NCBI GenBank assembly: GCA_008632985.1
Contig: QPGO01000077.1
Coordinates: forward strand, 124,001 to 188,000
DNA from: Psammoneis japonica
Taxonomy: Eukaryota
DNA length: 64,000 nucleotides
Direction: 5' to 3'
In this document: in pieces, positions 1-64,000 of the stretch
Position numbering within the stretch: position 1 is the stretch's first letter
Layout: every line of letters begins with the position of its first letter
Made by a program: the position numbers and the translations under genes
The notes under the pieces: model-generated
The model's database searches: none
Told to the model about the DNA's origin: nothing
Seen by the model: the letters and a program-made list of their open reading frames with translations, nothing else

Positions 1-1600
1 AGTGCCCACCCAGTGGAGGAGAGGACCCAAGCCAATGGGGATGGTGTGCAAAGACCCCAAAGAGTCACATTGGAAGAATGTTTCCTCATTTTGCGTGCTG
101 GGTTGGGCCAGCCACAAACATTAGATGCACAACACGTGCACTCTCTTTGTGCTGCCCAATCTTGACAGGGGTCAGGCATCCATTTGCACTGACAGGAAGC
201 ATTGTCATTGCATGATGGCACACTTGGACATTCACAGGGGTGTTGTCAACTTTTGTTGCAATGCCAACATCTTGTTTGATGTGTGTCTTTCAAGCAAGAA
301 TCACCACAATGCTGGCCTTCATGTTGTCAATGAGGGCCACCCCATCATCCTGGATCAATTTGATTTTAAGGCTTTGTCCAAGAAAGCAGACAAAACTCCC
401 ACTGATTCTTTTTCCTCTGCTGGCAGCTGTCAACAGTCTCTGGGCATGGACAAGGACTGTGGCAGCACTTCCAGTTGATGCACAGGAAGGGGAAGAATTC
501 CTGCAGTGGTGTGTCCATTGGTGCTGTCTGCCCAGTGGATGATCCCGTTGTGCTTTCTGCATTTGTTGGAGTTTCCAACTGCATCAAGCAAGTGCAAGAC
601 ATCCCTTGGTTTTCTCCAGGAGAAGTTTTGTTTCACCACAATGACCCATCTGACATCAACACTGAGAAAGGCAATGAAGTGGCTCCTGGCTGCTGTGTTC
701 TGTCCCTGCATGCAGCCAACACTGACCTTCCCCATCCCTTGGACTGCCACTTTGACAACACAATGGCCTCAAGAAAACAAAAAAGTGTTGTCTCTCTTTC
801 TGGATGCACACACAATGAACATGATCAACGGGTGTCAGTTGAAAGCATTCACTCACCTTGTGTGGATGCTGTCTGGTCTGTTTGCAACTCTTTGCACCAG
901 AGTCTTGCAAATCTGTTGGTGGTTTGGATCATGTGAGAAGCAGTGTGGTGGTTGACAATTGCACCCCTCTTTTTGATGCAGTCAAGATGAAGTGCAAAAT
1001 TGATTCCTTTGGGCATCTGCTGTTGCTGATCAATGCCTTCAATGAATTGACACAAATGCACTCACAGAATGTTGATTCAAGTGGCTGTGCACCATTCTTG
1101 GCATGGAAAGGACAAGCAAGGTGAGGAAAAACCTGGAGCAAAAAAGAGCAGCAATCAGGTCATGGGATGTTGCAGAGGGACAAAACAGAGATGATGTTGT
1201 GTAAAATGTTCTTTGCACAACAGTGGACACCAGAGCACATTGTTGAATGTCATTGATTTTGTGGACACAGCGCATGCTTTTTGGTGCTGAGGACCAGCAC
1301 AAAAACTTCATGGTGTGGGGGAAGGGCAGACGGCTCCAAAGGTTGGAGCATGTTGCAACAGACACATGCATGACTGACAGATGATCATTTGAACTTGCCA
1401 AATCTTTGGACGCTTTCAACCAGTCAGAATTTGTGCCAGAAATTTGAACAAAGGGTGTGAACAATGTCAGAATGCATTGGAACAGGTGTGAGTGGGGCAG
1501 GCATGTCAGTGTGCCATTGTTGAGCCTGGCACTTGATTTGCAATGCACCCCATGGACAAATGTCACTTTTTCATGAAAGAGTCAAAATGCACACAGCACC
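1..1600 (-). mobile_element. Heavily decayed DNA-transposon remnant, possibly Plavaka/CMC-like transposase
   Basis: TpA- and CpG-stripped sequence. The minus-strand fragment PKGINFALHLDCIKKRGAIVNHHT (about 940-1015) resembles the PKxH..H..D.I...G...NYxT motif of CMC/Plavaka transposase C-termini. Weak match. Confidence 0.3.
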
Positions 1601-1761
1601 ATGCCAAGCCAATTAGCAGGGAATGCACCATTCCAAAGCCCACATTGAAATGAGGCAAGAGACAACTGAGTGAGATGCAAAGTGATTGCACTCAACTCAC
1701 CACAGTTGTGGCTTGTTGTGGATGGAGCAGGGACAAGACATGTTGTCTTTGATGCAGAACA

Positions 1762-2337
1762 ATGCAGAAAACAATGCCAAGATGCCATCTCTGGAGGGAA
1801 TGCCAGAGAGGGAGGAACAACATGATGGGCCAAAGCTGCCTCACCATGCACTTCCTTCCAATCATGGTGGGAAAGACAATGCAAAAGCATTGTTTCAAAT
1901 CAAGACATTGCCTGATCAAGTTGGCATCATCTGTGAGCAACAAGGCATTTGGCCTGTTGGTTTTGGAGAACAGTTGGAGGACACACATGCACGGCAAAAC
2001 AAAGGAAGAGTTGAAGGAGGCCAGAAATGAGGGGCTCATTCCAAAGGCAAAATGCAGCAATGGGAAAGACAACAAAACAAGTGGAAATCAGGGTTGGAAC
2101 AAGAAAGGAGTGGAGAGGCACCAAGAATTGGGAAAATGGATTCACAAGCAGAGATTGAGCAAGGATGCAGATGAGTGCAATGAAGTTTGGTTGAAGGAGT
2201 TCTGGGAGTGCACAGACAGCAGAAAAGAAACCCAAGAAGATGACAGTGATCAGTTGCAGGCAGAGGACAAGGACAACAAAAACATCAAAAACCCAGATTT
2301 GTGGTTCCTGGAGGCACAGCCACAGGCAGCTGTTTAA
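1762..2337 (+). pseudogene. Decayed transposon accessory ORF (EAF.LL.LEN..W / KY / GW...G..RY.EL type)
   Basis: SNKAFGLLVLENSW...KAKCSNG...QGWNKKGVERHQELG; positions expected to be Tyr read as Cys/His. Confidence 0.4.
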
Positions 2338-3099
2338 ATTGATGTTTGGCAACGATTTGCAAAAAATGAAAACTGACAGATGCAACCATGGACAGACCTG
2401 GGAGATGGCAAAGGAAAGGAACAAACAATGGATGCAGGACACAGGAAAAATGCAACAGCATCAGAAATGATGTTCATGCAGTGGAGCAAAATGGGGCCAA
2501 GTCATTGACCTGCATTGTCAATGCAGCACAATTTTGTGGCTGCTGCCAAATTGCAATAAACCCAAACCTGCATGGAAAAAGAAACACGGATGACCCACAT
2601 TGTTCAGTTTGGCCTGATGACCTAAATTGTTCCCCCCTCAGATGTTGCAAACACATGGCTGTTGCTGTTGGTCATCACTGCCACATCAGCTGGGTGCAGA
2701 AGCTAAAAAGTGAGGACAAGACCCGCAACTTAATCCAAGTTGCAAGCACAAACTTGCCACATTGTCCACAATCGTCAGTGCACTCTGCACTGCAACTTTG
2801 TCTGTCTGTCCTGCAAAAACTGCCTCCAACCCTGTGATGTTCCAACAACAACAGCTTTCACACCCTTGGTCTTGCCCATGATGTTTTCATCAACATCAAC
2901 TGAGTCTGCAGCCAAAGTTGCTGCAGCACTGTTGATTTCCATTTCCTTCTCTTCACAATCTCCCACCGCACAAAAATCTTCTCCTTGGGCATCCACAGGG
3001 AAAGCTTGAAGATGTGCCTGGGGATTCAGATGTGTCACAATCGCTGCCTGACAATGCAGACAAACTGCTCACAGAGTGTGTTGAGCTTTCATAGTCATT

Positions 3100-3750
3100 T
3101 GACATTGTTTGCTGTTGTGCATTGGGCACTTCATTGCATGCTGTGTCAGCTGTGAAGTGCCATGCTTCTGACCATGATTTGAGGCCTTTTCAGCAATGGT
3201 TTGAGTGGTTTGCACACAGGGGGGCTCTGCACTCAACCAGGATTGGACACGTCTTGATTCCACCACACCACAGAACTGGGTGTTGCTCACAGAGTGTGTG
3301 CAAGAGTGTGTTTGGGTGGATCATCATCAGCTTGGCTGGGACACAAGAATTGGTAGAAGGCCACACACCTGGGTGTGTTGTTGGACCTCATTGGGTTAAA
3401 TTTGCAGGAGCAGGGCAACAGAAATTGATTTGAGGGGAAAAAAGACATCTTTTTTTTGTGCACCCAACAATGTGGGGTTGTTTCCTCTTGTGTGCCACCA
3501 TGATGTCAGAAGTGACACCTTTTTCTGTGGAGCCAGTGCCTCCCCAAATGGCTTGTTTTGAGTTTTGATTTTGGAAAAAAAAACTGTTTGCAAAAAAGTT
3601 CTTTTGCAAGTGTTTTGAACACTTTTGTTTCCAGCAAAATTGTGAAAAGTCAATGGAGTCAAAGTCAAAAAGCTGTTTTGAACAGGAGCAAGTTGTGAAC
3701 AGTGTGATTGTGTGTCAGGGCCAAAACAAATGGCTGCAACAAACAAAACA
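3100..3750. repeat. Dispersed repeat, copy 1 (copy 2 at about 9030-9620); probable transposon end
   Basis: Shared blocks tgtgaagtgc..gcttctgaccatg.tttgagg, ggccacacacctg...tgggttaaatttgca, cagcaaaattg..aaaagtca and cagggtcaaaacaaatg.ctgcaa occur in both places in the same order. Confidence 0.75.
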
Positions 3751-4329
3751 GATCAATGTGAGTGGACAATTGAAACTCTTGATCACTGGCCTCCGGAAAA
3801 AAGCACAACAGATTGCCATCATGAAGAGCCAGGGACATGAGTCATTCAGTGCTTGAATCAAGGGAATGGTGGAGAGGTCCTGATGCATCAAAAGAGCTGG
3901 AGGCACCATTGTCACTCAGGAAGTGGTTGGGAGAGGAAGATGCATTGTCAAGGCCATGATGGAAGAAAGAAAAACACTGAAGATGCCATTGGAGATGTCA
4001 GTGGAGAGCATGCTGGTCATTGTTGTAAGACATCCAACCAGGACAGAGTGGATTGTGACAGAGGCACACCATTGTCATTGGCAGATTTTAGATGAGAGGA
4101 CAGCATGTGAGGTGTGCAGTGGGAAACAAAGAACAGATTTGGCAGAAACAGAGCAAAACAGAAGGGAAACAGTTCGCAAATGGAGGGAGAAGGGGAAAAT
4201 GTGTGGAAACTTGACAAGACAAGACAAACCACACAAGCAACTTGAAACAAGCAAAAACAATTTAATTGTTTGTGACTTGACAACTGTCAAGAAACAGAGT
4301 CAGCATCCACACGCAAATTGAGGATCTGT

Positions 4330-6300
4330 GGAAACAAAAAGCACACATGTAAAAATTTTGATTGTTGACAAGTGTCACTCTGGTCAAGCACAGAAGCATG
4401 TTGCAGGCAACCAGGCTGGAACTTGGCATCTTGCTGACCCAATTGCAGGGTGGCATGGGGCAATGAGTTGTTGACCAGGATGGGCAACTGAGGCGGGTTG
4501 GCAGCACCTGCCTTGAGCAAAAAAGTGTGCAGAGTGACAACATCCTTTGACAATGAGCCACCAGAGTTGGTGCAACACTCTCTGCTTGACAGCCTCAAGG
4601 AACACACCAGAGACATTGTCCTTCTTGTGCTGAGAGTCAGGCACTGGGAGCACAGATGGAATGGAGGTGAGATTTGCCTGACTGGGTGGGGCTGCCCTTG
4701 CAAGCACCATGGGGCTTCCTCACACAAGCAACAAAGTCTTTGCAAATGTGCTCCACACTGTCCTTGATGCCTGGCTCATGTGGGCATGTGGACAAATGAT
4801 GGTCTTGGTCTTGGGATTGAAGTGCAAGTGATCCAAAGCTCCACACCCCCAGCAATCATGGCTGGAGTGCTGTTTGATGGCTTTCTCTGCCAGGCTGTCA
4901 GCAGCAATGGTTGGCATGATTGGCTGCTTCAGTGGAGGCACTTGGATGGTGGAGGTGAACAAATGCATCTTGCTGAGCTTCCTTTGAACAAAAATGCAAT
5001 TTGATGCAAACTCCCACTCAGCAACATGCTTGCAAAGTCCGTTTGACTCAACGCAATGACAAATCTGTTCATCAAGGTTCTCCATGAAATTGCAGAAAGG
5101 ATTGCTCTGCCAAGTCACTCAAGGATGGTTGGGAAATGGGAAACATTGTGATGACAACATGACAGTTGTCATGATGCTTGGTGGTGGTGGACAATGCAGA
5201 GGTGTCATCTGGATTGGTGTCACTTTGATGCACCTTGCTGAGTTTCTTGCATGGGCCATCAAGGAAGGTCAGAGCTGCAGCATTGAATGCCACACTTGCA
5301 GGGGATGAGTTCACAGCTTGTTGATTTGAGTGTCTTTCAATGCAGTTGGCACAGTGGCTTCCACAGAATTCATCGAGTCTGGGCTCTGCAAGTCAAAGAG
5401 CTCAGTGACAGCATCTAGATTGCCCATGTGAGTTGGCTGTTGACAAGCTTTGACTTCAAGATTTGTGCCGTCTGAGGGTCCTTGCAGGTGCAAAGGTGCC
5501 AACATTGTTGCCCCTGCAGCATTGGCCGTTGCTTGACTGCCACTCACTCATGGGCAGATGCATGAAGAGGGCAATGCTTGGGCACTTCACAGATTCATCA
5601 AGGCTTGACAAGTTGATGGCTCCTTTCATCTTGATGCATGCTGTGACCCCATTTGGATGACAATTGCCAACCGGGTGCCGGGCGCAGCCCCCTGGATGGG
5701 CTCATGATTCTGGCAGCTGGGTTGAGGCAGTTGTTGTTGATGGTGCCAGAGACATTGTGTTGTGATGTGATGACAAGGTTGGAAGGGCTGCACATTGACA
5801 GCTTGCTTGTGTGCTTCTGTTTGGCCACTGACACATCAATGAGGCTGGCAGAACAACATGATTCACCCACAACTGCCACCGGGTGATCACAGTTGGCAAG
5901 GCCAGATGAGTTGGACATGGTGTTCTTGTCAATTTGGAGTGCCAAGCAGCGCTCTGTGTTGCCTGCATCAGGAGATGTGGCAGGGTGCACCGCAATGGAG
6001 CTGCGCCCATGCACGCACAAGAGACGTGCTTTTCATCAGGGTGAAAAAGGTCTCAGACAGTGCTGGGTTTGCCAAGGCCTGCTCAATGGGGAAATTTTTG
6101 GTTTTTGATGTTTGTGACAGAGATGGTCAAAGTGCCGCTTGAAAGCATGTGAAAAGTGAGTGTGATCATCTGGCAGACTGTGAGCAAATCTGCTGTGCAG
6201 TGTGATCAAAATGTGATGAGGAAAGACACTGTTGGTGATTGGCAATCAATGCAATGGCCAGCGGTTGTTGACGGTCTTTGGATGATGACATTTGAAATTT
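4330..6300 (-). mobile_element. Decayed Gypsy-type LTR retrotransposon, gag zinc knuckle and protease region
   Basis: SLAEKAIKQH..CWGCGALDHLHFNPKTKTIICP (Zn-knuckle-like) followed by PQLPILVNNSLPHATLQLG, resembling the pre-protease motif of diatom Gypsy elements; frames broken. Confidence 0.5.
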
Positions 6301-7097
6301 TGAAAATTTGGGTTCAGGGATTTCTTGTGTCATGCACGGCTTCTCAATTGTTGGTCATAAATGAACATCTGTGCTGCATGAATGCACAAAGACATGAATG
6401 AAAAATTTAAAAATGGCCGGCCAGCATGGTTTGTGGAAAGCAACACTTCATGCACCGGCATCTGAACTCTCGACGACTCACTCTTGACGATGACACAATT
6501 TTCATTTTGAACGAGTTACAAGGTCGTGCAGCAGACTAACTTTTGCATTCAAAAGGTTGATTGACACCCCATTTGTTGCAGTTGTAGACTTTTTAAGACT
6601 AAAGGGGGGTCATTTGCTGCTTTTTTAGCTCGAATTTGACCAAACAGCTTGCAATTTGCATGATTTTTCTTGAATTTCACCGTGCTTCACCGTGGTGAAA
6701 ACATCAAGCCACAAGTCAGTGACGGAGGTGGTCTGTCTGCCAACTCTCATTTATTTTGTGTTTGTTGTGTGACAAAGGTCACATGTGCATCAAATGTTTG
6801 TGGACAGACCACTGCGTTTTGGAGCTGTGCCAACATCACCATCATCGTCGTGCTTCGATCACGGTGCCTGATGTTCTCGTTTTTGTGCGCGATCAAATGC
6901 CACGGCAATTCTGGGATAAATGCGGGGATGACCCCCCTTAAAGATGAGGTGAGTTGGACTGAATTTATTTGTTCTGAGTTGCTCCTTGCACTCACAATCA
7001 TCATTTTTTGACTCGTTGCAAAAGGAACTGCTCTCCTCATTTTGAGTTTTGACACACACACAAAACGGAGGATCTTGTGTTTTTCCAATGCATCTCC

Positions 7098-7729
7098 ATG
7101 CTCTTTTCATCAAACCAGCCCCAATTCAGAAACACTGTGGCAATCCATTTTGTTCCATGTGGTTTGTTGTTGCCAGTCTTGTCATCATCAGAGGCGACGA
7201 CTGAGGAACACGATGTCCGAGGAGGAGGCAGCCATGACCTTGCCGCCGCCAAAGTCAGACATCACAATCGTCATCATCTTCTGAACATGATGAACAGAAA
7301 GATGGGCATGAAAAGCAGCAGCTCCAAGGAGTGTTGTGTCCAATGAGAAGTTCAAGCTGCTGCTGCTGGTGCTCAGGTGGTCCCTGGTCCTGTTTTGACA
7401 GAAACATGCACTCACCTCAGTTTGGAATTCAATGTTGGTTTGACGCAAGCCAAGTTCAAATTGAGGATCAAGAATGGCATTGCAGTTGCGCAAGTTCATT
7501 TGCATTGTGCGGAAGCTGGCATGGTTGGCCCCCTTGTTGCATCAATGGTGATGCAGCTTTCGGGACACTTGCATCTTCCGATGTTGTTCCTGCAGCTTGT
7601 GAACCGGGTGGATTCAATGTGAACAACATTGCACCCCTCTTCACTGCCGTTTGCGAAGGTCTGATCCATGTGAATGTGCACACGGAAGCAAATCTGCCAG
7701 GTGAAGTCCGTGGTCAAACATTTGTCCAA
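7098..7729 (+). pseudogene. CHRD-domain protein pseudogene
   Basis: LSLEFNVGLTQAKFKLRIKNGIAVAQVHLHCAEAGMVGPLV and GLIHVNVHTEANLPGEVRGQ match CHRD (HIH.g.aG.nGPv; G..YVNVHT..nP.GEIRGQ). In-frame TGA at 7344-7346 and a frameshift near 7545. Confidence 0.8.
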
Positions 7730-7904
7730 GATTTGCAGAAAGCAAGAAAACAATGCAGCTGTCCCCATTGTGCATGATTCGCAAAGGTCTGATCCATGCA
7801 AATGTGCACACGGAAGCAAATCTGCCAGGTGAAGTCCATGGTCAAACATTTGTCTAAGATTTGCAGAAAGCAAGAAAACAATGTAGCTGTCCCTGTTGTG
7901 CATG
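7651..7904 (+). repeat. Tandem duplication, 128-bp period, of the CHRD 3' end
   Basis: aaggtctgatccatg..aatgtgcacacggaagcaaatctgccaggtgaagtcc...gcagaaagcaagaaaacaatg occurs twice. Confidence 0.9.
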
Positions 7905-9029
7905 TGGTTTTTGTCGTTCATTGAGACACAGGCAAAGTGAAACTGGGCGGATGACAGGCAAAATTCAATTGGCTCCTGGCCACACTGTGCTGCACCCTTG
8001 GGTTGCATGTTTGGTCAGAAGCACAACATGCATGCTGTGCCATGTAGACACATGCATTAGTTCAAATGACTCCTGTGCACCAAATCACCAATCTTCTATT
8101 TGAGCAATGGGACAAGTGCTGCCCAATTGTTTCCACCACCGCAGTCAACATCCTCATGCTTTCCAAGCAGATGACAGTGACATCTCTTTGACTGAATGGA
8201 GAAAGGAAAGAATAAATGAACAAGCAAACTTGAGTGCAACAATGCATCATGAAACTTTCATCCTGCTCATTGTTGTTTCATCTTTTGCATGGCCTCAAAC
8301 CTGCATGTGCTGCAAATGCCTTGCTGGTGTCAGGACACTTTTCCCTGTCTGAGCTGACAAATGATCCTCTGTGTGTGCTGTTTTAAACTTTTGTGTGAAC
8401 AGTGCCATGTGTGATGCAAAACATCATTTCTTCAATGAAAGCATGTCACAATGTTGGGGACATTTCACCCAACAAAACGGGGTTTGGCAATGGAGTTGGT
8501 CAAGAGCCCACAGCCCCGCAGTGCTGTCCATTTGCAGTGTGGAAGCAATCTTTGTGTCAAGGCATGAGAAACAAACTTCTCCTTCCTTTTGGCAATGCAA
8601 ACAGAACCTTGCTCATTGTGAGTGCTTTTGAAACAGTCATTGTCAATCTCAGAAGAAGAGCTTGGTGGTGTTGGCATTGGCAGCATTTCAATTTGCTGCT
8701 GATTCCCAGCATTTGCTTTCTTTGCATTTTTCTGCTGCCTGCAATGATTGTTGAGAGGCACAATGATGGCCCGCTCCTGAGCCCACACCTTCTCAAAACA
8801 GTCATTGGAGAAACAGGGGCCATGACCACAGTGCAGGACAAAAGCATCTTTTGCTTTTTGCATCCATTTGCACTGACACCTTCAGTGCTGCCCACACTTG
8901 CCCTCTCTTTCTCAGACAAGGTGAGAGCACAGACTGTGGCTGATTTGTGGATGAGATGAAGTTTCATTGCAGGGCACCAGCTCTGCAGTTTCATGGCTGC
9001 TTGATGTTGTTTGCTGTTGTGGATTGAGC

Positions 9030-9620
9030 ACTTGGTTGCACTCTTTGTAAACTGTGAAGTGCTGCTTCTGACCATGGTTTGAGGATTTTTGGCAATGGCT
9101 TGAGAGTGCTGGTTGGCATGCGGGCTGTACAGCAGCCAAAGTTCCCAATGTCACAAAGCTCTGTGCACTCAACCTGGGTTGGACATGTCTCAATTTCACC
9201 ATGCTGACAAGCTGGGTCATGCTCTTTTTTAGAACAAGTGCTCTTTGCACAGAGGTTGCTCTTGGCTTGCACATGGCATGCAGTGACCAGAGCATGTGCC
9301 ATTTGCGTGAGAGTGTGTCTCATGTGTGGGTTGCCATCAACCCAGACAAACACAAACATGCACACAGAAGGCCACACACCTGCTTGTGTCATGGGACCTT
9401 GTTGGGTTAAATTTGCAAGAGTGGCAACAGAAGTTGATTTGCGAAAAGTGGCATCTTTGTGTCCTTCTGTGAGTGTTTTGAGAGCTTTTGTTTTCAGCAA
9501 AATTGCAAAAAGTCAGTTGAGTCAAAGTTGCAAAGCCACTTTGAAGTGGGACAATTTGTTGGTTGCTTGTGCAATCACATGCCAGGGTCAAAACAAATGA
9601 CTGCAATGGACAAGGTGTCA
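9030..9620. repeat. Dispersed repeat, copy 2 (see 3100-3750)
   Basis: Collinear similarity to 3100-3750. Confidence 0.75.
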
Positions 9621-9943
9621 GAGTCCAAAACAAAGCTCAGCATGCTTTGTTTGCAGTGCTTTTAGAAGTGCACTGAGCATGGTTTGTTTTTGAAGCTTCT
9701 GGCACTTGCACACAAGAGCTCAAGGCTCACCTGAAAGATGCACAAAAAGCAGCAACTTTGAGTCAAAAACTGCAAGGTTGTTGTCACCTGTTTTGTGAGT
9801 TAGCTGTCAATCTTGACAAAGCTCAATTCACCAGTCACCAAAATGAAAGAAAGAGCTGTCCTAAAATTGCAACAATTTGCTCAATTTGCCAAAAGAAGCC
9901 ACAGCTGATGCAGACAATGCAGCATGTTTTTTTGTGGCTGCTG

Positions 9944-10570
9944 CAGGTGCTCTCTGCTTCCAGCGCTGTCTGCTCTGACAGCCAGCAGTCATTGAGCAAC
10001 AAAAGCAGTGATGAAAACACTGACAACTTTGCCCCATTTTAGTTTGCTTTGCCTGGAATGTCGCGGTGGCTGGCACAAGGAGCACATGGCCAGGCAAGGA
10101 CAAGCAAAAGGAAGCACGGGTTTTGCTGGACAAATGAGACCAGCAACATTGGCCAGCTTTGCTTTGCTCTGAGGTGCTGCCACCCAACAATGTGGCTGAA
10201 CATTGCGCCGGCTGGCATGAGAGGCTGGGCGAGTGCAAAGCCAAAACCTGCACAGCAGCCAGGTGCTCTCTGTTTCTAGCACTGGCTGCTCTGACAGCAA
10301 GCAGTCAATGAGCAACAAGGGCAGTGATGAAAAACTGACAACTTTGCCCCACTTGGTTTGCTTTGCCTGGAATGTCACAGCGGCTGGCACGAGGAGCACA
10401 CAGCCAGGCGAGGACAAGCAAAAGGCAGCATGGGTTTCACACTGAACAAATGAGACCAGCAACATTGGCCAGCTTTGCTTTGCTTTGAGGTGCTGCCACC
10501 CAACAATGTGGCTGAACATGCACTGGCTGGCATGAGAGGCTGGGTGAGTGCAAAGCCAAAACCTGTCCAG
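9944..10570. repeat. Tandem duplication, period about 316 bp
   Basis: caggtgctctctg...gcagtgatgaaaa..ctgacaactttgcccca...gagaccagcaacattggccagctttgctttgct...gagtgcaaagccaaaacctg occurs twice. Confidence 0.9.
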
Positions 10571-11195
10571 CACCCCCCCCCTCCCCCCAACCGGGCAGTG
10601 CTGGCATGATCGCAGAAGTGCTGCAAGGAGATTTCCAGCAATGAACAGCACAAGAAAACAGAGAAACAAAGGATTGAAAACCAAAGCAGGCATGTTCCAC
10701 ACCAACAGCACACGCAAAATGCAGCTGAGGTTGCTAGAGCTGGAAAGCAAAAAGATTTTTTGAACTTGCAAAACATGATGCACACAAATAATCAAAAGCC
10801 AGAAATGTGACAAAAACATGATGCCACATTGGGTGCAGACCCAGTGGAAGCATTGGAACTCACCTTGGACTTTGCTGGAACTTTCGCTGGACTAAACTTT
10901 GTGACCACTTTTATGTTGACACGCAACAACAGTCATTTTCATTTGACTGCCACATTGTTTTCATTGCTTTGTTCATTTCTCCCCAACTTAGCAGCAGGGT
11001 GTGCTTCAATGGAGTTGCTGTTGTTCGTTTGACGACATCATACTAAAGAGAGATCACTCATGTTTTTCGGTAATTGCCCTAGAGTAAAAATAGTAAATTC
11101 ACGATGAAATATGGACTTGGTAAACAACTGCGCATGGATCTTCGACAAGCAATGTGCAATGCCCCAACTCCGAAACGTATGCAAACATCATAGGT

Positions 11196-14100
11196 CTAGG
11201 CTTCAAATTCCTTCACATCATCCGCATCTTCAATGCCCCCCGCAGCCTTCTCAAGGTCTTGGGTAACATCTTCTACATCGCCAGTGGTATCTTTTGCGAT
11301 CATGGGATCGTCCTGAAGTGAAACAGGTCCATCCTTCTCAGGTCTAAAATCTTCCGACGTGGTGCCACTCCCTTCGGCGGCGGCGGCAATACCAGCGGCA
11401 TCGGCTACCTCTCCTCCCTCGCCACTGCCCCCCTTTTCTCCCGTGTGAAAAACACTGGCGCTCGTTTTCGGTCCGACCTTTAGAAAGTCACAGTCCATAC
11501 TCATGAGTGCGACCGGCAAAAACCAGCATCCCACAAAGTAGCTAACAAACATGACAATGATCAAGGGCCGGAAGAAGTAGACACTGTTGAACTCAAAGTC
11601 CGTGAACGCCAAACACACCACACCAATTGTCGATGAAATGAAGGATAGGGTCAGAGGTAGCGTCAGGAACTTCATCGTGTAATGTACGCGTTTCTGGGAA
11701 TCGTTGAAGTATTGCGGAGCCGACAAAAATCGGTGAACGACATGGCAAGAATACTCCACGCTAAAGCCAACGGATAAGACAAAGCTCATCATTCCAAAGG
11801 CCGTCCAGTTCACATCAAACAGGGAACTCAGGCCAACAACCACGACGAGGGTAATGGCGCAGCTGAGGACAATCAAAAGCGCTCCCACCACACTCGCTAA
11901 AGCAATCTTTTTCCTTCCGTGCTGACCTTCGGAATACAGTTGCGAGAACAAAAAGAGACCAGAAACTCCAAAGCCCACAGCTAAACAGATGCCTACATAG
12001 TAGAGGAACAGACGTCGTAACGATGAGACAAAAAGTCGGACAACTAACCGGACTGTCTCACATCTGCACAGGTACTACTTACCTGCAATCTCAAGAAGGA
12101 GATTCTCAACCCAAAGATATTGTTCCCAGTAGTCGAAAGGAATTCCACTCATCCAACAATGGAGTTCTTCGTTTTCGTCACAGACCGCCCTTGTCTCTGT
12201 AATCATTTCTACGGTTTCCTCATGAGAGAATAGGTCGTAGGCAAACATTGATGGAGACTGCGAAATTGCGATTGGCACTTTTACTGTGTCATCATTATAG
12301 AAGTCTCCTTCGCACTCTTCGTAGGGAGTGGCTGTGCCGGTCTCGACGACAAGGTTTCCTCCCCCGCCGGTGTGCAAGCGCCATTGCTCAACACAAAACT
12401 GAAGTTTGTTATCCGACCACCCTTCAAACACAGGGCAGTAGACTTGTCCCCCGGCTACGTCAATCTGCAACTCGACAACATCGCCGGGATGCATTTGGTC
12501 TGCGGGTCGACAAATTCCGCCCTCAAAGGGGTTGCAGGTCTCTGACCGGGGATCGTCAAATGATTTTTGCTTCAAGTTGTAGACGTTCTCTCGCCAGGTT
12601 CCGCTACATGTAGTATTGTCCTCGGGAAAGACTTGATCGCTACCGCATTCCTTCACATCGGGGTCGTCTCTGTCGAAATTCTCAGCGCACTGACGCGTAG
12701 TCCAAATGGCAAAATCAGCCATCCAGAGTTGCTTTGTGTCTGTTTCAGCAATGTGCGGAGTTGCTACAACTTCTTCGAATTGTTTGATCATCTTCATTTG
12801 CACGTCGGGGTTTGAGTAATTCAGGGCGCCCCAAGTCACCAAGACGCTCCAGGAAGCCAGCGATTCTGACCTAGTTGTTGCCCACACATTCGCTTGATGA
12901 TCGGTGGGAAAGAACTCCTCCACACCGAGACCTGATGAAGTCAACAGAAAAGCAGGGGTAAGTGTATAATAGCGAGTTCCAACCAAGTCATTCTAAACAC
13001 GCTATGCTCACAACGCACCGAGTTTTCGTTCAGTAATACCCCAGATACCAACCCCTAGCAGAGCAAGCGTCGCTAGCCAAATGAAGATACGATTCAACTT
13101 TGGTAAGAGTTTGTCGCCAAAGACGAGTGGATGGTAGACCTTGTCGTACAGGAGTGTAGAAGTATCTTCGGGGTAGCGCTCAGCTATATTCTGAAAACGA
13201 GTTTTCTGCGGCGCTTCCTCCTCGTTTCCTTCCTCTGTTTCTTCGTTTGGCTCGCTGATCGTCTCCTCTTTCTTCAGGCAGAACAGTACGTCGTAGCGGT
13301 TTTTCAGCTGGCGTTTCATATCTTGGTAGCAGTAAGCCGGGAAACAAAACATTACCGCCAAGTACAAGAATATCACTGAGATCAATGCTGCTTGCGCGGT
13401 CTTGTAAATGGCTTGAATGTCAGAAACATTCATTACGGCAAACATGCTGGCATTGACAAGACTGGTCATGCTAATAGGCACAATGACCTGCTTCATTCCG
13501 GCGATAAAGTCGCGTTTGGTATATCCTCCACGTGCTTTTAATGCAAGAAGCACAATGTACATATCGTCCACACCCAGGCCGATGATAATAAATGGTAGAC
13601 TCCAAGCAATGTTGATGTTGATCTTGATGCCGATGAGAATGCAGAACCCAATGGCGGCGAAAAACGAAATGATAACCAATCCAACTCCCACGAGAGTCAC
13701 CAAGACGCGAGATTCTACAGGATCGCAGCTAAACAGGAAAATGCAGGAGAGAACGGCAATAAGAACAATCGAAATTGCCATGAGCTTTCCGTTGTCGAGC
13801 GTAATATCTCCAAGCAAACGTGAGAATGTTCCTGGTGCTCCGCCCTGGTCATCGTAAAATCCAACAAATTGCACTTCCCCAGCGTCCGCTTTGTTCCAGT
13901 CTCTAGTCCAGGTGTCTTCCATGCCCTCCTTCCAAAGCTTCAGAACCTCTTCGGCGTCTTCTTCCGTGATTTCGATAGCGCCTCCCGGGCGATTGCAATT
14001 CTTGACTTTTTCCACCAAATCGCGGGTCGTTCCAGTCGCATAGATTGATTGGATTACGCCGACGCTTTTGAGGGGGTTGGTGGAATTATAAAGCTGAACC

Positions 14101-16094
14101 GATGGAATGGCTTCACCAATCAAGAGATTGCGATCCAAAGCTCCAACGGATACGCCTTCGTCAATGTAGTACAGCTCCCGAGACGCGTTATGTAGAACAG
14201 AAGCATCAGATTGATCAGTGTAGGGGTCTCGCTGTCCTTTAAGTTCGTATCCACAGCCCTGTCCACTTGTCCAGATATAAGGGTCGCTCTGTCCTTGGAC
14301 AATTCCTAAGAATCCGGGAGAATCAATAACAAGGTCATAAAACATCTTTGCAAACGTCTGCTGTGTTGCCTCGCCCTCCTCGACCGTGTTGTATTCTGTA
14401 CACCACCGCTGGGTCAAAAGTCCAGCAGCCGCTGCGGCGGTAGGACCGTCAAGAGCAGCAATGCCGGTGTTGGTTCCGGTCAGATTGCCATTTCCACATT
14501 CTACAGAAACAAATCGAGAGGAAATTCTCGAGTCAGCACGGCGACATCAAGCAACATCGAGCTAGTGAGCATCATCATGTACGTACCTGCTACCATTGGT
14601 GTTACTCCTGCCATGAACCACTTATAAATAGGATCCGTCTCCACAGCTGCCGCCCAGCCAGCGTCTGGCGTCAATGGATCCGGGACACCTACATAAAGTG
14701 GACTCCAGCCAGGCTGTTTGTAGTTGGTGGCATCAAAGTAAGCAATGCCACTTAAGGGAGTTCCACTCAAATTGATTCCAGAACCAGATACCGGAGACGT
14801 TCCCGCAAACATCGCGCCGGTACCATCCCCACTGCTCCAAAATGGAAAGGGACTACCAGCAGTCGTGATGCTTGAGAATTCATTGTCGGCATGATTAATG
14901 AGCGCGGCTTGCGCTTCAGCTTCGGTCACAGTCAAAGGACACATGGACGCGTTCCCACCGCTCGCAACGACGCACGCTTGGCCAAGCGGCGATGCCATGA
15001 TGTTCGCGTAGTTCTCCATGTACGAAGTGTCGCCAAGCTGCGAATAAAGGGTACGTGTAACGTAATACGTGTAGAACTCTTCGACCGCAGCACGGTCGAC
15101 TGTTTGTGCGATCCCTCCAACCTTTTGCAAGAGCGCACCCACCGCGGCAATATCTTGAGGGTCAGTTTCAGGTACCGCCTGAAGCGCATCTAGAAGGTTC
15201 TTCAACTCGAGTGCCATGACGCCAAACAAACCCTTTGTTCCTGCCGTAAGTCGTTCCATAGTGACCTCGAATGCGTTCTCGAAACAAACACGACATGGGT
15301 GATTGAGTTCCAAGTCGCTAATGTCTGAGAATAGCTTCAGAGGATTCGCATAGTCGTCAGGATAACCTTGAGACGTAGCGAAGTCCTGATTGGTACGTAG
15401 CGCCAGCGTCTCATCACATGCGTTACTAATGGAGGTATTTCCCCCCAGAGAAGAGCAGACGCCTTGCATGATACCAAACCGTGGAACGCGAGGCTTGACC
15501 AAGCGCTTGCCAATCACTTCATTGTACCAAGTGACGCGGTCCGTCTCATCAAAGAACCAGCGTGCTTCTTGGAACAAATCCATGGGCGACAACCGCAAAC
15601 ACGGAAACTCGTACGTGGTACCCAATCCCGCATTGTTTGAAAAACACAAGTCGTCCCATGTGAAAGTGTTACCGTTGTACTCCACCTGAAATAACAACAT
15701 TACAAAACGCAGCGTAAGTCGACAGGAACGCTGCTGAAATAATATGAGCGACGAAGGATCTTACGGTTGTTGACTCTGTTTCCTCCATACGAACCCTGAT
15801 CTCCTCCAATCGGCTCGCCGTGAAAAGATTTTCGCCATCGCGACTGACGGCCATGGCGAGGAAGGTGGACGTGGTCAGGTCGTCCTCTCCCCTGACCTCG
15901 GACTCATACTCCTTATCCTTGTAGTACGCGCCACCGGATCGACTCCAAATGTTGTAGACAGAGTCTTCAACATAGTCATCCTGCGTCCAACCAAAGCTGA
16001 GCAACAAGATATACGTGATTGGGAGAATCAACAGAAACGCCCACGCGAACTTGGGCCGCGTCATGGCGTCAAACAACTGGCTCTTCTTCCCCAT
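11196..16094 (-). CDS. Patched/NPC1-like sterol-sensing-domain (RND) membrane protein, 5 exons
   Basis: SSD motif LPFIIIGLGVDDMYI, C-terminal SVGFSVEYSCHVVHRF, many TM segments. GT-AG introns keep frame with exons 16094-15765, 15685-14587, 14500-13019, 12931-12083, 11992-11196. Confidence 0.9.
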
Positions 16095-16659
16095 GGTTGT
16101 ATCGCTTGTTTCTTGCTACACTTCTAATGACAATCGTATCTTTCTGCTTTCCTCTGCTTTATCGATTTGCGTTCTTCGTTTTAGGCTCGTGTCAATCTTG
16201 ATTGACTTTTTGTGTGATGCGATTTTTCGATCGGCTCTCTCGTTGGTCGTTGGAAAATGTGGCTGATGCCTCCGTACGAGGATTTTGTACGAAAGCTCAT
16301 GTAGAAATTTAGCGTTCGCAAACGTGACACCAGTGTCTTTCCCACGAATTTGGTTCGTGGGAGGCGTTACGGAAGTTGCACTCCTGTTTCATTGTACGTA
16401 ACTTGAATACGAGAAATGACGTATGTACATTGTTATTGCTGCTCTACGACGCAGAAACGGTTTCGACGTCACGATGACGGCATCAGTGTTCCCTCTGCCA
16501 ATGCGAGGTACACAAATTTTGATAGTCGATCTTGCAACAGATGTCGTGTCAAATAAAAATGTCCAAAATCGCCGCCCGGGCGGGTGGGTTCACCCCGCCC
16601 CCCGCCACAGCCACACGACAGTGCACAATGCACGAGAGGAAAGAGAAAGCAACACATAA

Positions 16660-19600
16660 AGCAATTTTCATGTGCCCCCAGATAGATGCAAACCGGTGCG
16701 CGAGGCAGGTAGGAGTCGTCCCGTCAGTGTCCAGCTCGTGCTCGCCAGTCGCCGTAGCAGGAGGTCGCCACCAGATTGACTGCAGATCGCACTGCAATCC
16801 ACAATGACACAGCTGAGCTTTGATGCTGCCAACCGTGAGTTTGAGTGTTCTCTCGAACTTGCCCGAAATGCTGAATCGAACATCAGGGTCAGAGGTTCTA
16901 CAAAAGAACACCAACTCGTTTCATTGACGTGCAGGCTCTACACTGCTGGAAGAACATGCACGCGTCTTGGTGACGCTGGATCTCATGAAAGAATCTGCCC
17001 AAACTCCTGCTCAGCAACGCCGGACGTGTTCCAGGTCTAGGTGGGACCTCGCACTGCTGAACTGTGACATCGACAGTTTTTTGAATCACGTCGCATGTCG
17101 CGCACGTAGATTTCTACGTGATTTTTTCGACATCTTGTGTCATTTTACGGCACACTCATTGAGCGATCCGTCCAAAAACTTTTGACATTTGTTGTTACAG
17201 CGCGATTCTATGATGTCTTAAAAATCGCGTAGGGCAGGTGCATTTGCAAAAACGTCGAGTGGTGAGAGGCAAAATTGCACCACAAACTTGGCCGTTTATT
17301 TGATGTTGAAGACAAATGCATCCATTGGTTAAATTCTCGTGCTGCGGAGCTCGCACGTAGAATTCTACGGGCCCAATGTCACACGGAGTCCCACCCAGGG
17401 CTGGAACGCGTCGCCGCTTCAAGGAGGCAAAATCTTGTTTTCGTGACGCTGTTGCTCCCCTTGCTCCCCATGAGAATTCTCCTCGAGGCCATGTGCAGGA
17501 GTTTGTGCGATGGAGCATCAGTTTGAGATTTCGGAAGCAAAGAATCAGAGATCGCCACTGCTCCCGGTGGCGACATTTCCCAAGTGCAAATTGTGGCTGC
17601 TTCTAAAAAGAGCCGGTGACCCACACCGCACAGCAGAAGTTAAGAGACTGTCCTCTTGGATCTCGCCACCATGCAGTGCAGTGGCATCAGATTTGTTCTT
17701 GCAGTGCTGCTCAATTGCTCAACCAAAGTCTGCAGTGGTGGCAGCAGTGCATTGCAGCAGGCACCGCTCCGAAAGCATTCTCACAATCATGGCATGTTGG
17801 AAATGCCTCCAAGATTTTGAGGACAACACAAGCACTGGCATGTCTTGAGACATTCATGCCCCAATCATGCAATTCCGTCACTTTGATGGCAAACGAGTGT
17901 GGCGAGCAACCTGCTCTCTTGCTTTTCTGGAGCATGGGCTGACAATGAGAAGCAATGCATGCCGCATGCCGGCAAACTGCATCATTGCCAAGATGCGAGC
18001 TGCTTTGTCGCATGATGTCAAAGAGAAGCAAGTTCAAGCAGAAGCTTTTGAAAAACTGGCAAAGGCGTGAGGTGTCTCAATGCCCGACAATGACGATGAA
18101 CTCAGAACTGCAATTAAAGGTGCCTCTGATCCACAGAAGAATCGACGGGCCTTTGAGTTCAGGGTCGCCGACACACTCGACAAAGGATGCAGTGGAATTG
18201 CTCATGGAGCCACTCACGTCATTGCCGACCATGGAGTTGCTGTGGAATTGTTTGCTTGCAGGTGACACTTCATTGGGAGGATGTCAGGAAAGAGATTGAG
18301 CTGCAGATGTCTTTTTCTCACCCAGGAATCCTTGGCTCTTCTTAGACTGCCACCGTCCGAACAAGAAGACTCAGACATGCATTCAGCTGGCTCTGTAGAT
18401 GATGTTGAGCTTTCCATGTTTTTCGTCATTTGGATTTTGGGGCAGCGTCCCACCGGATCCTTGCTTGATCTCGCGCGTTCGATCCCAACAACTCAGTTGT
18501 CTGCAAGAAGAAGACGTTGCCAGATGCATTGCGGACATTGCTTCTGGGCTTGATCATTTGCATTCTGAGAAAAGACTCACCCAAGTGTTGTTATGATGCA
18601 GCGTTTTGGGTCAGGCCAGCCACACTTCGAGAGTTTGGGCCAATGTTGGGAGTGATGGATTGGTCCATTCACACTCTGGCGGGAATGGCAGACCCGGCCG
18701 ACTTCATTTGGTCACTGAATGACAATCCAATTTGCAATGAAGCAGTTCATTTTGGCGCAATTGTGTGTGGACAATGCTGCCGTTCACCAGGCTTGAAAAT
18801 GTTGGTGTCTTCATTGTTTGTGTCACTTTGCAAGGAGATCACAGTGGACTGCGACAGTGGATTCTTTCCCTTCCACAACCGGGTTATGCTGGTTGCCAAC
18901 TCGTTCTTAAGAGACGATTTTCCAAGAAAAATCTAGCCACTCTCCTTGGACGATGTCTCCCTTGAAAGGCTTCTGTTTGCCACACAGTGCAAGATGATCA
19001 GGCGGGTGACAAGGCCACATTCATGACATCAAACGAGGCACACTCAAACATGTCAAGAGAAGGCATCTTGTTTGAATCTTCTTCAATTTGTTTGAATCTG
19101 GTTGGCACAAGTGAGCACAACAAAGTTGGCAGTGCGGAGTTGTTCGAGCAGCCTGGTCATCATGTCCAAACACCCAGCTGCTTCTTGGTGAAAGAAGGTC
19201 ACAGTGCAGGAGGATTCAGTGTGGCAGCATGCTCACCAAGTTGACACCAGAAGAAGAAGAAGCTAATTTGCAGGACCAACAAGCCACACAGCTTGTTCAA
19301 TGTGAGACACACAGCGGACCAAGGGCAACGACGACACTGGCTTGACTCACGCGTGAGTTTGGGATGACCGTCGTTGCACCAGCCTTTGAGTTGCTGGGAA
19401 ACCCTGCAGTTGACATGAAAAGGGCTGGTCCTTGCCCCCACATGGAGTGGGACAGCACCAAAGAAGGAGCAGGTGGCACAACAGTGCACACCGCCCACCA
19501 CACACCAAGAAGCTGGGGGTGTGTTTCTGACACTTTCCTCTCTGCCAAAAGGAAGCTCTTGACCCAAACGTGTTCTTGGAAGTGACAAAGGACAAAACCA

Positions 19601-20100
19601 TCAGCTGAGTGTCTGTGTTTGTGACACCCTGCCACTTCTGAGAGAGCAGGCATGTGTTCCCCACACCCGGCCAGCTCAGAGCACCTCGGGTTTCTTTCAC
19701 ACTGGGTTGTTGCTTTTTCTCCTCCCAGTTGCAGTGGCATCATGTCGGTTTCAATCATCAACTCCACAATCAAATGCAACAAGAACAGCTCTTTCTAGCA
19801 TGTGGATGCATGCCATTGTCTCGACACTGCCAGCAGAGCTGCCTCGCTTTGCATGCCGCACCAGTGCCAATGCTGCAATGATGGCACACCGCCCGGTGAG
19901 AGTTCGGAGTGCCAATGAATCACGAGGAGTGAGTCGTTGAGTCACGAGCATTACGTCACCAAAACGTCAGCAAATGCCAGAAGGCCATTTTAGAAACATC
20001 TTGATAAAATTTAGATTTTCTGAAAAATAGCAAGCAATTTAGCCATTTTATTGTCAGAAAATGGTACTTTGGAGAAGGTTTTTCGCAAATGAAAAAAGGT
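16660..20100. mobile_element. TpA-depleted island of unidentified origin (decayed TE or gene copy)
   Basis: Clear compositional change between two normal genes; fragmented ORFs with no recognisable domain. Confidence 0.45.
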
Positions 20101-20180
20101 CAGAAATTCGCGTCTGAACGTTCGACAACGCCCTCTTGTTGTTGTTGACACTGTGAAGAGAAGAGAGAACAAAAACAACC

Positions 20181-23088
20181 ATGAAGGCCTTGATTGTGTC
20201 ACAGGCCGCACTCGTGATGCTGCCTCCCATTGTGGAGTCGGCCCCGCAAAAACTTTTTGGCGCAACATTCGCAAAGAAGTGAGTCCGATGATGTGCCATT
20301 GTGCGTTGGAAGTGCTACGCTGATTTACGTAGAATTCAGTACTAACTGCCGCCTGGCAGAGAACAACACGACTTAGCGCCGCTGCGGTGACATGTGATTC
20401 ATGGCGTTCTGTTGGGCGAACTTGATGCGAATGGGACGCTCGTTTGAGCGGAGAGCAGAGGTGCCTTCACGTCTTCGAGTTGGGACTTCAGATATTCTTT
20501 TTTCTCATGTTTCCTAAGGTCTAAGCTTTCCTTCTCTGTTGTTTCTCTATGCCTTTTCAGTCTCTTGAACGGTGACGCGATTGCTGCTCGTCGTTCATCC
20601 GAACAACGTCGTGTTCTTCTTTCGGAGAATACGCCTACGTTTCTGAACAATCACCGGCGGTTCAGTTCCGTTCCAGACAGGACGAAATCGCATTCTGCAC
20701 ACAGTCAGCCCGCTTGCGATGCCTCGTTTCTCAACTGCGCTCATGATGAAGCGTGTGTCACGTGTTTCTTGTCTCTGGAATCCAAGGGAATCGATTGGGC
20801 GTCCGTCACTCCTGATACTCCCTGTAGCGACGTGACGAAAGTTCTTTTTGACTCTGGACACTGTACTGAACTAAAGGGAAATAGCGATTCGACGGATACG
20901 TTCTGTAAGACATTTGACGATTGCGTTATCTGGGATGAGGTTCCAGACGAGGGTGAAAAGGAACAGGAGGATAAACTGGATTGCGATGCCTTGACGGAAT
21001 GCAAGTGGGATGGAATGTATGAGGGCTTTGTTGGAGACGGAATCTGCCACGATGGAATCGACTGCTACAATCACGCCATTTGTGACTATGATGGAGGTGA
21101 TTGTTGCGAAGACACGTGCGAGACCAAGGCAGAGTCTTTCTTTGTGGAGTGTGGTATGGAAGGATATCATTGCCGTGATACACAGAGCGAGAACTGTGAT
21201 CCAAAGTTAACGTCTAATTGCGAGAAGAAAGATGATGATCCCAAACCCAAATCAATCGAGTGCCAACCGGACCAGACACCCTACCGCCTAGAAATGTACG
21301 ACTCGTTTGGTGACGGTTGGGATGAAACCAGCCTGTACATGACGAGCAAAAGCAACAAGAACAAAGTTGCTTTTAAGGGTGGCCTCAAAGAGGGTAGTCA
21401 CGGCACTGAATACATTTGCCTTTCAAACACTCCGGAGTGTTACAGCGTTCAAGTGTCTGGAGGTATCTGGGGTAACGAGGTATCTTGGGAAATCAAGCCG
21501 TACGCGGAGGGCTCTCCTGCTGTCGCAGACGGTGGATCGCCCATGGACTGTGAGTTCAGTGTTGCGGGTGAAGTTTGCATGCGCACGTGCGACGGCAAGC
21601 CCAACAAGGACGTCAACGACGATCCCGACTACAAGAACTACAAGAAGCTCATGACGTGCATGGAGGACAAGTGCGTCATTCAAATTTCTTCCTGCAAGGA
21701 CGACAAATCGTGTGCTCCGTGCCTGTCGGATGCCGCTCCTGAGTACTGCTACGCCAATGCCAATTTCAATGCTCTCGTGGATTGCGGCCTCTGTCGCTGC
21801 ACCAAGAGTAGCGATGAATTGACGGATTTTTGTCAGGAAAAGGCAGCGCCGGGAGTTGTCATTCCTCCTGAAGCGATTGACCATGATACAGTAGTTGAAA
21901 AGCCCTGCTCTGCTGCTGAAACTATGAAGGGATCTTCCGCGGTGTTGGCTTTTTCCAAGTGCTCTAATCTCGAGGACATTGGAATGATGGTTACTGAATT
22001 TGATCAAAGCAACTTTGGTGCCTTGGACGCTTTTGAGTCCTGCGCCCACTCTTTCAAGAGCGAAAGCATGCACGGAGGCAAGAAGGCTTTGGGCTGTATG
22101 CAGATTTTGGCAAATGCCATCGAGAATCCGACTGATGGTATTGATAATCCGAATGCCCCTGCCGACGCCATCAAGGCACTTGCCGAAGCCATTTACCATA
22201 ATGCGGAAAGCTTTTGTGACTGCGCTCAGAAGGCTTCTAATGATTGTCCGTTATGCCCATCCTTCATGCATATCAAGACTCTTTTGTATGAGAGCCTTGA
22301 CGCTTGTCAAGCCTTGGACGAGATCGATTGTGATGCATGGAACGAGTTCTACGCGCCTTGCAAGAACAATCTGATTGGAATGTACAAGTCTGTCGATTTC
22401 TCCAAGAAGGCTCAATGTGAGTATTACATCATCGCAGCGTTGCTCCTATTAGAGTATTACATCATCGCAGCGTTGCTCCTATTATAGTCAACCGATTGAC
22501 GGTGCACGTTTTCTTTCTTTGTCCACAGGTGATTATGTTCAGAAAAACTGTGGCGGTGCCGGTGCATTCCCCGCATTCAGGAAGTTGGATTGTGGCAAGG
22601 AAATTCCCACGGAGGCTTGGGACTTTTATACCACGTACGAACGTAGCTGTATCAAGGGCGAGAGTGCCCCCAGTACTAGTCCACCTACAACTGGACCAAA
22701 ACCTTCCACCACAGCTCCTGGTCCCTCTCCTTCGACTCAGGCTCCTGCGACGCCTAGCGATGTGTCGCCTCGCGCGACGCCGAAGCCATACATCCCACCA
22801 GACAGTGGTGGCAAAGTAAAGCCCTATCAGCCGAAGGAGAAAAAGACGAAGAAGAAGGGTCATTTCTTCAGAAATATGATTATTATCCTAGCTATCGCTG
22901 GTGGAGCCTACTGGTACTACAAACGCCGGACTGGAGCGTTTGACTTTGTCCACTACAGAAGGTCCCGGAACGTTGCTGCCGACACTGAAATGTACAGCAG
23001 TTTGGCTATGGATGACGCGGGCTCGAGTACTTTTGAACCGCCCTCTCTTCCTCCGACACCAATGACGGTGGAAACCAGTATGACGTGA
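20181..23088 (+). CDS. Type I membrane Cys-rich protein with LNR/Notch-like repeat and YDSFGDGW domain, 3 exons
   Basis: Signal-like exon 20181-20278 (MKALIVSQAALVMLPPIVES, gtgagt donor) joins in frame to 20561-22416 and 22529-23088. GDGICHDGIDCYNHAICDYDGGDCC (LNR-like), Pro/Thr stalk, TM segment IIILAIAGGAYWYY. Confidence 0.8.
22419..22484 (+). repeat. Perfect 33-bp tandem duplication inside an intron
   Basis: gagtattacatcatcgcagcgttgctcctatta x2. Confidence 0.95.
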
Positions 23089-23318
23089 AGTGAGTAAAGG
23101 AAGGCAAGGATTCTCTAGAGATATTTATATAATTAAACCATTTTTTGAAGCGATGAAAGGACTTCAATAGGTCAAAAACTCTATGGGATGCGAGTGCAGA
23201 AGCCGACGGCAAAGGGCAAGGGATGGATGACGGCAGGTCGAACCCCAATTTGTTCTCTACTAGAGCTAGAGCTAGAGTCGAGTGATTCGATTGATGCATT
23301 GTTTCGCGCAATCACACA

Positions 23319-23640
23319 TACTACGAATTGCTGAACAATTGCGCGATACACGTGCCCGAAGGGTGATTGTTGCTTCGGGCACGAAATTCGAGCTTCGCGC
23401 ACGTAGAGACCGTAGAAAATATACCAGCATTCGAGAATGTCCGATTTGTGTAGATCACGTAGCACAGTACCACAGAGGTCATTGATGAAATTACTTCAAC
23501 GACTCATGCGACTACAATAAGATTTTCAATACCATGTACTATGTAGAATGGACATCTGCGCGAAGGAAGAATGTTGCTTCGGGCAACGATATTCGACCTT
23601 CGGGCACGTGTATCGCGCAATTGTTTTGCAATTTGTAGTA
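23319..23640. mobile_element. MITE-like element with terminal inverted repeats and a probable TA target duplication
   Basis: ta-ctacgaattgctgaacaattgcgcgatacacgtgcccgaagg ... ccttcgggcacgtgtatcgcgcaattgttttgcaatttgtag-ta; 29-bp perfect inverted core. Confidence 0.7.
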
Positions 23641-23789
23641 GGGCCCTACGCGCTCAACAGCCAACAGCCAACAGCCAACTCGACACGTCGTTTTCCTCCG
23701 ATCGAACGACCAACGACCCAAGCCAACGACCAAACTGCCGACCATTCCGCATCCCACCACAAAAGCTGCAACGCAAAGCCAACAATGCC

Positions 23790-25034
23790 ATGTCATACCT
23801 TTTGCTCACAAGACGCCAAGTGTCCACCTTGGCCGTAAAGTGTGCTGTAGGCGCAGTGATTGCAGCCCCGGTAGTTTCGATTTGCCAAGCTTCATTTTTT
23901 CTGCTTAACTACCGTCTCAACTACGCTCATGCTCCAAAGCCACCATGTCCTGCACGTGGGGCGCTCTTTGTAAAGCAAGACCAGAGCGAAGCAACAACAA
24001 AAGTTGTTGAAAATTTGTCACAACCGCCACTTCGAGTTTTGGTGATTGGAGACAGCCTAGCCATGGGGATTGGCCAAACAGAGTTGCTTTCGCCCATATT
24101 GCCAGTGTCTATTGCAAGGTCTTTGTCAAAAGCCTAGGGAGGGAGGATTATTGACTGGACCTGTCATGGAAAGCCGGGTTTGTCGGCTGCGCAGCTTGTG
24201 AGAGAAATAGAAGTGTTTCAAGAGCAAGAGACCACAAAGTGGAAAGAAGTTCCAGAGGATTCAAGCAGTGGTGTAACCTTTCAACAAATCGGTACAACAA
24301 ACGACGAATCAGAATGGAACAGATGGAGAAGTCTTTTAAAGCGACCGACGAATCCCAGAAATACAGACCAATATGATGTTGTGGTTGTTATCATTGGAAT
24401 GGGGGACTTGAAAAACGCAGTGCTACCGTTCCTTCGTGTTGACAATGAGGAAAACCACGGCGATCAACATAGCCATGGCTATCGAGGCGACCTGGAGCGC
24501 ATTAAGAACGTTTTCAAGTCTAGCTCTCCAGACAGCTCTGACAACCCACATGAAGTGAATCCTTTGGTTGTCTTTCCTGCGCTCCCTGGCAAACAAGTAC
24601 CAATTTTCCTCTGGCCGCCTTTGAAATGGTTCGTTATTCCTCTGATTGAAATGTTAGACGAGGAAAAGAAGGAAATTGCGCACGACGTCTTGAGTAAGGT
24701 CTTGTTTGTGAGAGAACCGACAAGTGAAGAATTTGGGGACTTTGAGGAGAGGAGGGGTCCGCATTATGTGATGCTCGGCACCGCGGACACTACTTTTGCG
24801 ATAACAGAAGCAGACACCAATCAAAGCGACAGGAAGGCCGTGTTAGGAATCGATAAGGGACAGGAATCGTACCGTGGCTTTTTCCGGTCACGTCCATTTG
24901 CCGGTTCTACTCTCGTTTCTCGAGATAGGATACATCCAAACGATGGGGGCTACGACTTTTGGGGTCGGGTGATTGCTTCAGAAATAATACAAAAGTGGGA
25001 AAAAGAAAGGAAAGCTACGGATTATAACTCATAG
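23790..25034 (+). pseudogene. SGNH/GDSL hydrolase-family gene with one in-frame TAG
   Basis: LVIGDSLA (block I) and DRIHPN (block V). The two ORFs share a frame and are split only by TAG at 24135-24137 (SKA*GGRIIDWTCHGKPG). Confidence 0.75.
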
Positions 25035-25123
25035 CTGTTGACTTCACATATGACGAAGAAAGTGCCTGTTTTCTTAGGCCAGTCTTCAGCAGCACGAAAG
25101 GCTCGGTGCACTCCGATCATAGC

Positions 25124-26383
25124 TTACGTGAATCGATCAAGCTCACCTGTGCCATACTCCGTAGTGCCGTAGTCGGATGAATCTCTGTCCATGACAAAAA
25201 TTGTTCGTCTGCGACGAGTACCTCCACCCGGTCTATCTAGTCCAAACACAGACGACCACGCTTCTTGTGCTGTGGATGTTCTACGCTGCTGTCGTCTATG
25301 CCCATTAGTTGCAGTCGCAGGAGGCGGCTCGTCCAACTCCAGGTATTGCCTCGCGTCGTCGCCATTTTCGGTTTCCGATCGCAGCGAGTCTTTCACTTCT
25401 TGTAAAACTGATTCATTAATTGTAAATAATGAGTGTCTGTAGGCAATGCCTTCTTTTGCCATGAAAATCGACTTGGCTCTCCCGTACTTGGGATTCTCTG
25501 GCGAAAGCATTTCAACATCATCGCCCAACAATAGATAGTTACCAAGCACCAACTGCACAAAGACACTGATATATCCTATCCAATTCCCCATGACACGCCA
25601 ATCTTCCCAAACAATCATTCCTGTCAGCGCGTTGACCAGAATAAGTGCCGAGGCATTCAAGGGAACAAACTTGGCTTGTGGTACCGCGGTCGATTGAATG
25701 ACAAGCGCATATGTGGTTACTCCACCACTCAGAATTTTCAACACAATCAGAGTCAATAGGAACCATATACTATCGATCTGCATAATCATCACTTTGGATA
25801 CAGTCAAGTTGACGGTAAAGGCCGTCGCACGTGCCACCAAGAGAATGGATATTTTCTGCCGTTCGTTGCGAAACGTGGAAACATCCCACACGAGCATCAC
25901 AACAAAGGATATCACCATAAGAACTACCTGAATAACTGACCACGCCAGTGCATACCATGCTTTCAATAGTTCCATTGCATTCTGATCATCCTGAGCTGTC
26001 GGGCCGACAATTGGTAGCAGAACAACCGCAATGACTACAATGTATGTTCCTACTCTCATGTCTTTGGTGAAGTTTTCTAACCCCAAAAATGTACCAAACA
26101 CAATCATATTCGCCAACAGTTGCGCTGAAAGAAAGACTGGTCCCACCAAGGACACTGGCCCAAACCATGGAGCAAACAAATTGCCAATTATGGAGGACGT
26201 GATTTGCAACATTAGATGCAAACCGAGATTGCCGTATTTTGCAACGGGGGACCAGGGAACTCCCTCTTTGCGCTCTTTCGCATCTTGATATGCCAAGACT
26301 GCGGTCGCTAGGACTTCAATAGCCCCACCCGCTGAAGCGAGACCAAGGCATATTGGAACAGACTGTACAATATCAAGTCCCAT
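25124..26383 (-). CDS. NIPA/DMT-like multi-pass membrane transporter
   Basis: About 9 hydrophobic segments; APWFGPVSLVGP, FVPL...LTGMIVWED resemble the NIPA Mg2+-transporter family. Confidence 0.65.
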   Translation of the reverse strand: MGLDIVQSVPICLGLASAGGAIEVLATAVLAYQDAKERKEGVPWSPVAKYGNLGLHLMLQITSSIIGNLFAPWFGPVSLVGPVFLSAQLLANMIVFGTFLGLENFTKDMRVGTYIVVIAVVLLPIVGPTAQDDQNAMELLKAWYALAWSVIQVVLMVISFVVMLVWDVSTFRNERQKISILLVARATAFTVNLTVSKVMIMQIDSIWFLLTLIVLKILSGGVTTYALVIQSTAVPQAKFVPLNASALILVNALTGMIVWEDWRVMGNWIGYISVFVQLVLGNYLLLGDDVEMLSPENPKYGRAKSIFMAKEGIAYRHSLFTINESVLQEVKDSLRSETENGDDARQYLELDEPPPATATNGHRRQQRRTSTAQEAWSSVFGLDRPGGGTRRRRTIFVMDRDSSDYGTTEYGTGELDRFT

Positions 26384-26591
26384 GGTCACCACAAAATATA
26401 AGCCACCGCAGACAACACTGAAAACAGAATTTCAATTTTGAATGATATTTATACGTTTATTTAGGCTATATTAAATACCGTTATTAAACCGTTACTGTCA
26501 TTGATGCCCCCGGGATCAGCGCGCGCGTGTGCGCGCAAGCCACGGCCCGCCCGCGCTTCAACGAGAAACCACGCTACAGAACATCACCACC

Positions 26592-27926
26592 ATGGGCTTT
26601 CCTGTTGCGCTCTTCTCATCAGAACCAGACGACGAATGGATCTGTGCCGTATGCCATGATGTTTTAGAAGAGGCAGTCGCAACACCGTGTGGCCATTCGT
26701 TTTGTCGCTCTTGTTTGAAACGGTGTTTGGACGAAAAGGACGAATGCCCCACCTGTCGCGAAGATGTATACGACGACTTTTTTCCTGAGCGAAGCTTTCA
26801 AGCATTTATACTAAAGTCGACAGTGAAGTGCGGGTTAGTGAACAAGGACGATGAGCCATTTGCGACTCGTCAAAGGCTCAACAACGGAGCAGTGGCAGAA
26901 GCGGGTTGTGAATGGACCGGAAAGCTGAGCGATTGGAAACAGCACTGTAAAGACGAATGCGAGTTTTACGTTGTTGGATGTTCGGTGGAGGGATGCACGC
27001 ACCGCTGTCCCCGCAAACTACTGTCAAAACACATTGCCGATGACATGGCGAAACATATGGAGCTCATGGTGGACGCAAAACTCCAAGGCCTCAAACGGGA
27101 GTACGAGAAAAAGCTGGAGGAGAGCGAGTTGAATAACCGAACAATCTTTGAACGACGTCTGGCTGACTCATATTGCCAACAATTCTGTCAGCAATGGATG
27201 AGACACAAGCCAGATGCACTCTTCAATTTTCGTGTTTATGGTCATCGGAACTGTGAAACCCGTGGATATCATCCCCAGCCAAATCCTAATGACTTGAAGA
27301 ATGCCACATCCCTCTTGTTTGGAATTCCAGGTCCCGATAATACGCCTTGGGAAGGTGGGTTGTTTCCTTTGGTCATGGTTTGGCCTTCTGTAAATGAGCC
27401 CCCAAAGTTCAAGTATCCGGAAGGGTTTCACCACGTTAATGTTTACCCCTCTGGAACGTTGGGCCTTAGCACTCTGAATTCCGAAGAAGGATGGAAGACT
27501 CATATCTCGCTTCCCGAAGTGTTGTTTTCAATCCAAGCTCACCTGGCGCACCCGAACGTAAACTCGCCTACCCAAATGGAGGCTTACCAATGCTATACCA
27601 GCGACATGGAACAATACAATTCAAAAGCAAAAGAACTTGTAAGTAAGTATCCCGCATCTTTTTCTTCAGAAGACTTCTTTGCCGCAGCACGCAGGGCATT
27701 CGGTCCAGAACGCATTCCTCAAACCCTGTCTCTCATTGATGACGAGGACGGAAGGTGGACCGAAGAAAGCGCCTTTCTTCCTGATCAAAGAATCAAACCG
27801 GTTTCTAGACCACGTACACCAAAAGCCAAAAAAGGTGCTAAATGCGATTGTTCTTGTTGCGCTTGGGGGGCAACCTTTTGGGATGGTCGCAGAGAAATGC
27901 GCTTCTTGTTTGGATCAAGCGGTTGA
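26592..27926 (+). CDS. RING finger + TRAF-type zinc finger + Ubc9-like E2 domain fusion (catalytic Cys absent)
   Basis: C3HC4 RING (CAVC..PCGHSFC..C..CPTC); CEWTG...HCKDEC...C..EGC...H; GIPGPDNTPWEGGLF...HHVNVYPSGTLGLSTL...SPTQMEAY. Confidence 0.85.
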   Translation: MGFPVALFSSEPDDEWICAVCHDVLEEAVATPCGHSFCRSCLKRCLDEKDECPTCREDVYDDFFPERSFQAFILKSTVKCGLVNKDDEPFATRQRLNNGAVAEAGCEWTGKLSDWKQHCKDECEFYVVGCSVEGCTHRCPRKLLSKHIADDMAKHMELMVDAKLQGLKREYEKKLEESELNNRTIFERRLADSYCQQFCQQWMRHKPDALFNFRVYGHRNCETRGYHPQPNPNDLKNATSLLFGIPGPDNTPWEGGLFPLVMVWPSVNEPPKFKYPEGFHHVNVYPSGTLGLSTLNSEEGWKTHISLPEVLFSIQAHLAHPNVNSPTQMEAYQCYTSDMEQYNSKAKELVSKYPASFSSEDFFAAARRAFGPERIPQTLSLIDDEDGRWTEESAFLPDQRIKPVSRPRTPKAKKGAKCDCSCCAWGATFWDGRREMRFLFGSSG

Positions 27927-28478
27927 TGATCACGATGATTCGGTGGGCGCAATGCTCTGCTAAAGTAGTGGAAACATTTCTCACACAGAAAGCATCTCTT
28001 GGTCAGGAAGGATCGAGGCCTTGCAACAACAACTACAACATAGCAATTAGTGGGAACAATTCGTATGTTGTGTGTGTGTCAATCGTTATTGCAGTGTGTA
28101 CCAAGCTGAAACACATCCCCAAGACATTCCGCTGCCTTTCCATGGCGCATTTTAAATCTCTACTCTCTACTCTAGCTAGCTCTACTGTGCTCTCTAGAGT
28201 AGCTAGCTTCTCTAGAGTAGCTACTCTCTCTCTACTCTAGTAGAGAGAGTGAGCAGAGTACAGTACGAATAAAAATTACTTCGTAAATATAATAAATAGG
28301 CGACGCGGTCGTCGTCCGCTCGTCGCTTCTGTTCTCAGGACCAGCGCGCAGAGAAAATCAAAATGACGAAAAAAAGATCTGACAGAATCCAATGAGGGCA
28401 CACACGTTGGGCTGTCTCGATGCGAATGTCTCAGTGATCGCTTGGTCTCTGCTGATCAATTCTTTTACAACTTTCAAC

Positions 28479-29075
28479 ATGCCTTCTAAGCGTAAAGAAG
28501 AATCAAGAACCAGTGATACTTTGAAGAAACCGCGTCATCAAGACGACGACATTGCAAACCGTCGTGATCCAAGCACGAGAGGTATTCATGAGGATGGCAT
28601 CAAGGTGGAACGTAGCAAGACTAATCGAGCCAAATGCATAACGTGCAATCGCAAGATTGAAAAGGACGAATTACGTTGGGGTATCAAATACGCGGGTAAT
28701 CCAATATCTGGAGAACCGGTTCTGCCCTTGTATGGCAGTCATCCAATGTACATGTGGAATCATGCCACGTGTGGCTTTGCATTTGGACGACACTCTGAGT
28801 TGGAAAAACGAAACAAGTCTTGGCAAGCAATGCGAACCTGTCATCTTTGCGAAGACTCTCCTGCGCGAGGGAAGAGCGATCTAAGAATACGATGCGGAGG
28901 CCCTGAATCGAGCAGTGGCGGCAAAATCCTGTTTCATCACTTCCACTTGTCGTGTGTAAAGAAGATTCTAGAGCGCACCAAAGCAGAGTCTATAAAAATT
29001 CATGCCAGTGTCATTGATGGTTGGGAAAGCTTGTGTGAAGCCGAGAAGAAGTATGCAGAAGAAATCTTTCCATAG
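28479..29075 (+). CDS. PARP-type zinc-finger protein with a second Cys/His finger
   Basis: VERSKTNRAKCITCNRKIEKDELRWG...WNHATC (zf-PARP), then CHLC...C...HHFHLSC. Confidence 0.7.
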   Translation: MPSKRKEESRTSDTLKKPRHQDDDIANRRDPSTRGIHEDGIKVERSKTNRAKCITCNRKIEKDELRWGIKYAGNPISGEPVLPLYGSHPMYMWNHATCGFAFGRHSELEKRNKSWQAMRTCHLCEDSPARGKSDLRIRCGGPESSSGGKILFHHFHLSCVKKILERTKAESIKIHASVIDGWESLCEAEKKYAEEIFP

Positions 29076-29516
29076 AAATGAGTTTTGCATGGCTGGAAAA
29101 AATGGCGTGCGATGTTCCCGGCTTGCAAGCCGTGTTAGATAGTTTAACTAGTCAAAATGCGTCACTTTCACTCTTTCAAGCCTAGGGATGTTCCTTCTAA
29201 AGAAACTACGGCCCTAATGTAAGAGGATGTTCCTGCTAAAAGAAACTACAGTACTCTCTCTAGAGGACAATCGAAACCAAAAGGATCCGGAAGAGCCAAA
29301 ACTTGCCGCCGACAGGCCCAACGACTCCACCGACTAAAATTTCCCAGACGCATAACGAAACGAATCAAAAAAAAAAAAAAAATCATCATCACGACTGCTG
29401 TCGTCAAGTTCTCAGTTAGTTCTGTTACCCTGCGGTTGGCATCAGAACCACAATTCGACACCAGGAACTCTCATCGGTTTGTGAATTTCACTTGGATTTT
29501 TGTTGTTGGCGTTGTC

Positions 29517-31023
29517 ATGTTGTCACTAGCATCGCGATCGGCGTTGCTGAGACTAAAGTTTTCGGGCACAACATCCTGCCGCATTCGCAAAGCATGCTTC
29601 GCTTCCTTGAGTCAAGACGATTTGCTGCAGGAGGAGCACAATGCGTTTGGAGGTCCAGCATTTGATTGGGAGGATCCACTGCGATTGCGCGACGAGCTCA
29701 GTACCGAGGAGACTGCAGTTTGGGATGCCGCTCGATCCTTTTGCCAGGGTGAACTCATGCCTGGCATTGTGGAGGCGAATCGACACGAAATAACGTGTAA
29801 TCACGACATGATGAAGAAAATGGGCCAAGTCGGTATGCTAGGTGCGACCATACCTGAAGCATATGGCGGAGCAGGGCTTGGTTATGTTTCCTACGGTTTG
29901 TTGGCTACCGAAGTCGAACGAGTTGATTCATCCTATCGCTCCAGCATGTCTGTTCAGAGTTCTCTAGTCATGTATCCAATTTTTGCGTACGGTACGGAAG
30001 AGATGAAGAGAAAGTATCTACCAGAGCTAGCACAGGGTAATTTTATCGGTTGCTTCGGGCTAACGGTATGTGCGATTGATCGCGACTTGCTTACATGCTT
30101 GTGAGGAGGCTTGTGTATGGTTCTAGCTGCTCTCACTGACGAATTCTTCCTCAATCTCTAGGAGCCGAATCATGGATCAGACCCATCGTCAATGGAAACA
30201 AGGTATCACATATATCCCTAGATAGGTTTCTTGTGTCGAAGCTATTCTCATCTAACCCTTTTCTCATGTGAATCAAAGATCTCGTTATGATGCCGGCACC
30301 AACGAATATGTTTTGAACGGAAGTAAGAACTGGATCACAAACTCACCGATTGCTGATGTGTTTGTGGTCTGGGCGCGAAACGAAAAGGGCAAGATACGGG
30401 GCTACGTGATTGAAAAGGATACCCCGGGTTTATCAGCTCCCAAGATTGAAGGCAAGTTCAGTCTTCGCGCCTCTGCCACTGGAATGATATTCATGGAGGA
30501 TGTGCGGGTTCCGAAGGAGAATGAGTTTCCCTTGGTTGAGGGACTCAAGGGCCCATTTGGCTGTCTCAACAATGCAAGATATGGAATTGCATGGGGATCG
30601 CTCGGCGCAGCGGAGTTTTGCATGCACACAGCCCGAGGCTACATTTTGGAACGAAAACAATTTGGCGCGCCATTGGCAGCCAATCAACTTCTCCAAAAGA
30701 AACTAGCAGACATGTTGACCGACATTGCATTGGGACGACAGGCATGTCTGCAGGTTGGTCGATTGATGGAATCGGGACGAGCTGCTCCGGACATGATATC
30801 AATGATCAAGCGCAATAACTGTGGCAACGCTCTCGATATTGCTCGAACTGCGCGTGACATGCTTGGTGGAAATGGTGTGTCAGACGAGTATCACGTGATT
30901 CGGCATGTGATGAATTTAGAGGCAGTAAACACATACGAAGGAACACACGATATTCATGCCTTGATTCTCGGAAGAGCAATCACTGGAATACCGGCTTTTG
31001 TTCCTAAAGTGTTTGACAAGTAG
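29517..31023 (+). CDS. GCDH: Glutaryl-CoA dehydrogenase, mitochondrial, 3 exons
   Basis: [80 protein letters not shown]; two short GT-AG introns near 30066 and 30203. Confidence 0.95.
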
Positions 31024-32043
31024 AAGTGATGACGTTGATTTGTATGGTAAAGGTTAGATCCACCGTAGAGCGACAATAAAGTAAATATGAGATTCACAAC
31101 AATTACAAGCGGAGAAGCTAAAAACTGAATGATTAGATCGACCGAGAGAGTGACACGATAAACAACAAAGTACAATTGTCTGTTCACCCCCGCCAACGAC
31201 AACGAAACGAGAAATTCACAAAATCCCTGAGAGAGAAAGATATATAGCAAAGCCTGGTGAAAGCTCCGGAGTTCAGTCTGATGCCATCGTTTGTCTCTTC
31301 CACTCGACAAGTAATACATAACTTAAGGTAGCATTGAGAAGTCCAATGTCTCTTTGAGTCAGATAGCATCATTTGAGCGGCAAGTGGCAAGCAACATTAG
31401 AGTGCACTGCAATCCACCGATGTCCAAACACAGCGACTAGTGTAGCGTAAATACGGCCAAAAACACTTTTACACAGAGCCACATATCTTCAGCACCCACT
31501 ATAATGGTAACATGCAAACTTCAATCTCGTCACATTTTTTGGATTCCGATTGATTCGGATCTTTGGAATGTGAAGCAAGGGATCGCGGATTCATTCGTGA
31601 CTTGTTGTTGTATGGTCGCTTTTCAACGCTTTCTATGTTTAACATACATACACAATATTTTAAGCATTCAACGGCTCGTGCACTTCCAATGAATTACTGT
31701 ATTATGAATATTCATTGAATTCAAAAAAATTATAAATAATAAAACTTTGCATACTGTACGTTGCAAACTTTCCGTTGATCTTCATTTCTTATACAACCGT
31801 TAGCCGGCCACACTATTTTCCCGCCATTTTTTTGAAAAATCGCGCCGCTCACAAAGCAAGAGCGAGGTCGTCTGTCGCAAGCTCATCATTCACCATCTAC
31901 AGCGTGTACTATTGAACGTTTGAAAACTGTAAAACTCCAGCCGCAACCTGTCAAACCGCACCATAGCCTTGCCGTACTCAATTCACTTATTGTCGTCCCT
32001 CTTTATCGTTTCACTTTATCTTTCTCGAGTCACAGTGTAAACC

Positions 32044-34638
32044 ATGGCCGAGGAGGACTTTACCGAATCAATCGTAAAGTCAGCCAAAATTGCACTGGCA
32101 AACAGCCGCGATGCTTTGGACGAGATCAAGACTAAGCAAACGAACTTTCAAGAAGGATATGATGAGGCGGCAGTCGAGGGCAAGCCTGCCGGGTCCCGAG
32201 ACTTTATGCAAAAAATCCAAAGAAAGAACAAGGCAAAAATAGCGGATGACGATACCTTTCACAGCAAAGACTCCCGGAGATCTAGAAGTTCTACCAAAGC
32301 TCTCTTTTCGAGGAAAAAAGACCTTCGGCGACTGATTCGATTCGCCTTGAAGCAAACAGGGTCCACTGGTATTCTCGAAAAGGCTGGTGGTAAATCCGTT
32401 CTCAAGTCTCTCGACGTTTCTGCAATTGTACGCGAAGCTCTCAAGTACCATCACGACCTGAAACTGTCTGAAGAATCTTTTGCAAGCTACAAGGAGCTCC
32501 CAACGATGTTTCTTCAGTCCATTGTGTTTGTTTTCGTTGCTCACTTGAGCCACAGAAAGCAACTTGGACTAAAGGAAGAAGTTACGGTACCAATTTCTGA
32601 CAAAGAAAAGATAAAGTCGGTTGAAAAAACGAGAGCTTCTGTGAAAGGAAAGGACACGTATGAAACGGCCTGCTCTGACCTGTTCTCACTGACCGAGACT
32701 ATTTTCCAATCAAGTGGTGACCATGGCGAACGTGCTTCTTCTTCCAGAAAGACGGCGCCAGGTAAAACCTCTCTGGGACCTTCGAAGGCTGGTTCAAGGA
32801 AGACAGTGGATGATGTCGACGCAGCGTCTGCTGACGACCGATGGGATGACGACGTGAAGTATGCATTGTCACTTCTAGATACGTCCTTGGAAACGGCGCA
32901 GCTATCAAGCGATGAAGAAGACTATGATTACGATTTCGAAGACTATCTCTCGGAAAGCAGTCCAACGTATGTTACTGAGCATAGTTATTATGATGATGAA
33001 GGGTGCCTTGGTTACATATGGGGTAAAGGTGCTCCGCTTGAAGGAGCCATGAACGCCGTGCAAGACAAATCCTTTGACAGCGAAAATGGCACAAAGGCTG
33101 GGGACCAGTCTACGGTATGCACTTTTGAGGGTGACCAGATTTTGTTGACGCAGAACGATGTCAGCCTGATCTCGGAAGCAAGCATGGAGGTGCAGCCTAC
33201 GGCAATCTTTTCGAGTCCTCCTCTTGAGGCGATTCCCACCCCTGATGCGGAAGGAAAAGACAATAGTCTCTTGGAGGAGCCTCCTTGCGTGCCCGCATCT
33301 GAGCCCTCCAACACGTTTCTTGACATCGAACCTGCGGTCGACTCATCCTTTGCAGCCGAAGACGGCGAAGTCGTCACAACGCCGAAAGAGGAACGTGCTA
33401 CTGTCGCTGCTGATACCACTCTCGAGTCGACAGATTTCCCAAAGAAGTCGTTGAAAGATGTGGGCTCGGCCAACGGCGAAGATGCCAAGGCGCCCTCGAA
33501 GACGAGTACACTTGAATCTCATTCTTCAAAAAGTACTCGCAGACTCAGTAATTCCATTGATTCGAATGCACAAAAGAATGAAAGCGTCATTCAAGCGACG
33601 TCAGACAAGCCTGATAGATCGAACGATGACAACAAAGTGTCTGATCCATGGTCCAATTCCTTATGGAGTCCCTCTTGGCGTGATTCTGAGCAGCGCAGCT
33701 ATCGTGCACCAAACGAGAGAGGAGATCTGCAACCATTCGCATTTAAGAATGGAGCTCTCCTCGCATCAAACACCCAGGAAGACAAAAGTAATGAACCCGG
33801 ACAAGTTTCAGGCAAGAGCACAGTTGGATCTGAATATTCTCCAAAAAATAGTCTCATCAATTCCAATGCTCCGAACACGACAAAGAAGGAAAGCGGATCT
33901 CGGTCAGCAACAGGCAAAGTTGATGGTTCGAACGATGGCAAGAAAGTGTCGGATCCGTGGTCAACATCCTCATGGTTTCCCTCGTTGCTCGGTTATCAGC
34001 AGAGCAGCTATCGTTCAGCAAATGACATTGTTACGGCAGACAAACAACCATCAACCGAAGACCTCGCACCAAAGACCAAGGATGACAGGAGCATCGAAAC
34101 TGCAACAGGTGAAGCCGATCGCTTCAACAATGGGACGAAGAACGATGCGAAGACACCAGCAACTGAAACGCAGACGAGAGAATCTTGGGATCCGTTAAAT
34201 ATACACGGCCTCAAACGATACAACCGAAGATCATCCAACCGCCAAAATGCTTTCAACTCTCTTCGAGTATCTTCTGGTCGTCCGCAAACTCCAGACTCGA
34301 AAGAATCATCGTATCATCCGAAAGCGCCACTGGAGCAACAGCCGTCTGGCCGTACAAAAAGTGAAAGCTCGAAATGGCGTCGTCCAAACACCCTGGACCC
34401 ACGAAGCAATCAAGAGTTTCCAGAATCATCTGGTAGCACGAAACATCAGGCTTCGCAAGAATGTACTCCAGGCTCGATAACTTTACCTGGTAGTAGCGAG
34501 TCGACTCCGACCAGAAGCGGCGCCATAAAGAAGCGTGAGCTGCCGTCTCCCGACTCCGTCAGGGATTTCGAGAAGTTGTTTGACAAAATCACCTCTGAAG
34601 TGAACAAAAATGGCGACAGCGCCTTTCAAAAACTGTAG
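32044..34638 (+). CDS. Large Ser/acidic, mostly disordered protein of unknown function
   Basis: 864-aa ORF with normal composition; internal duplication (KVSDPWS...W.PS...SYR twice). Confidence 0.75.
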   Translation: MAEEDFTESIVKSAKIALANSRDALDEIKTKQTNFQEGYDEAAVEGKPAGSRDFMQKIQRKNKAKIADDDTFHSKDSRRSRSSTKALFSRKKDLRRLIRFALKQTGSTGILEKAGGKSVLKSLDVSAIVREALKYHHDLKLSEESFASYKELPTMFLQSIVFVFVAHLSHRKQLGLKEEVTVPISDKEKIKSVEKTRASVKGKDTYETACSDLFSLTETIFQSSGDHGERASSSRKTAPGKTSLGPSKAGSRKTVDDVDAASADDRWDDDVKYALSLLDTSLETAQLSSDEEDYDYDFEDYLSESSPTYVTEHSYYDDEGCLGYIWGKGAPLEGAMNAVQDKSFDSENGTKAGDQSTVCTFEGDQILLTQNDVSLISEASMEVQPTAIFSSPPLEAIPTPDAEGKDNSLLEEPPCVPASEPSNTFLDIEPAVDSSFAAEDGEVVTTPKEERATVAADTTLESTDFPKKSLKDVGSANGEDAKAPSKTSTLESHSSKSTRRLSNSIDSNAQKNESVIQATSDKPDRSNDDNKVSDPWSNSLWSPSWRDSEQRSYRAPNERGDLQPFAFKNGALLASNTQEDKSNEPGQVSGKSTVGSEYSPKNSLINSNAPNTTKKESGSRSATGKVDGSNDGKKVSDPWSTSSWFPSLLGYQQSSYRSANDIVTADKQPSTEDLAPKTKDDRSIETATGEADRFNNGTKNDAKTPATETQTRESWDPLNIHGLKRYNRRSSNRQNAFNSLRVSSGRPQTPDSKESSYHPKAPLEQQPSGRTKSESSKWRRPNTLDPRSNQEFPESSGSTKHQASQECTPGSITLPGSSESTPTRSGAIKKRELPSPDSVRDFEKLFDKITSEVNKNGDSAFQKL

Positions 34639-34801
34639 TTACATTACACTTTTAATTCCATTAGCAAGAATCTTAACTTCAGTCCTTCCATACGCTCGCT
34701 TGAGTCAGTCGCGTGAATAGGAGTGGAACCATAGAGTATGTTTGAGCGCTAGCTAGTATTGAGATCCAGTGAAATAAACGTTGTCGATGCCGGTACAACT
34801 A

Positions 34802-37302
34802 TCACAACCCCGTACTGATCAAGTCGCCAATCTCATCATGACCTCTTTCCCGGGCCCAACCTTCAGCATTGAGTCCTAGAAACTCGGGCGGCGCAAGCGG
34901 TTGTGTATAGTGACCAGTCCCAACTTTCTTTCTATTGGATCCTCTGCTGAGGAAGTATCGAACAAGCGTTCTATCTCCCGCCCAGGACGCATTCAAGAGG
35001 GGCGTGAATTGTCCTCGATCGCACGATTCAATGTCAGCGCCTTTTGATTCTACCAGCCACTTTACTGTCTTGAGCCGTTGGTTGATGACCGCCAGGTTGA
35101 GCAAACCATTTCGCTCGCACACCACGCCAGAGACATAGTTTACATCAAAACCAAATCTCTTTTCTCCCGCTTCCACGAGCCTCCGTATCTGCTGCAGATT
35201 GTCTCCTTTGAGAAGCACGTCAGACGCCTTCAACAAAATACCGTCAGAGCGCTTCCTGTCAGCTTCCTCATCGGTACGGATCTTAGTAATGTACAGCTCA
35301 TGCAACGGCTTTCGAGGTCGACGCGGAAGCTTCCAGTGTTCGGGACAGAGCTGTCGCCACAAGTGATCTCGTTTCTTTATGGCGCGGCTTGTGGTGGCAC
35401 TGATGCACAAAAATTTCCAGTGTTCGGATGGATCGAGAAAACGAAGACAATGCGCAATCGTGTCATCTGGGGCTCCTAGCTGGGCGTCAAACACAAACGA
35501 ATATCAAGGGGAGGTCTCTCCTCTGCTGCTTTTCGCCTTTGTTCTTCCTCCTCGAGCAAAGCATCGATACAAAGCAACTCCGAGGGGTTGAGAGCCACGC
35601 AAGCCTCGTCGACCCAGCTGAACTAAGTGATTCAATATTTCGTAGCCCGAAACTGTCATTGCCTGCCTTTTCATTGCCATCTTTGACGTTTGATTCTCAG
35701 ATAGAGGTGCCTCGTCACCCACTGACGCCTCTTCCTCACGCTGTCGTTGTCGTTTTCGCCGTAATACTCGCCACTGGTTCTTTCGGATATGGAGCCACCG
35801 TTGCAGTTGCGCCTCGGCATCCTCTTCACTGCTTGAACAACACGACGGGAAATGAACAACTTCTTCGCATTCCTTTTCGATTCGTCGTCGCTTCCGTTCG
35901 TTCCAAGAGTAGGATCGTTTCCATTTGGTGGTGGATTCCGCAAGCCAATTATCAAAGATGAGTATCCCTGTTGTGTCCAAAAGTCGTGCGCTACAACGTT
36001 CTCTTGCTCGCCGTCGCAAGACCAATCATCGTCATCGAATTTATACGGTTGCCATTTCTTTCGCCACGTTTCTTTCCTTAAAGCTAACCAACTCGGGAAC
36101 TGCTCCTGATCAATCTTGATGAGAAACTAAACAATCGACAAAACAAACAAAAACTTAGATGAATGTGTGCCAGCGTCGCGAGAAGCGCACAAATGACAAA
36201 AGTACGTACTTGTTCGGCTCGAGTGCCTTCTTCGGGATCAAACTCTTGAGTGGAAGAATCGCTAAACACAAGATGTTTTCCGTCTTTGCCCTGAAACAGA
36301 GGGTTTCTCCATACTGGCGCGGCATCCATCGATGGTGGTGTAGGAGTCTTGAAGATGAGTTGACGTTTTGCCAGTGGCTGCTGCCACGTTGGTGCACAAG
36401 GCGCTCGCGATTTGATGAACTGCCTCTTGCTCTGCGCAACTCTCCATTGCCTCTTTTTGAAATCAAGCCAACCCTGGAAATCTCGCTCCATAAACGTAGT
36501 TCTTCGGGTATAATGCTCTCTGGTTCGCCAAAGCGTGATGTGCTGCCATGTTTTTGTGTAGGTCATTGACAGGCCATTGTGGTTGCGGAGTTGTTGGGTA
36601 CAAACCATGCAAAGACTGAAAAGGGTAAAGCCCAAACACGGGATTCGCTGAAGTGTCTCGAAAAGCCTTTTTCATTACTTGACATGCCATTTGAGCTGCC
36701 AAGTGTGATTGGTCAATATCATTGGACCCATGATTGTTCAAAACAGTACAAGCAAGTCGTTGCGCCAAATCATGCCGAGCGACAACGATTGTAATGTCTG
36801 TGACTTGTCGTAGATAAAATGAAATTGCTGAAAGCGAACCAAACGAGGAAATGGCCCGTCCATCCAGTGACAGAACCAAATCGCCCGGCAAGAGCAGTGG
36901 AACGACATGTGGTGACGGTGGATGCATGACTGCAAAAGTGGCGCGAAAACGATCTTGACTGGTGATGGCTGGATCGTAAATGAGCGATGCGCAGGGTGCA
37001 CATTTCGTCACGTGTGACCACATGGTTGTTCTTCCGACAGCACCATTGATGGATCCAAGAACTAGAAAAGATTCGTCAAAGAGCGACAGTGACAGTCCCC
37101 ATTTTGCCGTATTGCGTCGTAGCGTCAGTGCAACATATGTGAGAGGATTGCCCTGCTGCGAAGTTTCGGTGGCGGTTGCTATTCTTGAAGAACAACCTGG
37201 TTCCACAGAGCGTTCAAGGCTCGGATGATACAAATCGGTTGTCACTCTAGTGGATCCAGGGATGTTACGAACGTCCACAGCAGTCAAAGACGTCACGCTC
37301 AT
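34802..37302 (-). CDS. PDZ-like / F-box / ankyrin-repeat protein, frame broken by indels
   Basis: C-terminal F-box-like APDDTIAHCLRFL...LWRQLC and ankyrin GADIESCDRGQFTPLLNASWAG; N-terminal LLPGDLVLSLDG (PDZ-like). Four consecutive minus-strand ORFs, some joined only by frameshifts. Confidence 0.6.
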
Positions 37303-37805
37303 TCTTCTCGACGTCTAGTAGAAGCGCTTCTGCACGGTAGATTCTTCTCAGCGAGAGAGCGAGGTGTGCTTCCTTCTCTTTCATACAAAAGAAATGATGC
37401 AATACCCAACACAGTTCTTAGGCGACAACGGATTGCTTTGCTCGTCTTCCAACTCGTGTTGATGAATTAAAGGCAGCGGAATGAATCAACAGTGATAACA
37501 GTGTTGACAACGGAGTATCGTGTTACAAAAGCGATGTGCGATGTGCGATGTGCGTAAGTAACCCGGATGTTGAGATTGACAAACGTGCTCTCTCCAGTTT
37601 TGGGATTTCGGTGCTCTTTTTCCCTTTTCCACTTTTTGAGATTTTCGCAGATTTCTCGAAAATTTTGAAAAAAAGCAAACGGAAACAGCATCACCATCAC
37701 TGATCACTGATCGTTGATCGTGGCAGTGTTGTCAGTTCCATTGTTAGGTACCTCCGATCCCTTGTCAACACCGTTTTCATTGTTCAGTGTATAAAAGCTT
37801 CAACC

Positions 37806-39909
37806 ATGAGCAGTGATGTCAAGGAAGTGGTGAAAGCGGAGCTCAATGCAAAGCGAACAAAGTTATGGTTGCCTCCGTACTGTGACACGGATGGCAAGCC
37901 AACGAGACGGAGCTGATGAAACTGGCTCAGCAAATTGGAACCAATCATACACAGAAAGATACACTGGCCATTATACTATTGGCAGTCACGTGCTCTAGAA
38001 AAGAGGTTCAAAAAGGCAGAAAGTTACACGAGCTCGTTGGAAATAAATTGATGGGGCTGAGAAGTACGCTCGATCCAAGCACGTTTCAAGTTCCAAAGTC
38101 GTTTGCCGAGAATGTGCAGGTGGCACCCAAGTCTCTAAAACTGCAAAAGTTGAAAGTGAATTGACTGTTTCAGAAATCACAACACAACTGGTGACGCTGC
38201 TGGGTGTATCGAGCCTGAGCCTCGTCCACAAGGGCAAACCGATTGCAGACAGTAGTGCACGACTGAACGAGATTTCACTTGGAAAAAGTACCGTGCTTCT
38301 TTGCCTCGTTTCGTACGAGGAGGAAAAGCTCCAAAGAGACGAAACTCAAACAGCCAATATACTATCCCATGAAGAGTCATTGATTGCGTCCATTCGGTCC
38401 GCCGCTGCACGCCTCGGTGGCTCGCAATCTAGCAGGTTTGAGATAACCGACCAACGAGGGAACATTGTCGCCATGAAGGACTCGGAACGCCTTGCCTTTC
38501 TCACGGCTCTTGGTCTTCATCGTCTTGGTCGAAAGCATATGGAAGAGTCGCAAAACAACAACAATCCCTCGAGTGCCCTGCTCTTTCTATTGCAAGCAGA
38601 TGAAGAGTGGAAGTCCAACATTAGTCGAGACTGGCACAACCGGGTTGACAATTACGGGTTGCTCCAGTTGGATATTTGTTGGGTACACCTCCAGCTCGAG
38701 TCGCTTGAAAATCTCGAAGACGTTGTCATTCGGCTTGACATTGCCGAATCCGTGCTGCGCAAGCAAGTTCACAAAAACTTTGTAACGTTGGCGATTGCAC
38801 AGGCCGAAATGGGCAATGCCGAAAATGTGCCTCCGCTCGCGGCGATTTTCTGCCGCTTGTTTCTACTTCAAGGCATTGCGTATCGATACGCACACGTGGA
38901 CAAGAAGAAGAGCGAGGAGCGTCTCGATTGGGCCTGGTCACTCTGTCAGAGTTTGCGGAGCGTCTCGTCAGACGACGCGGTCAACAGCCTGGTAGAAGCC
39001 GTTGGAGTATCCAAGTTTGATGCGATTGCGGTCTTGAGACGTAGCCACGGTAATCCCAATGCAGCGGCCACTCTTTTGGAACAAGATTGGGAGGATGCAG
39101 TAAAGCAAAGCAAAAAGCGCAAGCAGCAACGGGCACTGGGGCTTTGCGAAGACGGCATGGACCCTGTGAATCTGGACCTGCTCAAGCAGCTGCAAGACAT
39201 GCTAGGCTTGCCATCCATTGCAGGCAATGACGCTACGAGTCCCAATATTGAACAGATTGCAGCTGGTTTGTTGAGACTTACAAATAATGACTTGTCCGCA
39301 GCTCTGGATCTATATCAAGAAATGAATGGCAGCATCGATACGACACTGAGCCAACGCATTGATGAGCTGGACCGAAAGCAAGGCGTCAAAAAGTCGTCGA
39401 AAAAGCCACACAGAGACAATGCAGTAGAGGTGGATCAAATGGCACTGGGTACTATGGTTAGCATGGGAGTGGACGAATCACTAGCCAAGGATGCTCTCCG
39501 CGCGTCGGACAACAATGTGGAAATGTCGCTCCTTTGGCTGACTACCCGAGGACAAGACGAGGCGGCTGCGCCACAAGCAGAAGGTGATTCCGAGCGTGCA
39601 ATCAGTTTACCAAAGAAGGAGCCTGCAGGATCCGAGGATCAGAGCAGTGATGGTAGTGGTAGTATACACAATGACCAAGACGATGTCGACTTTGATGAAG
39701 AGAGCGACGAGAGTGATATCGACAAAGAGTTGGACGAAGCCGAGGCTCTGTTGCAGAAAGAACTTGGCGAGGCCTTGCACGAACGCGATTTAGAAAAGGA
39801 TTATCTTGGATGTAGTCTGGATGAAGAATGGAGCTTTCTCCAAAGTATCGGGAACAAACATAAATTAGACGCGCACAGTAGAGAGTTTAAAGATGGCGGG
39901 TATCACTAA
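37806..39909 (+). CDS. NUB1: NEDD8 ultimate buster 1-like (UBL-NUB1-UBA); 5' part frameshifted
   Basis: KLWLPPY at the N-terminus; ALGLHRLGRK..ALLFLLQAD..VDNYGLLQLDICW; UBA MVSMGVDESLAKDALRASDNNVEMSLLWL. Confidence 0.85.
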
Positions 39910-40379
39910 AGATTGTACGCTAGAGTGAATTGTAGTCTTACAACTACACAATATAGAGATCAGCCTTTATCAATAGAGTGATGAGTCTCTAGATGTGTAG
40001 TTGCAACTCTAGCTACTACTACTACTCTCTCTAGTCTACCCCCAGCTCTACTGTAGCTCTAGCAGCAAAAGCGTCTCTCGTCGCTGGATAAACAACCTCT
40101 CACCCGCAAAATAACAAACTACAGAATGAATTTTAAAATAACCATAAGTGGGCTCCCGCGCGGGAGTAGATATTTAAAGGAAAGAGCCGCGAAACAAAGC
40201 TCACAATAAATGTGGGTAGCCAGCAGGGGAGTGCAAAAGTCAACACGATGTTGCTGTTGCTGCAAGGATGCAGAGAGAGGAGGAGAACGGCTGGCGACGT
40301 TGAGAAGCGACGGCGCTTTCCTCCTGAATGCTCTTTTGATATTCAAGTTGCGCCTGCCGAGATTGCTTGAATCATCGTC

Positions 40380-41162
40380 ATGCCCAAAGAGAAAGCCTCC
40401 AAGAAGAAGGCGCCGCAAGGCAAAGGTGTAAAGAGGAAGGTAATAAAACAGCTTGAGAAATTACCGTCATGCAACAATCTCGACCCTTCCACTCGTCAAT
40501 TCTTGATTTACCCACTTGGAACCGGGGGACCGATCAACAACTGGAAGCAGGACAACTTGTACGTCAGTTTGATCGAGCAGTATCGCAAGGAGTACATTTT
40601 CCTCGATGAGACCTTGTCTGGTGCTAGAATCAACAAAAGAAAGAAAGAGATTGCCAAGATTATCATTGATCATTTTCATGGGATGAAGGGTCAATTTGTT
40701 GAATGGAAGGAGGGAGAATGGGCTGTTGTTTCGGATGAGAAGAGGCTGCTGGAAGTAACGCAACAAAAGTTGAGACAAGACGCTCGAAGACACAAAGCAA
40801 GAATCAAAGAAGAAGAGCGACAAGCCGACATTGCACGGATGCAAGCCGAGGCCCAGCAAGCATGGGAGGCCGGTAACTTCTATGCGCAAATGTGCCACCA
40901 GCGATACCAACAAATGCAACGCTGGCCTCTCATTGAGAGGCACAATTTCTTTGCTGCCCATGACAACCCTCCAGCAGCGAATCTCATTGCAAACCAAGGA
41001 CCTCCAGCAGCAGCAATGCCTGATCCTCCAGCAGCGGCCATGCCTGCAGCAAACCAAGAGGCCGCAGCTTCAACCGACTCAATGAGCAACGCAGGGACAC
41101 TCCTGGGCGATGGGGACGATGCCTCTGCTGTTACACAGCCGTTCAATTGGGAGCAAATTTAG
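40380..41162 (+). CDS. DUF6824-like diatom protein with PPAAAM repeats
   Basis: LGTGGPINN...LYVSLIEQYRKEY...KKEIAKII....KGQFVE....WAVVSDEK.....QQKLRQ pattern. Confidence 0.65.
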   Translation: MPKEKASKKKAPQGKGVKRKVIKQLEKLPSCNNLDPSTRQFLIYPLGTGGPINNWKQDNLYVSLIEQYRKEYIFLDETLSGARINKRKKEIAKIIIDHFHGMKGQFVEWKEGEWAVVSDEKRLLEVTQQKLRQDARRHKARIKEEERQADIARMQAEAQQAWEAGNFYAQMCHQRYQQMQRWPLIERHNFFAAHDNPPAANLIANQGPPAAAMPDPPAAAMPAANQEAAASTDSMSNAGTLLGDGDDASAVTQPFNWEQI

Positions 41163-41907
41163 GTGGCAGCTCGGGGCGAACGACAATTGCAGTATTTGCA
41201 GACGGCTGGTTGCCACGTTTTGGGGGGGGGGATTGTTATTATTTGTACGGGATACCGCGAAGAAACCATGATGGTTTAGGGATGCATCCTTCTCTTCGCA
41301 CTTGGGGTATTGTCATTCGGTGTGGGTGCACTGAAATGCTTGTATTTTGGGGGGTTTTCACACTACAAACCTGCACAATGGGGTGCCGGGGAAGTTATTG
41401 CAAATATGCAGAAGCAGAGCGCGAGATTGGGGATTGTTCGACTCACGAAGTGTAGCAGGCAGAGAAGTAACAACGTGTCTTTCTTTTCAACATACTCGTA
41501 GGCTGTAAATGTAGTTGGTTAGAGATATGGCTCTGCCAAGAAGTAGTGGCTTATTCCTTGAACACTTGTGCAAAGTATTTGAGCATTTCTCGTTTGCGAT
41601 TTTATCGATGATGCATCTGAAATCTGTGAATGATGGATTGTCATCGTCGTCGTGGATTGAGATAGGCGCGAGAATAGAAAAGCGGATTACTTCGATTAGA
41701 GTCGTCGTGTGAGTCCTTCATTACACACGACTGAACGCCTCCGTCGAAGCGTGAAGCCTCTCATGTTATGCGGTATGCGGTATCAGTGTCATATTCTCAA
41801 GTCTGACTTCAAAGCGTCGCCGAACTCTTCTTTTGATCTATCCCTGCAATCAATTAAACAACATATTTATCCGCTTAGATTCAGGGCTCCCTTTCAGCGA
41901 GAACAAA

Positions 41908-43464
41908 ATGACTTATCTGCAGTCTAGTCTCGGCGACACCGCCTCCATCTCGCTTGTCGCCGCAGTTGGGATACTGACGGTGATACTCTACCGCTTCACC
42001 CAAAGGCAGAAGCAGATGGATGTTCCCCCTTTACCACCCAACGGCCCTTCCTTTTCCGAATTTATTCGTGCTACTCAGAATCATCAACTCGCCAACTTGC
42101 AAGCCAAGTGGGTATCCCAATACGGCGACTACTTTACCATCCCTTCGCCGTCCCGTTTGATTGCTCCTAATCAGGTGTGCGTGGCGCACCCACCCACGGT
42201 CCGCGAACTGACTGTCGTTCAAAGTCGAGCCTCGAGATTTACGACTCGCACTCCCGCCTTTGCAGCGGCTACGCGCATGGCTGTGGGCACCTCGGTCACT
42301 GGTTTCCAGGGTGAGGAATGGCGTTGGCGCAAAGATGCCCTGCTCAAAGAATTCCACCAATCACGATTGCTGTCGGAAGAACGCGGGTTGCTCGAAACAA
42401 TTATAGAAAGGGGTCAACAGCTTTGTGAGGAGTTGGAAAAGGCATCGGATGATTCCGGGGTGGTGGAGGTGGATATCATCACGACGCGGGCGGCCGCAAG
42501 TGTCGTTCTCTTTTTCCTGTTTGGAAAGGACAATCTCGAGTTTGATCCCGAGTCGCTCCGAGACAGTGCCAAGGCCTTATTGGATTATCTAGCACATCTA
42601 TTGAGCAATCCATTGCATCGTCTCCTCAAATATGTGCCCTTCACCAAATGTCACGAATATGAAAAGAAGAAGATAGAAGCTTGGAAGAAAGTGGATTTGG
42701 TTGTCGCTCCCGAAATTGAGCAGCTGTTGGCGGAATCAAAAGGAGAAAAGCCCGTCACTAGAAAACCCGGATCGGTCATTGCCTCTCTGATTGCCAATGA
42801 AGAGCGATTTAAATCCGGTGGGGTAGATTTTATGATTGCAGAGGCGCGTGTCTTCGTGCAAGCAGGCTTTGAAACAACGGCTCATGCTTTAGCCTTTTCC
42901 TTTGGAATGTTGGCCGAGCGGCCCGATTTAGCTGAACGGCTTGCCCAAGAAGGTCGAGCCGCTCTTGGCAAGAATAAGACGTCGGGTTTTACTTATGAGG
43001 AAATGAAGATTGCGCTGGAGAAGACTCCTACATTCAAAAACTTTTTTCTTGAGTCTGTTCGGCTCTATCCGCTTGCGCCCGCCCTTGGAGGGTTGTGTAC
43101 CGAGAACATTGTCGTTACCAACAAAGTTGGTATCAAGTACGGTCTACCGAAGGGAACTCAACTCTACTTTCCAAACTTGGTCCTTCAACGCCATGCCGTC
43201 TATTCGAGAGGAAAGGATCCCGACACCATTGAACCCGATAGGTGGAATACCAAGCCATGGCCCTTTTTGCATACTTTCAACAATGGACCACACATGTGCC
43301 CTGGTAAGCCATTGTCCATGTTGGAGGGACACGTGTTTCTGCTCATGGCTGCGACGCGCTTTCAATTCGAGTTTCCTGGAGAGCAACGACGTGTCGAGTA
43401 TACGGATGACTTGTTGTTGAGACCCTGGCACGGAATGCCGCTTCGTGTCAAGAAGCGAACATAA
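41908..43464 (+). CDS. Cytochrome P450
   Basis: N-terminal anchor plus Pro cluster, WRWR, I-helix AGFETT, ESVR (ExxR), PDRW, heme loop FNNGPHMCPG. Confidence 0.95.
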   Translation: MTYLQSSLGDTASISLVAAVGILTVILYRFTQRQKQMDVPPLPPNGPSFSEFIRATQNHQLANLQAKWVSQYGDYFTIPSPSRLIAPNQVCVAHPPTVRELTVVQSRASRFTTRTPAFAAATRMAVGTSVTGFQGEEWRWRKDALLKEFHQSRLLSEERGLLETIIERGQQLCEELEKASDDSGVVEVDIITTRAAASVVLFFLFGKDNLEFDPESLRDSAKALLDYLAHLLSNPLHRLLKYVPFTKCHEYEKKKIEAWKKVDLVVAPEIEQLLAESKGEKPVTRKPGSVIASLIANEERFKSGGVDFMIAEARVFVQAGFETTAHALAFSFGMLAERPDLAERLAQEGRAALGKNKTSGFTYEEMKIALEKTPTFKNFFLESVRLYPLAPALGGLCTENIVVTNKVGIKYGLPKGTQLYFPNLVLQRHAVYSRGKDPDTIEPDRWNTKPWPFLHTFNNGPHMCPGKPLSMLEGHVFLLMAATRFQFEFPGEQRRVEYTDDLLLRPWHGMPLRVKKRT

Positions 43465-43899
43465 GGCATCATAAAACAAATTCCCACGGGACGTGATCAT
43501 GCGCAGCTTCAGCATCCAAAGTCTACGTGGCGAGCAAACGTTATCTATGATTTGTTCATGATTTAATCTTTTTGAGACACCAAACCATCCTTTATACGAC
43601 AAGCCATGGGCAAAACATGGGCATCGATTCGGCGTTTTCGATGGACGTTGCCTGCCTCAACATTGTCATTCCTATCGAGATTCGATTTGCTACGTTAAAA
43701 TTTCATCATGCAATACACTCTATCGAGCTCATTCATTCTATTTTTCACAAGGACAAAACTGTTTTACATTTCAACGATTAATAGTGAGGCCACCTACGTG
43801 AAGCAGTCAGAATTCACCTGTGCTCCATCGGGGATGACCAATTCGATTTCTACTCTTCTTAATATTCTTCAGGGGTCGGCGACATAGTTGGCGACGCTG

Positions 43900-45706
43900 T
43901 TACAGCGGGAGGTACAAGGGTTCCATGCATGGGTCATAACAGTAATTGAACTTAGGCCTTGGCTCTCCTTGACATCCAGGTGGAACAGCTCCTGTTTCGG
44001 GCCAACATAGGAGCCCTTCTTTGCACTGCCCGTCGTGGAAACACGTTCCCTGACACCTGTCGAGAGGGAACAGCTCAGGAACTAACTTGAATTTCCCAAT
44101 CTTTTCGACGAATGGCAGAGACGTCGGTCCAGTGGTCGCATAGGGAGTTGGCGAAGGAGTTGAGACAGGCGAGGAGGTCGGCGGATCGGTTGCGGGGGAC
44201 AAAGTCGGTGAACCAGTTGCAGGAGCCGTTGGCGCAGAAGTTGGTGGAGATGCGGTTGGTTCAGGAGAAGAAGGGGTGGTGCTGTCGTCGTAGCAGTATC
44301 GCACACCAGCTTCTGGCTCTCCTTTGCATCCAGGGGGGGCAACTCCTATAATTACAGAGCAAGGTGGCGTTAGCAAAATACGGTATGGGAGAAGCACAAA
44401 AGGGGAAGATTATGGAAAACAAACTTACCTGCGACAGGCCAACACTTGAGGTCACCACTACACTGATTATCGACAAAGCAGAATCCTTGGCACACATCCA
44501 AAGGGAATTTTTCTGGAACTCTTCCGAACTTTCCAACCTTTTTTAGATATTGGTCTTGCATATCTGACTGAGTTGGCGCAGGGGAAGGAGGCATGTCCTG
44601 TTCTTTGTAACAGTATCGCACGTCGGCTTCTGGTACTCCTTGACATCCTGGGGGGCTCACTCCTACAAGGGAAAGAGCGAAGTAGCGTAAGCAAATATTG
44701 ATGAAATGGATAGAGGAGAAAATGGGAAAAGAAACTTGCCTTTTTCAGGCCAACACTTGAGATCTCCGCTGCACTGTTTATCGCTGAAACAGAATCCTTG
44801 GCACACATCAAGAGGAAACAATTCTGGAACTCTTCCGTACTTTCCAACCTTTTTAAGGTACGGGAGTTCCATGCCTCCATCAGTTGGCGCAGGGGTAGGA
44901 GGCATATCCTGTTCTTTGTAACAGTATCGCACGTCGGCTTCTGGTTCTCCTTGACATCCTGGGGGGCTCACTCCTAAAGTGACAAAGAGCGAAGTAGTGT
45001 AAGCAAATATTGATAACATCCATAGAGGGGAAAGGGAGAAACGAAACTTGCCTTTGTCGGGCCAACACTTGAGGTCTCCGCTGCACTGTTTATCGCTGAA
45101 ACAGTATCCTTGGCACACATCCAAAGGGAACAATTCTGGAACTTTTTTGTACTTTCCAATCGTTTCAAGGTACGGGAGTTCCATACCGGCAGGAGTTGGC
45201 GAAGGGGTTGTGGTAGGAGGCATGTCCTCGGCTTTGTAACAGTACTGAATATTCATGTTCGCATCTCCTTTGCATCCAGGGGGAACCTCTCCTGAAACGA
45301 CAAAGATCAAATTAGTGTTAGTAAATCTTGGTAAATATAAAAAGGAAAGAGTGAAAAAAGGCATTCGCACCTTTCTGCGGCCAGCACTTAAATCCCTCCT
45401 TGCACTGGTAGTCATTATCGCAATCGCCCTGTAATGGTCAAGTAGAAATGTCAAGAAGATTTTGTGAGCAATTAATTCCAACTGTAGTCGCATCAGAGAG
45501 TCTCTCCCCGTTGCTTTACTCACCTTGCATCTACCAAGCGGAAACCTTTCGGGGTGCTTGTCATAATTTCCAATGTGTTTGAGAAAGACAAGGAAGCCGG
45601 AAGTTTCAGTCATTCCGCGTAGCCCAAAACTGTCGGGTTCTTCTTCACCGTTGGCCAAGAGTGGCGCCGCCATTGCCAAGGTTGCAAAAAGCGCTTTGAA
45701 GTTCAT
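43900..45706 (-). CDS. Frustulin-like secreted cell-wall protein, five ACR-type domains, multi-exon
   Basis: Signal peptide MNFKALFATLAMAAPLLANG; repeats of FPL..C(K/Q)GxC..D.QC..(G/D)L.CWP..G.PPGC.G.....YCY separated by Pro/Thr linkers. Confidence 0.85.
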
Positions 45707-46100
45707 AATGGTGTTACTGGGAAGTCAACGCAGACAACTCGATCGGATCTCCAATTTCGTCGGAGGGAAATTTGTGAGAATTACATGTTGTTGCCACGGC
45801 TGCTGCTGCAGGGATCGAAAGATTTGAATTTTGTTTTCAATTTTCAAAAATTGTGAGGAACGAACCGAACTTTCGAAATAGTGGTTTGATTATTGTAGTG
45901 CATGAATACATGAATTTGCTGTGAGATGTCCCGGTCATTTTGAAGACGTTTTACGTAGTTTCTGACGTCACGTCATTTCCGGGTCTCAGGTCGCTTCGAC
46001 AAAGCCAAGGGCGGGAAGCCAAAACAAAAAAAGGCGAGCGAAGATCGACGATCGAGTGTCCAGGCGGAAAGAGGAGAGAGCATTGTATGTGAAGCAAAGA

Positions 46101-46662
46101 ATGTCGAGAACAAACCTCCAATACCCAAACCTGGCGAACTGCAAAATGGTTGTTTCCAGTGCAACAGCGTCGTCGAGACCACCGGTGAAACTTCCACAAC
46201 AATGTCTCGACGTTGCAAATACCGACGTCCCAAAGGCGTACGATTTCTCTCTAGGTGCGACTTAATTGGCGTATTCAAATGTATCTGCGAACGCGTATTG
46301 AGGTCGTGTAATTTTCTTATTCAATGCGAAACACGAATCAGCCAGGTGATGACCTGCATGCAAATAAATTTGGTGCATCACGGTTGGACCGACATGCACA
46401 ACAATAATGTCTCACAACTACTATCTTTTCGTTTTCGTTGCATCTTTCTCTTGCAGAAAAGAGTGTTTTAAAAAAGAAAGAGCTTCGAGATCGGGACATG
46501 ATTGTCACAACATCCAACAGTCGCGAAGAACTGGAGCAGTCGATTCTTGTCAAAATGAAGAGCGTCACGGGCGCCGAGGAGGATGTTTGTGTCGCAATGC
46601 TTGAAGATAATGGATGGGAGTTGAAAACGTCCATTGAAACATTTTTCCAATCGAATCAATAG
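46101..46662 (+). CDS. Small protein with C-terminal UBA-like domain, 2 exons
   Basis: Exons 46101-46254 and 46457-46662 join in frame (DFSLE-KSVL); KMKSVTGAEEDVCVAMLEDNGWELKTSIETFF. Confidence 0.7.
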
Positions 46663-47079
46663 CAACAGTGTAGGAGGAGGGATAATGAAGAGATTGTTTT
46701 GGTTTCCGGCTGACACGCCTTTGTTGCGAAAATACATGGGATTCTGAGCTCTTCACTTCTAATTCATAATCTTAAGAAAACCAGCTCTTGTGCTTTGCTT
46801 TACATTTTCTAATGTCTACAGCGTGACTTGCAACACACTCGAGCTAGAGTAGACGAGACAGAGACGAAAACTTTGGTCATGAAGTGCTCATGAGCTTGTG
46901 CTTTTCCTCGTAAACAAAAGAACGCAACGAACGCTATCGCACGCAACGCGACGTGTGGGACCGCACGCAACACCATCGACGAAAGCGGCGGTGTCTTCCA
47001 TGTCACCGAAGTGCACAGATGAGAAAGCTTAAAATGTGTCACTTGATGGCACAGCTCATTGAGTTAGGAGTTAGGTAGG

Positions 47080-48500
47080 GCCCTAGAGGCAACAATGCTT
47101 GACTTGCCCCACGGCAAGACGACAGCACGCAGCTTGCTCAAATCTCGATCGAGCCAAAATGACAATTGCCTCTGTTGAGTTCCAAACATGTTGCATGGGC
47201 AAAACCATTCATCTTCCATACAGTGTCATCAGGGCTTGGAATTGGATGTGGATGGCAGATGAGACATGAGTTGAGGTCGTGAAGAGGTCAGTGAGAAACC
47301 ATCCAGACTCCAACATCTTTCTTGGGAGATGGATCAAACTCGTGGAAAGCCTTGTGCTAACTGAATTTTTTTAGTTAAAGCACCAATGCTCTCCAACACA
47401 TCAACTTCTTTGTCTGCATTGTGTTGAAGAGTTTGTGGAGCAGTGTGAGCATTTGGACAACAAGGCTGAGATCCTCTTAGCTTGACTCGAAGCTTGGCTG
47501 GTGGGCCAGGAGCAGCACCGAGAGATCCCTCAAATGGACTCAAGTGACAACCAAATGATTCAAGCAGATCTTGCTGTTGGGACTCAGAGAGATGGCTGCA
47601 CTTCAAAGCCTTTTTATGGTTCCATGGCTGGCACAACTCTGCTGATGCTTTTTGCACTCATGACGAACAACACTGCATTCTTTTTCCATCATTGGAATGT
47701 GTGCAGTTCCATGGACAGGGCATGCACTGCCTGAAAATTATTTTCCACAGCTGCTGCCACCAGCTCCTTAACTCTTGCTGTCACTTTGATTCAAGAACCA
47801 GTTTCTGCCATGACAGTTGGATGGATTGCTTGGTGTTTCATCAATTTGTGAACCACTTTGAGGATTGTTTGGCTCCATTTGGTGCAAGCTCTCACAATGC
47901 TGGGCTTGTTGGTTTGCAATGCCCAAACATTGAATGTTTGCTTGGGTTTGTTCATTTTTCCAGCATTTGGGTCCAGACTTCTGGTGATCAAGGTGAGCTC
48001 CACTTCCACAAGTTTGGGGTGTGCTGCATGTTGTCATCTGCTGTTGCAAGTGAGAGCATGATGTTGGCAAGGTCATTGAGCTGTTGGAGAAACAACTGGA
48101 TTGCATGTTGCACAATTTGCTTTGTTGGAGACTGTGGCCAGTCTTTGGTGTCCACTGCAATGTTGCAGGTTGTCTTGGTTGAGACAAAATCCTCAAGCAG
48201 TGCATCAAATGTGTCTTGGCCTCATGGTCTTCACTCTGTTCTAGCATGTGCAAGATCTCCCTTTGTGTGACTTGATGTGCTTGCATGGTTGCAAGAGGAG
48301 ATGAGGAGAGATTGTGAGAGCAAATGCATCCAATGACCATCTTGATGTCTGGTGCATTGATCAACAATGTGTGTTTGTCAGAGGAGGCACACACTCAACT
48401 TGAAGCATGAGTGACTTAAATCAATCACTCTTCCCCACTCCATGGTGTGCATGTGACTGTGCACCATGACTCACGCAACCCATTTGAAAGCTCAGACATT
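47080..48500 (-). mobile_element. Decayed Gypsy pol (reverse transcriptase N-terminal region)
   Basis: PFEGSLGAAPGPPAKL...QPCCPNAHTAPQT...KEVDVLESIGAL and downstream VLPWGK, matching Gypsy RT with Tyr read as Cys/His. Confidence 0.7.
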
Positions 48501-50591
48501 GGGAAAAACCCTCAGCTCCTCTGATGCAGCATCACACAACAAATGTCAATCCACTTGACAATGTGCAACATCTGCAGCACTGGTGCAGCCCAGTTGGCAT
48601 GGACTTGCACTGATTGAAATGGGCCCAGAGCTTGAGCCTCCAACAATTGGCAGGATCAACAGACTTGGGGTTGGCGCATCTTGCCCACTTGACAATCAAA
48701 GGATCTGCTGACACCAAAAGATCTTGTTGATGAGCACTTGACAGCTGGCTCAAGGCTCAAATCATGGTCTCACATCCACCACTGCTGGAAATTCCAAAAA
48801 CACATCCTGCCAGAGGTCCGGCACTCCTGACTGAACAGATTGCAGCTCTCAGAAAAACAAACAAAGCAGGGCATGAGACACCACACAGCCAGCATGTCAC
48901 AAACTGTCTCATTGGCCTGTTAAAGATTTTCAGGAGGGTCAGCAAAAGAGCACAATTCACAGGACATTGGCTGCTGTTTGATGCATTCTTTCACAACCTA
49001 AGTTGGCTTGAGGATTGCATGACATGCAGTTGGCACATCTGTTGAGACTGCTGGATTGAGCAGCATCAGAGGTTCTCCCAACCAACAAACCTTCCTTTGT
49101 TGTCATGCACACAATGATTCAGTCAGGGATGAGCATGAGACAACCAAAAGTTTTGGAGCTTGTTGGAGACATGTGGCAAGGGGCTTCATTTTCAATGCAC
49201 ACTGGCTCAGTCAATCCAGCAATGGTGCCAATGCAACCAAGGGCACTGAGTTCAATCTCCACACCCCAACCAAACCACAACTTTCCACAGTTCAGTCAGA
49301 TCAACAGCAACTCAGGTCTACAGAATCAAAGGAACTTCTTGTTCCAGCAGCTTGCTAAAGCCAGGCCCAAGTTGCTTGCAATGACAACAAGCACTTTGCA
49401 TCAATGAGTTGCAGAAACAGCACAAATTGTTGGGAGATGATGAAAAATGAAAATGAGCACAAATCATTTTGCTTGCCACAAAGAAAAGACAACAATGGGG
49501 TGGGTGGGTTGCAGCAACATTTTGGCATGTGATTCAACCAATGAGCTCAAATCCAATGACAAGCTTGACTGCCCCTGGCTTTGTGGTCTGCAAAGCATGT
49601 AACAATGATTGTGCAGGTGCGTGTTGCACTGGTGGGCAAATTCAAAGCTTGCAAAAATGACAAATGAAGTGTGCAAAGTTCAACCCTTCTTAGACTCTTC
49701 AAACAGCACTCAACCAATGTCAAGGAGAGCAAGTGTGGGTCAGTCTTTGACTTGCATGGGAAACAACTAAAGAGCACTTGGTTTGTGGGTGCATCAATGT
49801 CCAAGGCCAAATCATTGCTTGGAAGTGCTTGTGCCAGCATTTTGCACACAAGACAAGCACACAACTTGGATGTGGGGCGAGATGCAGGTTTGTCCCTTGT
49901 CAACTTCACAGATGATGTGGGAGTGCTGGAGTGTCTTATTTCAAATGGAGCCAGAAAGGAAAATGGGGTTGGCAGATTGGTCATTTGGTTGAGAAGATCA
50001 ACTCCCACCCTTTTTTTATTTTGTGTTCAAACAGAGACAACAATGATCTCCCCAGTTGTGCCTCCACAAAGGGGCCAATGGAACCACCAAATTGGATTTG
50101 TCACTTTTCACAGGTGCATTGCTGAGGCACAGCCTGGGGGTGGTTTGCACACAAGCTCACATGTTGAAGACTGGCAGAGGTGGTTTTGGGCATGTTTTGT
50201 CACAGTTGCAACAAAGGGAACAACCAGCCCAACAGCATTTCTGTGTTTGTTGTTCAAAGTGAGCAATTCCACAGTCAAAAAGGGCAGTCTTCTGGAAACA
50301 CACAGTCAATCCACTGAGCCCAACCTTCTGAGTTTGCTGGACAAAGCACCAAACTTGTCAGGCATTTGTGATGCATGAGGGTCCAGCTTGGGGGGCATTG
50401 GCACAAGGTCACAAGAGAATCAGAGCCCCTCTCAAACCTTCGAAATCACGCTCGACAACGCATCGGCCTTGACAGCATGATTGTCTGTTATGACCGCTCA
50501 CACAATCTCGGAAACCTTCTGTCTTATCGCAAACTTTGCATCTCCCATGGCCCCCCAGTTTCGTCCCACCGGATTACAAACAGGGAGGCCC

Positions 50592-50624
<33 letters not shown>

Positions 50625-50706
50625 GGTGATTTGAATTAATCAATCGAGTCAACTCGCCTGTCCTCCACCACTTGGATTTTTTAATGCAACAACCTCAACC
50701 ACGTCA

Positions 50707-50777
50707 ACAACAACAGCCGGCCGCTGATGAAGCCACCGCGAAAGTCTCATTCTCCTGACTTCGGCCAACGTTGTTGT
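50707..50777 (+). ncRNA. Type I hammerhead ribozyme (minimal stem II)
   Basis: ggccg CTGATGA a gc-cacc-gc GAAA gtc-tcattctcct-gac TT cggcc; stem I extended by acaacaac/gttgttgt. Confidence 0.75.
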
Positions 50778-51218
50778 GCCTGCTGTTTGCCGAAATAGTT
50801 GGATAAATGTCCGATTAAGTGGCTCTACCTTAGCTGCTTGTATTTTTTGTTTGTCACATTTGACGGAGAATCGGCTGCGCCGATTCGTTCGTTCGTTCGA
50901 GAGAGAGAGAGAGCACTCACCACCACTCTCCCAACTCCGCAATCATGCCCGCCAGTGCGTTGGACTTGACCGCATGATTGTCTGCTGCAGTTAATCCTGC
51001 AACCTCAGAAACTTGCTCTTGCACCGCAACCTGCGCATCTCATCTGGCCCCCCAATTTCATCATACAAACAGGGTGGCCACTGAGAGAGAGAGAGAGAGA
51101 GAGCCAATGACACACCAACCTGAACTCAAATCAAATCAAGTCAATTGTTTGCTCTGTCTGTCCTCCCCACAGCAACAATGACTGGGATCTTTTTAACATG
51201 ACAACCTCAACCATGTAA

Positions 51219-51290
51219 ACAACAACAGCCAGCTGCTGATGAAGCCACCATGAAAGTCTCACTCCTGACTTTGCCCAAGTTGTTGTGCCT
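51219..51290 (+). ncRNA. Degenerate second hammerhead copy
   Basis: agctg CTGATGA agccaccat GAAA gtc..gac TT tgccc; core intact, stems I and II damaged. Confidence 0.55.
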
Positions 51291-52149
51291 GCCATTTGTT
51301 GAACAGTTGGATGAACATCCAAACTGGTGGCTCCCACCACAGCCACTTGCATTCTTGTCAGTCAAATTTGATGGAAAATTGGCTGTGCCAATTTTGTTTG
51401 TTCATTCAAGACAGGCATTGGGTTTCTGGAAAAGTGGCAGCAACTGTGGGTGACAAAGAACAGGACACTGTAAAACAGCTTTGGGGCTTTGGTCTCACAC
51501 ATGAGTTGGAGTTGCTGTCTTGCATTGCTGGAGAAAGGACAAGAGGACTGGGCATTGAGAGGTTGCTGGACAAACGCCTGAGACAGGCGAGTGCTTGGAC
51601 TCAGTCTTCTGTGACTTGGATTGGTGGTGGGACAGACCCAACAAACCAAGTGCAGTGGATGACCATCACAGACTTGGACGATGAGTTGGCATCTTGCACA
51701 AAGTCAGGTTGGATGTGTGCCATTGGGTCATTGCAGAAAGCAGGAAGCCAGTTTCTAAAACACAAGTGGGGCACATGTGACACAAGTGGCAGATGTGGTG
51801 CAACCTGATGTCTGGGCCACCAAGATTGATGGCTCCAACAAGTGCTTTGAGGTGCCATTGGATGATGCTGACCCTTCATTTTGCAGGGCAATGAGGCTGC
51901 ACCAGCATTTGAATTGGACACAATGGCCATTGTTGATGGCAGCTCTTGCATGGTGCATGAAAGTGGGATCACTCCAATGGATGAGGAATTTGGGGCATGT
52001 TGTTGCCAGGCAAACAACCCAAGAATGATGAGCAGAAGTGAGCAATCAATCAGTGTCTGGGAACAGAGCTTGCTTTTGACATTGGAGCAGATGGCAAGTG
52101 AGGTGGTGCAGCAATGAAGCAAGCAAGAGGTCAGGGTGGATGCCTGGTC

Positions 52150-53400
52150 AGAGCTCGGCACATCAAAACTTGTTGTTTGACACCCATGAACACAGCATGC
52201 CAACAGAAATGACAGACATGAGTGCACAGCCAAAGCAATCACTAAAAACATGTGTTTGCTCAAGTGGACAGCAAGGCCAAATGGCATTCTGCCTCACACA
52301 AGATTCAAGATCATGGGACATTGGGCAATGCAGCAGCGTCAATTGAGGATGGAGTTGAGTGCTGTGCTGGTGAGAAGGAAAAGAAGAAGGTTGCAACAAG
52401 CTGCTGGAAGACACCAGTTGCTTGGAAGGACAGCAGCACATCATGAGCAAAATTGAAGGAGAGCCAGGATCTGCCTTGGAGTGAACATGGAGAAGGTTCA
52501 GACCAACAATGGCTGCATGATTTGCACTGCTCACCAAGGTCCTGCACCATGTTGGCTGTCAAGATGGCAGAAGGCTTGTTGGATGAGGATGGCAATGGCA
52601 AAGTGTCAAAGAACACAAAGGGCCCCACCCCAAAGCACAAGCTGGAGTTGGATGTGACAGTGAAGTCATGCCCAGATTTGGCAGACAGGTGTTTGCAGTT
52701 GACTGGCATCTGTTGCTGTGTGATCAATCTGCTGGGTTTTGTCAACATTTTGCGTGAAGTCTCAGCCCTTTCTCAGCATCAGGCAAATCCAAGAAAAATG
52801 CATTTGGAGGCTTTTTGGGCCAAGTGTTTTTGCACATGAAGAAGCGCCAAAATGCTGGAAGGTTGGATTTGATCCAAAGGTGACAGTGGCTGACACAAGT
52901 CTGTCATTTTAGCTGGAGCACAGGCTGGGCCAACTTTTGTGAGGACACCAAGGAGGACATGCCACAGTGGATGCCCAAGCCTTGTGGCAACCCAGCAAAT
53001 GTCTGTGCATTTGTTGATGCCAACCATGTGGGCAATGTTGTCAATTGCAGGTCTTGCAGTGGGAACCCGATGAAGATCAACAACCCACCAATTGTTTGTG
53101 CAGCAACATTTGGGGTTGAGTTGGTGTGGCAAGGAGCACTTGCAAAGAGTTGATTGTTGTGCCACATTGCAAGCTTTGCATCTTTGGTGTGCCGTTGGAA
53201 GGGCCGCCAAGCATTTTGTGTGACAATCACCAGAAGTGCTCCCAAGCTGGCTCTTCACAAGAAGCACAATGCCATCAACTGTCATGTGGTCAAAGAAGCT
53301 GTGGTGGATGGGACAATTTGAGTTGGAAAGGAGGGAGCAGACACAAACTTGGTGGATTTGTTGATGAAACTGGCCGCTGTTGAGTGGCCCTGGAAACTCT
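52150..53400 (+). mobile_element. Decayed Ty1/copia RT-RNase H fragment
   Basis: HKLELDVT...RCLQLTG...EVSALSQHQANPR..HLEA; MPKPCGN..CAFVDANHVGNVVNCRS; HCKLCIFGVPLEGPPSILCDN; KKHNAINCHVVKEA. Confidence 0.85.
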
Positions 53401-54036
53401 GTTCTTGCATCTCTTTTGGTGATGCCCCGGTGCCAAGGCTGCGCACTTGTGGCTCACGTCCCTCCCACGTGCAGTTGCCCCCCCAAGGCCAGCATGGCTT
53501 GTGGCTCAACTGGGTTTTGTGGTTTGCCTGTCACTGAGAGGACGTCATTGGGACCACAGAATCGAATGAATCTGGATGGAGCAGTCTCTCCCTGGTCGGG
53601 GCATGCGTGCATGTGATGTTGCACATTCCCTCTCACCATCCAAGTGCGACAAGGTTCTCATTGACAGCACTGCTTCTCTCTACATTGGACTAAAGGTGCC
53701 ATGCTCATTCTGTCGTCGCATCGGGATTTATGGCACCAGATGAAAGTCGACAGACTGGCAATCGAATGGTGAGCTAAAATAGAGAGGAGCTTTAGAACTG
53801 CATTCTCAACGGTCCTCGTAGGAAAAACGTAGGGGCCAGAACTGAGACGACTTGGAATGACTTGTGGGTGTCCTTTTCTCAGTAGATGGCCTGCAGCAAT
53901 GGAGTGCACAACAAGAATTCTCGACAGAAACCAGAAGTTTCCATTCGGCTTCAGAATTCAAAGGAAGACAAACAGACGGCCACTCTTGGCTCAGGCTCTA
54001 ATCTCACATCAATGCAAGTGCTTGCAGTGTTTGAGG

Positions 54037-54888
54037 TCAGGCCAAACTAAGGGAAGCGACATGGATCATGGTGGAACTCTTGCACGCAAATTGGTGAGCG
54101 CACATGAGGTCGTTGACGTCTTCAAACGTCGCACCCATGCAAGTGTCTTTTTTGATGCAGGACACCGTGTTGACGTCGTAGATCGTCGCTCCGTTGCAGC
54201 TGTCCTTGTCTTGACAGAGGAGGCTGTCACAATGAGACACTGTGGCTCCATCGCAAGTTCCAGCGGGGCAAACAATGTCTCTTCCCATCGCAACCTGAGC
54301 AGTGATGTCAGTGCCATCGACTGCCACGCTGCAGGGGGGACCAGCGCCGTTGAGGATGACACCGTCACAACTCTTGGGCCCCTCACAAATGAGGGATGTA
54401 GTTGCTCCCGTAATGATGGCACCATCACAGGCATTCGGCACGGAGCACTTGACAGATGCGGCATCGTTAATTTCGGCGCCCGCACAGGCGTTGTCTGCCG
54501 TGCATTCGACGAAATCAACATTGAAGAATTTGGCGTTTTGGCAAGCCGAAATCAACGAACAAATCGTACGGTTGTAATCGGTCACTTCCATGTTAAGGCA
54601 AGCACAAGCACCGGAGCAGTCTACCAGGCCGCCTCCAGATGCTCTACCGGTAAACTTGGCATTGTTACAAGCCTGGTATCCACAACAACACGCCCCTAAG
54701 TTTTCGGTCACTCTGGCATATAAGACCGCTCGATAGCCATACGCGTAAACACATGGTGCCTCCACAGTTGCATAGTAGGCGGCAGCACACCCGTACGCGT
54801 AGACATCGGCGGATTTAATGTCGGCGTAAATAGCGGAATAGAAGCCATAAGCATACAAATACGAAGTGTCGATCTCCGCAGTGTCGCA
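54037..54888 (-). pseudogene. 3' part of a secreted Cys-rich repeat gene interrupted by the copia
   Basis: CDTAEIDTSYLYAYGF... with repeats of about 18 aa (C....AC..A.I); continues the frame of 61316-61170. Confidence 0.8.
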
Positions 54889-55096
54889 TGTGAAGATATC
54901 ATATTTCGTGCGTCATTGCATTATGACTCACTGTCCCAAAAATGACTCATAAACATCGGTCTTCAATGAGAGACGAGGAGCCTCTCACATCCTCACAATT
55001 TTACTACAGCTGTTATTGTAACACCTATTTGATCGCCCCAATACTTACTAGTCATCACTAGCTACCGCTACTGATCTGCTTTTGAGCATTTAAACA
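54889..55096 (+). repeat. 5' LTR
   Basis: tgtgaagat...tttaaaca; aligns without gaps to 60962-61169. Confidence 0.97.
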
Positions 55097-55112
55097 CGCT
55101 TCCTCTGCGCTA
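55097..55112 (+). promoter_or_regulatory. Primer-binding site complementary to the tRNAiMet D-arm
   Basis: cgcttcctctgcgcta directly follows the LTR; the reverse complement tagcgcagaggaagcg resembles initiator tRNA UGGCGCAGCGGAAGCG. Confidence 0.7.
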
Positions 55113-55118
55113 AGTAAC

Positions 55119-56429
55119 ATGTCTGACGCCTCTTCAGACGCTTCGTCCGTGTCTGGACCGGAGCTAGGAGATGTTCCCGAAGATGTCCCATTTGCATTGG
55201 CTCCGGCACAAGCGATCACCACGGTCATCGATTGTCGTTCGAGTGCGGGTCGTAAGCTTTTTGAGCAAGCTACCAAGCCGCTGGACGAGGAATTATTCGA
55301 TTGTGAACCAGGAGACCTGTGCCAGTTCCTCAAGAACTTGGAAGACAGAGCCAGAGAGTTTGGGTGGAATGATGAGAACGGAGCATTCATGATCCCAGAA
55401 GACCACGAAGACATCCTGGAATCCGAGAGGTCTAATCTGTTGACCGACTATGGTCAGATAGACCTAGAGAGGATCCGGGGCTTTGAAGAATCCTACATCG
55501 GTAACGAGAGTCGCGCAGCGCAAGATACCTGTCTAGCGTATCGCTGCCTAATGAACTCCGTGTCGAAAGCCGGAAAGGATAAAGTGAGGATCTGGGAATC
55601 AGAATACAAGATCGGAGATCGTATGTCCGGAAATCTCCTTCTCAAGATCATCATCAGAGAATCCCACCTCGACACGAACGCCACGACGAGTACGATCCGA
55701 ACGAAATTGAGTCAACTCGACCTCCATCTCCCAACGATCGGTCATGACATCTTGAAGTTCAACCAGTGCGTGGCATTATTGCTTGCCGCCCTTAAGTCAC
55801 GAGGCGAAACCACTGAGGACCTGCTTACGAACCTCTTCAAGGGGTGCCTGGCTGCTTCCGACAAAGTTTTTGTCAAGCACATCGAGCGTAAGCAAGAACA
55901 GTGTGAAGAGGGCGAGGACATGTCGGCGTCGCAACTTATGAACCTCGCGGGCAACAAGTACAAGAACCTGCTTCAGAAATCGCCATGGAACGCCCCTGGT
56001 GCGTCTGAAGAAAAGATCTTGGCTCTCCAAGCTCAAGTGGAGGCCCTCAGCAAGAAATCCCACAAGAAGACGGGAAACAAGGGAAAAGACCACGACGCGC
56101 CTCAAGGTGCTCAGAAAGACGGGAAGCCCACGTGGTTGAAGAAACACAGGCGTCCCAAACGCGACCAGTTGACCAACCCGAGAACTTGGAAAGGTGCCGC
56201 ATGCTGTTGGTGTGAGAAGAGTGCCGGCGGCAAGTGTTCTGGCAAGTGGCGTGTCCACAAGCCCTCCCAATGTGAAGGCAGAGAAGGCAAGAACAAGCCA
56301 CAGAAAAACGAGTCTACAGCACCACCCCACAAGAAACAGAAGGGACCTGACGGACACCCACGGCTCAAGCTTGACAAAGCATGCCAAGCCGCAGTGGACG
56401 GGCAGGACTCGGGCGAGGAGTCTCAATGA
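55119..56429 (+). CDS. Copia gag
   Basis: PFALAPA, GNLLLKII, DTNAT...IRTKL, NLFKG(C), CCWC...KWRVHKPSQC knuckle. Confidence 0.85.
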   Translation: MSDASSDASSVSGPELGDVPEDVPFALAPAQAITTVIDCRSSAGRKLFEQATKPLDEELFDCEPGDLCQFLKNLEDRAREFGWNDENGAFMIPEDHEDILESERSNLLTDYGQIDLERIRGFEESYIGNESRAAQDTCLAYRCLMNSVSKAGKDKVRIWESEYKIGDRMSGNLLLKIIIRESHLDTNATTSTIRTKLSQLDLHLPTIGHDILKFNQCVALLLAALKSRGETTEDLLTNLFKGCLAASDKVFVKHIERKQEQCEEGEDMSASQLMNLAGNKYKNLLQKSPWNAPGASEEKILALQAQVEALSKKSHKKTGNKGKDHDAPQGAQKDGKPTWLKKHRRPKRDQLTNPRTWKGAACCWCEKSAGGKCSGKWRVHKPSQCEGREGKNKPQKNESTAPPHKKQKGPDGHPRLKLDKACQAAVDGQDSGEESQ

Positions 56430-59400
56430 CTCCTTGAGCACGGCTGCAGCGGTTGTGATGGACATGGGTTGGAAACCATGGCGTCGAAGTGTTTTGCGAT
56501 CATCAAGGCAACTGCGCTCTTTGCCTGGCAGGCACTCGCCTGCAACCACACAACCATTGTGATGACGTCGCTCTCATTTGAAAACAAACGAGTGATCGAA
56601 CAAAAGCTGCTAGCTCATGCTCCAATTTTACTGTCGATGGCGATGGTCCTGATCTGCATTTGCTTCTACGCGACCGACCCCAACTGCAAGCCCGGATGCA
56701 CGCCGAAACGGAAGAGATGGCACCGGGTGCGACGAGGGTGGACCATGCTCACTGAAGGTACATGCAAGATGGGGACCAGCATTGAGCAGATTGTGGGAAG
56801 CATCAACACTGCCAACAAACCCAGAAGAGGGAGAACAATCAAGATCCAACGTGCCGCAACAAAGGTGAAACCCAGACAGAAGAGGCGAACATGGGGCTCG
56901 ATTATGGCGCTAGCCATGGTGGCCATGCAAGCCAAAGGGAAACACATAAAAGAGCACACCGTCACGTTTGATGCCGATTCTGGGCCAGTCGGAGTGGACA
57001 ACAGATGCACAGGTTGCACATCCGACCGAACAGAAGACTTCATTGGCGAGCTGAGAGACACAAGAAGAACCATTAAGGGATTCGGTGGCTCTCGAACACA
57101 GGTGTGAAAGTTGGTGCCCTGCTGTGGAGATGGAGTGACGATGAGGGAAAGACACACAAGTTCGTAATCCCCAACTCATTCTACGCACCTGACGGCAAGG
57201 TCCGCCTGCTGAGTCCCCAACACTGGGCAAAGGCACTGAGAGACAACAAGCCGATCGAAGGAACTGGATCAGAGACAAACTCGAAAGAGGTCACACTGTT
57301 CTGGAACCAACGAAAGCATCGACTGACTGTGCCGTTGAGCGAGACTACGAACGTAGCCACCTTCGCTCAGCACCGGGTCATCAGAAGTTCGAAGCATTTT
57401 GCGCCGACGCGGACATCGATCCAGCGAAAGAAGCAGACGATCCTCTCCTTGCACTAGATGCAGCAGTCGTCAGTGATGACGAGGACGAGGAAGAGACGGA
57501 TGTCCAGTTCGATGCAAAAAGCATGCCAAGGAATGGCAACCTGAACCCCAGGAGGTGGCGCAAGAGACAGGGTTGGCTGCCGATCAGCGCGTCCACCCAC
57601 TGGGAGCAACGTTTGACATAAATGGGCCAACAAGTGGTGGCAACTCAGAGGGAGCACCGACTGCTCCACCGCCACGAGTGGTGGAAGATGAAGAAGACAG
57701 ACAGCCAGATGCGGACACGGCGCTGCTCCTCAAGTGCCACCAACAATTTGGGCACATTGGCTTCACAAAGTTGCAATGGATGGCAAAGATGGGCATTCTA
57801 CCAAGACGGCTTGCAAAGTGCAACGTACCTGCTTGCTCGGCATGCCTGCGCGCAAAGGCGACCAAGAGAAAATGGCGCGACAAGGCACGGAACGATGATG
57901 CCGAGATAGAAGCTCCAACAAAACCAGGCCAAATTGTCTCAGTGGATCAATTGGCATCTCCGACACCGGGTCTAATCGCACAAATGACGGGCTTCTTGAC
58001 CACAAAACGGTGCAAGTGCGCCACAGTCTGTGTCGACCAGTGCTCCAAATTGGGTTGCGTTCATCTGCAAAAGACAGCAACGGCAGCTGAAACGTTAGAG
58101 GGAAAACAAGCTTTTGAGTTGTGTGCAAAGAGTTGTGGCGTGACCGTTCAGGCTTGCCATGCTGACAACGGAATGTTCAAGGCCAACGACTGGGTGCATG
58201 TGTGCAGGAGACAAGGGCAACAACTGACGTTCGCTGCCGCAGGCGCTCATCACCAAAATGGCACGGCGGAGCGACGGATCCGAGAGCTCCAAGAGCTCGC
58301 CCGAACAATGTTGATCCATGCCAACAGCCGCTGGAAGAAGTGCATTGCCGCAAATTTATGGCCCCACGCGATTCGCATGGCCTGTGACGCCATCAATCAC
58401 ACGCCCAACCTCCAACACAAAGACCGATCAAGCCCACTCCAGCTGTTTTCCAACACGAAAGTTGCCACCAATCCAAAGCACTGGAAACCATTTGGTTGCC
58501 CAGTGCACGCATTGGACTCCGCATTGCAATCAGGTCCACCGTGTCACAAATGGAAAGACAGATCAAGGGTTGGAATGTGCTCAGGCCGAAGCCCACAACA
58601 TGGCAAGAACGTGGCCCTGGTGCTCGACCGAGAGTCGGCACCAGTGAGTCCACAGTTCCACGCAAAATTTGATCCATCATTCCATGCGCTGAAGCAAGAC
58701 ACTTGCGATTCTCTGTGGCAAGTGAAAGCCGGGTTCGTTGCTCAGAGGGAGACAAAAGGAACCAAGAAGAGTGGCAAGACCAAAACGGCTCCCACAAGTG
58801 CTCCGGATCGTCCCAAGAAGAAGCGCGCACGAGCTTCAGAGGGAGCGGGGCAAGGCAAGAAACGAAGAACCATTCGTTGGGCTGACCAACCAACACGGCC
58901 ACAAGATGGCGATGCTGCAGTGACCGACAGCCAATCGGTGTCCGAACGAGAGATGCGCCGAGAGCCCAATCACAACAAGGCCAACGCATCCGAAAGGACT
59001 GAATCTCTAGAAGCACCTCCACATGAGGGCGAGTCTGATCAAGCACGAGACAGTCATGCTGAACCAAAAGTGACACGATCAGGGCGCAAGAGCCAACCGG
59101 TCAGCAGATTGATTGAGTCCATGGAGACTGAGATCAAGAAAGACACTGAAGGAGGCGTCGAAGGAGAACTGCTGTGCTTGGCCGCACTGCATCCTCGAGA
59201 CTCGCAAGCCCTCCAAGAAGAAGTCGCAAATCCCCTCCTTGCCTGCAAAGCATCAGCAGATCCTGACACCATGCACATGCACCAAGCCATGAAAGAACCG
59301 GACCGCAAGGAGTTCCTCAAGGCGATGCAAAAAGAGGTGAAGGATCAAATGGAAAATGGAAACCCACTCCATCATTCCAAGATCACAGGTGAAACAAGAC

Positions 59401-60891
59401 AGAAAAGTGCTGCCTGCAGTGTGGCAAATGAAGCGAAAGCGAGACATGCGCACCCGAAAGGTGAAGAAGTGGAAAGCGCGACTTAACATTGACGGCTCGA
59501 GGATGAGAAAAGGAAAAGACTACGATGAGACGCATGCGCCGGTTGCATCACGAAATTCAGTGCAGCTGCTGCTCACCTCAGTGGGAGCACATGGGTGGCA
59601 TTCAAAGCAACTGGATCATGTCCTCGCTTTTCCTCAAGCACCGGTCGAAAAGGATCTCTACATGGAGATTCCGTCCGGATTCGAGCTCGAAGGCGCCAAC
59701 ACCAAGGATTGTGTCCTGCGCTTGCATCGGAATGCACACGGGCAGAAGCAGGCAGGGCGAGTCTGGAACAAGTATCTCGTGGACAAGTTAGTCAACAAGT
59801 TGGGTTTCGAGCAATCCAAGGTCGACGAGTGTGTGTTTTATCGCGGAAAAACGATTTGCCTTCTCTGCACGGATGATTCTTTGCTCGCAGGCCCTGATGA
59901 ATCTGAGATCAACAAGATCATAGAGGAAATCAAGCAAGCAAAGTTAGATGTCACGGTGGAAGGCGATATTCAAGATTTCCTTGGCATAAACATCACCAGA
60001 AAGTCGGATGGAACGATACACCTGACGCAACCCCACCTGATCGACCAGATTCTGAAAGACTTACGACTTGATAAACCGAATATCGTCGGAAAAGACACAC
60101 CTGCAGCTTCATCCAAGCTCCTATCCAGGCATTCAGAATCAAGACCATTTGATAATTCCTTCAATTACAGGTCGATCATCGGTAAGCTGAATTACTTGGA
60201 GAAATGCACCCGAAGCGACATCGCATGCATCACGCACCAGTGCGCGAGATTCACTGCAGACCCGAAGGTAGAACATGGCGAGGCCATACGGTGGCTAGGC
60301 AGACATCTGTATGCTACGAGAGACAAAGGTACAATTCTGAAACCAGATTCCAAAAAGGATTTGGAGGTGTACGTAGACGCCGACTTCAGTGGCAATTGGG
60401 ATCGAAAGGAAGCTGCGAGCGACAGAGATGCCGCAAGATCCCGTCACGGGTATATCATCACTTACGCTGGTTGTCCGATCCTTTGGAAGTCTCAGCTACA
60501 GACTGAAATAGCGTTGTCCAGTGCCGAAAGTGAATGTGCCGGATTGTCGCATGCCTTGCGAGAGGCCATCCCTGTGATGGAAATGTTGAAGGAACTGAAG
60601 TTGCGAGGGCATCCAATCAACTCGACGACGGTGAAGATGCACTGCAAAGTTTTTGAGGACAACAGCGGCGCGCTGGAAATGGCGAAGGTGACACAAGTGC
60701 AGACCGCGCACCAAGCACCTCAACGTGAAGCTGCACCATTTCCGTGACTGTGTCAGTCGAAAGGAGATCTCAATCCACTCTATCGACACCACTGCACAAT
60801 TGGCCGATTTTCTAACTAAAGCGGTCAATCTGGACGTTCTGCTTTGGTTACGACCGAAAGTAATGGGTTGGCAGGTATTTGAAATACTTTA
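56430..60891 (+). pseudogene. Copia pol (protease, integrase, RT, RNase H) with several frameshifts
   Basis: FDADS..VGVDNRC; HQQFGH..C..C; VSVDQL; HADNG; HHQNG.AERRI; WKARLNIDG; GQKQAGRVW; CTDD; YVDADF; FEDNSGA; ADFLTK. Frameshifts near 57100, 57365, 57555, 59370 and 60690. Confidence 0.93.
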
Positions 60892-60947
60892 AAAGTGGAT
60901 TCGCGCGCAAAGTGCGTCAAACCTTCATTTTCGAGATGCATGAGATC

Positions 60948-60961
60948 AAAATGAGAGGGAG
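60948..60961 (+). promoter_or_regulatory. Polypurine tract
   Basis: aaaatgagagggag immediately before the 3' LTR. Confidence 0.85.
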
Positions 60962-61169
60962 TGTGAAGATGTCATATTTCATACGTCATTGCATTATGAC
61001 TCACTGTCCCAAAAATGACTCACAAACATCGGTCTTCAATGAGAGACGAGGAGCCTCTCACATCCTCACAATTTTACTGCAGCTGTTGTTGCAACACCCA
61101 TTTGATCGCCCCAATGCTTGCCAGTCATCACTGGCCACCGCTGCTGATCTGCTTTTGAGCATTTAAACA
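60962..61169 (+). repeat. 3' LTR
   Basis: Matches the 5' LTR with 14 transitions and no indels. Confidence 0.97.
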
Positions 61170-61316
61170 GTCGCAACCATAATGTCCGTAGCAGCAGGCA
61201 TGGGTGGACGAGATCGTGGCATCCTCGCACTCACATGCATCGTCGCAATAATTCTGTGAGGCGGCACAGCGGAAGATCCAGGCAAGAACCAAAAGTTTTG
61301 CAAGAGAAACAAGCAT
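61170..61316 (-). pseudogene. 5' part (signal peptide) of the interrupted Cys-rich gene
   Basis: MLVSLAKLLVLAWIFRCAASQNYCDDACECEDATISSTHACCYGHYGCD ends at the target duplication. Confidence 0.8.
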
Positions 61317-61899
61317 GGTGTGTGTGTGTGTGTGGGTGGGTTTTCTTTCTTGCACTTTTAGAGTAGAGAGGTAGAGTCGTCGTCGCAACTTCTTGTATTG
61401 TGGCACGAAATCTTTTTGCACCAATCCATCGGATGAGCAACTTCAAGCCGGAACTGGCATGGAAGACACGCAGAATTGCACAGGAAGCGTTTTACATACA
61501 ATGAAGGCATGTGTCTATCCAGTCCAGCTTCTGGCAGAAGTCGAGCAGCTGCGCAGTTACAATGGCTGCACACGTCAGTGGAAATTCGTGGAAAAAGTGC
61601 AACCAGCAGCTGTTGCTGTGATGACTGTGTTCTTTGTCATGAAACATGGCAGCTGTCGCTGACAACTGTTGTTCTTGAATGCCGGCAAGCAGTGGCGGGC
61701 CCCGCACGTAGAAACACATGTGGACGAGCGTCACGCTTCGAATCATCATTTTGGGGGAGTCGCGGTGACTCACACACTGCAGTGTTGTGGTTTCGCGTGA
61801 CTGCTTTTTCTCACAACCGATGCTTCCATTCCATGCATGCATTGCATCAACATGACGACCGAAGCAGTGCCAAACCTTCTCAGCACCCCAGAACAGAAA

Positions 61900-64000
61900 G
61901 ACAGATGTGTCTGCAGCTGGGGTGCAGAACGCCGCAAAATGCAATGAATCTTCAGCACTCTTCTCCGTGCAGAAGAAGATGAACCCCGCGGTGGTCGCTG
62001 CATGCGTCTGCGTCTTTCAGGTGACTCAGAAAAGGTGTGGAAATGGTGACAGGCTGCACTGACAAACCTTGGCATGAAAGAACAAGACGCTGAAGGAGCG
62101 GAGCGTGCTCCCACAGCCAAGACACCATTGGATGCCAGGACAGCTTCGATTTTTCGACTGTGGCAAACATCAGTCAACTCCTAAGATTCTTTGTTGTTGG
62201 AAACAAAACAATCACCTCGGGACAACCACGGAGCAGTTCTTGACAAACAAAAGGCTTTTCAGAAGCTGCGCAAATGCCAAGAGAGTTTCAATCAGATGAC
62301 GCTCAGCAACCACATCCAACTCAAAGAAAAGGCAGACAACAAAGAGAATGGTGCATCAGTGAATGATTTGTTGGAAAAGGTGAAGGGTGAATTGTCGCGC
62401 ATTAAACAGAACAACAGAGCCAGGACTTGTCAAAAGCAGGCATGAGCTGCTGAAGCAGTCAGCACCCCAGAACTGACACGCAATGAAAGTGAAGTGGAAG
62501 AAGTCGCCACAGACTTTCTTGACAGCAATTCTGTGCAAAGGCACCAGCTGACATCTGCAAAATGGTCCTCCAACAATCCAGCAGCATGCAAAGATTTGTT
62601 TGGGTTTCAATCATTTCCAGAACTCAAGTTGATGGTGTCGGCTTTCTTTCGTGAGGTTCTTCTTGCAGTGCCAGATGCATGTTTTGACAAGAAGGGAAAA
62701 AAGCTGAAATGTCATCCTCCAAAGCCAACAACACATTTGAGCAGGTTCTTGTCATCAAGTGCTTCATGCATTGTTGTCCTGTGTGAAAGCATGCAGGATG
62801 GACCTTTGGCGTTGCGCGTTGAACCATTTCCGATTGCCTGGACCGTTGGGCACCTTGCTGGGCCACGCTTGGTGAGTTTCTATCCACACTTCCCACACAA
62901 AGAAATTGTTTTGACAAGGAACGTCCAGATAAATTCATTGAACACAGACTGGAAAAGACTGGCTTTCTCATGGACGGCAAGGACACCTTCTTGACAGAAG
63001 CAAAGCGCAAGGATGATGCTGCATGTTGCAACCAACAAAGCAACAAAATGCATGGCTCAGCCACTTGATGGGTTAATTTTGTGTCATGTTGTGTGCTGAC
63101 TTGTGAGCACACTGGAGCATTTGGGGCAAGAGCCAAAGAGAATGCCCTTGTTGAAATGACAGGTGAATGCCCGGTTGAGACAGCACCATTGGCAGAATGG
63201 AAGGACCATGCTCTGAAGCATCCAAGTCATGAGATGTTGAAATGCTGGATGGCGCTTGATGATGTGGTGATGGGAAAGACTTTGGATGGTTTGACTGAGA
63301 CTGTTGCACCAGAGTCGCTTCATGCATTGTTGTCCTGTGTGAAAGCATGCAGGATGGACCTTTGGCGTTGCGCATTGAACCATTTCCGATTGCCTGGACC
63401 GTTGGGCACCTTGCTGGGCCACGCATGGTGAGTTTCCATCCACACTTCCCACACAAAGAAATTGTTTTGACAAGGAACGTCCAGATAAATTCATTGAACA
63501 CAGACTGGAAAAGACTGGCTTTCTCATGGATGGCAAGGACACCTTCTTGACAGAAGCAAAGCGCAAGGATGATGCTGCATGTTGCAACCAACAAAGCAAC
63601 AAAATGCATGGCTCAGCCACTTGATGGGTTAATTTTGTGTCATGTTGTGTGCTGACTCATGAGCACACTGGAGCATTTGGGGCAAGAGCCAAAGAGAATG
63701 CCCTTGTTGAAATGACAGGTGAATGCCTGGTTGAGACAGCACCATTGGCAGAATGGAAGGACCATGCTCTGAAGCATCCAAGTCACAAGATGTTGAAATG
63801 CTGGATGGCGCTTGATGATGTGGTGATGGGAAAGACTTTGGATGGTTTGACTGAGACTGTTGCACCAGAGTCGGAAGACGAGTTGAGCTTGGTTGAAGAG
63901 GGAGAGAGCAACAGAAGGAGACAAGGTGTGGTTTTGGATTTGTCAAATGCAGACTGGAGCAACATCGGATCTGAAAGTGACAAAAAGCTGGGTCTGCAGC
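61900..64000 (+). mobile_element. Decayed PIF/Harbinger-like (DDE_Tnp_4) transposase
   Basis: ACKDLFGFQSFPELK..., FGVAR.TISDCLDRWAP.W (HTH-like), LMDGKDTFLTE..R...SNKMHGSA. Confidence 0.65.
62761..63872 (+). repeat. 556-bp tandem duplication (62761-63316 and 63317-63872)
   Basis: gcttcatgcattgttgtcctgtgtg ... gttgcaccagagtc occurs twice with few substitutions. Confidence 0.95.

Follow-up and report, generated by a model that had tools for sequence, protein, structure and literature searches.

A Ty1/copia retrotransposon inserted into the window (the whole 64,000-nucleotide stretch of DNA analysed here) was in all likelihood rewritten afterwards by a local process that converts TpA to TpG or CpA, that is, A:T to G:C on either strand. 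Such a process is not entirely new. The signature is that of Bigelowiella natans (Mettrop et al., bioRxiv 10.64898/2026.01.13.699255), now found near saturation on a retrotransposon of a diatom-like host.

Results

LTR pair and element

The element is bounded by a 208-bp direct repeat, recognised as an LTR pair by repeat search and MAFFT alignment, which is gap-free and 93% identical (Table 1). Both LTRs belong to one insertion, since GTCGCA borders both ends of the element; target-site duplications of Ty1/copia elements are usually 5 bp long, and this one reads 6 bp. Pfam places the element in Ty1/copia through RVT_2 (3.6e-39) and a weak gag_pre-integrase match, and further traits of the group are present, namely RVT_2 downstream of the integrase, TG...CA LTR ends and a target-site duplication. 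The integrase has clear homologs, the best at an E value of 6e-165. We call the host diatom-like solely on its best protein hits that carry a species name. Searches of the window with blastn and tblastn found no second copy of the LTR or of the element.

Table 1. Features of the element and of the TpA-poor blocks around it (positions in the window; o/e, observed/expected).
Feature	Position	Strand	Basis
Old block: TpA o/e 0.02-0.16, CpG mostly 0.05-0.2, CpA/TpG about 1.7-2.1, without Pfam match	1-11000		
TpA-poor block, CpG only partly lost	17301-20000		dinucleotide o/e
Old block to the left of the element, poor in both TpA and CpG	47101-53750		dinucleotide o/e, bins
Spared island of normal TpA density (host flank, 5′ LTR and gag start), about 1.3 kb	54400-55800		200-bp bins
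Left target-site duplication, GTCGCA	54883-54888		identical 6 bases directly outside both LTRs
5′ LTR with TG...CA termini, few mutations, 16 TpA, o/e 0.85	54889-55096	+	repeat search, MAFFT, count
gag-like ORF, without Pfam match	55119-56429	+	ORF list, Pfam
Interior tract nearly without TpA, CpG retained (CpG o/e 0.73-0.83)	55801-59750		dinucleotide o/e, bins
Protease/integrase frame, open, no Tyr among its 668 aa, nor in any of the 8 conserved Tyr columns	57480-59486	+	homolog alignment
Reverse transcriptase/RNase H frame (RVT_2)	59341-60747	+	Pfam, homolog alignment
3′ LTR, mutated copy, 5 TpA, o/e 0.32	60962-61169	+	MAFFT, count
Right target-site duplication, GTCGCA	61170-61175		matches left copy
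TpA-poor 3′ flank	61401-64000		bins; 61140-62750 on a single run X1 contig

The preliminary description had counted 14 mismatches between the LTRs, 13 of them at TpA and 12 falling on the 16 TpA sites of the 5′ LTR, with no indels, and our count over 208 bp reproduces these figures exactly. All 14 mismatches are transitions. Thirteen set TA against TG or CA, and the remaining one sets CG in the 5′ LTR against CA in the 3′ LTR. At the 12 altered sites, TA of the 5′ LTR reads TG (seven sites) or CA (five sites) in the 3′ LTR, and LTR position 21-22 is the single reverse case, with TG in the 5′ and TA in the 3′ copy. Counted as losses of TpA, these amount to 12 in the 3′ LTR and one in the 5′ LTR. 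The 32 bases that lie within TpA make up 15% of the LTR and hold at least 12 of the 14 differences (binomial P = 1.2e-8); as a rough gauge, 12 of the 16 TpA sites differ, versus one change in 352 non-TpA bases. Between positions 117 and 181 of the 3′ LTR, all ten TpA sites are converted. Four TpA of the original set persist in this LTR, interspersed with converted ones, and the affected sequence is only approximately a tract.

Direction of change

The coding interior gives the change a direction. In the integrase frame, compared with 80 homologs, the eight conserved Tyr columns now read Cys (TGC) at four, His (CAC) at three and Arg (CGC) at one. The reverse transcriptase frame, compared with 60 homologs, keeps Tyr at 8 of 19 conserved columns and has five His, five Cys and one Trp at the others, and the Tyr of its YTDD box has become Cys. 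Pooled over both frames and all 140 homologs, His or Cys occupies 17 of 27 conserved Tyr columns. As a control, a similar load of His plus Cys occurs in just one homolog of each frame, out of 80 for the integrase and 60 for the reverse transcriptase.

We then asked, at mismatches in the integrase and reverse transcriptase frames, which single transitions restore the consensus residue. Transitions that restore TA did so in 31 of 208 cases, compared with 3 of 193 for those restoring CG, 7 of 688 for other transitions and 1 of 42 for changes in the direction of repeat-induced point mutation (RIP); for the integrase, TA-restoring versus other transitions differ at Fisher P = 5e-7. Both outcomes of conversion are frequent, with 17 TG and 14 CA in the frames and seven TG and five CA in the LTR, giving totals of 24 TG and 19 CA. 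These repairs, together with the loss of every conserved integrase Tyr, bear out the earlier proposal that TpA was removed and not gained, and the outcomes in frames and LTR agree with its claim of strand symmetry.

Inside the spared island, the gag frame from 55119 to 55900 contains no stops, versus about 3.6 expected under RIP-direction mutation (P ~0.015). Taken with the polarity of the interior and the contiguity of the LTR with a TpA-poor tract, this stop-free frame suggests that in the LTR pair, too, TpA was lost.

Loss of TpA seemed greatest at TAY, a 3′-base preference that the test of His versus Cys outcomes does not bear out (not significant). The base preceding the Tyr codon had no effect on whether His or Cys resulted (12/10 versus 7/12, P = 0.35).

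Two further candidates were ruled out. Neither selection nor codon bias against TpA can account for the pattern, since it has destroyed the YTDD box and conserved Tyr residues, and RNA editing before integration is rejected because the LTRs differ and both strands are changed.

Depleted blocks and a spared island

TpA is depleted over about 43% of the window, whose mean TpA o/e is 0.36. In 1-kb bins, gene-bearing stretches have a TpA o/e of 0.33-0.70 and a CpG o/e of about 1, versus a TpA o/e of 0.02-0.2 in the depleted blocks. The host genes between the blocks are normal, and the signature is local. Older blocks have lost CpG as well as TpA, and every CpG-poor segment falls within a TpA-poor segment. 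For 71 frames of the depleted blocks and the two flank frames at the insertion site, Pfam returned nothing credible (E up to 0.5).

In 200-bp bins, the spared island holds 3-15 TpA versus 0-4 in the element interior, and the two LTRs are unequal because this island covers the 5′ LTR. The stretch 60000-61000 also still holds TpA. On the other side of the element, the depleted 3′ flank is represented by a single contig with the lowest depth seen, although depth does not measure copy number, and copies at saturation would pass for unique sequence. The preliminary description had called the process repeat-targeted, in the sense of RIP, and in that form this part of it is not supported: the LTRs are mutated very unequally, the island crosses the boundary between host flank and 5′ LTR, and the flank found on one contig is depleted. 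For these three reasons, targeting by chromatin domain fits better than targeting by homology, and we lean towards a silent-chromatin domain as the feature that sets it.

Other copies and sequence support

The element region aligned to 460 contigs of run X1, 112 of them 90-95% alike, and to no contig of runs X2 and X3. Comparison of this copy with the run X1 contigs gives 103 difference rows, 96 of them transitions. Event types were scored on the 40 of these 103 rows that were listed (33 events, no LTR row among them); among these events, five have TA here and TG there, seven have CA or TG here and TA there, and seven are swaps of CA against TG. For the four swaps at which the alignments allow a judgement, TA is in each case the favoured ancestral state. 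The copies of the family mutated independently, because others carry CA where this copy has TG. That the process acted after insertion, as first proposed, is upheld: LTRs of one insertion differ, and a given site can have changed in different ways from copy to copy. A single 1611-bp k-mer contig of run X1 (depth 66) spans 61140-62750 with one other letter, a support that is not fully independent, as run X1 is possibly the source sample of the window's assembly.

Copia proteins from metagenomes

A copia protein from metagenome data (P0092) keeps 1 of 26 Tyr compared with two intact relatives (L002 and L003), and shows 11 His and 13 Cys along with nine I>T and eight V>A changes. A search for its exact contig did not find it, the closest sequences recovered being relatives at 73-86%. 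Among 270 homologs examined, six are Tyr-free copia proteins from public metagenome data.

Discussion

Proposed process and its alternatives

The data show that a Ty1/copia element inserted here and that a local process then changed TpA in most of its interior, in the distal 3′ LTR and in the DNA to the right. On our reading, targeting probably follows a silent-chromatin domain instead of sequence homology. Chemically, adenine in DNA may be deaminated to hypoxanthine by an enzyme of deaminase fold, TadA/ADAT2-like or otherwise; enzymatic adenine deamination is the leading but tentative choice, in which doubt has somewhat the upper hand. TadA and ADAT2 are tRNA adenosine deaminases whose natural target, A34, is preceded by U33. 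The result could serve genome defence, as Tyr codons, TATA-like and AATAAA-like signals, and TAA and TAG stops would all be removed. With these stops gone, the frames stay open, yet encode dead proteins. The process would be of the same kind as in B. natans.

The alternative that survives best concerns the chemistry alone. The target may be the thymine of TpA, for example through TET/JBP-type oxidation to 5-hydroxymethyluracil followed by mispairing or defective repair; alternatively, deamination may strike 6mA at TpA. Enzymes of the TET/JBP type oxidise thymine to 5-hydroxymethyluracil, and because TpA is self-complementary, a modified-thymine route would give an identical footprint. T-to-C on one strand is A-to-G on the other, which sequence cannot separate, and CA and TG outcomes are roughly equal. 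None of the present data count against such a chemistry, and the T-then-A fit to U33-A34 of TadA/ADAT is no more than suggestive for adenine deamination; we give the alternative a minor but real chance.

A passive origin appears improbable. TpA-specific damage, such as UV thymine-adenine photoproducts, or error-prone repair in poorly repaired silent chromatin would agree with a pattern that tracks domains and not element boundaries. However, nearly all changes are transitions (14/14 in the LTRs, 96/103 in the difference rows), TpA is near-saturated in the young element while CpG and other sites are barely altered, and the B. natans process is active in just some of the lines cultured in parallel.

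Mutation in the ordinary RIP direction, which would make the 3′ LTR near-ancestral and let the 5′ LTR gain TpA by C-to-T change at CpA (RIP-like or by non-CpG 5mC deamination), is very improbable. The LTR pair alone gives no polarity, and the TpA o/e of the 3′ LTR lies near the window mean. Against this stand the opposite polarity of the interior (31/208 versus 1/42), the absence of Tyr from all eight conserved integrase columns, and a gag frame in the TpA-normal island that is free of the roughly 3.6 stops expected; two opposing processes within one element would also be demanded.

We regard gene conversion, with one LTR overwritten from another, differently mutated copy, as equally hard to credit. 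The family does have further copies (the 460 aligned contigs, 112 at 90-95%), but the GTCGCA duplication is intact and the LTRs are without indels, the 3′ LTR leads, through the half that is mutated, directly into the TpA-poor flank found on one contig, and a donor copy must itself have lost TpA. An artefact, in which base-calling or polishing errors at modified bases produce false TG and CA, is the least credible: although the assembly platform and the library of run X1 are unrecorded and run X1 is possibly the source sample, the depth-66 contig matches 1611 bp of depleted flank with one other letter, copies differ in outcome at the same sites, Tyr has likewise given way to His or Cys in an unrelated metagenome protein when it is compared with intact relatives, and the B. 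natans signature came from Illumina mutation-accumulation data.

Meaning of TpA rewriting

Local conversion of TpA in chromosomal DNA would, on present evidence, not be peculiar to one species or to viral inserts. Before, A/T-targeted DNA mutation as genome defence was represented by one 2026 preprint on a single alga. We find it nearly a balanced question, inclining slightly to doubt, whether one enzymatic TpA-rewriting system, aimed by chromatin and saturating, is common to diatoms and chlorarachniophytes, with the six Tyr-free copia proteins as its environmental footprint. TpA rewriting common to both groups may be old in SAR lineages and widespread in marine algae. If this is true, the enzyme, perhaps a DNA adenine deaminase that occurs in nature, should emerge when genomes that bear the signature are compared with genomes that lack it, and the enzyme hunt becomes a problem of comparative genomics. 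LTR pairs and independently mutated copies are datable substrates for rate, context and targeting, and a natural A:T to G:C editor of double-stranded chromosomal DNA would be relevant to research on genome defence and base editing. For annotation, long open frames in such elements should be read with caution as encoding dead proteins, and LTR divergence overstates the age of these elements.

Comparison with known systems

Like RIP, the process is a local hypermutation that produces only transitions, destroys mobile elements and can be read from its dinucleotide footprint. RIP, however, makes TpA from CpA/TpG, whereas the process here removes it; RIP creates stop codons, whereas TAA and TAG are removed here; and RIP requires duplication and mutates both copies, whereas here the LTRs are unequal and apparently unique DNA is affected too.

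Decay of 5mC at CpG accounts for the CpG loss (o/e 0.05-0.2) and for part of the CpA/TpG excess in old blocks. Among the 14 LTR differences it explains one, and it has no means of removing TpA; in the young element, TpA has been lost and CpG retained. Two copia relatives (L008 and L009) are low in CpG and normal in TpA.

TadA/ADAT2 and their derivatives, the adenine base editors, offer a likeness as candidates only, in that A-to-I is read as G and A34 after U33 amounts to T-then-A. ADAR hyper-editing and APOBEC editing of cDNA share clustered, deaminase-type transitions, and ADAR prefers U before the edited A, according to the Discussion of the B. natans preprint (bioRxiv 10.64898/2026.01.13.699255). 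Editing before integration predicts identical LTRs and changes on one strand, whereas here the LTRs differ, both strands are changed and the flank is affected.

The statement in the preliminary description that no known process removes TpA is outdated, since the B. natans preprint reports change of TpA to TpG/CpA (bioRxiv 10.64898/2026.01.13.699255); its companion claim, that such a system is not described in diatoms, agrees with our literature search, which found no such report. In B. natans, de novo hypermutation of A>G/T>C at TpA only was measured in mutation-accumulation lines, at about 1000-fold over background in some lines only, and its targets are integrated giant-virus and virophage DNA, including a single-copy target, which means that repeats are not required (bioRxiv 10.64898/2026.01.13.699255). 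Among the TpA-poor coding sequences of B. natans, reverse transcriptase and DDE domains are over-represented (bioRxiv 10.64898/2026.01.13.699255). The two systems are alike in that changes are nearly all A>G/T>C, at TpA only, on both strands and local, with neighbouring genes spared, and in a long-term footprint of low TpA and high CpA plus TpG. They differ in that B. natans is a rhizarian with viral insertions depleted about 1.8-fold (TpA Rho 0.45), whereas here a diatom-like host carries an LTR retrotransposon and blocks near saturation (TpA o/e 0.02-0.1), with CpG loss in the older blocks.

Results

TpA loss between the LTRs of one insertion

The two 208-bp LTRs align without gaps at 93% identity, and the same hexamer, GTCGCA, adjoins the element at both ends, so both LTRs belong to one insertion. 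Frames between them that match RVT_2 (3.6e-39) and, weakly, gag_pre-integrase identify the element as a Ty1/copia retrotransposon. A recount of the LTR differences agrees exactly with the preliminary description: all 14 mismatches are transitions, and of 16 TpA sites in the 5′ LTR, 12 read differently in the 3′ LTR, seven as TG and five as CA. One further site is reversed (TG in 5′, TA in 3′) and one is of the CpG type (CG in 5′, CA in 3′). TpA bases make up 32 of the 208 positions, and at least 12 of 14 differences would fall there by chance with P = 1.2e-8. TpA loss across the pair exceeds non-TpA change by roughly two orders of magnitude, the non-TpA background (1 change in 352 bases) being a single event. 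Conversion is complete at LTR positions 117–181 of the 3′ copy (10/10 TpA sites), beyond which the flank is also TpA-poor, and TpA is kept there at LTR positions 14, 34, 114 and 203. The element's frames are not intact: one stop lies in frame, and the frame shifts three times. Contigs of a public sequencing run, X1, differ from this copy by 1-base lengths at five places (six rows), several of which coincide with the frame shifts, indicating frameshifts in this copy besides TpA loss.

A dinucleotide mosaic across the window

Scanned in 1-kb bins, gene-bearing stretches have a TpA observed/expected ratio (o/e) of 0.33–0.70 and CpG near 1; among the genes they carry are those for a sterol-sensing protein, a RING/UBC protein, glutaryl-CoA dehydrogenase and a P450. 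Host genes between the depleted blocks are normal in this respect. TpA-poor segments together cover ~27.4 kb, or 43% of the window, and they enclose all of its CpG-poor segments. The depleted blocks are complex sequence rather than simple repeats, and a Pfam search of their frames gave no credible match. The element interior is almost devoid of TpA and retains CpG; TpA loss outpaces CpG decay in this young element.

Host DNA immediately left of the element is likewise TpA-poor with CpG retained, and two overlapping ~290-aa frames there have no Pfam match. Tandem duplications within the depleted blocks differ mostly by transitions among CG, TA, CA and TG, CA-versus-TG swaps included. In contrast, internal repeats of a gene with a weak WAP-type match show an ordinary spectrum (77 transitions, 71 transversions).

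Coordinates of features in the window
Feature	Position	Remark
TpA-poor block	1-11000	TpA o/e mostly 0.02-0.2; CpA/TpG ~1.6-2.1
TpA-poor block	17301-20000	as above
TpA-poor block	47101-53750	as above
TpA-poor block	61401-64000	as above
CpG nearly lost too	1-6450	CpG o/e about 0.04-0.2
CpG nearly lost too	7651-11100	as above
CpG nearly lost too	47151-53450	as above
Tandem duplication	7650-7904	127 bp, 93%
Tandem duplication	9944-10575	~317 bp, 89%
Tandem duplication	62761-63873	557 bp, 98%
Internal repeats, WAP-type gene	44255-45356	~71-79% identity
TpA-poor host DNA	53851-54550	left of element
Overlapping frames	53833-54699 (+); 54037-54912 (-)	left of element
TpA-normal island	~54400-55800	host flank, 5′ LTR, into gag
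5′ LTR	54889-55096	partner of 208-bp direct repeat
Element interior	55801-59750	CpG o/e 0.73-0.83
Part of element interior	58401-59400	a single TpA in this 1 kb
Integrase frame	57480-59483	open over 668 codons
3′ LTR	60962-61169	partner of 208-bp direct repeat
1-base length differences from X1	57096-57097; 57363; 57524; 59363; 60690
X1 contig across flank	61140-62750	1611 bp, depth 66, one differing letter
Gap in one X1 contig	62609-63550	940 bases omitted; overlaps 557-bp duplication

Direction and context of the change

The LTR pair cannot polarise itself, so the coding interior was used. The integrase frame contains no Tyr, 4.3% His and 3.6% Cys. Aligned with the best 80 of 884 HMMER relatives (E up to 1e-30), it deviates at 41 of 224 conserved columns. 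None of eight conserved Tyr is kept (TGC four times, CAC three, CGC once), and further changes are V>A (three times, each GCA), L>S (TCA) and L>P (CCA). The reverse transcriptase (RT) frame was compared with the best 60 of 120 listed matches; at the 19 conserved Tyr columns it has 8 Tyr, 5 His, 5 Cys and 1 Trp, and the Tyr of the YTDD box is replaced by Cys. We then counted, per change class, the single transitions that would restore the consensus residue.

Single transitions restoring the consensus residue, by class
Class	Integrase	RT	Combined
TA-restoring	15/99	16/109	31/208
CG-restoring	1/80	2/113	3/193
Other transitions	3/266	4/422	7/688
RIP direction (CpA/TpG to TpA)	0/2	1/40	1/42

TA-restoring changes exceed other transitions in the integrase (Fisher P = 5e-7). 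Only two homologs carry a comparable His+Cys load, P0140 among the 80 for integrase and P0022 among the 60 for RT, and the median at those columns is zero. By these counts and this control, the element lost TpA, as first proposed; it was neither built TpA-free nor did it gain TpA. A rival reading, in which the 5′ LTR gained TpA through CpA to TpA change, predicts ~3.6 stops at that rate in the gag frame of the TpA-normal island, but none is present (P about 0.015); this argument, drawn from the gag frame, lends modest support to an ancestral state for the 5′ LTR TpA.

The strand symmetry originally proposed holds in the frames (TG 17, CA 14) as in the LTR. Relative to genic DNA, surviving TpA in depleted DNA stands at 0.86 for TTAA (nearly undepleted), 0.47 for CTAA/TTAG, 0.04 for GTAC and 0 for ATAT (0 versus 90), with ATAC/GTAT almost gone; survival in old blocks is 0.05–0.06 for TAC and TAT, 0.16 for TAG and 0.35 for TAA. 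With coding DNA as the baseline, there is a hint that the process most favours TA with a pyrimidine on its 3′ side. A direct test on Tyr codons showed no significant effect of context, and the skew may reflect which flanking bases the process prefers.

Other copies and environmental relatives

X1, which contains 65% of sampled words, may be the assembly's own source sample; no library type is recorded for it. One X1 contig matches the depleted right flank, so the flank letters are not an invention of the assembly. The gap in one X1 contig may reflect structural variation or the collapse of a repeat. Over the element, 460 X1 contigs align (167 at least 99% alike, 181 at 95–99%, 112 at 90–95%) with summed depths of 214–933, which are not a copy number; further copies clearly exist in X1. 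Transitions account for 96 of 103 difference rows. Among 33 events classed from 40 of these rows, seven are CA/TG here versus TA elsewhere, seven CA-versus-TG swaps, five TA here versus TG elsewhere, five TG/CA here versus CG elsewhere and one CG here versus TG elsewhere. Six swaps lie within two aligned frames, and a TA ancestor is favoured over CG in all four that can be judged, so the copies mutated separately, after insertion.

Tyr falls below 1% in 6 of 270 collected homologs (median 3.6%), the public copia proteins P0092, P0140, P0247, P0244, P0219 and P0112, in all of which His and Cys are elevated; P0022 stood out by its His+Cys load at conserved Tyr columns, not by Tyr below 1%. P0092 has one Tyr in 701 aa, and its intact metagenome relatives (79–86% identity) have TpA o/e of 0.59–0.80 and CpG near 1. 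Against two of these, L002 and L003, one of 26 Tyr positions is kept, 11 are His and 13 Cys, followed by I>T (9), V>A (8) and T>A (7); a different environmental copia family therefore underwent the same process. More distant relatives (L008:1-1709, L009:1-1257) have low CpG (o/e 0.20–0.39) with normal TpA (0.95–0.97), so CpG decay and TpA loss are separable, and these hosts, which show CpG decay but keep their TpA, are useful negative controls.

The best named matches of glutaryl-CoA dehydrogenase are Nitzschia sp. (84%), Triparma (77–79%) and Fistulifera solaris (76%), and those of RT are Attheya and Fragilaria; no protein match is near-identical (P450 best 62%). Judged by these matches, the host is diatom-like and distinct from the Bigelowiella natans (B. 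natans) reference.

Discussion

The window records a post-insertion, both-strand, TpA-specific A:T to G:C change that is local and nearly saturating. Its timing, as originally suggested, follows from LTRs of one insertion that differ and from copies that mutated separately. Targeting of repeats, also proposed, is not supported in the RIP sense of induction by repeats; targeting would instead be by chromatin domain, because the spared island ignores the element boundary, identical LTRs fared differently and an apparently unique flank is affected. The simplest chemistry would be adenine deamination to hypoxanthine. A modified-thymine route would leave an identical footprint, because TpA is self-complementary. 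The consequence would be inactivation without stop codons, through loss of Tyr codons and the YTDD box; TAA and TAG vanish, so long open frames persist.

For this very new kind of process a single recent precedent exists, in a different lineage, and our literature search found none of its kind beyond that preprint. In the passages covered, two papers on diatom transposons use none of the words dinucleotide, RIP or deamination; one of them, a 2025 preprint, lacks TpA and hypermut as well. The precedent (bioRxiv 10.64898/2026.01.13.699255) followed mutation-accumulation lines of B. natans, where 231 of 302 new point mutations lay within two integrated viral regions, one of them single copy, at ~6e-7 per site per generation and in some lines only. 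Nearly all were A>G or T>C, the GC-biased ones all at TpA; TpA-poor coding sequences were enriched in RT and DDE domains, and the authors proposed that an adenine deaminase similar to ADAT2 is responsible. Diatom, stramenopile, retrotransposon and CpG are words that the paper does not use. A second lineage with the footprint opens a comparative route to the enzyme. A:T to G:C change at TpA is common to both systems; there the target is integrated viral DNA, whereas the Psammoneis japonica window adds a diatom-like host, and retrotransposons as targets, with TpA loss close to saturation.

Follow-up and report, generated by a model that had tools for sequence, protein, structure and literature searches.

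TpA-directed hypermutation and loss of conserved tyrosines in a Ty1/copia retrotransposon copy

Why does a copia-type element encode cysteine or histidine where its relatives carry tyrosine, and in which direction did its DNA change? This question is raised by the 64-kb window analysed here, by which we mean the whole stretch of 64,000 nucleotides. A sequence-only reading had proposed, from known copia motifs, that the element lost TpA to TpG and CpA, and that this process inactivates elements by missense changes and not by stop codons, leaving long open frames.

The segment 54889–61169 represents a single copy from a young, multi-copy family of Ty1/copia elements. Its two LTRs stand in direct orientation with the ends TGTG...AACA, and GTCGCA flanks the element on both sides (Table 1). 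The pol region is colinear with five intact polyproteins, with the integrase placed 5' of a reverse transcriptase of the RVT_2 type, the order of Ty1/copia elements; the domains follow one another as gag, protease, integrase, reverse transcriptase and RNase H. The gag region has tblastn matches 5' of pol in 55 of 80 related loci. PF13976 was detected at residues 87–126 of the frame 57480–59486 and PF07727 (RVT_2) in the frame 59341–60747 (E = 3.7e-39). The integrase frame has no Pfam rve match, which is not evidence of decay, as PF13976 and PF07727 are the sole domains given for the intact relatives too. A tblastn search of the whole window with the five polyproteins revealed no second copy of the family, and in the contigs of run X1, which carry other copies from the same organism, the family reaches a depth of 236–933 versus 53–72 in the flanks; runs X2 and X3 gave no contigs matching the window. 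Every named relative comes from a diatom, the closest being from Fragilaria, Cylindrotheca, Chaetoceros and Attheya. As far as the accessible part of that source describes them, the CoDi Ty1/copia elements of diatoms (PMC2806351) share its layout, with gag followed by pol, the integrase 5' of the reverse transcriptase, RVT_2 and gag_pre-integrase domains, and short LTRs. Unlike them, the present copy is dead: it has five frameshifts, and its conserved sites have taken at least 25 missense hits; the intact coding capacity of an autonomous Ty1/copia element is missing, with CTDD in place of YxDD and 34 of 458 conserved columns changed. The accessible part of Maumus et al. 2009 (PMC2806351) makes no mention of hypermutation, deamination or dinucleotides. 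For the window as a whole, an Rfam scan gave 0 matches, host genes had no usable match in the protein atlas, and no deaminase-encoding gene was seen within the 64 kb. Long ORFs without introns are present in the window, and together with the named relatives of the element they are the grounds for regarding the host as a probable diatom.

Table 1. Features of the element, its flanks and its altered motifs, in positions of the window.
Feature	Position	Strand	Remarks
Target-site duplication, upstream copy	54883–54888	.	GTCGCA, 5 or 6 bases; identical six bases at 61170–61175 after the 3' LTR
Upstream flank, single copy	53261–54888	.	TpA still present near the element
5' LTR (TG...CA)	54889–55096	+	Few mutations, 16 TpA; direct repeat of 60962–61169, 93% identity
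gag reading frame, stop to stop	55086–56429	+	Tyr to Cys at 55845, Tyr to His at 55878
Main TpA-depleted tract inside the element	55900–59800	.	0–5 TpA per 200 bases, against 11–15 in 54601–55200
pol piece 1, protease region, frame 3	56700–57098	+	tblastn with five intact polyproteins
pol piece 2, frame 2	57104–57364	+	tblastn; frameshift at about 57097–57103
pol piece 3, frame 1	57370–57474	+	tblastn; frameshift at about 57363
pol piece 4, frame 3, gag_pre-integrase and integrase region	57501–59363	+	PF13976, E = 5.8e-5; Tyr to Cys at 58011, 58017, 58155, 58578; Tyr to His at 58365, 58506, 59274
pol piece 5, frame 1, reverse transcriptase and RNase H	59368–60690	+	Pfam RVT_2, E = 3.7e-39; YxDD box reads C..CTDD (Tyr to Cys at 59857, 59866); Tyr to His at 59533, 59737, 60304, 60550; Tyr to Cys at 60535
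pol piece 6, frame 2, C-terminal end	60692–60871	+	tblastn; Tyr to Cys at 60749
3' LTR	60962–61169	+	Strongly mutated, 5 TpA
Downstream flank, single copy in X1	61170–64000	.	TpA o/e 0.04–0.23, CpG partly depleted
Motif ICLLCTDD	59854–59877		Consensus MYVLYTDD
Motif NAHGQKQAG			Consensus NIYGQKQAG
Motif ETHAPV			Consensus ETYAPV
Motif SECAGLSHAL			Consensus SEYTGLSYAL
Motif KRCKCATVCVDQCS			Consensus KRYKYATVYVDQAS
Motif QACHADNG			Consensus ENYHADNG
Motif WPHA			Consensus WPYA
Motif FGCPVHAL			Consensus FGCPVYVL
Motif GMCSGRSP			Consensus GIYLGRSP
Motif DPDTMHM			Consensus DPDTMYM

All 12 motifs quoted in the sequence-only reading (11 in pol, 1 in gag) are where it had placed them, including the codons TGC ACG GAT GAT at 59866–59877, and the copia residues that it had expected agree at these positions with the consensus of 60 full-length relatives, taken from 97 eligible ones and aligned with MAFFT. 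The weaker case is LDHVLAF, whose column holds Y in 31 of the 60 relatives and F in the other 29. The cysteine of the gag motif LFKGCL (TGC at 55845) aligns with tyrosine in 50 of 50 relatives. Tyrosine is conserved to at least 90% in 23 columns, and of these the window keeps Y in 8 and shows C in 8 and H in 7; as controls, conserved cysteines are unchanged in 14 of 14 columns and conserved histidines in 20 of 21. When the DNA was compared with a set of 80 metagenomic loci related to the element, conserved tyrosines were found as Cys or His at 14 of 22 positions in the window versus 25 of 1352 in the relatives (Fisher p = 4.6e-18), and the largest such count in any single metagenomic relative was 4 (n = 80).

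These residues might be native to a divergent functional subfamily, and the low TpA content might be native too or stem from a general GC-biased process, for example biased gene conversion. The nearest relatives share only 70–74% identity in the reverse transcriptase, so that lineage-specific residues are conceivable, and a few environmental loci are also poor in TA (o/e 0.19 in L024 and 0.21 in L080); these loci, however, retain their tyrosines. Per listed column the residue of the window occurs in 0–7% of relatives, against the possibility that active relatives naturally carry Cys or His. Cys or His at conserved tyrosines amounts to 62 of 4467 cases pooled over 240 proteins, and 37 of the 62 come from four proteins that carry the same hypermutation spectrum themselves; the pattern is absent from the other 236. 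Moreover, the YxDD box and other invariant catalytic sites are hit, changes at A or T sites are confined to TpA (0 of 804 elsewhere), other copies from the same organism retain TA at three tested codons, and the copy has five frameshifts. The idea of a native subfamily is already contradicted, and its probability is close to nil.

Sequence comparison establishes the direction of the changes, their restriction to TpA and their strand symmetry. Of the 458 columns with at least 90% conservation among the 60 intact polyproteins, 34 differ in the copy, namely by 13 TA>TG, 12 TA>CA, one ambiguous change, one CG>CA, four transversions and three multi-base changes, with none in the reverse class TG/CA>TA. 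In gag, 3 of 60 conserved columns differ, and two of the three are tyrosine to Cys or His. We used a per-site opportunity test, because a blind mass reversion of TG and CA to TA destroys genuine TG and CA and a guided version is circular. Reversing TG or CA to TA restored a residue conserved in at least 80% of relatives at 35 of 333 opportunities, whereas A>G or T>C changes at sites other than TpA gave 0 of 804, which bears out the proposed TpA bias; the other classes gave 1 of 428 (CpG), 14 of 5880 (transversions) and 1 of 72 (reverse direction). TA>TG and TA>CA were found 13 and 12 times in the conserved columns, 21 and 14 times in the opportunity test and 8 and 5 times in the LTR pair, so A:T>G:C changes at TpA affect both strands. 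The codon changes are those predicted, with TAY giving TGY or CAY, GTA giving Ala, ATA giving Met, Thr or Val and TTA giving Ser codons; changes of T|ACN to Ala codons were also found. The X1 contigs read GTA (Val) where the window reads GCA (Ala), TAT (Tyr) where it reads CAT (His), and GTG (Val) at another GCA codon, where the consensus of the relatives is Val and both forms derive from GTA. Codon 57849 does not fit (CGC in the window, TGC in X1, Tyr in the consensus), as a single TpA hit is insufficient. Four sites with CA in the window and TG in X1 were considered as proof of a TA ancestor and rejected, since CG ancestors give an identical pattern; such CA/TG sites were counted only where the protein consensus decides, for example at codon 57954.

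Comparison of the LTRs and flanks dates the changes to after integration and reveals their regional patchiness. The LTR pair shows 14 mismatches in 208 positions, all of them YpR transitions; 13 of the 14 are TA versus TG or CA (with TA in the 5' LTR in 12 of the 13) and one is CA versus CG. Since LTRs are identical at integration and these now differ, the mutations happened after integration. The upstream flank differs from an X1 contig with the same insertion at 14 places and 2 indels in 1676 bases, and the 12 substitutions listed of these 14 are all YpR-step transitions, in both directions. By comparison, the exhausted flank at 61140–62750 shows 1 difference in 1611 bases to the X1 contig (at the single-copy depth of 66), and 53000–53285 shows none. 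The insertion junctions are straddled by a TA-normal patch (about 54400–55900) and by a depleted patch comprising the 3' LTR and its flank, and the 1-kb profile shows the TpA depletion clustered regionally in sharply bounded blocks.

These data bear on A-to-I editing of the element's RNA by an ADAR-like enzyme, or editing of its cDNA during reverse transcription, before integration. Animal ADAR hyperediting of dsRNA, retroelement and viral RNA included, likewise converts A to G with a preference for a 5' U or T, and retrotransposons have an RNA stage; no ADAR is known outside animals. Because ADAR acts on RNA, it predicts A>G on the sense strand only, LTRs that are alike and no changes beyond the transcribed element, whereas TA>CA and TA>TG occur here about equally often (12 versus 13; 14 versus 21), the LTRs differ at 13 TpA sites, and the single-copy flanks beyond the target-site duplication are depleted too. 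On these three grounds, hyperediting carried over by retrotransposition was rejected, and editing before integration is already contradicted and highly improbable. The ADAR preference for 5' U is also stated in the accessible part of bioRxiv 10.64898/2026.01.13.699255. Unequal LTRs, changes on both strands, affected flanks and the direction of change together indicate a DNA-level process acting after integration, and neither RNA editing nor RIP.

The composition of the element agrees with this direction. In 56000–59700 the TA o/e is 0.14, the CpG o/e 0.78 and TG/CA 1.3–1.65, and GC reaches 0.54 in the tract versus 0.48–0.51 around it. The 80 relatives have a median TA o/e of 0.61 (range 0.19–0.98), far above 0.14, which excludes a native composition. 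Among the surviving TpA contexts, an exploratory count showed that TpA followed by A, above all TTAA, was mostly spared; a 3'-neighbour preference derived from the inferred mutated sites was left out, being biased by the structure of Tyr codons.

The C-to-T changes of fungal RIP fall mostly on CpA, give rise to TpA and to stop codons and reduce GC; repeat dependence and a premeiotic stage are part of its definition. The locus resembles ascomycete RIP in its dinucleotide-specific transitions at the DNA level, its riddled transposon, the leakage into single-copy DNA and the skewed indices; the polarity is opposite, A:T>G:C changes having removed TpA and stop codons and raised GC. RIP proper was rejected on this polarity (0 of 34 differences in reverse, 1 of 72 opportunities, TA o/e 0.14). 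As for repeat dependence, the family is multi-copy, and flanks at single-copy depth are depleted too. A RIP-like C>T process at CpA/TpG could also have produced the TpA-rich 5' LTR and gag start, with the TG/CA-rich interior being original. By themselves the LTR differences give no polarity, the X1 contigs match the 3' LTR (TG) and not the 5' LTR (TA) at 54898, and diatom DNMT4 enzymes are, according to the accessible part of PMC9998398, related to the fungal RID protein. Conserved residues, however, polarise 25 of the 34 differences as TA>TG or CA and none in reverse, with the reverse class at 1 of 72 opportunities, and the TA o/e of intact relatives (0.61) resembles that of the TpA-rich parts of the window (0.57–0.63) and not that of the interior. 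For the coding part this explanation is contradicted, and as a whole it is scarcely credible.

At the level of sequence, the same TpA signature is present in other copies and in environmental relatives. Between the X1 contigs and the window there are 127 differences, of which 119 are transitions, and 29 of 36 listed sites are YpR transitions (40 of the 127 places are listed); TA stands in the window at 8 listed sites and in X1 at 8. Among 240 public relatives, two unrelated proteins have Cys or His at 15 of 16 (P0093) and 12 of 15 (P0113) conserved tyrosines, together with changes of Val to Ala, Leu to Ser or Pro, and Ile to Val, Thr or Met. Modified bases could also have been misread during base calling or assembly, with TA and CG appearing as TG and CA in the assembly only. 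Heavily modified transposon islands are where such errors are expected, and the window and the X1 contigs differ at many YpR steps and by five indels. An artefact would, however, be one-way, whereas the listed differences go both ways (8 versus 8); the X1 contigs repeat the depleted DNA of 61140–62750 and 53000–53285, though X1 may be the source sample and no independent proof; and the spectrum recurs in two public proteins from other assemblies. We consider an artefact very unlikely.

The proposal that elements are inactivated by missense changes that leave long open frames is supported, with qualifications. Comparison by tblastn with the five intact polyproteins showed pol split into six pieces by five frameshifts, and no piece contains an in-frame stop; the absence of stops agrees with the proposal, but the frame is not simply open. 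Compared with the window, the X1 contigs have one extra base at 57096/57097, one after 57363 and one after 57524, and one base fewer at 59363 and at 60690. A pure transition process does not explain the five frameshifts, and the damage was therefore not done by missense alone. TAA plus TAG occur 4.2 times per kb per strand in the mutated tract versus 15.9 in normal DNA; missense changes arise without new stops because TA>TG or CA can only remove TAA and TAG. The missense changes themselves would be expected to inactivate the proteins of the element.

The islands around the element are a separate matter. Mass balance of 21.6 kb of depleted against 32 kb of normal DNA gave a loss of 32.6 TA and 38.4 CG per kb and a gain of 76.5 TG+CA per kb, versus a combined loss of 71.0 per kb. 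CpG loss is decoupled from TpA loss, being minor in the copia element and extreme in the neighbouring islands, so that the composition of the islands cannot be credited to one process. Decay of 5-methylcytosine at CpG also yields TpG and CpA in silenced repeats but cannot remove TpA; nor would it leave a state like that of the copia element, where CpG has hardly been lost (o/e 0.78, 1 of 428 opportunities) and little TpA remains. In the islands 1–11000, 47000–53500 and 62000–64000 the CpG loss is probably due to 5-methylcytosine deamination. A Pfam search of 30 ORFs of at least 150 aa in the islands free of TA and CG found nothing but a sub-threshold CHRD match.

Our preferred explanation, which we consider probable, is that the copia copy was hypermutated from TpA to TpG or CpA on chromosomal DNA after integration. 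Chromosomal TpA was converted by A:T to G:C transitions about equally on both strands, in patches of a few hundred to a few thousand bases that ignore the borders of the element and extend into single-copy flanks. TAY codons became TGY or CAY and conserved tyrosines Cys or His, both tyrosines of the YxDD box included. By analogy with Bigelowiella natans, the process may be an enzymatic defence against silenced or foreign DNA, and chemically it would consist in adenine in DNA being deaminated to inosine at 5'-TA-3'; an equal pattern would come from a modified thymine that mispairs with G. The near-total CpG loss of the older adjoining islands would be a second, slower process, most simply the deamination of methylated cytosine.

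In dinoflagellates, thymine is replaced by 5-hydroxymethyluracil, preferentially at TpA. A DNA-level TpA process could likewise rest on thymine chemistry, where 5-hydroxymethyluracil or a J-like T mispairs with G to give T>C, with no adenine deamination. TpA being self-complementary, a T>C change on either strand reads as A>G on the opposite one, and the data do not separate the two. There is, however, no sign of thymine modification here, and in the accessible part of the literature the sole published proposal for the signature is a putative ADAT2-like adenine deaminase (bioRxiv 10.64898/2026.01.13.699255). We regard thymine chemistry as unlikely, if a good deal less so than the artefact.

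TpA-directed A:T>G:C hypermutation has been reported once before, in a 2026 preprint on B. natans, an unrelated alga. According to its accessible part, mutation-accumulation lines yielded 231 de novo mutations in two integrated viral regions, of which 230 were A>G or T>C, all at TpA, and frames for reverse transcriptases and DDE endonucleases are enriched among TpA-depleted genes (Mettrop et al., bioRxiv 10.64898/2026.01.13.699255). As described there, both cases share changes at TpA alone, on both strands and regionally, in foreign or silenced DNA that includes single-copy DNA, and a TpA depletion matched by a gain of CpA and TpG. Unlike B. natans, a chlorarachniophyte of the Rhizaria, the host here is probably a diatom, a stramenopile, and the target is an LTR retrotransposon with its flanks instead of integrated viral DNA. 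Depletion is near saturation here (o/e 0.03–0.2), versus 0.45 for the viral region in that part of the preprint, and the neighbouring islands are also almost without CpG, which goes unmentioned there. In B. natans a de novo rate was measured, whereas our result is an inference from sequence comparison.

Because the element's named relatives all come from diatoms, the locus looks like a second lineage for TpA hypermutation. We lean slightly towards a wider, joint reading, in which diatoms or a close algal relative have a DNA-editing defence that converts TpA to TpG or CpA in transposon islands, mirroring RIP. It would be active now, as two genotypes with the same insertion differ at adjoining single-copy TpA sites; it would spread into flanking host sequence, here a disrupted gene; it would follow a neighbour rule by which TpA followed by A (TTAA most) largely escapes; and, with CpG decay, it would leave silenced DNA nearly without the self-complementary TpA and CpG.

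For annotation, transposons mutated in this way have long open frames in all six phases and lose their Pfam signals, and so will be mis-annotated as genes or overlooked as repeats. Polarising changes through conserved tyrosine codons works without a close outgroup, and it found two more hypermutated elements among 240 public proteins. If the host is a diatom, the process would exist in a second lineage as well, one that is ecologically dominant and open to genetic work, and ordinary LTR retrotransposons would be targeted there almost to saturation. Transformation and editing work in several diatoms, which would bring the enzyme within reach of experiment. If the DNA-editing defence is real, then together with B. 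natans it would make TpA editing widespread across the SAR supergroup (stramenopiles, alveolates and Rhizaria).

The tyrosine losses in the copia element, an LTR retrotransposon, have a clear direction. All motifs quoted in the sequence-only reading, which had described Tyr replaced by Cys or His and had attributed this to loss of TpA, were found in the sequence. The residues expected there are the consensus in 60 full-length relatives (the first 60 by identifier among 97 proteins of 1200–1560 residues), except in the column of LDHVLAF, which is split between Tyr (31/60) and Phe (29/60); in the gag motif, the Cys at 55845 stands opposite Tyr in 50 of 50 relatives. The pol alignment comprised 1257 codons at well-occupied columns, with 458 columns at least 90% conserved, and the copy has changed at 34 of these 458. 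Thirteen of the changes are single TA to TG substitutions, 12 are TA to CA and one is either TA to TG or a transversion; the remainder consists of one CG to CA, four transversions and three multi-base changes, and none of the 34 runs from TG or CA to TA. Among 23 conserved Tyr columns, the window holds 8 Tyr, 8 Cys and 7 His. All conserved Cys (14 columns), Asp (29) and Gly (39) are kept, as are 20 of 21 His. Four of 18 conserved Val have become Ala, four of 19 Thr have become Ala (all by ACC to GCC after a preceding T) and three of 15 Ile have become Met, Thr or Val.

We then scored, for every aligned codon, the single-base ancestors that restore the residue shared by 80% or more of the relatives where the window residue occurs in at most 5%. 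Restoring changes were obtained for 21/165 opportunities of TA to TG and 14/168 of TA to CA, and for none of the A to G (0/497) or T to C (0/307) opportunities outside TpA, so the substitution spectrum carries the expected TpA bias. CpG decay restored 1/428, transversions 14/5880 and the reverse changes, TG or CA to TA, 1/72. The proposed direction of mutation, from TA to TG or CA, is thus supported by independent tests.

It could also be that relatives carry Cys or His at these positions naturally, or that the copy has simply decayed. We fetched 80 related metagenomic loci by the peptide patterns RLLSPQHW and YHADNG[IV]F, the second of which leads to under-sampling of copies mutated in that motif, and scored them in the coordinates of protein P0123 (450 columns, only where P0123 equals the consensus, minus-strand matches left out). 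The relatives show Cys or His in 25/1352 conserved Tyr columns, with a maximum of four in any single one, versus 14/22 in the window (Fisher p = 4.6e-18). The window is otherwise well conserved, differing at 33/449 conserved columns versus 3390/28573 in the pooled relatives, indicating that the Cys/His excess is specific to TA codons and does not reflect general decay. For TA, the observed/expected ratio (o/e) spans 0.19–0.98 in the 80 loci (median 0.61); that of the window is 0.14 over 56000–59700 and 0.25 over the whole pol. Four of the loci (L024, L080, L022 and L038) are poor in both TpA (0.19–0.33) and CpG (0.17–0.50) and retain 5/6, 3/4, 5/6 and 5/6 of their conserved tyrosines, respectively, showing that low TpA alone is no proof of the TpA process.

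The element is complete, with LTRs of 208 bases (TGTG...AACA, 93% identical to each other) and the six bases GTCGCA on either side. Its pol aligns colinearly with intact polyproteins 1250–1420 residues long, yet it lies in six pieces separated by five frameshifts. The sequence-only reading had pictured inactivation by missense changes that leave long open frames, and this has to be corrected, since the frameshifts also break the copy. Pfam searches showed the domain order to be as expected, with gag_pre-integrase (E = 5.8e-5) ahead of RVT_2 (E = 3.7e-39). The nearest public relatives show 58–74% identity in the reverse transcriptase, and those that are named are all diatoms (Fragilaria crotonensis, Cylindrotheca closterium, Chaetoceros tenuissimus and Attheya), the host being probably a diatom as well and unlikely to be the sequenced strain of Bigelowiella natans, for which proteins are public. 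The copia interrupts a minus-strand reading frame (54037–54888 and 61170–61442). When the element and one six-base duplication are removed, a 372-aa ORF runs across the empty site on the minus strand, with a signal-peptide-like start followed by a Cys- and Tyr-rich repeat protein, and no Pfam match was found for this ORF.

Features of the window and their coordinates (o/e, observed/expected)
Feature	Position	Remark
Ty1/copia-type LTR retrotransposon	54889-61169	complete
gag frame	55086-56429	
pol piece 1	56700-57098	
pol piece 2	57104-57364	
pol piece 3	57370-57474	
pol piece 4	57501-59363	
pol piece 5	59368-60690	
pol piece 6	60692-60871	
Normal DNA	11-16 kb, 20-46 kb	TA o/e 0.33-0.70, CG o/e near 1
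Depleted blocks	1-11 kb, 47-53 kb (to 53500), 62-64 kb	TA o/e 0.02-0.20, CG o/e 0.04-0.58
Tandem duplication	7650-7904	in depleted block, 93% identical
Tandem duplication	9944-10575	in depleted block, 89% identical
Tandem duplication	50426-51414	in depleted block, 71% identical
Tandem duplication	62761-63873	in depleted block, 98% identical

The two LTRs of a retrotransposon are identical at the moment of integration. Here they differ at 14 of 208 positions, 13 of which are TA versus TG or CA, with the TA on the 5' LTR side in 12 of the 13, and the remaining one is CA versus CG; the 5' LTR holds 16 TpA and the 3' LTR five. None of the 14 differences lies outside pyrimidine-purine (YpR) steps, and this lack of background substitution indicates that the element is young and that changes at TpA outpace the background by far. 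Both strands were hit equally, so that editing of either the genomic RNA or a single cDNA strand is excluded. The process acts on DNA, after integration. Counts of TpA per 200 bases are 11–15 in 54601–55200 (flank, 5' LTR and start of gag), 0–5 in 55801–59800 and 5–9 in 60001–60600, and drop again from the 3' LTR into the adjoining flank, so that the patches ignore the borders of the element.

Contigs of the same organism's copies were available from a public sequencing run (X1), which contains 56% of the words sampled from 54600–61300. Contig depth is 53–72 in the unique flanks versus 236–933 in the element, indicating a multi-copy family, and 498 contigs aligned to the window with similarities from below 90% to above 99%. 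X1 may be the sample behind the assembly of the window, and its agreement is therefore not an independent confirmation. The contig covering the flank at 61140–62750 has single-copy depth, is TpA-poor and shows one difference from the window in 1611 bases. The contig covering 53261–54934 still holds TpA and shows 14 differing places and two indels in 1676 bases; since it continues into the 5' LTR, the same insertion is shared. Every one of the 12 substitutions listed for this flank is a YpR transition, and both directions occur. Compared with the exhausted flank, this one suggests, at the level of sequence, that the TpA process has been active since insertion and is perhaps still running.

In total, X1 and the window differ at 127 places, which are, from window to X1, A to G at 40, T to C at 36, C to T at 21, G to A at 22 and transversions at 8. 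YpR transitions make up 29 of the 36 sites listed (40 rows; 127 places in total). Among these 29, TA in the window faces TG or CA in X1 at eight and the reverse holds at eight; TG or CA in the window faces CG in X1 at another eight, CG faces TG at one and CA faces TG at four. Three codons were polarised by comparing both states with the protein consensus of the relatives: 57185 (window GCA, Ala; X1 GTA, Val; consensus Val), 57379 (CAT, His; TAT, Tyr; consensus Tyr) and 57954 (GCA, Ala; GTG, Val; consensus Val), the last being a case where GCA and GTG are independent products of GTA. One codon, 57849–57851, reads CGC (Arg) in the window and TGC (Cys) in X1, against a consensus of Tyr (0.80) in the relatives; here a single ancestral TpA has apparently been altered at both of its bases, an outcome not expected under a strict TpA rule. 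The X1 contigs have one extra base at 57096/57097, 57363 and 57524 and one base fewer at 59363 and 60690. These indels coincide exactly with all five frameshift sites, indicating that the breaks in frame are peculiar either to the copy in the window or to its assembly. They do not resemble homopolymer errors of long reads, since just one of the sites, 59363, adjoins a short base run (three C).

In composition, the window as a whole is a mosaic of normal DNA and depleted blocks. The blocks' o/e values for TG and CA are mostly near 1.8–2.0, their borders are sharper than 1 kb, and no Pfam family was found in 30 ORFs of at least 150 aa taken from them. In a pooled comparison of 21.6 kb of depleted versus 32 kb of normal DNA, TA falls to 4.5 from 37.1 per kb and CG to 18.3 from 56.7, and TG+CA rises to 220 from 144; the gain of 76.5 per kb approximates the summed TA and CG losses of 71.0. 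In the copia itself CpG is almost untouched (o/e 0.78; 1/428 opportunities) and TpA nearly gone, so the two losses are separable and that of TpA is the faster. The copies of the tandem duplications in depleted blocks differ mostly by CG, TA or CA/TG alternatives at YpR steps, and those of a tandem repeat in normal DNA (44255–45356) mainly by transversions and other changes. Relative to normal DNA, TpA survives in depleted DNA as TTAA (0.72) and CTAA/TTAG (0.39) and is almost gone in ATAT (0, of 90 in normal DNA), ATAC/GTAT (0.008) and GTAC. This exploratory comparison of survivors, made without composition matching, suggests a neighbour rule by which an adenine followed by A may be protected. 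A smaller TpA-poor patch lies at 16500–20300 (o/e 0.07–0.23, CpG 0.41–0.81) amid normal gene-rich DNA, and no Pfam family was found in the three ORFs of at least 150 aa that overlap it. Elsewhere the window contains genes of eukaryotic type in long ORFs with no obvious introns, among them a P450 (best relative at most 62% identical), a RING-UBC and a sterol-sensing-domain protein.

Among 240 public protein relatives, four are outliers in Tyr to Cys/His changes. P0093 and P0113, from two different JGI contigs and 62–64% identical to the reverse transcriptase of the window, have Cys or His at 15/16 and 12/15 conserved Tyr, respectively. The former also shows Val to Ala, Leu to Ser, Ile to Val/Thr/Met and Thr to Ala changes, the latter Val to Ala, Leu to Pro and Ile to Thr/Met, and both show Arg to Trp/Cys/Gln/His. 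P0022 has 6/16 and P0038 4/15; the other 236 proteins have Cys or His at 25 of 4405 conserved Tyr columns. Judged by these residues, the TpA signature recurs, and the four relatives appear to be hypermutated elements of other public assemblies.

Our literature searches found one description of such a signature, a preprint on Bigelowiella natans (10.64898/2026.01.13.699255). Of the 231 new mutations that mutation-accumulation lines had gained in two integrated viral regions, one from a giant virus and one from a virophage, 230 were A to G or T to C, every one of these on TpA, at a rate about 1000 times background (10.64898/2026.01.13.699255). Reverse-transcriptase and DDE-endonuclease domains were over-represented among the coding sequences depleted in TpA, and the authors put forward a hypothetical ADAT2-like adenine deaminase; the accessible text mentions neither diatoms nor CpG. 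Term queries of the accessible text of two diatom transposon papers (PMC2806351, PMC8147415) returned no mention of hypermutation, deamination or dinucleotides. Among functional analogues, fungal RIP comes closest to the process in the window, but its polarity is opposite. ADAR editing has a 5'-T preference in common with the process in the window, but its substrate is RNA, and as the cause in the copia it fails three tests. The observation made from the sequence alone is confirmed, and the element is an instance of TpA-directed A:T to G:C hypermutation of foreign DNA, a kind already known from one recent precedent in another lineage. What is distinctive here is the probable diatom host, an LTR retrotransposon as the target, and near saturation.
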